From assembly GCA_019115725.1 (NCBI GenBank), contig DXCY01000036.1:1-42185 (forward strand): DNA of 42,185 nt, read 5' to 3'. A program made the translations under genes and the position numbers. The notes under the pieces were generated by a model that saw nothing but the letters and a program-made list of their open reading frames with translations, searched no databases and was not told where the DNA came from. The DNA comes from Candidatus Luteimonas excrementigallinarum. Lineage in GTDB: Bacteria > Pseudomonadota > Gammaproteobacteria > Xanthomonadales > Xanthomonadaceae. Shown piece after piece: positions 1 to 42,185 of the stretch; within the stretch, counting starts at the first letter, position 1, and each line of letters begins with the position of its first letter.

Positions 1-306
1 CACGTGCACCAGCAGGTGCCAGGGCACGAACGACACCAGACCGATGGCGATACCGAATCCCAGCCCCTGGCGCAGCTGGACTTCATCGCTGTGGTGGAGG
101 CGGTAGTAGAGCCAGGTCATCGACAGGCCGATAAGCCCGTAGGCCACCAGGATCCAGCCGAACCGGGCGCTGGCCTCGGCCTGGCTGCGATACAGCGCGG
201 CGTGGGCCACGTAGTCGCCGCGCAGCAGCAGACCGTGCACCACGAGGCCAAGTACCAGCGCGGCCATGCCGACCAGTGCGCTGCAGATCCAGAACCGCTT
301 GCCCAT
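1..306 (-). CDS. Hypothetical integral membrane protein, 3' end outside the window
   Basis: Manual translation from ATG at 306: MGKRFWICSALVGMAALVLGLVVHGLLLRGDY...FGWILVAYGLIGLSMTWLYY...GLGFGIAIGLVSFVPWHLLVHV. Open to the window edge with three hydrophobic segments; absent from the ORF track because there is no stop in the window. Confidence 0.7.
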   Translation of the reverse strand, partial: MGKRFWICSALVGMAALVLGLVVHGLLLRGDYVAHAALYRSQAEASARFGWILVAYGLIGLSMTWLYYRLHHSDEVQLRQGLGFGIAIGLVSFVPWHLLVHV

Positions 307-341
307 CGAAATCCCTGCCTGGCCGTTGCTGCTGGCTGATG

Positions 342-959
342 CTAACGCGTGGCGTCCGGCGGCTCCAGCCGGGCGGCGGCGGCCAGCAGCAGCGGCAGCG
401 GATCGTACGCGCCATCAGCACCATAGACGCCATAGTGCAGGTGGGGCGGCGTGCCGCGTGCGTTGCCGGTATCGCCAACGCTGCCCAGCAGGCTGCCGGG
501 CATCACCAGGTCTCCCGCTGCAAGTCCGGGGGCCCAGTCGTCTAGGTGGGCGTAGTAGTGGCGCTGGCGGGCGGGACCAAGAACCCACACCTGGCGACCG
601 CCCAGCCCGGTGTCGCGGATGGCGGTGACGATGCCGGGCGTGGCGCTGAGCACATCGGTGCCGCGCGGGGCGAAGATGTCGACGCCTTCATGCTGGCGGT
701 CTGCGCCGCGCGGGGCGCCAAAGGTGTCGGCGATGCGCGCGGCCTGCACGTCGCGCACGGGCATGGAGAGGGTGTCGGGAGGAGGCATGCGGGCCAGCTG
801 CCAGCTCATGCGCGGTTTGGCCATGAACGGTTGCTGCCATGCCCAGCCGGCCAGATAGGCCGCGGCCACCAGCAGCACGGCCCACGTGATGAGGGTCCGG
901 GCGGCAGGTGCATAGTCCCTGCGGGTCGGTGGGGGAGTGTGAGGCGATCCTTCCTGCAT
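342..959 (-). CDS. M23 family metallopeptidase
   Basis: HxxxD (HEGVD) and HxH (PHLHYG) zinc motifs, YYAHLD, GDTGNA; N-terminal hydrophobic anchor. Start trimmed from the 342..1097 ORF to the ATG at 959. Confidence 0.88.
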   Translation of the reverse strand: MQEGSPHTPPPTRRDYAPAARTLITWAVLLVAAAYLAGWAWQQPFMAKPRMSWQLARMPPPDTLSMPVRDVQAARIADTFGAPRGADRQHEGVDIFAPRGTDVLSATPGIVTAIRDTGLGGRQVWVLGPARQRHYYAHLDDWAPGLAAGDLVMPGSLLGSVGDTGNARGTPPHLHYGVYGADGAYDPLPLLLAAAARLEPPDATR

Positions 960-1030
960 TGCCTGCACTCTGGGACAGGGGCAATGAATGTGGCGTGGGG
1001 GCGAGATTGCCTCGGGAGAGCAGGTCCATG

Positions 1031-1061
1031 AAAAAGGCCGGCTCCCATGGGGCCGGCCTTT
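1031..1061 (-). terminator. Rho-independent terminator of the HU-like gene
   Basis: aaaggccggc...gccggccttt inverted repeat, with a U-tract on the minus strand downstream of the stop at 1098. Confidence 0.8.
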
Positions 1062-1097
1062 CAGCTTCGCGGGGCGCAGGACCCCGGAGCGGATCAA

Positions 1098-1487
1098 TCA
1101 GGAAGCCGCGTCTTTCAGCTTCTTCAGCGCGCGCACCTTGACCTTCACCGAGGCGGGCTTGGCGGCAAACACCTGCTCTTCCTTGGTGAACGGGTTGATG
1201 CCCTTGCGCTTCGGCTTGGCCGGCACCTTGACCGAGGTGATCTTCAGCATGCCGGGCAGGGTGAACGAGCCGACGCCGCGCTTGCTCAGCGAACCGGCGA
1301 TGGTGTCATCCAGGGCGGAGAGAACAGCGCGCACTTCCTTGGCAGCCAGGCCCGTGCTCTCGGCGAGGTGGGAAATCAGACCAGCCTTGGTCAGCGGCTC
1401 CTTGATTGCCTTGGGAGCTGCGGCCTTGGCGGGTGCTTTCTTCGCAGCGGCCTTCGTGGCCGCCTTCTTCACTGCTTTCTTCGCCAT
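1098..1487 (-). CDS. HU/IHF family DNA-binding protein with Lys/Ala-rich N-terminal extension
   Basis: LTKAGLISHLAE...FTLPGMLKI...RKGINPFTKEEQVFAAKPAS HU signature; N-terminus MAKKAVKKAATKAAAKKAPAKAAAPK. Confidence 0.9.
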   Translation of the reverse strand: MAKKAVKKAATKAAAKKAPAKAAAPKAIKEPLTKAGLISHLAESTGLAAKEVRAVLSALDDTIAGSLSKRGVGSFTLPGMLKITSVKVPAKPKRKGINPFTKEEQVFAAKPASVKVKVRALKKLKDAAS

Positions 1488-1708
1488 GTTTCCTGTTCCG
1501 TATGGAGGTGGAGTGATCAGGCCGATCAGCGTCGGCAGTTGGAATGTAGGACAAGAAAAGGCCGAGGCCAATAGAAAACTGCAAAAAACAGTGCTTTTTC
1601 ATGCATCCGGCGTGTCCGGGGTGCCTTTCCCGGGGTCGGTGGCCGGCAGCCACGCGCGCGTAACGGGCCGGGCCATAGGCTCTGCGTTCCTCTCAACGGA
1701 GCACGCTC

Positions 1709-2143
1709 ATGGGTATTTCACGCAAGGCCACCGCACGCTGGGAAGGCGATCTGAAATCAGGCCGGGGCAGCATCAGCACGCCCACCAGTGGACTGATGCA
1801 GGACACGCCCTACGGCTTCAACAGCCGCTTCGCCGACGGCAAGGGCACCAATCCGGAGGAGCTGATCGCCGCGGCGCATGCCGGCTGTTTCACCATGGCC
1901 CTGGCCAATGCGCTGGCTGAAGCGGGACATCCGGCCGATTCGGTCGACAGCCGGGCCGAGGTGGATCTGTCTACCGAGGGCGGGCCATCGTTGAGCGCCA
2001 TCCGGCTGTTCACCAGGGCCGTGGTACCGGGCATCGAAGAGGCGCAATTCCGGGCGATCGCCGATGACGCCAAGCAGAACTGTCCGGTCTCGCGTGCGCT
2101 GAGCGCGGTGCCGATCACGCTGGAGGCGGAGCTTGGCGGTTGA
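1709..2143 (+). CDS. osmC: OsmC family peroxiredoxin
   Basis: WEGDLKSGRG, SRF, TNPEELIAAAHAGCFTMAL and second Cys in AKQNCPVSRAL. Confidence 0.93.
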   Translation: MGISRKATARWEGDLKSGRGSISTPTSGLMQDTPYGFNSRFADGKGTNPEELIAAAHAGCFTMALANALAEAGHPADSVDSRAEVDLSTEGGPSLSAIRLFTRAVVPGIEEAQFRAIADDAKQNCPVSRALSAVPITLEAELGG

Positions 2144-2244
2144 GCGGGAGCCGGGCGGGAGGGCGCGTGAGCTGGCACGGCTGCGTTTGCGGCTCCGCGG
2201 GACGACATGCATAGTGACCGCCGATTCCGGGGAGGAGTATCTGT

Positions 2245-3939
2245 ATGCGTCGTCTGCTTCCGCTGGTGCTTGCCGGCCTGCTGCTGCAGGGCTGTGATCG
2301 CACCGGGGCTGTCCACACTGCGGAAGAGGGCGTGCGCCTGCTTACCGCAGAGCGCATCCACACCTCCGATCCGGACCGGCCCGTCGCCGAGGCCATGGCC
2401 TGGGATACGGATGGCAGGATCCTGGCCATCGGCAGTGCCGACGAACTGCGGCAGCAGTGGCCCGCGGCTGAAGTGCTGGACATGGGCGGCGCCACGGTGG
2501 TGCCAGGGCTGATCGATGCCCACGGCCACCTGCTGAACTTCGGCTTCTCCCTGATGTGGGCCGACCTGGCGGGTGCGCAGAGCCGGCAGGAAGTGGTTGC
2601 CCGGCTGCAGGACTATGCCCGCGACCTGCCCGGTGACAGCTGGGTGCTGGGCCGGGGCTGGGACCAGAACCTGTGGCCGGAGCGCGAGTTCCCGACCGCT
2701 GCCGATCTGGACGAAGCCTTCCCCGATCGCCCGGTATGGCTGGTGCGGGTGGATGGCCATGCCGGCTGGGGCAATTCCGAAGCAATGCGGCGCGCCGAGG
2801 CGGCCGAGGGTGCGCAATCGCTGGCCGGTGACTGGCAGCCGCAGGGCAGCCGGATCGTCCGTGATGGCGACGCGGCTACCGGGGTCTTCGTAGGCGGCGG
2901 CGCGCGCCGGCTGGTTGAGCGCGTCATCCCCGAGCAGGACGAAGCGCTGCGCGAGCAGGCACTGGAGCGCGCGCTGGCCGCTGCCGTGGCGGTGGGTCTG
3001 ACCGGCGTGCACGACATGGGCGTCTCGCGCGCCGATCTTGCCCTGTTCCAGCGCTTTGCCGACGAAGGGCGTCTGCCGCTGCGGATCGCTGCCTACGCGG
3101 CGGGCGATGGCGATGCGCTGGCCGACCTGTGCGCCAATGGTCTGTACAACCACGATGGCGGTCGCCTGCGCATGCACGGGGTCAAGCTGTTCATCGATGG
3201 CGCCCTCGGCAGCCGCGGAGCCGCCCTGCTGGAGGAGTACGCCGATGAGCCGGGCAACCACGGCCTGCTGGCCTACGCGCCCGAAGCCTACGAAGGCATC
3301 GTCCGCCGCGCCCACGAATGCGGGGTGCAGGTGACCACCCACGCCATCGGTGATCGCGGCAACCGCACGGTGCTCGATACCTACGCGCAAGTGCTGGGCG
3401 ATGCGGTGGATTCCGATCATCGCTGGCGCGTTGAACATGCGCAGATCGTGGCAGTCGAGGACATTCCGCGCTTCGCGGAAATGGGGGTGATCGCCTCCAT
3501 GCAGCCCACCCACGCCACCTCGGACATGCCCTGGGCCGGTGACCGGGTGGGCGAGGAGCGCCTGGCCGGTGCCTACGCGTGGCGCCGGTTTCTGGATGCA
3601 GGCGGGCACCTGGCGCTGGGCTCCGACTTCCCGGTGGAATCGGCGGATCCGCGGCTGGGGCTGTACGCAGCGGTGACGCGCCAGGATCGCGACGGGCAGC
3701 CGCCCGGCGGATGGCTGCCCGACCAGGTGCTAAGCGCCGAAGAGGCCCTGTCCGGCTTCACCGCCGGATCGGCCCGGGCCACCCGCAGCGAGGACGAGAC
3801 CGGCCGCCTGGCCCCGGGCCTGCGCGCCGACTTCGTGGTGCTGGCCGAGGACCCGCTGCAGGTGCCGGCCGCGCAGCTGGACGCGCTGACGGTGCGCTCG
3901 ACCTGGGTGGACGGCGAGGCCGTTTACGAGGCGGAGTAA
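2245..3939 (+). CDS. Amidohydrolase-3 (YtcJ-like) metal-dependent hydrolase, probable lipoprotein
   Basis: PGLIDAHGH, KLFIDGALGSRGAAL, HAIGDRGN, RVEHAQ, MQPTHATSD, GSDFPVE; signal peptide ending in lipobox-like LQGC; GGAGGAG RBS. Confidence 0.9.
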   Translation: MRRLLPLVLAGLLLQGCDRTGAVHTAEEGVRLLTAERIHTSDPDRPVAEAMAWDTDGRILAIGSADELRQQWPAAEVLDMGGATVVPGLIDAHGHLLNFGFSLMWADLAGAQSRQEVVARLQDYARDLPGDSWVLGRGWDQNLWPEREFPTAADLDEAFPDRPVWLVRVDGHAGWGNSEAMRRAEAAEGAQSLAGDWQPQGSRIVRDGDAATGVFVGGGARRLVERVIPEQDEALREQALERALAAAVAVGLTGVHDMGVSRADLALFQRFADEGRLPLRIAAYAAGDGDALADLCANGLYNHDGGRLRMHGVKLFIDGALGSRGAALLEEYADEPGNHGLLAYAPEAYEGIVRRAHECGVQVTTHAIGDRGNRTVLDTYAQVLGDAVDSDHRWRVEHAQIVAVEDIPRFAEMGVIASMQPTHATSDMPWAGDRVGEERLAGAYAWRRFLDAGGHLALGSDFPVESADPRLGLYAAVTRQDRDGQPPGGWLPDQVLSAEEALSGFTAGSARATRSEDETGRLAPGLRADFVVLAEDPLQVPAAQLDALTVRSTWVDGEAVYEAE

Positions 3940-4038
3940 GCGGCCGCGACCCTGCCGATCGTTCGGGGGCGGATGGCACAGGCGTCACCGGGCGCGAATG
4001 GAATAGGTTGTCCACTGGCAAAACCCAGTGGAGGCAGC

Positions 4039-5148
4039 ATGCGGATTCGATCGGCAATGCTGGGCCTGGCGCTGCTCGCCGTGGGAATGGCGGGCACACA
4101 GGCGCAGAACCGGGTGGACCTGTCCGGGCTGGATCGCGGGATGGCCGGGCCGCGCGACCAGGTGCTGGTCCTGGGGTCAGTGCATCTGGCCGAGCATTTC
4201 AACGGGAACTTCGATCCCGCGGTGCTCGACCCCGTGCTGGAGCGGCTCGAGGCGTTTGAGCCGGACGTGATTACGGTGGAGTCGCTGTCGGGCATGGAGT
4301 GCGATCTGTACCGCCGGCATCCGGAGGTGTTTTCGCAGGAGGGCGTGGACCGGTTCTGCTTTGACACCACAGCGGCCCGCGCGGCGACCGGCCTGGATGT
4401 GCCGGCCGCCATTGCCAGCGTCAACGCGATGCTCGACGACTGGCCGGAGGCGCCCACGCCAGGCCAGCGCAGGCGGCTGGCCTCGCTGTTCCTGGCAGCC
4501 GGTGAGCCGGACTCGGCCGTGGTGCAGTGGCTGCAGCTGCCGGAACACGAGCGGCGCGCGGGCGACGGTCTGGACGATACGCTGGCCAGCCTGCTGCGCC
4601 AGCGCGAGTCGCACCCTGGCGAGAGCTATCAGATCGGTGCCCGGCTGGCGGCCAGGCTTGGTCTGGCGCGGGTGCATCCCACCGATGACCACACCGGCAG
4701 CAATCTGGACATTCCGGACGATCAGGTGGAAGCCTACGGCCAGGCGCTGTACGCGGCCTGGCAGACGGCATCGGAGACGAGGGACCCGATCGTCGGCCGC
4801 TCGGCTGCGCTGGCCGGTTCGGGCGACATGATGGGGCTGTACCGGTACGTCAATCTGCCGGCCGTTCGCCAGGCGGTGGCTGAGTCCGACTTCGGTTCCG
4901 CCCTGGCCCATGCGCCATCCCAGCCCTGGGGCCAGATGTACGTCGCTGCCTGGGAAACGCGCAACCTGCGTATGGTCGCCAATATCCGCGCCGCGTTCGC
5001 CGACCGGCCCGGGGCGCGGGTGCTGTCGATCGTCGGTGCCAGCCACAAGCCCTGGTTCGATGACCAGTTCGGGAGGATGCCGGGCGTGGATCTGGTGGAC
5101 GTGGAGCAGGTGCTCGGCCCGTTGCCCGGGCCCGCGGCGGAGCGGTGA
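4039..5148 (+). CDS. Exported DUF5694-like protein (possibly TraB/GumN/EreA-like fold)
   Basis: Sec signal (MRIRSAMLGLALLAVGMAGTQA), VLVLGSVHL, WETRNLRMVANI, SIVGASHKPWF. Start at ATG 4039 after GGAGG. Family assignment from memory of motifs. Confidence 0.65.
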   Translation: MRIRSAMLGLALLAVGMAGTQAQNRVDLSGLDRGMAGPRDQVLVLGSVHLAEHFNGNFDPAVLDPVLERLEAFEPDVITVESLSGMECDLYRRHPEVFSQEGVDRFCFDTTAARAATGLDVPAAIASVNAMLDDWPEAPTPGQRRRLASLFLAAGEPDSAVVQWLQLPEHERRAGDGLDDTLASLLRQRESHPGESYQIGARLAARLGLARVHPTDDHTGSNLDIPDDQVEAYGQALYAAWQTASETRDPIVGRSAALAGSGDMMGLYRYVNLPAVRQAVAESDFGSALAHAPSQPWGQMYVAAWETRNLRMVANIRAAFADRPGARVLSIVGASHKPWFDDQFGRMPGVDLVDVEQVLGPLPGPAAER

Positions 5149-5226
5149 TCACGCCGGGCCGCAGCCGCTCTACAATGAGCGGCTTCGCGTGCCCGCACCG
5201 GGCGGTTGGAAGAGGCCTCAACCCCG

Positions 5227-7827
5227 ATGTCCCCCATTGACCCGAACAAGAGCCGCTGGATCGTCCTCAAATTTGGCGGCACCAGCGTTTCCAAACGCGA
5301 GCGCTGGGACACCATCGGGCGCCTTGCCGCCGAGCGCGCGCAGCGCTGCCAGGCGCGCGCGCTGGTGGTGGTGTCGGCGCTGGCCGGGGTCACCAATGCG
5401 CTGCAGGACATCGCCGATGGCGCCGTGGATGCGCAGCAGGGGTTCGGGCAGCTGGCGCAGCTGCACGCCGATTTCGCCCGCGAGCTGGGGCTGGATGCGG
5501 ACCAGGTGCTGGGCGAACGCTTCGCCGCGCTGCGGGCATTGGCCGAAGACAACCGCGCCGCGGAGCGTCCGCTGGACTGGCAGGCGGAGGTGCTGGCCCA
5601 GGGCGAACTGCTGTCTTCCACGCTGGGCGCCGCCTACCTGCGCACGCAGGGGCTGGATTTCGGCTGGCTGGATGCGCGTGACTGGCTCGATGCCCTCAAG
5701 CTGCCCAACCAGGGCGAATGGACGACGCGCATGGCCGCCACCGGCCGGCGCGAGGCGGATGATGCCTGGCGCCAGCGCTTCGCCGCCCAGTCCGCAGCGC
5801 CCTTCCTGCTGACCCAGGGTTTCATTGCCCGCCACGACGACGGCGGCACCGCCCTGTTTGGACGCAGCGGCTCGGATACCTCGGCGGCGCTGTTTGGCGG
5901 CCGGCTGCGGGCGGAGCGGGTGGAAATCTGGACCGACGTGCCCGGCATGTTCAGCGCCAATCCGCGGGAAGTGCCCGACGCGCGCCTGCTGCAGCGGCTG
6001 GACTATGCCGAGGCCCAGGAAATCACCACCACCGGGGCGCGTGTGCTGCATCCGCGCGCGCTGGGGCCGTGTCGCGAGGCGGGCGTGCCACTGGCGATCC
6101 TGGATACCGCGCGCCCGGACCTGCCCGGCACGGTGATCGATGACGGCGCCGGCAGCGTGCCCGGGGTCAAGGCGATCAGCCGCCGCGGCGGCATCGTGCT
6201 GGTGTCGATGGAAACCGTGGGCATGTGGCAGCAGGTCGGCTTCCTGGCCGACGTGTTCGAGATCTTCCGCGTGCACGGGCTGTCGGTGGACCTGATCGGC
6301 TCGTCGGAAACCAACGTCACCGTGTCGCTGGATTCCAGCGAGAACCTGGTCAGCACCGACGTGCTGGCGCGCCTGTCCGAAGACCTGGCCCGCTGCTGCC
6401 GGGTCAAGGTGATCGCGCCCTGCGCTTCGATCACCCTGGTCGGGCGCGGCATGCGCTCGCTGCTGCACAAGCTCTCCGATATCTGGGCCACCTTCGGCCA
6501 GGAGCGCGTGCACCTGATTTCGCAGTCTTCCAACGACCTCAACCTGACCTTCGTGATCGACGAGGCCGACGCGGACGGCATCCTCGCCACGCTGCATGCC
6601 CAGCTGATCGCCAGCGGCGCCATGCCGGCGCACGAGCAGGGCGTGTTCGGTCCGCGCTGGAACGAGCTGTCGGGCACCGCGCGGGTGCGCGGCACGCCGT
6701 GGTGGCAGGGCGAGCGCGAACGCCTGCTGGCGCTGGCCGCGGAAGGCACGCCGGCCTACGTGCATCACCTGCCCACGGTGCGTGCCCGGGCCCGCGCGCT
6801 GGCGGCGATGGAGCCGGTGGACCGGCGCTTCTACGCGATCAAGGCCAATCCCCATCCGGCGATCCTCGAGGTGCTGGCGGAAGAGGGCTTCGGCCTGGAA
6901 TGCGTGTCGCTGGCCGAGCTGCGTCACGCCCGCGACGCGGTGCCGGGGCTGGAGCACGGCCGGCTGCTGTTCACCCCCAGCTTCGCGCCGATCGACGAAT
7001 ACGCGGCCGCGTTCGAGCTGGGCGCGATCGTGACCCTGGACAATGTGGAAGCGCTGCGGCGCTGGCCGGAGGTATTTCGCGGTCGCAAGCTGTGGCTGCG
7101 GGTGGACCTGGGCCGCGGCGAAGGCCACCACGCCAAGGTCAAGACCGGCGGCGTGGCGTCCAAGTTCGGGCTGCCGGTGGCGCGCATCGATGAATTCCTC
7201 GCCGCCGCGCGCGCGCTGGAGATCCGCATCGACGGCCTGCATGCACACCTGGGCAGCGGCGTGGATACGCCTGAACACTGGCGCTCGGTATGCGATGAGC
7301 TGGGCGGCATTGCCAACCGCATCGGCAGCATCGACACGATCGATATCGGCGGCGGACTGCCGATCCCGTACCGGGTCGAGGATGAACCGTTCGACCTGGA
7401 TGCCTGGAGCGCGGGCATCGCCGAGGTCAAGGCGGCCTATCCGGGCTACCGCATCGCGATCGAGCCGGGCCGATACCTGGTGGCCGAATGCGGCGTGCTG
7501 CTGCTGACCACCACCCAGGTGGTGGAAAAGCACGGCGTGCGCCGCGTGGGCGGCGATGCCGGCATGAACGCGCTGATGCGCCCGGCCCTGTACGAGGCCT
7601 GGCACGACATCCACAACCTCAGCCGCATCGATGATGTCGAACTGCTCGATTTCGACGTGGTCGGCCCGATCTGCGAAACCGGTGACGTGCTCGGCACCGG
7701 CCGCCCGCTGCCCGCGGCCACCGCGCCCGGCGATGTGCTGCTGGTGGCCGACACCGGCGCCTATGGCGTGGTGATGTCCAATACCTACAACCTGCGCGCG
7801 CTGCCGCGCGTGGAGATCATGGAGTGA
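5227..7827 (+). CDS. lysAC: Bifunctional aspartate kinase / diaminopimelate decarboxylase
   Basis: N-terminal KFGGTSV, VVVSALAG, WTDVPG and ACT domains; C-terminal YAIKAN (PLP Lys), HAHLGSG, DIGGG, IEPGRYLV, GPICE. Confidence 0.95.
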   Translation: MSPIDPNKSRWIVLKFGGTSVSKRERWDTIGRLAAERAQRCQARALVVVSALAGVTNALQDIADGAVDAQQGFGQLAQLHADFARELGLDADQVLGERFAALRALAEDNRAAERPLDWQAEVLAQGELLSSTLGAAYLRTQGLDFGWLDARDWLDALKLPNQGEWTTRMAATGRREADDAWRQRFAAQSAAPFLLTQGFIARHDDGGTALFGRSGSDTSAALFGGRLRAERVEIWTDVPGMFSANPREVPDARLLQRLDYAEAQEITTTGARVLHPRALGPCREAGVPLAILDTARPDLPGTVIDDGAGSVPGVKAISRRGGIVLVSMETVGMWQQVGFLADVFEIFRVHGLSVDLIGSSETNVTVSLDSSENLVSTDVLARLSEDLARCCRVKVIAPCASITLVGRGMRSLLHKLSDIWATFGQERVHLISQSSNDLNLTFVIDEADADGILATLHAQLIASGAMPAHEQGVFGPRWNELSGTARVRGTPWWQGERERLLALAAEGTPAYVHHLPTVRARARALAAMEPVDRRFYAIKANPHPAILEVLAEEGFGLECVSLAELRHARDAVPGLEHGRLLFTPSFAPIDEYAAAFELGAIVTLDNVEALRRWPEVFRGRKLWLRVDLGRGEGHHAKVKTGGVASKFGLPVARIDEFLAAARALEIRIDGLHAHLGSGVDTPEHWRSVCDELGGIANRIGSIDTIDIGGGLPIPYRVEDEPFDLDAWSAGIAEVKAAYPGYRIAIEPGRYLVAECGVLLLTTTQVVEKHGVRRVGGDAGMNALMRPALYEAWHDIHNLSRIDDVELLDFDVVGPICETGDVLGTGRPLPAATAPGDVLLVADTGAYGVVMSNTYNLRALPRVEIME

Positions 7828-9191
7828 GCGCGGTGGAGTTCTCGCGTGATGGGGTGAGCACGTTCCGCTTCGTGCGCTGCGGCTTCGATCCGGCCACCGG
7901 CCTGGCCGAGCTGGTCTATGCGTTCGATGACGGCCCCGAGCTGATTGAAAAAGTGACCCTGCCCGGAGCGCCGTTCGCGCTGGATGGCGGGCGTGCCGCG
8001 GCGGCGGAGCAGGCCCTGCGCCTGCTGCACCTGATCGCCGGGGTGAGCTATTACAAAGCGGCGGTGCCGGGGGAGATCCGCATCGATACCTATGCCATCG
8101 ACGCCGCCACCGCGGCGCTGATGGACGAGGTGTACCTGCACGGGCTGGGCGAGTTCGCCTATCGCAACGGGCTGGACCTCCACGGGCGCATCCGCTTCCC
8201 GCATGCGGATGGCCAGACACCCGCGGCTCCGACGCTGGGCCTGCGCCGGCATGCGCTGGTGGCGATTGGCGGCGGCAAGGATTCGCTGGTCTCGATCGAG
8301 GCCCTGCGCGCGCTGGACGTGGAGCAGACCGTGTCGTGGATTGGCGGCTCGCAGCTGATCCGCGCCTGCGCCGCGCATACCGGGTTGGACACGCTCAATA
8401 TCGGCCGCCAGCTGGCGCCGGAGCTGTTCGAATACAACCGCATGGGCGCCTGGAACGGGCACATTCCGGTGACCGCGATCAATTCCGCCATCCTTGCCTT
8501 CGCCGCGGTGGTGCTGGGCGTGGACCAGGTGGTGTTTTCCAATGAGCGCTCGGCCAGCTACGGCAGCCTGATTGAAGGCACGGGCGAGGTGAACCACCAG
8601 TGGTCCAAGGGCTGGGCGTTCGAGCGTGCGTTCGGTGCGCACCTGCAGGCCAACGTGGCTGCGGACCTGCATTACTACTCGCTGCTGCGCCCGCTGAGCG
8701 AGCTGGCGGTGGCGCGGCAGTTCGCCCAGTCCAGCCGCTACGACGCGCATTTTTCCAGCTGTAACCGCAACTTCCACCTGCTTGGCGAGCGCCCGGTGAA
8801 CCGCTGGTGCGGCGTGTGCCCGAAGTGCCATTTCGTGTTCCTGGCGCTGGCGCCGTTCATGCCCAAGCCGCGGCTGGTGGCGATCTTCGGCCGCAACCTG
8901 CTCGATGACGAGGAACAGATTCCGGGCTACGACGCGCTGATGGAGTTCCGTGACCACAAGCCGTTCGAGTGCGTGGGCGAAGCGCGCGAATCGCGGGCGG
9001 CCATGGCCGCGTTGGCGGCGCGCCCCGAGTGGCGCGAGGACGCGGTGGTGAAACGTTTCGCCCGGGTGATCGCGCCGCAGCTGCAGGGCGATGTGCCGGC
9101 CATTGCACCGCTGCTGGTGCCGGCCACTGAGCACCGGGTTCCGGCCCCGCTGTGGGAGCAGCTGCGTGAACGCTTCGCCGCCGGCGATTGA
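7824..9191 (+). CDS. murL: UDP-MurNAc-L-Ala-L-Glu epimerase
   Basis: [64 protein letters not shown]; GTGA overlap with lysAC; directly upstream of a MurD-like ligase. Confidence 0.92.
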
Positions 9192-10596
9192 CCGGCTGGC
9201 CGGCCGGCGCGTGGCCCTGTGGGGCTGGGGTCGCGAGGGCCAGGCGGCCCATGCGGCGCTGCGCGAACTGCCGCACGGCCCGCAGGCACTGACCCTGTTC
9301 TGCACGCCTGCCGAAGAGGCGCAGGCGCGTGCGGCTGGCGGACCGGGGCTGGCGGTGGAAACCGGGGTGACGGCCGAGCGTCTGGCCGCGTTCGACCTGG
9401 TGGTGAAGTCTCCCGGCATCAGCGCCTACCGGCCCGAGCTGCTGGAAGCGCAGGCCCGGGGCACGCGCTTTGTCGGCGGCACGGCGCTGTGGTTCGCGGC
9501 GCGGCCGGATGCGCGCACGATCTGTGTCACCGGCACCAAGGGCAAGAGCACCACCAGCGCGCTGTTGGCCCATCTGTTGCGCGCTGGCGGGCTGCGGACG
9601 GCGCTGGCTGGCAATATCGGCATGCCGCTGCTGGAGCTCCTGCATGGCCAGGCGCAGGCCTGGGTGCTGGAGCTGTCGAGTTTCCAGACCGGCGACGTGG
9701 CCGCTTCGGGCGTGCGCCCGGAGGTGGCGGTGGTGACCAACGTGTTCCCCGAGCACCTGGACTGGCACGGCAGCGAAGCCCGCTACGTGGATGACAAGCT
9801 GGCCCTGCTGACCCGCGCGCGGCCGCAGCGGGCGGTGCTCAACGCCGCCGATCCGCGCCTGGCCGGGCTGGAGCTGCCCGACAGCCGGGTGAGCTGGTTC
9901 AACTGCGAGTCCGGCTGGCACCTGCGCGGGCGGGCGATCCATCGCGGCGACGAGGCGGTGCTGGATGCCGGCGACCTGCCGCTGCCGGGCCGCCACAACC
10001 GGGAGAACCTGTGCGCGGCGCTGGCCGCGATCGAGGCGTTCGACCTGGATCCGGTGCCGCTGGCGACACAGGCGGGCAGCTTCATGCCGCTGCCGCATCG
10101 CCTGCAGCCGCTGGGACAGCGTGACGGGATCGCCTGGGTCAATGATTCAATCAGTACCACCCCGGCGGCGAGTCTGGCCGCGCTGGAGGTGTATCGCGAT
10201 GCGCGCGTGGCGATCCTGCTAGGCGGCCATGACCGCGGGCTGGATTGGAGCGGGTTCGCGGAGTCCATCGCGTCTGCGCCGCCGCATGCAGTGGTGACGA
10301 TGGGGGCCAACGGTCCGCGTATCCACGCCCTGCTGGAACCTGTCGCCGCGCGGACCGGCATGCGGCTTGCCGCTGCGTCCGATCTGCCGGGTGCGGTGGA
10401 AACGGCGCGCGGGCTGCTGGCCGGAGGTATTGGCGAGCGCGGGAGCGCAGGCGAGGGTGGCGTGGTGCTGATGTCGCCGGGTGCGCCGAGCTTCGGGCCG
10501 TACCGCGATTACACCTGGCGCGGCCGGCACTTCGCCGAACTTGCCGGCTTCAACCCTGATGCCATCACCGCGATTCCCGGTCTCGGCATCGCTTGA
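9166..10596 (+). CDS. murD2: UDP-MurNAc-L-Ala:L-Glu ligase (MurD2)
   Basis: [24 protein letters not shown]-loop, [32 protein letters not shown]; follows murL. Start placed at GTG 9166 (uncertain). Confidence 0.9.
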
Positions 10597-10628
10597 TCAG
10601 GCCGGCCGCGTGAGGGTCCGGAAGGCAC

Positions 10629-10774
10629 GTCGGGGGCGTAGCCCCGACCTACCGCAGCTGGATTTCGCATGTCGGCACCGCGTAACCGCGTGTCCCCGAC
10701 GGCGGCGGTAAGCGGATATCGCATGTCGGCACCGTGTAACCGTGTGCCCCGCAGGTCGGGGCTACGTCCCCGAC
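10629..10774. repeat. REP/BIME-like intergenic repeat cluster
   Basis: Two inverted copies of G(T/C)AGGTCGGGGCTACG(C/T)CCCCGAC (10629-10652 minus, 10751-10774 plus) flank two ~40-bp imperfect direct repeats GGAT(T/A)TCGCATGTCGGCACCG(C/T)GTAACCG(C/T)GTG starting at 10660 and 10714. Confidence 0.75.
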
Positions 10775-10784
10775 GACCGCTGGA

Positions 10785-11780
10785 TCAATATCCGCGTTCG
10801 ACCGCGTAGCGGGCCAGGCCGCGCAGGGCGGCGACGGCTTCACTCTCGGGCAGGCCGTCGAGGGCGGCTTCTGCTGCTTCAGCGTATTCCACCGCGCGGC
10901 GGTGGCTGTATTCCAGGCTGCCGCAGGCGTGGATGGCGGCCATGACCTCGTCCATCGCGCCGGCATCGCCGGCTTCCACGATTGCCCGCAGCCGCTCGCG
11001 TACCGGGGCATCGGCATGGGCCATGGCGTGGATCAGCGGCAGGGTGGCCTTGCCCTCGGCCAGGTCGTCGCCCAGGTTCTTGCCCAGCGCGGCGCCCTCG
11101 GCCGAATAGTCGAGCATGTCGTCGGCGATCTGGAACGCGTAGCCCAGCTGCAGGCCGTAATCGTGCAGGCGCTGCTGCACCGCCTCATCGGCGCCGGAGG
11201 CCAGCGCGCCCAGACGGGTGCCGGCGGCGAACAGCACCGCGGTCTTGCGCTCGATCACCTGCAGGTAGGCAGCCTCGTCCACGTCCGGGTTGCGCACGTG
11301 CAGCAGCTGCAGCACCTCGCCCTCGGCGATGCGGTTGGTGGCATCGGCCAGGATCCGCATCACCTCCATGCGGTCCAGTTCCACCATCAGCTGGAAGCTG
11401 CGCGAGTACAGGAAGTCGCCAACCAGCACGCTGGCGGCGTTGCCCCAGATCGCGTTGGCGGTGCTGCGCCCGCGGCGCAGGTCCGACTCGTCGATCACGT
11501 CGTCGTGCAGCAGGGTGGAGGTGTGGATGAATTCGATGATCGCCGCCAGCTGGTGGTGCTCGGCGCCGTGGCCGCCGCAGGCGCGCCCGGCCAGGGCCAC
11601 CAGCATCGGCCGCAGGCGCTTGCCGCCAGCGGAGATGATGTGTTCGGCCACCTGGTTGATCAGGACCACATCGGACGCCAGGCGGTGCCGGATCAGGGCA
11701 TCGATGCCGGCCATGTCGGCGGCGGAGAATGCCTGGATGGCGGCGAGGTCGGGGGCGGGGGTGGTATTTGCCTGGGCCAT
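10785..11780 (-). CDS. ispB: Octaprenyl/polyprenyl diphosphate synthase
   Basis: GGKRLRP, FARM LLHDDVIDESDLRRG, GDFLYSRSFQ, KTA, SARM FQIADDMLD, GKNLGDDLAEGKATLP. Confidence 0.93.
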   Translation of the reverse strand: MAQANTTPAPDLAAIQAFSAADMAGIDALIRHRLASDVVLINQVAEHIISAGGKRLRPMLVALAGRACGGHGAEHHQLAAIIEFIHTSTLLHDDVIDESDLRRGRSTANAIWGNAASVLVGDFLYSRSFQLMVELDRMEVMRILADATNRIAEGEVLQLLHVRNPDVDEAAYLQVIERKTAVLFAAGTRLGALASGADEAVQQRLHDYGLQLGYAFQIADDMLDYSAEGAALGKNLGDDLAEGKATLPLIHAMAHADAPVRERLRAIVEAGDAGAMDEVMAAIHACGSLEYSHRRAVEYAEAAEAALDGLPESEAVAALRGLARYAVERGY

Positions 11781-11967
11781 GGATATGCACAAACCGGGGG
11801 AGCGGGGATTATACGGGGCGCAGGGATGCCCGACGCCTCAGCGCGGTGGAGTCTGACCCCGGGGCGGGCGCAGGGCGGGTGACTGGCCCGGAGCCGGTAT
11901 GATCCAATGGTCCCCGAACCCATCGGCCGCGCGCCCTGCGCCGGCCACATCTGCAAGGAAACGATTC

Positions 11968-12501
11968 ATGGCCCGTGGCATCAACAAGGCGATCCTCGTC
12001 GGTAATCTCGGCAACGACCCGGAGGTCCGCTACACCCAGGGGGGCATGGCGATCACCAAGATCAGCCTGGCCACCACCAGCGTGCGCAAGGACCGCGACG
12101 GCAACAACCAGGAACAGACCCAGTGGCACCGGGTGACCTTCTTCGGCAAGCTCGGCGAGATTGCGGCTGAATACCTGCGCAAGGGCTCGCAGGTCTACGT
12201 CGAGGGCGAGATCCGCTACGACAAGTTCACCGGCCAGGACGGGGTGGAGAAGTTCTTCACCGAGATCGTCGCCAACGAGATGCAGATGCTCGGCGGCCGC
12301 GGTGAAGGCGGTGGCGGCGGAGGTGGTGGTGGTCGCGGCGGCTTTGACCGCGGCGGTGGCGGTGGCTTTTCCGGCGGTGGTGGCGGCGGTGGTGGCGGCT
12401 ATGACCGCGGCGGTTCCCGGCCGCAGGGTCAGGGCCAGGGCGCACGCCAGTCCGAGCGTCCGCCGGCGGAGGACTTCTCCGACGACGACATTCCGTTCTA
12501 G
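11968..12501 (+). CDS. ssb: Single-stranded DNA-binding protein
   Basis: MARGINKAILVGNLGNDPE, TQWHRV, YLRKGSQVYVEG, Gly-rich linker, C-terminal DDDIPF. Confidence 0.98.
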   Translation: MARGINKAILVGNLGNDPEVRYTQGGMAITKISLATTSVRKDRDGNNQEQTQWHRVTFFGKLGEIAAEYLRKGSQVYVEGEIRYDKFTGQDGVEKFFTEIVANEMQMLGGRGEGGGGGGGGGRGGFDRGGGGGFSGGGGGGGGGYDRGGSRPQGQGQGARQSERPPAEDFSDDDIPF

Positions 12502-12536
12502 GACGCACCCGTCGGAATCTGGTGGAAAGACGTGAG

Positions 12537-12563
12537 AAAGGCCCCGCGATCGCGGGGCCTTTT
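12537..12563 (+). terminator. Rho-independent terminator after ssb
   Basis: Perfect palindrome aaaggccccgcgatcgcggggccttt followed by T. Confidence 0.85.
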
Positions 12564-12675
12564 CCATGTGCGGGGCCGGATCCGGCAGGCGTATTGCTCC
12601 GCGCGGGGGGCTTGCGCGGGGCGGCCATGGCTGGCATACACTTGCGACCCTCATGCACATGCAAGGAGTTCCGGG

Positions 12676-13173
12676 ATGAAGTTCAAGTCGATCGCGCTGG
12701 TGCTCGCCCTTTCCTCCGCCATCGGCGCGGTGGCGGCCCAGCAGCCGGCTGCCCAGCCGCAGGCCCAGGCGGCGCAGACCCAGCAGCTCACCCCGGAGCA
12801 GCAGGCGCAGCTGGCCCGCCAGGACGCGGAGATGACCAACGCCGCCCAGCAGGTGGTGCAGATGATCGATGCCAACCGGGTCGGCGAGGTGTGGGATCTG
12901 TCCACCAGCGCGGTCAAGCAGATGCTGCCGCGCGAGAGTTTCGTCCAGCAGGTAGGGGCCGATCGCGCCCGTCTCGGGGCGCCGACCCAGCGGGGCCAGG
13001 CAGTGGTCAGCCGCACCCAGTTCCGGGAGGGCGGCGAGGTGCCGGCCGGCCTGTACATCAACATCGCTTTCCCGACCGTGTTCGCCAACAACGCCGAGCC
13101 GGTGCGCGAGCTGGTGTCGTTCCGGCTTGATGAAGACCAGATCTGGCGCGTGTCCGGATACAGCCTGCGCTGA
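12676..13173 (+). CDS. Exported DUF4019-like protein
   Basis: AGGAG RBS, Sec signal MKFKSIALVLALSSAIGAVAA, Gln/Ala-rich linker, PAGLYINIAFPTVFAN...RELVSFRLDEDQIWRVSGY. Confidence 0.75.
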   Translation: MKFKSIALVLALSSAIGAVAAQQPAAQPQAQAAQTQQLTPEQQAQLARQDAEMTNAAQQVVQMIDANRVGEVWDLSTSAVKQMLPRESFVQQVGADRARLGAPTQRGQAVVSRTQFREGGEVPAGLYINIAFPTVFANNAEPVRELVSFRLDEDQIWRVSGYSLR

Positions 13174-13189
13174 TCCGCTCCACCGCAGT

Positions 13190-13229
13190 AACGGAGACGA
13201 CGGGACCCGCACGGGTCCCGTTTCCGTTT
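13190..13229. terminator. Hairpin between convergent genes (probable bidirectional terminator)
   Basis: acgggaccc-gcac-gggtcccgt stem with outer aacgga/tccgtt arms, between stops at 13173 and 13236. Confidence 0.65.
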
Positions 13230-13235
13230 GCGGGC

Positions 13236-15035
13236 TCAGCGGCCTCCCACGCCGCCCCCGCCGCCGCCGCCGCCGGAAAAGCCCCCGCCCCCGCCACCGC
13301 TGCTTCCGCCCCCGAATCCGGAGGAGCTGCCCGGTGGTGACGACGCCGAAGCAATCCGCGCGCCAAGATCCTTCGACAGCGACCGGGTCATGCCGTCCAG
13401 GCCGCTGAAGCCGGCACTGCGGCCGGTGCTGGAGTACCAGCTGATCGATGAGGTAGCCGCCGCGGCGGCGGCTGCGCCTACCGCCAGGGTGAACCGGCGC
13501 GTCCACGCTTCTTCCACGCCCAGTGCCACGGCATAGGGCAGCAGCCGCTCGAACCGGCCCGCGTCCAGTGTCGGCTCGTCATCGCCAGGCGCTTCCAGCT
13601 TCTGCAGGTCCTGCTTCTCGGCCACGGCCAGGTAGCGGCGGAAGCCTTCGATCTCGTCCAGCAGCCCGCGTCCGGCGGGCGTGGGCGCGCCGATCAGGAC
13701 GCCGAAGGTGATGGTGGCCAGCAGCGCTGCGCCGAGCAGCGGGATGGCAAGCACCAGCCCGGAGCCGGTGGCGAAGGCCGTGCCGAGGCTGGCGGCCAGG
13801 GTCAGCACGAAGATCAGGCCAGCCACCGCGAGGCTGCCGCCGTTGCGCCGGTAGAGCGCGGGCACGATGGCGCTGCCCACGCGCTGGCGGTGTGCGGTGA
13901 CCGCCTTGCGGATCACGGTGGCGTTGCTCTGGTCGAGTTCGAGTTCCAGCGCCTTGCCGTCGGCCGGCAGCAGCTGCGCGAGCAGCAGGGCCGGTGCGGA
14001 CTCCGCCTCCAGCGTTGCGGCGCTGGATCCGGGCCGCAGGATCCAGCGGTCCGAAAGGATTCTCCTGGCCTCGCGATGGATGCCCACCGCTCCGTGCACG
14101 GCCGCGGCCAGCAGGTCGGCGCTGAAGGCGGTGTTGTCGTATCCCAGGCGCTGCATGTAGCGCAGTTCCGCCGGTGAATATCCCGCCGGAGGCTCGTAGC
14201 GGACGATGACCGGTCCCGCTCGGGGATCCCGCCCGATTGCCCGCCAGCGCCGGAAACAGAACCCCAGCAGCAGGGCCAGGCCGGCCAGCGCAACGATGCC
14301 GGCGGTGTTGTCCCGCAGCCGCCAGGCCAGGCGTTGGGCCAGGCCGGGCTCGGCCACCACGCCCTTGGGAAAGCCGAACACCAGGGTCAGCCCCTCGCCG
14401 GGCGCCAGCGGCCTGGTGAGCTCCCAGCGGGCGGTGCCGGGTGCGGGCCGGGTGGCGTGGAAGGCCTTGTCGCGGGTGCCGAAGCCGCCGGTGAAGCCGT
14501 CCACCTGCATCTGCGCGACCGGCACCGCGGCCGGCAGGCGCACCGTCACGCTGCCGCGCTCAACCCGCAGGCGCGATCCGGGACCGATGGCGTTGAAATA
14601 CAGTTCGTCGTGATTCTCGAAGAAGCCCAGCTGGCGGTTGGTACGCATATGCAGCGTATAGACGTGTCCGGCGGGTACCGGGAGGAACTGATCATTGCCG
14701 GTGTTGACCACCACCCCGTTGCCGGCCCGTTCGGTGAACCAGGGTTCGGGACGGCCGTTGCGCAGCACCTCTTCGACGCTGAAGTCCACGCGCACCCGGT
14801 CGCCGAAGCGGTCGCGGTAGCGGGTGGGGAAGTCGCGCACGATCCCGCGCCTGATCTGGCGGCCCTCGGCCCACACCGAGATCCGCTCGCTGATGTCCAG
14901 GCTGCCGTCGGTCTGGATGGTGATCTCGACGTCGTAGTCGAGGATGCGTTCGCCGCGCTCCCGGGCGTGGCCGGGAAGAGCGCAGGCAAGCGCCAATGCC
15001 AGCGCCAGCGCCAGCAGCACCAGTGCGCGGCTCAC
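13236..15035 (-). CDS. DUF2207 family membrane protein
   Basis: Signal peptide, ERILDYDVEITIQTDGSL, RGIVRDFP, YEPP, EIEGFRRYL, LLPYAVALGVEEAW, Gly-rich tail ending GGGGGGGVGGR; GTGA-coupled to lemA. Confidence 0.85.
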   Translation of the reverse strand: MSRALVLLALALALALACALPGHARERGERILDYDVEITIQTDGSLDISERISVWAEGRQIRRGIVRDFPTRYRDRFGDRVRVDFSVEEVLRNGRPEPWFTERAGNGVVVNTGNDQFLPVPAGHVYTLHMRTNRQLGFFENHDELYFNAIGPGSRLRVERGSVTVRLPAAVPVAQMQVDGFTGGFGTRDKAFHATRPAPGTARWELTRPLAPGEGLTLVFGFPKGVVAEPGLAQRLAWRLRDNTAGIVALAGLALLLGFCFRRWRAIGRDPRAGPVIVRYEPPAGYSPAELRYMQRLGYDNTAFSADLLAAAVHGAVGIHREARRILSDRWILRPGSSAATLEAESAPALLLAQLLPADGKALELELDQSNATVIRKAVTAHRQRVGSAIVPALYRRNGGSLAVAGLIFVLTLAASLGTAFATGSGLVLAIPLLGAALLATITFGVLIGAPTPAGRGLLDEIEGFRRYLAVAEKQDLQKLEAPGDDEPTLDAGRFERLLPYAVALGVEEAWTRRFTLAVGAAAAAAATSSISWYSSTGRSAGFSGLDGMTRSLSKDLGARIASASSPPGSSSGFGGGSSGGGGGGFSGGGGGGGGVGGR

Positions 15036-15583
15036 CGGTGCAGCTCCACTGCCGGTGCGGCGCGTTCGGCCTCGCCGGCCTGGAAGAACTCAGCGCCGTG
15101 GAATCCGAAGGCGCGCGCCACCGCCACGTCCGGGATCCTTTGGGTGGCATCGTTGTAGTCGCGCACCGCGCCGTTGTAGAAGCGCCGCGCGTACTGCAGG
15201 TGTTCTTCCACGGCCACCAGGTCCTCCTGCAGGCGCAGGAAGCCCGCGCTGGCCTTGAGGTCGGGGTAGGCCTCCTGCAGGGCGAACAGCCGGCCCAGTG
15301 CCTGTTCCAGCTCCGTTTCCACCTCGCCGAGCCGGTGCGGTCCCGGTCCGGCCAGCGCCTGGGCGCGCAGGCGGGTCACCGCCTCCAGCACCGCGGCCTC
15401 GTGGCCGGCATAGGCGCGTACCGCCGAGACCAGCTGCGGCACCAGATCGTGGCGCCGGGTGAGCTGCACGTCGATATCGGCCCAGGCAGTGCGCACCTGG
15501 TTACGCAGCCGCACCAGGCGGTTATAGGCGAATACCGCCCAGGCGAGCACCGCCAGTATCAGCACCACGATCGCGATCATCAC
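15032..15583 (-). CDS. lemA: LemA family protein
   Basis: N-terminal TM, YNRLVRLRN, WADIDVQLTRRHDLVPQLV, EAYPDLKAS, ARRFYNGAVRDYN. Confidence 0.93.
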   Translation of the reverse strand: MMIAIVVLILAVLAWAVFAYNRLVRLRNQVRTAWADIDVQLTRRHDLVPQLVSAVRAYAGHEAAVLEAVTRLRAQALAGPGPHRLGEVETELEQALGRLFALQEAYPDLKASAGFLRLQEDLVAVEEHLQYARRFYNGAVRDYNDATQRIPDVAVARAFGFHGAEFFQAGEAERAAPAVELHR

Positions 15584-15766
15584 CCACTCCCTGTCCGGAC
15601 CTGGAACGATAGCGGGAATGCGCCCGGCGCCTCCCCCGGCCGACGATAGCGCAAGGCCTCCCGGACGGCGTGCCGGCCGCGTTCCCGGTCACGGAATTGC
15701 CGCGGCCGCGTTTGTTTTTCCCGCCCGCGCCCCCATATGGAAGCCAGCGTTTATCTGGAATCCCCC

Positions 15767-16807
15767 ATGCAGCCGCCCGGTTATCCCGCCAATGAAGCCG
15801 AGCGCCTGGCCGCCCTGGCCAGCGCGCAGATCCTCGACACCCCGGAGGACGAGGCCTTCAACGATCTCATCCGCATCGCGGCGGCGATCTGCCGCGTGCC
15901 GATGGCGATGGTGAGCCTGGTGGACGCGGAGCGGCAGTGGCTGAAGGCGCGGATCGGCATCGGCGTGGAGGAAACCACCCGTGACGAGTCCTTCTGTGCC
16001 CACGCGATCCTCGAGCCCGACCGGACCATGATTGTGGAAGATGCGCTGGAGGATCCGCGTTTCCGCGCCAACCTCTTCGTCCAGGGCGCGGCGGGGATCC
16101 GGTTCTACGCCGGTGCGCCGCTGCTGGACCGGCAGGGCCTGCCGCTGGGCAGTTTCTGCGTGATGGACCATGCTCCGCGCCGACTCGAGCCGGAACAGCT
16201 GCGGGCGCTGGAAGCGCTGTCGCGGCAGGCGTCCAACCTGATCGAGCTGCGCCGGCTGTCGATCGAGCTCCGGCACCACCTGGTCGAGCGGGAGTGGTAC
16301 GAGCAGCAGTTGCGGGAGCAGAACGCCGACCTGGCCGAGATGACCCGGACCGATCCGCTGACCGGCCTGCACAACCGGCGTGCGTTCTCCCAGGCGCTGG
16401 AGGAGGTGGCCGCCACCGGCCAGCGCTACGCGGTGGCGGTATGCGATATCGACGAATTCAAGACCATCAACGACCTGCACGGCCATGCCGAGGGCGACCG
16501 GGTGCTGCGCGAGGTGGCCGATGTGCTGCGCGCCCAGCATGCGGCGCGCGGGCGGCTGGCGCGCTATGGCGGCGAAGAGTTCGTGCTGCTGTTTCCCGGC
16601 ATCGGTACCGACGAGGCAGTGCTGCAGTGCGAATACCTGCGCCAGGCCATCGCCGGCCTGCCCACTGGCGTGCCGGTGACGGTGAGCATCGGCGTGGCCG
16701 CGGGCGGCCCGGGCATCCGTCCCGAGCAGGCACTGGAGCGTGCCGATGAAGCGCTGTACGCGGCCAAACGCGGCGGGCGGAACCGTGTGGTGGCCAGCGG
16801 CGCCTGA
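15767..16807 (+). CDS. GAF-domain diguanylate cyclase
   Basis: EAERLAAL...ILDTPEDEAF, SFCAHAI, RFYAGAPL (GAF); TDPLTGLHNRR, DIDEFKTINDLHGHAEGD, RYGGEEF, ADEALYAAKRGGRNRV. Start at 15767 or 15737. Confidence 0.92.
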   Translation: MQPPGYPANEAERLAALASAQILDTPEDEAFNDLIRIAAAICRVPMAMVSLVDAERQWLKARIGIGVEETTRDESFCAHAILEPDRTMIVEDALEDPRFRANLFVQGAAGIRFYAGAPLLDRQGLPLGSFCVMDHAPRRLEPEQLRALEALSRQASNLIELRRLSIELRHHLVEREWYEQQLREQNADLAEMTRTDPLTGLHNRRAFSQALEEVAATGQRYAVAVCDIDEFKTINDLHGHAEGDRVLREVADVLRAQHAARGRLARYGGEEFVLLFPGIGTDEAVLQCEYLRQAIAGLPTGVPVTVSIGVAAGGPGIRPEQALERADEALYAAKRGGRNRVVASGA

Positions 16808-16884
16808 CGCAAGCGCCAACCGCCAACCGCCGTAAAGCAGATTAAGCTTGTCCTGCGCTGTCCGCGCCTTTTCGGAACTCCCCC

Positions 16885-17778
16885 ATGCAGACCCCTGACT
16901 CTTCCTGCCTGCAGCTGCAGGCGGGCCATGCGCGTGACTGGCAGACACCGGTGGAACTGGCCCTGCTCGGCGCGATCTGGGGCGCCTCGTTCCTGTTCAT
17001 GCGGGTGGCTGCGAACGATTTCGGGCCGGTGCCGCTGGTCGAGCTCCGCCTGGGGCTGGGCGCGCTGGTGCTGCTGCCGTTCCTGTGGCGGGCGCGGGCC
17101 CTGTTTCCGCCGCGCGCGTGGCCGAAGCTGGCGCTGATCGGCCTGGTCAATTCGGCGCTTCCGTTCCTGCTGTTTGCCTGGGCGGCGCAGCGCGCACCGG
17201 CCGGCATCGGCGCGATCGCCAACGCCATGACCGTGCTGTTCACTGCGCTGGTGGGGCACCTGTTCTTCGGCGAGCGCATTGGCGGCCGGCGTGCGCTGGC
17301 GCTGATGGCGGGATTTGCCGGGGTGGTGGTGCTGGCCAGCGGCAAGGTGGCCGGCATGAGCGTGGGCTGGGCGGTGGTGGCCGGGGCCACGGCCTCGCTG
17401 CTGTACGGCTTCGGCATCAATCTGGTGCGCCGCCACCTGACCGGTCTGCCGGCGGCGGCGGTGGCCGCGGCAACGCTTGGCAGCGGCGCGGTACTGCTGG
17501 CCCCGCTGGCGGTGGCCAGCTGGCCGTCGCAGCCGGTGCCGGCCGCGTCGTGGCTGTCGGCGGCGATGCTGGGGGTGCTGTGCACCGGCATCGCCTTCGT
17601 CATGTCCTACCGGCTGATTGCCCGTATCGGCGCCAGCCGCGCCTCCACCGTGACCTATCTGATCCCGCTGTTCGGCGTGGCCTGGGCCTGGCTGCTGCTG
17701 GACGAGCCGCTGACCTGGACCATGGCCCTGGCCGGCGTGATCATCCTTGGCAGCGTGGCCTTCAGCCAGCGGCGCTGA
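16885..17778 (+). CDS. DMT/EamA family transporter
   Basis: IWGASFLFMR, multiple hydrophobic segments, TVTYLIPLFGVAWAWLLLDE. Confidence 0.9.
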   Translation: MQTPDSSCLQLQAGHARDWQTPVELALLGAIWGASFLFMRVAANDFGPVPLVELRLGLGALVLLPFLWRARALFPPRAWPKLALIGLVNSALPFLLFAWAAQRAPAGIGAIANAMTVLFTALVGHLFFGERIGGRRALALMAGFAGVVVLASGKVAGMSVGWAVVAGATASLLYGFGINLVRRHLTGLPAAAVAAATLGSGAVLLAPLAVASWPSQPVPAASWLSAAMLGVLCTGIAFVMSYRLIARIGASRASTVTYLIPLFGVAWAWLLLDEPLTWTMALAGVIILGSVAFSQRR

Positions 17779-17802
17779 GCGCCGCCGGCCCTGACCCCGG
17801 CG

Positions 17803-19824
17803 TCAGCGCTGCGCCGGGATGATCCTGCGCACGTGGTCGCCCCGCGGATCTTCGGCGCCGCGGGCCTTGTTGACCGCGTACACGGTGCCGCGATCGTCCA
17901 CCGCCAGGTGGTTGGGCTGGCTGCCGCCGTCGAGGTTGGCCACCACCCGGCCGTCCGCATCCACCACGGTGATGGTGTCGGTGCCGCGGCTGGCCACGAA
18001 GGCGAGCCCGCTGACCGGATCGAAGGCCACGTTGAGCGCCCCGGCACCCACGTGCACATCGTGCAGCACCCGCTCTTCGGCGGGATCCACGATGAGCAGG
18101 TTGCCGCTGCGCTGCGAGGCCACGTACAGGCGCCCGCTGGTGGCATCAATGGCGACTCCGGAAGCGCCGTCGGCGCCGGGCAGGGCGAACACCTTTTCCA
18201 CCGTGCCGGTCGCGCTGTCGATCATCGCCGCCTCGTTGCTGCCCATGCTGACGGTGTAGAGCCGGCCGCGGTCGCGGTCCAGCGCCAGGCTCATCGGGCG
18301 GAACGATCCGCCGGGCACGCTGGAGGGGATGGCCAGCGTGTCCAGCATCGCCAGGGAAGCGGTGTCGAAGGCCACCAGCGCGCCTTCGTTGACCGCCGAG
18401 ACCCAGGCGCGGCCGTTGGCCTGGTCGATGATCACGTCACGCGAATGCGGCACGGCGCCGGCCTCGAACTGGCGGACCAGGGCCAGGTTGTCCTGGCGGT
18501 AGACCGCCACCGTGTCATCGCGGGTATTGGTGACCCAGACGTGGCCGTTGGCATCATCCACGCCCACGCCGTACACGCCGACCAGATGGCCGTCATCGCG
18601 CCCGCTGGCGTCCGGCGGCTCGGCCCGCGCGATCACTTCCAGCGTGTCCGGATCCAGCTTCAGCAGCTGCGAGCGCTGCACCGGCGGACGGCCGACGGCC
18701 GAGGTGACGAACAGCGCATCGTTTGCCGCGCTCCACGCCGCCTGATACAGCCCCGGCGCCGGGGCCGCGGCGGTGGAGGTGACCTCGAACGCAGCCGCAT
18801 TGCCGCGGAAATCCGCCTCGCTGCGATCGCCCACGCCGGTGGCCGCGTGCAGCGCCCACATCAGCGATGCGCGGAACATGGGGCCATGGGTCAGAGTGGG
18901 GAACTCGCGGTAGGCGACGTCAATGCCTTCCACTGCGCCCAGTCGCCGGGCCAGTCTGGCGGCCGAGTCGGCGGGCGCCGCCGCGATCCGGCGCAGGTGC
19001 ACCAGCACCCCGGGATCGGACAGGTCGCGGTGTCCCTCGTCGCGGGCGCGTTCGCCGCCGCCCAAAGACAGCAGCACCCGCGTCTCGTGGCCCGCGTTGT
19101 GCGCCGTGAAGCGCTGCTCGGGCGCGCCGAGCAGGGCGCCATCGCCCCACCACAGCGACGGGCTGCCGATGGCCCAGGTGTCGAACGCGCCGCCGCGGGT
19201 GTAGAGCGCGTGCAGGGCGAACAGCCCGCCCAGCGAATGTCCCCACAGGGTCTGGCGGTCGGGGTCGGTAGCCACGCGCCGGGCCAGTTCCGGGCGGATC
19301 CGGCGTTCGATGATTTCCAGCAGCGCGTCCGCGCCGCCACCGCCGGTCACCACCGTCACCTGGTCGCCATCGCGCTGCGGACGTTCGCCCTCAGCCGGGG
19401 TGTAATCGCGGGTACGCGCCGCCGAATCGATCCGCAGCGCGTTGTCGTAGCCGACGAACACCAGCACCGGCGGCGCCGGCTGTGCGGCCAGGTCGGCCAG
19501 CAGGGCGTCGTCGAACTCCATCAGCGCGGCGTTGCCATCGAGCATCCAGAAGGCCGGAAAGCCCGCCGCGGGCGCATCGGCACGCGGCACGCCCAGCTGC
19601 ACCCGCCAGTGGCGGCTGTCATCCGGGCTGGAGAGGGTGAAACGCTCGAAGGCGTAATGCGGCGAGGGACGGTCAGCCACGGTTTCGCCGATGGTCTGCA
19701 GCGGATCCCGCTGCTGGGCGGCGGCGGGCCCGGGCAGGACGGAAAGCGTGCACAGCGCGAGCGCCATCAATGTGGCGGCCACGGCGGAAGCGGGGCGCCT
19801 GGAAGTGTCGGATGCAAATGTCAT
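17803..19824 (-). CDS. Fusion of IroE/PfeE-like siderophore esterase and YncE-like beta-propeller
   Basis: Signal peptide; esterase half LDGNA, RTRDYTP, GHSLGG nucleophile elbow, SPSLWW, THGPMF; C-terminal half GLYQAAWS, VYGVGVDD, HSRDVIID, GALNVAFDP, QPNHLAVD propeller repeats; one uninterrupted 673-aa ORF. Confidence 0.8.
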   Translation of the reverse strand: MTFASDTSRRPASAVAATLMALALCTLSVLPGPAAAQQRDPLQTIGETVADRPSPHYAFERFTLSSPDDSRHWRVQLGVPRADAPAAGFPAFWMLDGNAALMEFDDALLADLAAQPAPPVLVFVGYDNALRIDSAARTRDYTPAEGERPQRDGDQVTVVTGGGGADALLEIIERRIRPELARRVATDPDRQTLWGHSLGGLFALHALYTRGGAFDTWAIGSPSLWWGDGALLGAPEQRFTAHNAGHETRVLLSLGGGERARDEGHRDLSDPGVLVHLRRIAAAPADSAARLARRLGAVEGIDVAYREFPTLTHGPMFRASLMWALHAATGVGDRSEADFRGNAAAFEVTSTAAAPAPGLYQAAWSAANDALFVTSAVGRPPVQRSQLLKLDPDTLEVIARAEPPDASGRDDGHLVGVYGVGVDDANGHVWVTNTRDDTVAVYRQDNLALVRQFEAGAVPHSRDVIIDQANGRAWVSAVNEGALVAFDTASLAMLDTLAIPSSVPGGSFRPMSLALDRDRGRLYTVSMGSNEAAMIDSATGTVEKVFALPGADGASGVAIDATSGRLYVASQRSGNLLIVDPAEERVLHDVHVGAGALNVAFDPVSGLAFVASRGTDTITVVDADGRVVANLDGGSQPNHLAVDDRGTVYAVNKARGAEDPRGDHVRRIIPAQR

Positions 19825-19827
19825 GGT

Positions 19828-22092
19828 CTAGAAATCCACGTTCATGGAGACGAAGTACGAGCGGCCCGGTTCGTTGTAGGTCCAGGCGCCGGCGCCGTGG
19901 ATCTCGTTCGGCGTACCCAGGTTCACGCCCGAGGCGTTGCCGCGGCGGAAGATGCGCTTGTCGAACAGGTTGTCGATGCCGGCCACCAGGCTGACCGTGT
20001 CGCTGAGCTGGTAGCGGCCGCTGACCCCGGCCAGCGCATAGGCCGGCATGCGGTCGGCGGCGGAGCCGGTCACCGGATCGCCGTGGTAATCGAGCTTCTG
20101 CGGCTTCTGCTCGCCGAAGAAGGTGGCCCGGGCCAGCAGCGAGAAGCGCTCCGTGGCCTGCCAATCCAGTGCCACGTTGGCGGTGTATTCCGGGATCACC
20201 GAGAGATAGTCACCGGTGGTGCGGTTTTCCGAGCGCAGCATCCAGGTCAGGTTGGTGCGCCACTGCAGCCGGTCGGTCAGCGCCAGCGCCAGGCTGCCCT
20301 CGAAACCTTCCACTACCGCCCGGGGCACGTTGTCCCACTGGAACACGTCGGCGCCCATGTGCTCGGCAACAATCGCGTGGCCGGCCTCCACCTTGTTGCG
20401 GTAATCATTGCGGAACCAGGTCAGCGTGGCCTGCACCGCGCCGTCGTACTGCACGCCCAGTTCCTTGTTGATGCTGGTTTCCACATCCAGGTTGTCGTTG
20501 CCCACCAGGAAGCAGGCGCCGCCGCCGCCCCAGCAGCCGATGCCATTGGAATACAGCGCATAGCCGGGATTGCCCTGGTAGAGGTTGGGCGCCTTGTAGG
20601 CGCGGGCGATGCCGGCGCGCAGGCTCCAGTCGGGCGCGAACATCCAGGACGCATTGAGTGACGGGCTCCAGTTGCCGCCGTAGGCGTCGTGGTGGTCGAA
20701 GCGCAGGCCCGGGGTCAGGGTGAATGCATCGCCCAGGTAGATGTTGTCTTCCACGAACGCGGAGGCAATGCGCGCCTGCGCCGTGCCTTCCCACGGGAAC
20801 GGGCTGGGCGGCACGCGCTGCGGATTGCGCTCGTTGAGCGCCGAGGCGTTGTCCTCCAGCTTGCTGTCTACCCACTCCACGCCGAAGGTCAGCACGTGGT
20901 CGGCACCGGCGCCGATGATGGTGTGGTTGAGCTCGGCGTGCGCGGTCAGCGTGCGCAGATCGATATCGCCAAAGCCGCCGTCGATGAGGAAGATGCCCTC
21001 GGTGCCGCCGGCCAGGCCTTCGAGCAGGCGGATGTTGCGCGTGTCCTCCAGGGCCACGTAGCTGAGCGAATGGGTGCTGTCGCCGTACTCGCCGCGGTGG
21101 GTGATGTCGAAGCTGCGGCGGTAGCTGCGATTGGTCTCCTTGCCGATCTGGGCCAGTACCTCGGGATTGCTGTTGGTGTTCTGGCTGTCGCCGACGTAGA
21201 TGTTGCCCTGGCGGCTGTAGCTGGCGCCGAAGTCGATCCGGTGCCCCGGCGCCAGATCCCAGGCCAGCAGGCCGTTGAGATCGCGGTTGCGCACGCCCTC
21301 GCGCCCGGCGGGGAAACTGCCGGCATTGGCGCCGGTGCGTTCCGAGGCGTAATCGCGGTTGATCGCGTAGTCGTCGCCATCGGTGCGGTTGGCGCTGCCA
21401 TAGAGGCGGAACGCCCAGCGGTCATTCAGCGGGCCGGACAGGCCGAAGCCGGCGCGGCGGGTATCGCCATCCACACCGTGATGGGGCTGGTTGAAGTACA
21501 TCGACGCGTTGCCGGCGAATTCCTCGCCCGGGTGGCGGGTGACGATGTTGACCACCCCGCCGGCCGCCCCGTTGCCGTAGCGTGCCGCGGCCGGACCGCG
21601 CAGCACCTCGACCCGTTCCACCTGGCTGGCCGGCACCCAGTTGGTGTCGCCGCGCGTATCGCGCTCCCCGCGCCAGCCAAAGCGCACCGAATTGCGGCTG
21701 CCCACCGGCTTGCCGTCCACCAGGATCAGGGTGTTTTCCGGACCCATGCCGCGGATGTCGATCTGGCGGTGGTTGCCGCGCTGGCCGCTGGTGGAGTTGC
21801 CGGTCAGGTTGATGCCCGGCATGGTCCGCAGCAGTTCGGACAGGTCGTTGCGCGGCGGCTGTCGCTCGATGTCCTCGGCGGTGATGATCGAAGTGCCCAG
21901 CGCCTGCCGGGCGATGGCCTCGGCGGTGACCCGGACGGTGCCGAAATCGGTGATCGGGTCGTCTGCAGCAGTGGATTGCGCGTGCGCGGCGAGGGCGGGC
22001 AGCGCCAGCGCGAGGCCCAGGGAGATGGCGAGGGTGTTGCGACGGCTGCCGGATTGCGGGCAGGAGAAATGAACTGGCGTGTTGCTGGCCAT
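19828..22092 (-). CDS. FepA/PfeA-type TonB-dependent ferric catecholate siderophore receptor
   Basis: MPGINLTGNSTSGQRGNHRQIDIRGMGPENTLILVDG, RGERDTRGDTNWVP, RGPAAARYGNGAAGGVVNI, loop Cys pair CWGGGGAC, YNEPGRSY, terminal Phe. Confidence 0.92.
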   Translation of the reverse strand: MASNTPVHFSCPQSGSRRNTLAISLGLALALPALAAHAQSTAADDPITDFGTVRVTAEAIARQALGTSIITAEDIERQPPRNDLSELLRTMPGINLTGNSTSGQRGNHRQIDIRGMGPENTLILVDGKPVGSRNSVRFGWRGERDTRGDTNWVPASQVERVEVLRGPAAARYGNGAAGGVVNIVTRHPGEEFAGNASMYFNQPHHGVDGDTRRAGFGLSGPLNDRWAFRLYGSANRTDGDDYAINRDYASERTGANAGSFPAGREGVRNRDLNGLLAWDLAPGHRIDFGASYSRQGNIYVGDSQNTNSNPEVLAQIGKETNRSYRRSFDITHRGEYGDSTHSLSYVALEDTRNIRLLEGLAGGTEGIFLIDGGFGDIDLRTLTAHAELNHTIIGAGADHVLTFGVEWVDSKLEDNASALNERNPQRVPPSPFPWEGTAQARIASAFVEDNIYLGDAFTLTPGLRFDHHDAYGGNWSPSLNASWMFAPDWSLRAGIARAYKAPNLYQGNPGYALYSNGIGCWGGGGACFLVGNDNLDVETSINKELGVQYDGAVQATLTWFRNDYRNKVEAGHAIVAEHMGADVFQWDNVPRAVVEGFEGSLALALTDRLQWRTNLTWMLRSENRTTGDYLSVIPEYTANVALDWQATERFSLLARATFFGEQKPQKLDYHGDPVTGSAADRMPAYALAGVSGRYQLSDTVSLVAGIDNLFDKRIFRRGNASGVNLGTPNEIHGAGAWTYNEPGRSYFVSMNVDF

Positions 22093-22165
22093 GCGGCGAA
22101 GCTCCGGAGGAGGGGAGACGCTCGCTGGCGGCGGCTGGAGCGGGGATGTGAATGGCGCATTCTAA

Positions 22166-22185
22166 CTGAATGACAATCATTCGCA
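22166..22185. promoter_or_regulatory. Putative Fur box
   Basis: ctgAATGAcAATCATTcgc matches 13/19 of GATAATGATAATCATTATC with the central AATGAnAATCATT core; lies in an AT-rich patch ~75 bp upstream of the receptor start. Confidence 0.8.
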
Positions 22186-22275
22186 ATAATTAACGGGTCC
22201 CTGGTTCCCACGGCAGGCGCCTGCCGGGCGCATGACCTTCGACCTCCACTGACGGCCATCCAGTCCCCGTCCCGC

Positions 22276-22307
22276 AAAAACAGAAGGGGCCGCACAAGGC
22301 GGCCCCT
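22276..22307 (-). terminator. Rho-independent terminator of the nitroreductase gene
   Basis: aggggccgc-acaag-gcggcccct stem followed on the minus strand by TCTGTTTTT. Confidence 0.75.
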
Positions 22308-22336
22308 CCATCCTTCAATCCACCTGCCCGGAAACC

Positions 22337-22939
22337 TCAGGCGGCCACCACGAAGCGCTCAGCGTCATCGATATAGGTCTTGTCGCCAATCTCGCCGGCA
22401 TGGCTGCCGAACGGCATCTGCGCGCGCAGCACCCAGCCCTCCGGAATGTTCCATTCGCGGGCCACCGCCTCGTCCGGCAGCGGGTTGTAATGCTGCAGGC
22501 TGGCGCCGATGCCGGCTTCGGCCAGCGCCATCCACACCGCGTACTGGGCAATGCCGGTGCTGTGCTCGGACCACACCGGGAAATTGTCGGCGTACAGCGG
22601 GAACTGCTCCTGCAGCGCCTTCACCGGCCCCTGGTCCTCATAGAACAGCACCGTGCCCGCGCCGGCGGCGAAGCTGTCGATCTTCTTCTCCGTGGTCGGA
22701 AAGGCGTCGGCCGGCACGATTTTGCGCAGCTCGTCCTTGACGATGTCCCAGAATTTCACGCTCTGTGCCCCGTGCAGGATCAGCGCCCGCGAGCTCTGCG
22801 AGTTGAACGAGGAGGGAGCCTGGCGCACCGCTTCCTGGATCAGCGCGGTCACGTGCTCCTGGCCGAGCGGAAGGTCGTTGCCCAGGGCGTACTGGGTGCG
22901 GCGCTTGCGGGCGATATCGAGGAAACGGTTGTCGGTCAT
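22337..22939 (-). CDS. Nitroreductase family protein (Frm2/HBN1-like)
   Basis: RRTQYAL, APSSFNSQSSR, GAGTVLFYED, GASLQHYNPL, RAQMPFG. Confidence 0.9.
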   Translation of the reverse strand: MTDNRFLDIARKRRTQYALGNDLPLGQEHVTALIQEAVRQAPSSFNSQSSRALILHGAQSVKFWDIVKDELRKIVPADAFPTTEKKIDSFAAGAGTVLFYEDQGPVKALQEQFPLYADNFPVWSEHSTGIAQYAVWMALAEAGIGASLQHYNPLPDEAVAREWNIPEGWVLRAQMPFGSHAGEIGDKTYIDDAERFVVAA

Positions 22940-23185
22940 GGCTGGCTCCAAAGGCGATGGGATGAAAACAATGGCGCCAGTTTAGATTCGGGGATGCCGC
23001 TGATTGATTGCATTTCTGGAACAAAGGTTCTTGCTGCTTCCCTTGTGTCCGGCACTTCGCGCGGCTGATTTCCGCCCCTTGAAATATCACTGTCACAACA
23101 AGGGCTTGCCTTGACTGTTATTGGACCGCGGGAGACTATCTTCACCGTGCACCCATCCGCCGACAGGTGCCAGGAGAATGAAAAA

Positions 23186-26100
23186 ATGACTGTCGAACTG
23201 TCCCGCCGCAGCTTCCTGAAGCTGGCGGGGGCCGGGGCGGCGGCCAGCACGCTCGGGGCCATGGGCTTTGGAACGGCTGAAGCCGCCACTGCCGCCCATG
23301 TCCGCGAGTTCAAGCTGGCCACCACCACCGAAACCCGCAATATCTGCACCTACTGTTCGGTAGCGTGCGGAGTCATCATGTACTCGCGTGGCGATCTGAA
23401 CGCCGGCGAGCAAGCCGAACTGCTCCACATCGAGGGCGACGCCGACCATCCGGTCAACCGCGGCACCCTGTGCCCGAAGGGCGCAGCCCTCAAGTCCTAT
23501 GTGAAGTCGGAAAGCCGCCTGACCCATCCGCGCATCCGCCGGCCGGGTTCGGACCGCTTCGAGGAGATTTCCTGGGACGAGGCGCTCGACAAAATCGCCC
23601 GTGCCGTCAAGGACGACCGCGATGCCAACCTCATTGAACGCAACGAGGATGGCACCACCGTCAACCGCTGGACGACCACCGGCTTCCTCGCTGCTTCGGC
23701 GACCACCAACGAGACCGCATGGCTGACCTACAAGACGGTCCGCTCCATGGGGATCGTCGGGTTCGACAACCAAGCGAGGGTTTGACACGGCCCCACGGTG
23801 TCCAGTCTGGGCCCGACGTTTGGCCGTGGTGCGATGACCAATTCCTGGACGGATATTGGTAACGCAGACCTCGTCATCATCATGGGCGGCAATGCCGCCG
23901 AAGCACATCCCTGTGGTTTCAAGTGGGTGACCGAAGCCAAGCGCAAGCGTGGCGCAAAGCTGATCGTGGTCGATCCCCGCTTCAACCGTTCCGCGTCGGT
24001 GGCCGATTACTACGCCCCGATCCGGCCGGGCTCGGATATCGCCTTCCTCATGGGGGTGATCCGCTGGTGCATGGAAAACGACAAGATCCAGTGGGATTAC
24101 GTCAGGAACTACACCAACGCGTCCTACCTCGTGCGGGAGGATTTCGGCTGGCACGACGGCCTGTTCACCGGCTACGACGAAGAGAACCGGCGCTACGACC
24201 AGGAGACCTGGGAGTACCAGATCGGTGACGACGGTTATGTCATGACCGATCCGTCGCTGGACGATCCGCGCTGCGTGTGGAATCTGCTGCGCCAGCACGT
24301 GGACGTGTACACGCCGGAGTTCGTGGAGAATCTCTGCGGTACGCCGAAGGAACGGTTCCTGACGATCTGCGAAATGATCGGCGAAACGTCTTCCCCGACG
24401 AAGACGATGACGTCGATGTACGCACTCGGTTGGACCCAGCATTCCAAGGGCGCGCAGAACATCCGCGGCATGGCGATGCTGCAGCTGCTGCTGGGCAACA
24501 TCGGCGTTCCGGGCGGCGGCATGAACGCGCTGCGCGGGCACTCCAACATCCAGGGCCTGACCGACGTGGGCCTGATGTCGAACCTGATCCCCGGCTACCT
24601 GGCGATCCCGAGCGAGCGCGAGACCACGTTCGAGAGCTACATGTCCACTCGTGGCAACAAGCCGCTGCGTCCCAACCAGATGAGCTACTGGCAGAACTAC
24701 AACAAGTTCTTCGTCAGTTTCATGAAGTCGATGTGGGGCGACGCGGCCACGGCCGAGAACGGCTGGGGCTATGACTGGCTGCCCAAGCTGGACATCGCGC
24801 AGTACGACGCGATGAAGATGTTCGACATGCTCAAGAACGATGAGGTCAACATCTATTTCTGCCAGGGCTTCAACCCGATCCTCGCTTTCCCCAACCGGGG
24901 CAAGATGACCGAGGCGTTCTCGAAGCTGAAGCTGCTGGTGGTGATGGATCCGCTGGAGACCGAGACCGCCGCGTTCTGGGAGAACCACGGCATCTACAAC
25001 GATGTCGATACGGCTTCGATCCAGACCGAGGTCCTGGAGCTGCCGACCACGTGTTTTGCCGAGGACGAAGGTGCCACGGTGAGCTCGGGTCGCTGGCTGC
25101 AGTGGCACTGGCCGGGCGCGACCCCGCCGGGGCAGGCGCAGACCGACAACTGGATCATGGCCAACATCTTCCAGCGCGTGCGCAAGCTGTACGAGGAAGA
25201 GGGCGGCAAGGTGCCCGAGCCGATCCTCAACCTGACCTGGGACTACGCCGATCCGTTGCACCCGACCGCGGCCGAACTGGCCCGGGAGCTCAACGGCAAG
25301 GCGCTGGTGGACCTGCCCGACGGCCGCCGCGGCGGCGAGCAGCTGTCGAGCTTCGGCGAACTGCGTGACGACGGCACCACCGCGGCCGCCTGCTGGATCT
25401 ACACCGGCAGCTGGACCGAGGACGGCAACATGATGGCCCGCCGCGACAACAGCGATCCCAGCGGCATGGGTGTGCACCAGAACTGGTCGTTCGCGTGGCC
25501 GGCAAACCGCCGGACCCTGTACAACCGCGCCTCCTGCGATCTGGACGGCCGGCCATGGGATCCGGAGCGGGTGATCGTGGAGTGGAATGGCGAGCGCTGG
25601 GTCGGTGCCGACGTGCCCGATATCGGGCTCACCGCCAAGCCGCGCGAGGTCGGACCGTTCATCATGAACCCGGAGGGCACCAGCCGCTTCTTCAGCCGCA
25701 GGCTGATGCGCGACGGGCCGTTCCCGACGCATATGGAGCCGTTCGAAAGCCCGATCGAGAACCCGTTCAACCGCAGGATGCGCGGCAACCCGGTAGCCCG
25801 GATTTTCCCGGACGACCTGGAGGGGCTGGGCACCAGCGACGAGTTCCCGTTCGTGGCCACGTCCTACCGCCTGACCGAGCACTTCCACTACTGGACCAAG
25901 CACAACCGCACCAACGCGGTGACCCAGCCCGAGTTCTTCGTTGAGATCAGCGAGCAGCTGGCGGCCGATCGCGGCATTGCCAAGGGCGACCGGGTCAGGG
26001 TGTGGTCCTCGCGTGGCCAGATCTGGGCCAAGGCGGTGGTGACCAAGCGGATCCAGCCGCTGGTGTGTGACGGCAAGCCGGTGCACATCGTCGGCATTCC

Positions 26101-26251
26101 GATCCACTGGGGCTTCAAGGGCGCCGCGCGCAAGGGCTTCGGCTCCAACTCGCTGGGTCCGTTCGTTGGTGATGCCAACATCGAGACGCCGGAGTTCAAG
26201 GCGTACCTGGTGAACATTGAGCGGGCCGCAGACCAGGAGGTGCCGGCATGA
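23186..26251 (+). CDS. fdnG: Formate dehydrogenase-N/O alpha subunit, selenocysteine-containing (Sec at codon 200, 1021 aa)
   Basis: Tat signal SRRSFLK; CTYCSVAC...LCPKG Fe-S motif; DNQARV-TGA(23783-23785)[19 protein letters not shown]; the two track ORFs 23111..23785 and 23798..26251 share a frame; [21 protein letters not shown]. Confidence 0.96.
23786..23828 (+). promoter_or_regulatory. Bacterial SECIS element
   Basis: Immediately 3' of the UGA: lower stem CACGGCC/GGCCGTG, upper stem GG-U(bulge)-GUCCA-GUC-UGGGC-CC with GU in the apical loop, as in E. coli fdhF/fdnG SECIS. Confidence 0.88.
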
Positions 26252-27234
26252 GTGATCAACGCGCCCCCCAGCCGGTGACGGCCGCGGCCAACCCGCCGGT
26301 CCAGCCAATGGCTTCCAACCTGCTGCCCACCGACGTGGTGCTGGCATCGGCCACGGCCGATCTGCCCGCGCCGGAGCGGCAGCTGACCAAGGTGGCCAAG
26401 CTGATCGACGTGTCCCGCTGCATTGGCTGCAAGGCCTGTCAGTCGGCATGCATCGAGTGGAACGACCTGGAGCCGGAGATCGAGGAAAACGTGGGTGTCT
26501 ACGACAACCCGCACGACCTCACGCCGGAGATGTTCACGCTGATGCGCTTCAGCGAGTACGAGAACCCGGATACGGGTGATCTGGAGTGGCTGATCCGCAA
26601 GGACGGCTGCATGCACTGCGAGGATCCGGGCTGCCTGAAGGCCTGCCCGGCTCCGGGTGCGATCGTGCAGTACTCCAACGGCATCGTCGATTTCATCTCC
26701 GAGAACTGCATCGGCTGTGGCTACTGCGTGGCCGGCTGCCCGTTCGATATTCCGCGCATCCACAAGACCGCGCAGGTATCGACCAAGTGCACGCTGTGCT
26801 CCGACCGCGTTGCGGTGGGGCAGGGCCCGGCCTGTGCCAAGGCCTGCCCGACCGAGTGCATCACCTTCGGGCCCAAGGATGAGCAGGTGGCCTTCGCCCA
26901 GGAACGCGTGGCCGACCTCAAGTCGCGCGGCTTCGAGAATGCGGGCCTGTACGACCCGCAGGGCGTGGGCGGCACCCACGTGATGTACGTGCTCCACCAC
27001 GCCGACAAGCCCTCGCTGTATGCGGGCCTGCCGGACGATCCGCAGATCTCCCCGGTGGTGGCGGGCTGGAAGGGCCCGGCCAAGGAAGTGGGCCTGGTGG
27101 CGGCGGGCGTGGCCCTTGCCGGCGCCGCGCTGCACGGCCTGGTGTCGCGGGCCAACAAGGTCAGCGCCGAGGAAGAGGAGCAGGCACAGCAGCTGGTGGA
27201 CAGCAGCGATGACAACGGGAGGCGGGCACCATGA
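26248..27234 (+). CDS. fdnH: Formate dehydrogenase beta (iron-sulfur) subunit
   Basis: [45 protein letters not shown]...CAKACP; [12 protein letters not shown]; C-terminal TM; ATGA overlap with fdnG. Confidence 0.96.
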
Positions 27235-27926
27235 GCAATGATCGCGTCTATTCCGCCCCTGGCGATCACATCGAATCCAAGCGGCCGGTGGTGGTCAGCC
27301 GCTACCGCGGCTTCACCCGGGCCAACCACTGGCTGACCGCGGTGTGCATGATCGTGTTGCTGCTGTCGGGCTTCGCGTTCTTCCACCCCTCGCTGTACGG
27401 GCTGACCAACCTGTTCGGAGGCGGCCAGACCACGCGCTGGCTGCACCCGATCGTGGGCGTGCTGCTGACGGCGAGCTTCCTCGGACTGTTCGTGCAGATG
27501 TGGCGGCTCAACCTGCCGCGTCCGGAGGACGCCGAGTGGAGCCGGAAGATCAAGGATGTGCTCAAGGCCAACGAAGAAGCCCTGCCCGAGGTCGGCAAGT
27601 ACAACGCCGGCCAGAAGGTGGTGTTCTGGGCCATGGCCATCCTGATCCTCGCCATGGTGGTGACCGGGGTCATGATCTGGGAGCAGTACACCGCGCACCT
27701 GTTCTCGATCCCGGTACGTCGGGTGGCCGTGGCGGTGCATGCCATCGCGGCGATCGGCCTGGTGCTGGTCTTCATCGCCCACGTCTATGCGGCCATCTGG
27801 ACCCGGGGCACCATCCGGGCGATGACCCGTGGCACGGTGACCGGTGGCTGGGCGTTCCGTCACCACCGCAAGTGGCTGCGTGAACTGGCCGGCGGCCGCA
27901 AGGTCGGTGGTCCGGAGCAGTCGTGA
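27231..27926 (+). CDS. fdnI: Formate dehydrogenase gamma (cytochrome b) subunit
   Basis: [29 protein letters not shown] heme-ligand His; four TM segments; WAFRHHRKW. Confidence 0.95.
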
Positions 27927-28843
27927 GCGGAATGGAAGAGGAGTTCAAGCCGGATCCGGCCATGATCGGCGGCGTTCCCAAGCCGCCGCTGGCTTTCCTG
28001 CCGGAGCCGGTGAAGCTGTTCCAGACGCGCGGGCGGCGCTTTGCGTTCCTTGCGGAAAGCAACGAATTGGCGCCGTACCTGCGTTTCCTGGCCGAGCTCT
28101 CGCGGCTGCAGGCCCGACTGGCGGTATCGCTGCCGCCGGTCGAGCCGCTGTCGCCGGAGCGTCTGGCCAAGGCGGCCGACGGCGGGATGCCGCCGATCGA
28201 CCGCGGCACGCTGGCGGCCGATCCGGCCCTCGACGCCACCCTGCTGGCCCTGGCCGAACAGGCCGAAGCCATCGATATGCCCGACCAGGCCCGCCAGGCG
28301 CTGGCTGCGGTACGGGCGGCTGACGTTGAACAGCGGCTGTGGCTGCTGTCCAACGTGCTGGGCGACAGCATTCCTGAAGACGCCACCGCGCCGCACCTGT
28401 TCGCCGCTGCGGCGGTGCAGGTGCACCTGGCCCGGCTGGCGGCCACGCTGGACGCCGAGGCGCTGGTGCCGATCAGCACCGGCACCTGTCCGGCCTGTGG
28501 CGGCCGTCCGGTCACCTCTTCGGTGATGGGCGCGCAGGGGATCGAAAGCATCCGCTACGCCAGCTGCGCCGGCTGCGCCACGCAGTGGAACGAGGTGCGG
28601 GTGAAGTGCCTGTGCTGCGGTTCCAACAAGGACGTTCGCTACCGCTCGGTGGAAACCCTCGACGCCACGGTCAAGGCGGAGGCCTGCCGGGAGTGCAATC
28701 GGTGGGTGAAGATCCTGTACCAGGTGAAGAACGCCAGCCTGGACCCGGTGGCCGATGACGTCGGCAGCCTGGGTCTGGATGTGCTGATGAAGGACACCGA
28801 ATTCACCCGCGGTGGCTTCAACCCCTACCTCGTCGGCTACTGA
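27923..28843 (+). CDS. fdhE: Formate dehydrogenase accessory protein FdhE
   Basis: CPACGGRP, RYASCAGCATQW, RVKCLCCG, AEACREC, DPVADDVGSLGLD, GFNPYL. Confidence 0.94.
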   Translation: MSGMEEEFKPDPAMIGGVPKPPLAFLPEPVKLFQTRGRRFAFLAESNELAPYLRFLAELSRLQARLAVSLPPVEPLSPERLAKAADGGMPPIDRGTLAADPALDATLLALAEQAEAIDMPDQARQALAAVRAADVEQRLWLLSNVLGDSIPEDATAPHLFAAAAVQVHLARLAATLDAEALVPISTGTCPACGGRPVTSSVMGAQGIESIRYASCAGCATQWNEVRVKCLCCGSNKDVRYRSVETLDATVKAEACRECNRWVKILYQVKNASLDPVADDVGSLGLDVLMKDTEFTRGGFNPYLVGY

Positions 28844-28850
28844 GTCTCCG

Positions 28851-28877
28851 GGAGCGCGCCAGCGTCTGGCGCGCTCC
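28851..28877. terminator. Perfect 12-bp hairpin between convergent fdhE and the small wHTH gene
   Basis: ggagcgcgccag-cgt-ctggcgcgctcc; no U-tract, so terminator function is inferred from position. Confidence 0.55.
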
Positions 28878-29131
28878 TAGGGTTGCAGGATTGACTGGCG
28901 GGCACGTTGGGTCAGGGTGACGATTTCGGTGCCGTCGCGGGTTTCGACCCGCACCAGGCCGGCGCCTTCGACGCCGCCGATGCTCTCTTCCCCCAGCCAG
29001 GCCAGCGTGCGCATCAGCAGGCTCATGCGGGCGTCCAGGCGCTTGCGCAGGCGCGCCAGGTCGATCCCGTCCGGATGCCGGGCCAGCTCGGCCAGCAGTG
29101 CCTCAGCGAACGACGGCTGCGGGGATGTCAC
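28877..29131 (-). CDS. Small winged-helix-like hypothetical protein
   Basis: 84 aa: LLAELARHPDGIDLARLRKRLDARMSLLMRTLAWLG...GLVRVETRDGTEIVTLTQRAR, resembling HTH plus wing; GTG start overlaps the 3' end of the FdhF/YdeP gene. Confidence 0.6.
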   Translation of the reverse strand: MTSPQPSFAEALLAELARHPDGIDLARLRKRLDARMSLLMRTLAWLGEESIGGVEGAGLVRVETRDGTEIVTLTQRARQSILQP

Positions 29132-31463
29132 GCTGGCTTGGGCGGCTGGCGGCCGCGTCGGGGCGGTGCGGATGAATCAGCACCGGGATGGATTTCGAGG
29201 TTGGCGTGCGGGCGCGTTCGGCAAAGCTCGACAGCGGCACCAGCGGATTGGTCTCGGGGTAGTAGGCGGCCAGGCAGCCGCGGGGAATGTCGTAGGCCGC
29301 CAGCAGGAACCCCTTTGCCGTGCGCTTGATGCCGTCCTCACCCAGGCTTTCCAGATCCACCCGGTCGCCGGCGTCCATGCCCAGCGCGGCGATGTCGTCG
29401 GCGTGGGCGAACAGCACGCGCCGCTCCCCGTGCACCCCGCGGTAGCGGTCATCGAGGCCGTACACGGTGGTGTTGTACTGGTCGTGAGAGCGCACGGTGC
29501 TGAGCACGAACACCGGTTGGCCGCTGTCCGCCCGACCTGCGCGGGCGCGATGGACAGGCGTGCTGGTGGGCACCCGATGGGCCTTGAAAGCGGCCCGGCC
29601 GCTGGCGGTGTTCCAGTGCCGCTCGCGCGCGCCGTTGCCGAGGCGGAAGCCGCCCGGCACCCGTACGCGCTGGTTGAAGTCATGGAAGTCGTCGAACACC
29701 CGCGCAATCAGGTCGCGGATGCGGTCGTAGTCCTCCACCAGCCAGCGCCACTGCACCTGGCTGCGTGCGCCCAGGGTGGCCTCGGCCAGGCGCGCCACGA
29801 TGGCCGGCTCCGACAGCAGGCTGGGATCGGCCGGGGCGTTGATGCCGCCGGACAGGTGCACCATGCTCATCGAGTCCTCCACCGTCACCTGCTGCGGGCC
29901 GGTGGCCTGCATATCGATCTCGGTGCGGCCCAGGCAGGGCAGGATCAGCGCCTCGCGCCCGTGCACCAGGTGGCTGCGGTTGAGCTTGGTGGCCACGTGC
30001 ACGGTGAGGTCGCAGTTGCGCAGGGCGGCGTGGGTGGCGGCGGTATCGGGCGTGGCCGCGGCGAAGTTGCCGCCCATGGCGAAGAACACCTTCGCCTGCC
30101 CGTCGCGCATGGCCTCGATCGCGCCAATGGTGTCGTAGCCCGGCGCGCGCGGCGGCTGGAAGCCGAACACCTCCTCTAGCCGGTCCAGGAACGCCTGCGG
30201 CGGTTTCTCCCAGATCATCATGGTGCGGTCGCCCTGCACGTTGCTGTGTCCGCGCACCGGGCAGGCGCCCGCGCCGGGCCGGCCGATGTGGCCGCCGAGC
30301 AGCAGCAGATTGCAGATCATCTGGATGGTGGCCACCGAGTGCAGGTGCTGGGTGATCCCCATGCCCCAGCAGCAGATCAGGCGTTTCGCGCCCAGCCAGG
30401 TGTCGCCGACCCGGCGGATCGCGTCCTCGTCCAGGCCCGACTCGGCGGTGATCGTGTCCCAGGCCTCGGCGGTGATATCGGCGGCGAAGGCTTCGAAACC
30501 GGTGGTATGGGCGTCGATGAATGCGCGGTCCAGCAGCGAGGGCTGGCCAGCGGCCAGCGCCTCGGCATCGCGCTCCAGGGCATGCTTGATGATGCCCTTT
30601 ACCGCAGCCAGGTCGCCGCCGATCTTCAGCTGCAGGTAGTCCGAGGAGATCCGGGTGGAGCCACCGCGCAGCATCTCCGCCTTGTCCTTGGGATCGGCGA
30701 AGCGCTCCAGTCCGCGTTCGCGCAGCGGGTTGAACGACACGATGGCCGCGCCGCGCTTCGCCGCTTCGCGCAGCTCGCCCAGCATGCGCGGATGGTTGGT
30801 GCCCGGGTTCTGGCCGAAGATGAAGATCGCATCGGCCTGCTCGAAATCGGCCAGCGACACCGTGCCCTTGCCGACGCCGATCTGCTCGCCCAGCGCCACG
30901 CCCGAAGGCTCGTGGCACATGTTTGAGCAGTCGGGAAAATTGTTGGTGCCGAACTCGCGCACGAACAGCTGGTACAGGAACGCCGCCTCGTTGCTGGTGC
31001 GCCCGGAGGTGTAGAACACCGCCTCGTCCGGCGAGGGCAGGGCGTTGAGGTGGCGGGCGATGAGGGCAAAAGCCTCGTCCCACTCCACCGGCACGTAGCG
31101 GTCGCTGCCGGCGTCGTAGCGCATCGGCGTGGTCAGCCGGCCCTGGCCTTCCAGCCAGTGGTCGCTGTAGCCGGAGAGTTCGGCCACGGTGTACTTCGCG
31201 AACAGGTCCGGTCCGGCGCGGTGGCGCGTGGACTCGGCCGCCACCGCCTTGGCGCCGTTCTCGCAGAACTCGAAGGTGGAGGTGTGGTCGCGGTCGGGCC
31301 AGGCGCAGCCGGGGCAGTCGAAGCCGTCGGGCTGGTTCATCGACAGCAGGGTCTTCGCGCCCTTGACCGCCACGTCCTCCTTGCGCAGGTGCGCGGCCAC
31401 GCTGCGCAGCGATGGCCAGCCGCCGGCGGGGCCTTCGAAGGACTGGATGGTTTTCCTGCTCAT
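29103..31463 (-). CDS. FdhF/YdeP family molybdopterin oxidoreductase (Cys-ligated)
   Basis: PAGGWPSL, NQPDGFDCPGCAWPD, FEFCENGAKAV, FYTSGRTSNE, NNFPDCSNMCHE, CPVRGHSNVQGDRT, RSHDQYNTTVYG, YYPETNPLVP; no signal peptide. Start trimmed to ATG 31463. Confidence 0.93.
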   Translation of the reverse strand: MSRKTIQSFEGPAGGWPSLRSVAAHLRKEDVAVKGAKTLLSMNQPDGFDCPGCAWPDRDHTSTFEFCENGAKAVAAESTRHRAGPDLFAKYTVAELSGYSDHWLEGQGRLTTPMRYDAGSDRYVPVEWDEAFALIARHLNALPSPDEAVFYTSGRTSNEAAFLYQLFVREFGTNNFPDCSNMCHEPSGVALGEQIGVGKGTVSLADFEQADAIFIFGQNPGTNHPRMLGELREAAKRGAAIVSFNPLRERGLERFADPKDKAEMLRGGSTRISSDYLQLKIGGDLAAVKGIIKHALERDAEALAAGQPSLLDRAFIDAHTTGFEAFAADITAEAWDTITAESGLDEDAIRRVGDTWLGAKRLICCWGMGITQHLHSVATIQMICNLLLLGGHIGRPGAGACPVRGHSNVQGDRTMMIWEKPPQAFLDRLEEVFGFQPPRAPGYDTIGAIEAMRDGQAKVFFAMGGNFAAATPDTAATHAALRNCDLTVHVATKLNRSHLVHGREALILPCLGRTEIDMQATGPQQVTVEDSMSMVHLSGGINAPADPSLLSEPAIVARLAEATLGARSQVQWRWLVEDYDRIRDLIARVFDDFHDFNQRVRVPGGFRLGNGARERHWNTASGRAAFKAHRVPTSTPVHRARAGRADSGQPVFVLSTVRSHDQYNTTVYGLDDRYRGVHGERRVLFAHADDIAALGMDAGDRVDLESLGEDGIKRTAKGFLLAAYDIPRGCLAAYYPETNPLVPLSSFAERARTPTSKSIPVLIHPHRPDAAASRPSQRDIPAAVVR

Positions 31464-31608
31464 ACCGGAATGATCGTTGCGTGGGGCTGCCCCATCTTCC
31501 CGCGGGGGTGGGGGCAAGTCCATTCGGCGGGCGCCCATGCCGTTTGACCCATGCGCCGCGGCGCGGCAACGTGCAGGCTCGGCCGACTGAGATAACGGAG
31601 GGACGGCC

Positions 31609-33243
31609 TTGCATCGACGTGATTTCCTGACCCTGGGGGGGCTTGGTATCGGCGCCCTGGTGCTGCCGCCTTTCATCGGCCGCGCAATTGCCGCTGAAGA
31701 GCTGATGCTGGCGCTGGACGCCGGGCTCAAGCGCCAGCTGGCGGATGTGGCGCTGGAAGCCGCCACCGGTGGCGGGGCCAGCTACTGCGATGTGCGCATC
31801 GGCCGCTACCTGCGCCAGTTCGTGATGACCCGCGAGGACCGGGTCGAGAACGTGGTCAACGAGGAATCCACCGGCGTTGGCGTGCGGGTGATCGCCAACG
31901 GCGCGTGGGGCTTTGCCGCCACCAGCGAGCTCACCCCGCAGGCCGTGGTGCAGGCCGCGCGCCAGGCCACGGCGATTGCGCGGGCCAATGCCCGCATCCA
32001 GGTTGAACCGGTGCAGCTGGCGCCGGTCCGCGGCGTGGGTGAGGTGAGCTGGCGCACGCCGATCGAACGCAACGCGATGGAAGTGCCGGTGGAGGAAAAG
32101 GTGGCGCTGCTGCTGGGCGTCAACGCCGACGCGATCAATGCCGGCGCCGACTTCGTCAGCTCGCGCATGTTCGCGGTCAACGAGCAGAAGTATTTCGCCA
32201 GCACCGACGGCTCCTATATCGACCAGGACGTGCACCGTATCTGGGCCCCGTTCACGGTCACCGCGGTGGACAAGGTGAGCGGCAGGTTCCGCACCCGCGA
32301 CGGCCTGTCCGCGCCCATGGGCATGGGCTACGAATACCTCGGCGCGGATCCGGCCGGGCGCATCGAACTGCCCGGGGGCGTGGTGGCCTACACCACCTCC
32401 TACGACATGCGCGAGGATGCGGTGGCTGCGGCGAAGCAGGCGCGCGAGAAGCTCTCCGCCCCCTCGGTCGAACCCGGCCGCTACGATCTGGTGCTCGATC
32501 CCAGCCACCTGTTCCTGACCATCCACGAGAACGTGGGACACCCGTTGGAGCTGGACCGCGTGCTCGGCTATGAAGCCAACTACGCCGGCACCAGCTTCGC
32601 TACCGTTGAGCGCATGCGGGAAGGCCTGAAGTACGGCAGCGAGCGGGTGAACTTCTTCGCCGACAAGACCCAGCCCGGCAGCCTCGGCGCCGTGGCGTAT
32701 GACGACGAGGGCGTGAAGTGCAAGCGCTGGGACCTGGTGAAGGACGGCATGCTGGTCGACTACCAGGCCACCCGCGATCAGGCCCACATTCTCGGCAAGA
32801 CCGAATCCGACGGCTGCAGCTACGCCGATTCCTGGTCGACGGTGCAGTTCCAGCGCATGCCCAACGTGTCGCTGGCGCCGGGCAAGGCGCCGCTGACCGT
32901 GGCAGAGATGATTGCGGATGTGGAAGACGGCATCTACATCCACGGGCGCGGTTCGTACTCGATTGACCAGCAGCGCTACAACGCCCAGTTCGGCGGGCAG
33001 CTGTACTACGAGATCAGGAACGGCGAGGTGACCCGGATGCTGGAGGATGTGGCCTACCAGATTCGCACGCCGGAGTTCTGGAACGCCTGCAGCGCGATCT
33101 GTGACGAGCGCGATTTCCGCCTTGGCGGGTCGTTCTTCGACGGCAAGGGGCAGCCTTCGCAGGTGTCCGCGGTGTCGCATGGTTCGGCGACCACCCGGTT
33201 CGACGGCATCAACGTGATCAACACCGCCCGCAGCCTCGGCTGA
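31609..33243 (+). CDS. tldD: TldD-family metalloprotease, paralog 1, with Tat signal
   Basis: TTG start after GGAGGG; MHRRDFL Tat motif and AIA cleavage site; GVGVRVIANGAWGFA, zinc motif HENVGH, YDDEGV, QRMPNVSL, DGKGQP. Confidence 0.9.
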   Translation: MHRRDFLTLGGLGIGALVLPPFIGRAIAAEELMLALDAGLKRQLADVALEAATGGGASYCDVRIGRYLRQFVMTREDRVENVVNEESTGVGVRVIANGAWGFAATSELTPQAVVQAARQATAIARANARIQVEPVQLAPVRGVGEVSWRTPIERNAMEVPVEEKVALLLGVNADAINAGADFVSSRMFAVNEQKYFASTDGSYIDQDVHRIWAPFTVTAVDKVSGRFRTRDGLSAPMGMGYEYLGADPAGRIELPGGVVAYTTSYDMREDAVAAAKQAREKLSAPSVEPGRYDLVLDPSHLFLTIHENVGHPLELDRVLGYEANYAGTSFATVERMREGLKYGSERVNFFADKTQPGSLGAVAYDDEGVKCKRWDLVKDGMLVDYQATRDQAHILGKTESDGCSYADSWSTVQFQRMPNVSLAPGKAPLTVAEMIADVEDGIYIHGRGSYSIDQQRYNAQFGGQLYYEIRNGEVTRMLEDVAYQIRTPEFWNACSAICDERDFRLGGSFFDGKGQPSQVSAVSHGSATTRFDGINVINTARSLG

Positions 33244-33258
33244 TGTGCCAAAAGCCAT

Positions 33259-33287
33259 TTGACGCTCATTCACCCGGCCGCAAGAAT
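33259..33287 (+). promoter_or_regulatory. Putative sigma70 promoter upstream of the second tldD
   Basis: TTGACG-N17-AAGAAT in the 141-bp gap between the two tldD genes. Confidence 0.45.
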
Positions 33288-33384
33288 CGATGCGGCCTGA
33301 CGCCATCCGTCGCGCTATCAATCCGCACCCTCCCATCCCGATCGCCCGCCCTGTGCGCCAGCGATCCAGCACCGGAGACCTGTC

Positions 33385-35019
33385 TTGGACAGACGTGACT
33401 TCCTGGCCCTCAGCGGCCTCGGGCTGGGCGGGCTGGTCCTGCCATCGTGGCTCGGCAAGGCCGTGGCCGCCGATGAGCTGGTGACCGTCCTCGATCCCGC
33501 CATCAAGAAACGCCTGGCCGATACGGCGCTGCAGGCCGCCACCGGTGCCGGTGCCAGCTATTGCGACGTGCGCATCGGCCGCTACCTGCGCCAGTTCGTG
33601 ATGACCCGCGAGGACAAGGTGCAGAACGTGGTCAACGCCGAATCCACCGGCGTCGGCGTGCGGGTGATCGCCGACGGCGCCTGGGGGTTCGCCGCCACCA
33701 ATGACATCAGCCCCGACGCCGTGGCCCGCGCCGCGCGCCAGGCGACCGCGATCGCCAAGGCCAACGCCCGGATCCAGGGCGAGCCCGTGCAGCTGGCCCC
33801 GGTGCAGGGCGTGGGCGAGGTGAGCTGGCGTACGCCGATCCAGCGCAACGCCATGGAAGTGCCGGTCAAGGAAAAGGTGGAGCTGCTGCTGGGCGTCAAT
33901 GCCGCGGCGCTGGGCGCCGGTGCCAGCTTCGTCAATTCCACCCTGTTCGCAGTCAACGAGCAGAAGTACTTCGCCAGCACCGACGGCTCCTATATCGACC
34001 AGGACGTGCACCGCATCTGGGCGCCGATGACCGTCACCGCCATCGACCAGTCCAGCGGCAGGTTCCGCACCCGGGCCGGGCTGTCGGCGCCGATGGGGCT
34101 GGGCTATGAATACTTCGATGCCGATCCCGCGCAGAAATTCGTTTCCCCCAACGGCGTCGTCAACTACGGCCACTCCTACGACATGGTCGAGGACGCGGTG
34201 GCCGCGGCGAAGCAGGCGCGCGAGAAGCTCACCGCGCCGTCGGTGGAGCCGGGCCGCTATGACCTGGTGCTTGATCCCTCGCACACCTGGTTGACCATCC
34301 ATGAATCCGTCGGCCACCCGCTGGAGCTGGATCGCGTGCTCGGCTACGAGGCCAACTACGCCGGCACCAGTTTCGCCACCCTCGACAAGCGCGAGGAAGG
34401 CTTCCAGTACGGCAGCGACCTGGTCACGATCTTCGCCGACAAGACCCAGCCCGGCAGCCTCGGCGCCGTGGCGTATGACGACGAAGGCGTGAAGTGCAAG
34501 CGCTGGGACCTGATCCGCGACGGCATCCTGGTCGACTACCAGACCATCCGCGACCAGGCCCATATCCTCGGCAAGGACGCGTCGGATGGCTGCTGCTACG
34601 CCGATTCCTGGTCGACGGTGCAGTTCCAGCGCATGCCCAACGTGTCCATGGCCCCGGGCAAGGCGCCACTGTCGGTGGAGGACATGATCAAGGACGTCGA
34701 GAACGGCATCTACATCATCGGCGACGGCTCGTTCTCGATCGACCAGCAGCGCTACAACGCGCAGTTCGGCGGCCAGCTGTTCTACGAGATCAAGGACGGT
34801 GAAATCACCGGCATGATCGAGGACGTGGCCTACCAGATCCGCACCCCGGAATTCTGGAACGCCTGCAGCGCGGTCTGCGACGAATCCGACTATCGCCTGG
34901 GTGGCTCGTTCTTCGACGGCAAGGGCCAGCCTTCTCAGGTGTCGGCCGTGTCGCACGGCTCGTCCACCGCCCGCTTCGACGGCATCAACGTGATCAATAC
35001 CGCCCGCTCGCTCGGCTGA
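33385..35019 (+). CDS. tldD: TldD-family metalloprotease, paralog 2, with Tat signal
   Basis: TTG start after GGAG; MDRRDFL Tat motif and AVA cleavage site; HESVGH zinc motif; colinear with paralog 1 (both 544 aa). Confidence 0.9.
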   Translation: MDRRDFLALSGLGLGGLVLPSWLGKAVAADELVTVLDPAIKKRLADTALQAATGAGASYCDVRIGRYLRQFVMTREDKVQNVVNAESTGVGVRVIADGAWGFAATNDISPDAVARAARQATAIAKANARIQGEPVQLAPVQGVGEVSWRTPIQRNAMEVPVKEKVELLLGVNAAALGAGASFVNSTLFAVNEQKYFASTDGSYIDQDVHRIWAPMTVTAIDQSSGRFRTRAGLSAPMGLGYEYFDADPAQKFVSPNGVVNYGHSYDMVEDAVAAAKQAREKLTAPSVEPGRYDLVLDPSHTWLTIHESVGHPLELDRVLGYEANYAGTSFATLDKREEGFQYGSDLVTIFADKTQPGSLGAVAYDDEGVKCKRWDLIRDGILVDYQTIRDQAHILGKDASDGCCYADSWSTVQFQRMPNVSMAPGKAPLSVEDMIKDVENGIYIIGDGSFSIDQQRYNAQFGGQLFYEIKDGEITGMIEDVAYQIRTPEFWNACSAVCDESDYRLGGSFFDGKGQPSQVSAVSHGSSTARFDGINVINTARSLG

Positions 35020-35044
35020 CCGGTACCAAGGAGACTTCCACAAC

Positions 35045-36373
35045 ATGACCATCTTCACCGAAGAGCAGGCCCGCGCCATCCTCGACAAGGTCGTGGCCCT
35101 GTCCACGGCCGACGAATGCACCGCCACCCTGAGCGGCTCGGTCGAGGGCAACATCCGCTTTGCCCGCAACAGCGTGTCCACCAGTGGCGAGGTTGCCAAC
35201 GCCGAACTCGCTGTGCAGGTGGCCTTCGGCAAGCGCGTGGGCACGGCCACCATCAACGAGTTCAGTGACGAGGCCCTGGAACGCGTAGTGCGCCGGGCCG
35301 AAGACCTTGCGCGGCTGGCCCCGGAGAACGCCGAGTTCATGCCCGCCATCGGGCCGCAGCAGTACCGTCCCAGCCCGACATTCAGTGAATCCACCGCGGC
35401 AATCACCCCGGATTTCCGCGCCGGCGTGGCGGCTGATTCCATCGCCCCGTGCCGGCAGCAGAACCTGGTGGCCGCCGGGTTCCTCGAGGACGGGCAGAGC
35501 TTCACCGCGTTTGCCAACAGCAACGGCAACTTCGGCTACCAGCGCGGCACCAGCTTCGATTACACCTGCACCGTGCGGACCGAAGACGGGCAGGGCTCGG
35601 GCTGGGTGGGACGCAACCTGCGCCATGCCAGCGATTTCGACGCCAGCCGCGACGTGGCGGTGGCGATGCGCAAGGCCAGCTCGTCGGCCGGCGCGCGTGC
35701 GCTGGAGCCGGGCAAGTACACGGTGATCCTGGAGCCGGCCGCGGTGGCCGGGCTGGTGTCGTTCATGATGCGCTTCTTCGATGCGCGCAGCGCCGACGAG
35801 GGCCGCAGCTTTCTTTCCAGGCGCGGTGGCGGCAACCGGCTGGGCGAGCAGCTGTTCGACCCGCGGGTGAACGTGATTGCCGATCCTTGGAACGAGGACG
35901 TGCCGGTGATGCCGTGGGACGGCGAGGGCATGCCGCGCGAACGCATGCCGATCATCGAGAACGGCAAGGTGGCCGCGCTGAACTACTCGCGCTACTGGGC
36001 CCAGCAGCAGGGCCAGCGCGCCGTGGGCAGTCCGGGCAACATGATCATGTCGGGCGGCGACAAGTCGACCGGCGAGCTGATTGCCGGCACCGATCGCGGC
36101 GTGCTGGTGACCCGCACCTGGTACATCCGCATGGTGGATCCGCAGACCGTGCTGCTGACCGGCCTGACCCGCGATGGCACGTTCTATATCGAGGACGGGC
36201 AGATCCGCTATCCGATCAAGAACTTCCGCTTCAACGAGTCGCCGGTGATCATGCTCAACAACATCGATGAGCTGGGCCGTCCGGTGCGGGTGGGCGAGGG
36301 CCGGATGCAGATGATGCTGCCGCCGATGCGGCTGCGGGATTTCACCTTCACTTCGCTCTCTGACGCGGTGTGA
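35045..36373 (+). CDS. TldE/PmbA-family partner subunit
   Basis: NIRFARN, LEPGKYTVILEP, ARSADEGRSF, WDGEG, GVLVTRTWYIR, TGLTRDGTF, NFRFNESP; no HExxxH motif and no signal peptide. Confidence 0.88.
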   Translation: MTIFTEEQARAILDKVVALSTADECTATLSGSVEGNIRFARNSVSTSGEVANAELAVQVAFGKRVGTATINEFSDEALERVVRRAEDLARLAPENAEFMPAIGPQQYRPSPTFSESTAAITPDFRAGVAADSIAPCRQQNLVAAGFLEDGQSFTAFANSNGNFGYQRGTSFDYTCTVRTEDGQGSGWVGRNLRHASDFDASRDVAVAMRKASSSAGARALEPGKYTVILEPAAVAGLVSFMMRFFDARSADEGRSFLSRRGGGNRLGEQLFDPRVNVIADPWNEDVPVMPWDGEGMPRERMPIIENGKVAALNYSRYWAQQQGQRAVGSPGNMIMSGGDKSTGELIAGTDRGVLVTRTWYIRMVDPQTVLLTGLTRDGTFYIEDGQIRYPIKNFRFNESPVIMLNNIDELGRPVRVGEGRMQMMLPPMRLRDFTFTSLSDAV

Positions 36374-36427
36374 CCAGGTGGCGCGTCACGTGGCTTCGTG
36401 CGCGTGGCGCGCTCCTGCCATGAAGGC

Positions 36428-37126
36428 ATGAACCGGGCGGATTTCCTCAGGTTGATGTTGGGTGGCGCGGCAGCCCTGGCGCTGCCGCGGCCGCTGCTGG
36501 CGGCAGCTGGGTACGACTTCCGCTTCACCCGCCTGCGCTACGAGTCCGGCGACTGGGACGTGGATGCGCGGATGCCGTCGAACGTCATTACCGCGCTGAT
36601 CGACTACACCAACCTGCGGGTGGATCCCGAGGAGCAGGTGCTGGACCTGGCCGATCCACGCATGCTCACCGCGCCGTTCTGCTACCTGGCCGGGCACAAG
36701 CTGGTGGAGTTCAACCCGGCCGAACGGCGCAACTTCGAACGCTATGTGCGCAACGGCGGCTTCGTCTTCGTCGATGACTGCAACCACGACATCGACGGCC
36801 TGTTCGCGAAGTCGTTCGAGGCGCAGATGGCGTCCATCTTCGGCGCCGATGCCCTGCACAAACTGCCCAACAGCCACGCGCTCTACAACAGCTTCTTCCG
36901 CTTCCCCGACGGCCCGCCGGCCACCAGCTACGAACTCAACGGCTGGGGCGACGACCTGGTGCACGACTATCTCAAGGGCATTGCCATCGACGGCCGCCTG
37001 GGCGTGCTCTACAGCAACAAGGACTATGGCTGCGAATGGGACTACGACTGGCGCAACAAGCGTTTCCTGGCCGAGGACAACACCAGGTTCGCGGTCAACA
37101 TCGTCATCTACGCGCTGACCGCGTGA
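36428..37126 (+). CDS. DUF4159-like protein with Tat-like leader
   Basis: FRFTRLRYESGDWD, PFCYLAGH, YVRNGGFVFVDDC, YSNKDYGCEW, NIVIYALT; leader MNRADFLRLMLGGAAALALPRPLLA. Confidence 0.75.
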   Translation: MNRADFLRLMLGGAAALALPRPLLAAAGYDFRFTRLRYESGDWDVDARMPSNVITALIDYTNLRVDPEEQVLDLADPRMLTAPFCYLAGHKLVEFNPAERRNFERYVRNGGFVFVDDCNHDIDGLFAKSFEAQMASIFGADALHKLPNSHALYNSFFRFPDGPPATSYELNGWGDDLVHDYLKGIAIDGRLGVLYSNKDYGCEWDYDWRNKRFLAEDNTRFAVNIVIYALTA

Positions 37127-37142
37127 ACCACGGAACCCTGCA

Positions 37143-38150
37143 ATGACCGAGCCTTTGACCGAATCCGATGTGCAGCAGCGCCTGGGCGCCCTGGATGGAC
37201 TGCGCGAGGCCATTGGCCGGGCGGTGGTTGGCCAGGACGCGGTGGTCGAGCAGTTGCTGGTAGCCCTGCTGGCCGGCGGCCACTGCATGCTCGAGGGCGT
37301 GCCCGGGCTGGGCAAGACCCTGCTGGTACGGACCCTGGGCCAGGCGCTGGAGCTGGATTTCCGCCGGGTGCAGTTCACCCCGGACCTGATGCCCAGTGAC
37401 ATCCTCGGCACCGAGGTGCTGGAAGAGGAGCACGGCACTGGCCATCGCAGCTTCCGCTTCCAGAAGGGGCCGGTGTTCACCCATCTGCTGCTGGCCGACG
37501 AGCTCAACCGCACCCCGCCACGCACCCAGGCCGCGCTGCTGGAGGCAATGGCCGAGCGCACGGTCAGCTATGCGGGCGTCACCCACGCGCTGCCGGCGCC
37601 GTTCTTCGTGCTGGCCACGCAGAACCCGATTGAACAGGGCGGCACCTATCCGCTGCCCGAGGCCCAGCTGGACCGCTTCCTGCTGCAGCTGCGGGTGGAA
37701 TACCCGGATGAGGCCGAGGAGCTGGCGATTGTTGAACAGACCACCGGTGCCGGTACTGCCGAGGTGCCACGGGTGATGGATGCCGCGGCGGTGCTGGCGC
37801 TGCAGGCGCTGGTACGGCAGGTGCACGTGGGCACGGACCTGATGCAGTGGATCGTGCGCCTGGTGCGGGCCAGCCGTCCCGGCGAAGACGCCCCGGAAAC
37901 CGTGCGCAGCTATGTGAAGTGGGGTGCCGGACCGCGTGCCGCGCAGTCGCTGGTGCTGGCGGCCAAGGCCCGCGCGCTGCTGCATGGCAGGCTGGCCGCC
38001 ACCCGCGACGATGTGGCCGCCCTGGCCGCGCCGGTCATGCGCCATCGTCTGCTACTGTCCTTCGCGGCGGAGGCGGAGGGCGTGCACGCCGACGATGTGG
38101 TTGAAGCGCTGCTGCGCGAGGTGCCGCCGCCGGGCACCGCGGCCGACTGA
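37143..38150 (+). CDS. moxR: MoxR family AAA+ ATPase
   Basis: Walker A GVPGLGKT, RVQFTPDLMPSDI, Walker B LLLADELNR, ATQNPIEQGGTYPLPEAQLDRF, GAGPRA. Confidence 0.95.
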   Translation: MTEPLTESDVQQRLGALDGLREAIGRAVVGQDAVVEQLLVALLAGGHCMLEGVPGLGKTLLVRTLGQALELDFRRVQFTPDLMPSDILGTEVLEEEHGTGHRSFRFQKGPVFTHLLLADELNRTPPRTQAALLEAMAERTVSYAGVTHALPAPFFVLATQNPIEQGGTYPLPEAQLDRFLLQLRVEYPDEAEELAIVEQTTGAGTAEVPRVMDAAAVLALQALVRQVHVGTDLMQWIVRLVRASRPGEDAPETVRSYVKWGAGPRAAQSLVLAAKARALLHGRLAATRDDVAALAAPVMRHRLLLSFAAEAEGVHADDVVEALLREVPPPGTAAD

Positions 38151-38165
38151 TCCGCGGGCGTACGG

Positions 38166-39053
38166 ATGGACTGGGATCCGATCCCGCCGCAGCTACGCGG
38201 CCTGCTGCGCACGCTGCGGATCGGGGCGCGTCGTGCCACGGGCGGGCGTGGGTACGGGTCGCATCGCAGCCGGGAGCGCGGCGCGGGACTGGAATTCGTC
38301 CAGTACCGCGGCTACGAACCCGGCGATGAGCTGCGCCGGATCGACTGGAAACTCTACGCCCGCAGCGACCGGTTCTACGTGCGCGAGGCCGAGCGGGAAA
38401 GTCCGCTGGCCATCTGGGTGCTGGTGGATGCCAGCGCCTCGATGCAGCAGGCCGACGAGGCACGTCCGGACTGGTCGCGCCTGGACGCCGCCAGGGCGCT
38501 GGCCGCATGTGTGTTCGAACTGGCCCTGGCGCAGGGGGATCCATTCGGCCTGGCGCTGACAGGCAACGACGGCCTGTCGCTGCTGCCGCCGGTGGCAGGC
38601 GTCCGCCAGCGAGACCGGCTGCGGATGGCGCTGCACGAGGCCCGTGCCGGCGGCGGCTTTCCCGGGGAAGATCGCCTGGACGTGCTGCGCCAGCGGATCG
38701 GTCCGGATGACGTGGTCGTCGCGCTGGGAGACTTCTTCGATGACAGCGCGATTGCCCTGGCCACAAAGCTGGCCGCAGCGCGGCGTGAGGTGCTGGCCAT
38801 CCAGCTGCTAACGGCGGGCGAGCGCGATTTCCCGTTCACTGACGGACGGCGTTTCCGCGATCCGGAGACCGGTGCGGAGCTGCCCGGCGACGGCCCGGCC
38901 ATGCGGGAAGGGTTCCTTGCCCGCTTCGGCGCCGCCCAGGGCAGGCTGCAGGCGCGCTTTGATGCCGCCGGCATCCGCCATGCCGTCCACGTGCTGGATG
39001 AACCTTTGGAGCAGCCGCTGCGGCGTCTGTTCGGCCGGGCAGGGCGGCCATGA
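38166..39053 (+). CDS. DUF58 family vWA-like protein
   Basis: GSHRSRERGAGLEFVQYRGYEPGDELRRIDWKLYARSDR, MIDAS-like VDASASM, GDFF, FRDPETG. Confidence 0.92.
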   Translation: MDWDPIPPQLRGLLRTLRIGARRATGGRGYGSHRSRERGAGLEFVQYRGYEPGDELRRIDWKLYARSDRFYVREAERESPLAIWVLVDASASMQQADEARPDWSRLDAARALAACVFELALAQGDPFGLALTGNDGLSLLPPVAGVRQRDRLRMALHEARAGGGFPGEDRLDVLRQRIGPDDVVVALGDFFDDSAIALATKLAAARREVLAIQLLTAGERDFPFTDGRRFRDPETGAELPGDGPAMREGFLARFGAAQGRLQARFDAAGIRHAVHVLDEPLEQPLRRLFGRAGRP

Positions 39054-40228
39054 GCCTGGGCCTGCTGCTTCCCGCCGCGTTGGCGGCGCTGGGCGCGCTG
39101 CTGGTGCCGCTGCTGATCCACCTGGCCCGGCGCAGCCAGCTGGTGCCCACGCCCTTTGCCGCCCTGCGCTGGCTGCGCCAGGCGGCGCGCCCACAGCGGC
39201 GCGTGCGGCTGGAGGAATGGCCGCTGCTGTTGCTGCGCCTGCTGCTGCTGGCCCTGCTGGCGCTGTGGCTGGCCCGGCCGGTGCTGCACGGCGAGCAGGA
39301 GGCAGCCGGGTGGACGGTTGCGGTGCCGGGCGTGGATACGGCCCAGCTGGCAGACATGGCCGGAAGTGCCGAGCCGCCGCGCTGGCTGGCGCCCGGCTTC
39401 CCGCCGCTGGATGGCCCCGTGCCCTCAGGCCCGGTGTCCGTTGCCAGCCTGCTGCGCCAGCTGGATGCGGAACTGCCCCCCGGCACGGCGCTCGCCGTGG
39501 CCGTGCCAGAGTGGCTGCACGGCATGGATGCGCAGCGGCCGGCGTTGTCGCGCCCGGTGGCCTGGCACGTGTTGGGCGGTGGGATGGAACCGCCAGCACC
39601 TTCCGATCAGCAGCCACCGGCGCTGCAGGTACGTCATGACGACGGCAGCGCTGAGGCGTTGCGATATCTGCGCGCGGCAGCCGCCGCCTGGCATGGCGCG
39701 GACGAATTGTCGGATCTCCCTTTCCAGCTGGCGCCGGCCAGCCAGCCGGTGGAACCCGACGCCACCCACCTGGTGTGGCTGGCCAACGCGCCGGTGCCGG
39801 CGGCGGTCCTCGACTGGGTCCATCAGGGCGGCGTGCTGCTGGCAGCGGCGGACAGCGGGCTGGAGCCGCCGTCGGGCGCCGTTGCCTGGTGGCGCAGCCG
39901 GAACGGTGATGTGCTGGTGGAAGGCGTGCCCTATGGGCAGGGCCGTCTGCTGCGTTTCACCCGACCGCTGGCGCCGGCGCATATGCCCGAGCTGCTGGAT
40001 CCCGACTTTCCACAGCGGCTGCAGCAGGTGCTGCTGCCGCCGCCCCCCGGACCGGCAACGGTTGCCGCGTCCGCCCACGCGCCGCTGCAGGTGGCCACTG
40101 CATGGCCGCAGGCTCCGCGTGAACTGCGCCCGTGGCTGGCGCTGCTGATCGGCTTGCTGTTCCTGCTTGAGCGCTGGCTGGGGACCTCGCCACGGCGGCC
40201 GGCCTTTGCGGCGGGAGGCCAGCCATGA
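39050..40228 (+). CDS. BatA-domain membrane protein
   Basis: LVPLLIHL...FAALRWL...LLLLRLLLLALLALWLARP N-terminal double-TM BatA signature; C-terminal TM WLALLIGLLFLLERWL; ATGA overlap with DUF58. Confidence 0.82.
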   Translation: MSLGLLLPAALAALGALLVPLLIHLARRSQLVPTPFAALRWLRQAARPQRRVRLEEWPLLLLRLLLLALLALWLARPVLHGEQEAAGWTVAVPGVDTAQLADMAGSAEPPRWLAPGFPPLDGPVPSGPVSVASLLRQLDAELPPGTALAVAVPEWLHGMDAQRPALSRPVAWHVLGGGMEPPAPSDQQPPALQVRHDDGSAEALRYLRAAAAAWHGADELSDLPFQLAPASQPVEPDATHLVWLANAPVPAAVLDWVHQGGVLLAAADSGLEPPSGAVAWWRSRNGDVLVEGVPYGQGRLLRFTRPLAPAHMPELLDPDFPQRLQQVLLPPPPGPATVAASAHAPLQVATAWPQAPRELRPWLALLIGLLFLLERWLGTSPRRPAFAAGGQP

Positions 40229-42185
40229 GTCCGGCGCTGCGCCTGCGCCAGGCCATGCGCGCCGCCCGCCTTCGGGTGGTGCTGTCCAGTGCGCTGCTGG
40301 TGCTGCCGCCGGTCGTGGCCGCCACGGCGCTGGCATGGCGGCTGGGCGGAATGGCGGGGGCAATGATGACGGCTGCGGCCGGATTGCTCGTGGCCACCGC
40401 GGTCACCGCCTGGCGTGCCCGGCGTATCGATACACGCTGGCTGGCGCGGGCGCTGGATGCGCATCGCGGCGACATGGAGGACAGCGCCGCGCTGCTGTTC
40501 GCGCCGCGTGCGGAACTTGGCGCCCTGCAGCGATTGCAGCGCGAGCGCCTGCGCCAGCGTCTGGCCAGCGCGTCCATGCCCGACATGCGGCCGCCCTGGC
40601 CACGGCGCGCGGCGTGGCTGACCGCGGCTGGCGCGCTGCTGATGGCCTCGGCCGCCGTGCTGTGGCCGGGCGAGGTCGACCGCGATGGCATGCGCTCCGC
40701 GCCCGCGCAGTCCACGCCGGCCGGCGTGCCGACGCTGCAGTCATGGCGGTTGTACATCGAGCCGCCGGCCTACACCGGGCTGGAACCGCGGGATGCCGAG
40801 GCGCTGGATGTGGAGGCTCCGGAAGGCTCGCGGCTGCGCTGGACCCTGCGCTTTGCCCCGGATCCGAAGGGCGCCGTGCTCGCCTTCCACGACGGCGATG
40901 AAATCGAACTTGAACCGGCGGATGGCGACTGGAGCGCGGAGCACCTGCTGGCCCGCTCCGCGCTGTATCGCATCCTGCCTGCGGGCGGTGCAGCGCAGCC
41001 CGCGCCGCCGCTGTACCGGCTGGATGCCGTCGCCGACCAGCCGCCGTCGGTGCGGGTGCTGCTGCCCGAGCAGAGCCTCAGCCTGATGCAGCCGGGGCAG
41101 CGCCAGTGGCCGCTGGCGTTCGAGGCCAGCGATGACTACGGCGTGGCCGCCGAGGCCACCCTGCATCTGACCCTGGCCCAGGGCGCCGGAGAGAACATCA
41201 CCTTCGCCGAAAGTACCCGCACCCTCCGCGGCAGCGGGCCACCGACCCGCCGGCGCTTTGAAGCCACGCTCGATCCGCTCGCACTTGGCCTGCAGCAGGG
41301 GGAAGACCTGGTGGTCCGCCTGGAGGTGCGGGACAACCGCACGCCGGCTGCCCAGCGCGGCAGGAGCCCGAGCCTGATCCTGCGCTGGCCGCCCGCGCCG
41401 CCGCCCGACGTGGACGGACTGGACGCCTTCGCCCGCGACGTGCTGCCCGCGTATTTCCGCAGCCAGCGGCAGATCATCATCGATGCCGAGGCGTTGCTGG
41501 AGCAGCAGCCGGCACTGGCGCCGGCGCAGTTCACCGGCCGCTCCGATGCCCTCGGTGTCGATCAGCGCGTGCTGCGCCTGCGCTACGGCCAGTTCCTGGG
41601 CGAGGAGGCCGAGGAAGGCCCGGGTCTGCCGATTGACGATGCGGCGCCGGTGCCACCGCCGACCCTGCTGCCGATCGACGATTTCGGCCAGGAGCCCGCT
41701 GCGCTTCCGGCGCCGGAAAGCGAGGGGCAGGGCCACAAATCCGAGGCCGGCATGACCGACCTGCACGACCATGGCGATGACCGCGGACAGCCGCGTGAGG
41801 CTGGCGCCTTCGGCAGCATGGAGGGCGTGCTGGAGGAATACGCCCACCTGCACGACCTGCCCGAGGCCGCCACCCTGCTGGATCCCCGTACCCGTGAAAC
41901 CCTGCGCCAGGCGCTGGGTGAGATGTGGCAGTCCGAACTGGCCCTGCGTCAGGGTGATCCGGCGCGGGCGCTGCCATCCGCCTATCGCGCGCTGCGTCAT
42001 ATCCAGCAGGTCCGCGAGGCCGATCGCATCTACCTGGCCCGGGTAGGCAGCCAGCTGCCGCCGATTGACCAGAGCCGCCGCCTGCAGGGCGAGCGCGATG
42101 GCATCGCCCGCCGGGCGCTGGCGCCCACTGCGCGTGAGCCGGCCGGGCAGGAGCTGGTGGTGCTGTGGCAGGCCATGGCGGAGGC
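40225..42185 (+). CDS. Large membrane-anchored protein (DUF4175-like), truncated by window end
   Basis: Manual reading from ATG 40225 (ATGA overlap with batA): MSPALRLRQAMRAARLR...MEDSAALLF...PPAYTG...DQPPSVRV...ASDDYGV...PAYFRSQRQIIIDAE...DQRVLRLRYGQFLGEE...AHLHDLPEAATLLDP...ADRIYLARVG; no stop seen in this frame, hence missing from the ORF track. Confidence 0.78.
   Translation, partial: MSPALRLRQAMRAARLRVVLSSALLVLPPVVAATALAWRLGGMAGAMMTAAAGLLVATAVTAWRARRIDTRWLARALDAHRGDMEDSAALLFAPRAELGALQRLQRERLRQRLASASMPDMRPPWPRRAAWLTAAGALLMASAAVLWPGEVDRDGMRSAPAQSTPAGVPTLQSWRLYIEPPAYTGLEPRDAEALDVEAPEGSRLRWTLRFAPDPKGAVLAFHDGDEIELEPADGDWSAEHLLARSALYRILPAGGAAQPAPPLYRLDAVADQPPSVRVLLPEQSLSLMQPGQRQWPLAFEASDDYGVAAEATLHLTLAQGAGENITFAESTRTLRGSGPPTRRRFEATLDPLALGLQQGEDLVVRLEVRDNRTPAAQRGRSPSLILRWPPAPPPDVDGLDAFARDVLPAYFRSQRQIIIDAEALLEQQPALAPAQFTGRSDALGVDQRVLRLRYGQFLGEEAEEGPGLPIDDAAPVPPPTLLPIDDFGQEPAALPAPESEGQGHKSEAGMTDLHDHGDDRGQPREAGAFGSMEGVLEEYAHLHDLPEAATLLDPRTRETLRQALGEMWQSELALRQGDPARALPSAYRALRHIQQVREADRIYLARVGSQLPPIDQSRRLQGERDGIARRALAPTAREPAGQELVVLWQAMAE

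Follow-up and report, generated by a model that had tools for sequence, protein, structure and literature searches.

A predicted Tat-exported TldD/TldE protease as a possible metal-insertion client of a MoxR-DUF58 membrane machine

At the end of a 42,185-nucleotide contig of Candidatus Luteimonas excrementigallinarum (the window), we find most of a nine-gene unit that encodes a TldD/TldE protease with Tat signals together with a MoxR-DUF58 membrane machine. Our preferred reading, to which we give a probability of roughly 0.4, is that the exported protease is the dedicated client of this machine, which would insert its metal in the periplasm. The characterised TldD/TldE of E. coli is cytoplasmic and trims unfolded peptides from their N-terminus through a narrow channel that lets in unfolded peptides only, and the available portion of that account mentions no metal-insertion helper (PMC5810440). 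A precedent for periplasmic insertion comes from methanol dehydrogenase, where Ca2+ insertion into the periplasmic enzyme is reported to require MxaR (a MoxR protein), MxaS and MxaACKL; in the defining experiment, loss of the module leaves an apo client that is restored by metal (PMC12276312).

Results

The initial annotation described eight co-oriented genes with short gaps or ATGA overlaps, and ORF coordinates together with Pfam bear this out. All eight ORFs lie on the forward strand at the window's end, in the order tldD1-tldD2-tldE-DUF4159-moxR-DUF58-batA-DUF4175. The first three each match PmbA_TldD domains 1-3, all above the gathering cut-offs, and genes 4-8 match DUF4159, AAA_3 (MoxR), DUF58, BatA-N and DUF4175. 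The intergenic gaps are, in order, 141, 25, 54, 16 and 15 nt (the 54 counted to a likely ATG at 36428), and two ATGA overlaps lie at 39050 and 40225. It is the count of eight that needs amending: all eight are present, but the last is incomplete, because the window spans contig C254 from end to end, and a ninth was overlooked. In relatives a further membrane-protein gene comes after the DUF4175 gene (the product of which has 737 aa at full length in relative L001), and the C-terminal half of this ninth gene is found at the start of another contig of the same genome (C106:6-815, 70% identity).

TldD1 (544 aa, 31609..33243) carries a twin-arginine signal (RRDFL), the motif HENVGH at aa 306-311, Asp511 and an Arg variant at the GxGS position, while TldD2 (544 aa, 33385..35019), 80% identical to it, carries RRDFL, HESVGH, Asp511 and an Asp variant at GxGS. 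TldE/PmbA (442 aa, 35045..36373) has neither a signal peptide nor HExxH and is predicted to be co-exported bound to TldD. The same features hold among relatives: HExxGHxxExD and DGK are present in all 207 TldD proteins of the long-insert clade to which these belong, 187 of them with a strict twin-arginine motif, 12 with a K/R variant and 8 with none, and HExxH occurs in 0 of 152 TldE sequences. Together with a TatC encoded in the same genome (contig C185), these signals support the earlier proposal of Tat export for TldD with TldE as a signal-less partner; from what is known of the family, the two would form a heterodimer with peptidase action on unfolded peptides.

The pair shares with E. coli TldD/TldE (PmbA; PDB 5NJ5 series) the three Pfam domains, HExxH and ExD, a Lys that follows the third ligand, and a TldE partner devoid of catalysis (PMC5810440). 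It differs in the Tat signal, in an Asp in place of the ligand Cys454, in an 18-aa insertion, in the linked MoxR module and in often having two or three TldD paralogues. The Asp in question, Asp511, which the initial annotation had overlooked, lies in DGKGQP and was placed by motif against the CGK of canonical TldD, which would give both copies a His-His-Asp metal site; an Asp variant at this ligand has already been recorded for Gemmatimonas (PMC5810440). Scores for PRK10735, the NCBIfam equivalog of E. coli-type cytoplasmic TldD, are 81-91 bits against a cut-off of 513, and the proteins fall far under the NCBIfam TldD and PmbA cut-offs as well; a separate, canonical Cys-type tldD/E is encoded on contig C250. 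We rejected the rule that Asp replaces Cys because of export: among 72 full-length representatives (of 150; the 78 dropped were fragments or motif-less), the Tat motif is found in 7 of 8 Asp proteins, but 6 Cys proteins match it too (one of these a false match), and related sequences do not count as independent.

The fourth gene encodes a stand-alone DUF4159 protein (subtype B, or DUF4159-B; 36428..37126, 232 aa from the likely ATG). Its leader, MNRADFL, has a single arginine and is therefore a degenerate Tat-like signal, and 28 of 98 relatives leave no room for any signal, which is most easily explained by co-export with TldD. Subtype B has the invariant motifs DDCNHD, ELNGWGDD and GCEWD and equals TldD in conservation, each having a mean column identity of 81%. 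Its model adopts a predicted flavodoxin/GATase-I/GIFT-like fold, resembling Hoch_4089 (PDB 4I66; Z 20.3, rmsd 2.7, 181 aligned) and IFT52N (Z 9.9, rmsd 3.7, 168 aligned), with OST48 also among the GIFT/GATase-I-like domains. However, 4I66 lacks the subtype-B Cys/His motifs and is itself an uncharacterised protein, and the fold predicted to be common to these proteins gives no function. Prediction of a complex of TldD, TldE(200-442) and DUF4159, from 40-row alignments only, returned a score of 0.00 (mark 0.32), which speaks neither for nor against such a complex.

The next two genes encode the presumed cytoplasmic side of the machine: a MoxR AAA+ ATPase (37143..38150) with intact Walker A (GVPGLGKT), Walker B (LLADELNR), sensor and Arg-finger motifs, and a vWA-like DUF58 protein (38166..39053) with a DASAS motif and no membrane helix, predicted to be the MoxR adaptor. 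Taking the MRP definition as summarised in PMC12067865, an intact AAA_3 ATPase gene followed by a DUF58 gene identifies the pair as MoxR-DUF58 (MRP-type), and in the membrane proteins downstream neither motif nor Pfam reveals a vWA domain that bears a MIDAS. The BatA-N double-transmembrane protein (39050..40228) has a predicted periplasmic domain, a C-terminal helix and no DxSxS. Across relatives this vWA motif occurs in 0 of 51 BatA and 1 of 36 ninth-gene proteins, whereas 12 of 12 RL3502-type control proteins from a TldD-free form of the module have it; the VWA Pfam family has no match in the membrane proteins downstream of DUF58, which may nonetheless have a degenerate vWA fold. The vWA metal site thus appears to be lost reciprocally, kept in the TldD-free module and lost in the membrane partners here, a pattern that counts in favour of metal insertion.

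The DUF4175-like protein (40225..42185) carries a candidate metal-binding arm. It has 3 N-terminal helices and then a predicted periplasmic region, inside which the arm (41452..41856) comprises the conserved helices YFRSQRQ..RLRYGQFLGEE, a disordered loop rich in His, Asp and Glu, and HLHD (41845-41856), and is predicted to sit on a four-helix bundle. In the 29 of 49 sequences whose loop our pattern could delimit, His makes up 8.5% of the loop (214/2530 residues) compared with 1.2% elsewhere (229/19034), varying from 1 to 11 per 40 aa; HxHD is near-invariant in the subtype (45/49). In DUF4175 proteins from other loci, 5 of 5 have neither the loop nor HxHD, although two of these five are partial frames. 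Periplasmic topology is predicted from hydropathy together with a charge bias that is modest (2.9 vs 1.6 K/R), the bias being contrary for the C-terminal helix of the ninth gene (3.1 before vs 1.4 after, n=21). A fold search with the C-terminal model (pLDDT 74.8, pTM 0.45) matched generic four-helix bundles only, the best at Z 13.1, with no Foldseek match at E 0.001, and therefore provides no metal-site homologue. The loop with its HxHD is the sole system-specific putative metal-binding feature, and it is predicted to be periplasmic.

Linkage between the tld genes and the module is near-absolute, and the gene order of the operon is conserved far beyond chance. DUF4159 lies together with tld genes in 69 of 79 relative loci fetched, and moxR-DUF58 accompanies the trio of membrane genes wherever an examined arrangement is complete, rearranged ones included. 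Across Bacteroidota the same 9 of 151 genomes carry the long-insert TldD clade, DUF4159-B and the His-type DUF4175 domain, a match that holds even where the genes are on different contigs (G298, G322, G334); across Pseudomonadota the same 4 of 201 carry TldD, DUF4159-B and the DUF4175 subtype. Within the host's order, Xanthomonadales, 50 of 181 genomes are TldD-positive and 48 carry the DUF4175 subtype, all of them among the 50; in both remaining genomes tldD is interrupted by a contig end, and none of the TldD-negative genomes has the subtype. Six positive genomes had themselves gone into the DUF4175 profile, which weighs somewhat against these counts. The initial annotation had named unlinked tld and moxR blocks in most genomes as part of the outcome that would speak against it; they are instead linked, and these surveys over two phyla support one conserved functional unit.

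Two observations bound what this linkage can say. The 18-residue insertion (aa 247-264 of TldD2, 34123..34176) marks the module-linked TldD and is absent from a module-free sister clade; we rejected it as an independent correlate of the module, since long-insert TldD is a single clade. The link therefore arose once, and what our surveys measure is how often the parts were retained or lost together, not how often they came together independently. The sister clade has Tat-signal TldD as well, mostly with the Asp ligand. Neither DUF4159-B nor moxR is carried by any of its 14 loci with room, both subtype markers are missing from the sister-TldD genomes G218, G223, G228, G337 (Asp) and G253 (Cys), and its neighbourhoods contain no recurrent replacement neighbour beyond tld-overlapping frames and small kin groups. 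An exported TldD can therefore exist without the machine, which counts against metal insertion.

A TldD-free form of the module is found in loci where DUF4159 is fused to a BatA-N protein of ~940 aa after an internal signal-like helix. Rhizobium leguminosarum RL3499-RL3502 (cmdA-D) resembles the present system in having moxR-DUF58-BatA-N and a DUF4159 domain; we take its domain make-up to include the DUF4159-BatA-N fusion and label the fused loci RL3501/RL3502-type accordingly. These loci differ from ours in that DUF4159 is not stand-alone, the vWA DxSxS is intact and DUF4175 is of a distant subtype without the His loop. Their GATase1-like last-gene protein is homologous to the ninth gene (HHalign 97%, E 3e-11, 379 columns).

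For expression, we turn to Stenotrophomonas maltophilia, where the operon NIPOLPBK_01784-01792 is reported as down-regulated in biofilm and called 'not-yet-characterized' (PMC7688217). Like the window's operon it has nine genes, three annotated TldD/PmbA and one MoxR; S. maltophilia loci that we fetched have the same gene order as the window, the identity with NIPOLPBK resting on content and not on sequence. In the strain 454 biofilm of that study, 6 genes from both the tld and the membrane halves fall by log2 2.1-2.8 (PMC7688217), which supports co-regulation of the two. The initial annotation knew of no functional characterisation of this gene combination. That holds for the full-text literature searched, in which no function is assigned to a TldD-MoxR-DUF58 operon, but an operon of matching content is already in print as uncharacterised; the passage describing it, unlike the present proposal, puts forward no export, metal or mechanism (PMC7688217). 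Public RNA runs, available as contigs only, have flat depth and also cover the divergent upstream gene, so DNA carry-over is possible; a promoter and terminator scan of the locus was at chance level.

Discussion

We picture metal insertion as four steps. While still in the cytoplasm, the signal-bearing TldD would associate with TldE, and probably also with DUF4159, and take both along through Tat, with a single TldE serving one or more TldD paralogues. In the inner membrane, the DUF4175-like, BatA-N and ninth-gene proteins would assemble into a complex that captures a divalent metal by means of its HxHD and its loop rich in His and acidic residues. Cytoplasmic MoxR, via DUF58, would then act on the short cytoplasmic loops of these membrane proteins and power transfer of the metal to the His-His-Asp site of TldD, a step modelled on MxaRSACKL. 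Once active, the enzyme would do in the periplasm what TldD/E of E. coli does in the cytoplasm, trimming unfolded peptides at their N-terminus (PMC5810440).

As in MxaRSACKL, a MoxR ATPase, a vWA-type adaptor and auxiliary proteins are encoded with an exported metalloenzyme. The client is a different one, the likeness drawn here is one of gene make-up, and instead of a DxSxS-bearing vWA membrane protein there are DUF4159 and the His-loop DUF4175. Tat substrates normally acquire their cofactors before export, which weighs against loading in the periplasm. In a bolder version, which we regard as doubtful, the MoxR motor, DUF58 and three membrane proteins would move the His-rich periplasmic arm in replacement of the usual vWA metal site and arm a three-subunit TldD-TldE-DUF4159 protease only outside the cytoplasm. 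Such a new-build trans-envelope metallochaperone would be a safety catch, gated by ATP, for a peptidase that is promiscuous; in Bacteroidota a single TldD signal would then take two hitchhikers along.

The alternative that survives best, though still unlikely, is that the machine feeds substrate: MoxR/DUF58 would power the periplasmic domains to capture, unfold and thread N-termini into TldD/E, so that the whole would work as a trans-membrane AAA+ protease in quality control of the envelope. ATP is absent from the periplasm, and the TldD/DUF4175 co-occurrence fits equally; the narrow channel of TldD/E (PMC5810440) and the effects of the related cmd operon on the envelope and on growth in complex media (PMC5700661, PMC4255674) agree with it too. 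It leaves the subtype-specific loop and HxHD unexplained, however, and in 19 of 19 loci of the alphaproteobacterial-type, fused module the 20 kb fetched contain no tld gene, while the MoxR precedents described in PMC12276312 are maturation factors.

Less likely again is the proposal of the initial annotation, that MoxR/DUF58 fold, assemble or metal-load TldD, TldE and DUF4159 before Tat export and that the membrane proteins only anchor. MoxR and DUF58 are indeed predicted to be cytoplasmic, Tat exports folded complexes, and M. tuberculosis MoxR1 is reported as a chaperone of RipA for Tat transport (PMC12067865, a review). But moxR-DUF58 keeps company with the membrane genes, and with their homologues in TldD-free loci, no MoxR is linked to the Tat-signal TldD of the sister clade, and the putative metal arm is predicted outside the cytoplasm; MxaRSACKL, too, loads a periplasmic enzyme (PMC12276312). 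We do not favour cytoplasmic loading.

It is improbable that the direction is reversed, the module serving another client and TldD/E maturing, trimming or clearing a component or product of it such as DUF4159. Modules of MoxR, DUF58, BatA and DUF4159 do occur without TldD (the fused form in 40 of 44 DUF4159-positive Pseudomonadota, some DUF4159 in 108 of 151 Bacteroidota), and the invariant Cys, His and Asp of the highly conserved DUF4159-B could form a site of their own; against this, the DUF4175 subtype was never without TldD in the genomes searched, and in the loci viewed no additional conserved gene stood out near the operon. Least probable of all is mere co-regulation of a periplasmic peptidase for peptide nutrition with an envelope module: 9 of 97 long-clade loci with room have no DUF4159-B and moxR nearby (the genes being split in some Bacteroidota) and the sister clade is module-free, but 6 of the 9 have DUF4159-B elsewhere in the genome (the remaining 3 being metagenome contigs), the patterns of presence and absence agree across lineages of patchy distribution, and signal-less DUF4159-B points to co-export.

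MoxR-DUF58-BatA operons occur widely, and mutants in them show envelope phenotypes, yet for most of these operons no client is known. Here the likely client is encoded in the operon, is an enzyme that can be assayed simply and shares the module's retention or loss in two phyla, and the role of these machines across the inner membrane is therefore directly testable. The carriers are common soil, water and plant-associated bacteria. If our reading is true, they possess, in the periplasm, a member of a protease class that is cytoplasmic in its characterised E. coli form, and a poorly understood class of bacterial chaperone machines would gain a concrete client to test.

Results

Between position 31609 and the end of the contig there are eight open reading frames, all on the + strand, which overlap by ATGA in two places and are otherwise 15-141 nt apart. 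Their Pfam domains follow in the order TldD, TldD, TldE, DUF4159, MoxR, DUF58, BatA-N and DUF4175; frames and domains agree with the eight co-oriented genes that the initial annotation placed at 31609..42185. The window is the entire contig (C254) of an assembly of 2.57 Mb that is 89% complete, and its TldD2 is 96% identical to a TldD of a Luteimonas genome. Relatives carry a ninth gene, encoding a membrane protein of ~600 aa with no Pfam match above the cut-off, the C-terminal half of which sits on another contig of the host genome (C106). Because the host also has a separate, ordinary Cys-type tldD/tldE pair on contig C250, we regard the window cluster as a second, specialised tld system. 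Upstream, a molybdopterin oxidoreductase gene (FdhF/YdeP-like, 29103-31472, - strand) points away from tldD1, and the two starts are ~135 nt apart. The formate dehydrogenase operon fdoG-H-I-fdhE (23183-28843, + strand) encodes a large subunit with a Tat signal that is split into two ORFs under table 11 by an in-frame TGA (23783-23785) in the context NQARV*HGPTV, which we take to be as expected for selenocysteine.

Both window TldD proteins start with RRDFL and a hydrophobic stretch, have HExxGH at 306-311, and carry Asp511 at the third-ligand Cys position of canonical TldD, an Asp variant already remarked on in the E. coli TldD structure paper (PMC5810440). They belong to a single clade of long TldD defined by an 18-aa insertion (aa 247-264, TldD2 numbering), in which HExxGHxxExD and DGK are kept in 207/207 proteins and the twin-arginine motif is strict in 187, a K/R variant in 12 and absent in 8. 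HExxH occurs in none of 152 TldE, and the one RR match among them falls within a spurious upstream extension. Since TldD is twin-arginine, TldE has no signal and the host has a TatC gene, the pair is predicted to be exported on the signal of TldD. Of the 71 loci with at least two TldD, 55 combine a copy with Asp at the GxGS position and a copy with Arg there. Most are Lysobacterales kin, but the pairing recurs in another, separate duplication (L062). Two or three tldD stand in an array with one or two tldE in L102, L105, L139, L163, L076 and L079, and the paralogues in multi-tldD arrays frequently differ as Asp/Arg at GxGS. The window genes tldD1 and tldD2 (31609-35019) are ~82% identical overall but match perfectly over four DNA stretches of 44-55 nt, which may be relics of gene conversion.

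The stand-alone DUF4159 subtype of the window, DUF4159-B, equals TldD in conservation (81% mean column identity), and its fold is like that of 4I66 (an uncharacterised protein) and GIFT/GATase-like domains. Its leader in 98 relatives has RR (33), a single Arg (28) or another start (9), or leaves no room for a signal (28, mostly Bacteroidota where a taxon is given); other DUF4159 forms bear a Sec-like or internal signal. Most simply, signal-less DUF4159-B would be exported as a passenger of TldD/E and would then be a third subunit; alternatively, it would remain cytoplasmic in genomes where the leader is missing. Four genomes (G240, G320, G332, G237) have a pair of extra DUF4159 genes of other subtypes beside the common one.

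DUF4159 accompanies the tld genes in 69 of 79 genome loci fetched, and 8 of the remaining 10 are truncated by contig ends. When 163 loci from genomes and metagenomes are compared, counting those with at least 2.5 kb of room, DUF4159-B and moxR lie near the long-insert TldD in 88 of 97 and near the shorter sister TldD in 0 of 14. In whole-genome samples that contain non-independent kin and count three positive genomes twice, and with a DUF4175 profile built with sequences from six of the positives, long-clade TldD, DUF4159-B and the DUF4175 C-terminal domain mark the same 9 of 151 Bacteroidota genomes (the Algoriphagus phylum; genes on different contigs in three of the 9) and the same 4 of 201 Pseudomonadota, and among 181 genomes of the host's order TldD is present in 50 and the DUF4175 domain in 48, all within those 50 and on one contig with TldD in 43. 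In both TldD-positive genomes of this order that have no DUF4175 domain, a contig end truncates tldD. This presence pattern, seen within the single clade of long TldD, is that of one system retained together and lost together. Gene order is rearranged in L073, L105, L136, L141, L143, L144, L150, L152, L154, L163 and L168, with the ninth gene or the entire module upstream of tldD and DUF4159 at times on the opposite strand from moxR. L036, labelled Nocardiopsis yanglingensis, resembles Stenotrophomonas loci in gene order and protein identity to the window and is probably assembly contamination.

In 40 of 44 DUF4159-positive Pseudomonadota a ~940-aa BatA-N protein carries DUF4159 as a fused domain and is encoded in a moxR-DUF58 operon, presumably the Rhizobium RL3499-RL3502 (cmd) operon type, and a tld gene is found in 0 of 19 such loci fetched. 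Because the last gene of these operons is homologous to the ninth gene of our system (HHalign 97%) and the BatA proteins are alike, though in the N-terminal part only, the window module is a rebuilt relative of this TldD-free type. In the fused proteins (L082-L100) DUF4159 is preceded by an internal hydrophobic segment with an AxA-like motif at its end, which suggests release by signal peptidase as a soluble periplasmic domain. The vWA motif DxSxS is intact in 12/12 proteins of the TldD-free type, compared with 1/36 ninth-gene and 0/51 BatA proteins of the tld-linked system. The DUF4175 protein has three membrane helices and then a predicted periplasmic part with a predicted four-helix bundle, in which invariant RSQRQ and RYGxFxGEE stretches accompany a disordered His/Asp/Glu-rich loop and HxHD. 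His content is 8.5% in the loop versus 1.2% elsewhere (29 delimited of 49 sequences), and HxHD is found in 45/49; both are missing from 5/5 DUF4175 proteins of other loci, a set that includes two partial frames. Tracts of His and acidic residues of this kind typify accessory proteins that bind metal. The missing DxSxS and the His-rich loop, by which the module differs from the TldD-free type, thus point in one direction.

Discussion

The observed basis of the system is its genes, motifs, linkage and co-regulation in a relative. In S. maltophilia, one study describes a nine-gene 'not-yet-characterized operon' that includes TldD proteins and a MoxR ATPase and is down-regulated in biofilm, with three TldD/PmbA and three downstream genes of strain 454 dropping by log2 2.1-2.8 (PMC7688217); from matching gene content and the same order in S. 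maltophilia loci, we infer that this is the system of the window.

The tested precedent that fits best is MxaRSACKL, whose MoxR ATPase and vWA proteins are needed for Ca2+ insertion into periplasmic methanol dehydrogenase (PMC12276312). By the same logic, the client here would be exported TldD/E, a divalent metal would be captured by the His-rich arm of the DUF4175 protein, and hand-over to TldD/E would be powered by MoxR-DUF58 from the cytoplasmic side. We give this reading a probability of roughly 0.4; export, topology, metal binding, energy transfer and substrate are its inferred parts. Against it stands chiefly the sister clade of TldD, which bears Tat signals but lacks the module; in addition, Tat substrates are as a general rule loaded before export, which counts against periplasmic metal loading. 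It is unlikely that the module instead feeds substrate to TldD/E. Somewhat more doubtful is the proposal of the initial annotation, in which MoxR/DUF58 would chaperone TldD/E in the cytoplasm before export, for which MoxR1-RipA, covered in a review (PMC12067865), is a precedent. The reversed direction, TldD/E acting on the module, seems improbable, and mere co-regulation of the two is the least probable.

No characterisation of the system was found among the accessible full texts searched, in line with the initial annotation, which knew of none for this gene combination. The component families are all known, and an operon of matching content is in print as not yet characterised (PMC7688217). 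Periplasmic metal loading is our tentative reading of what is a real, conserved and uncharacterised system, a variant of the MoxR maturation-machine type.
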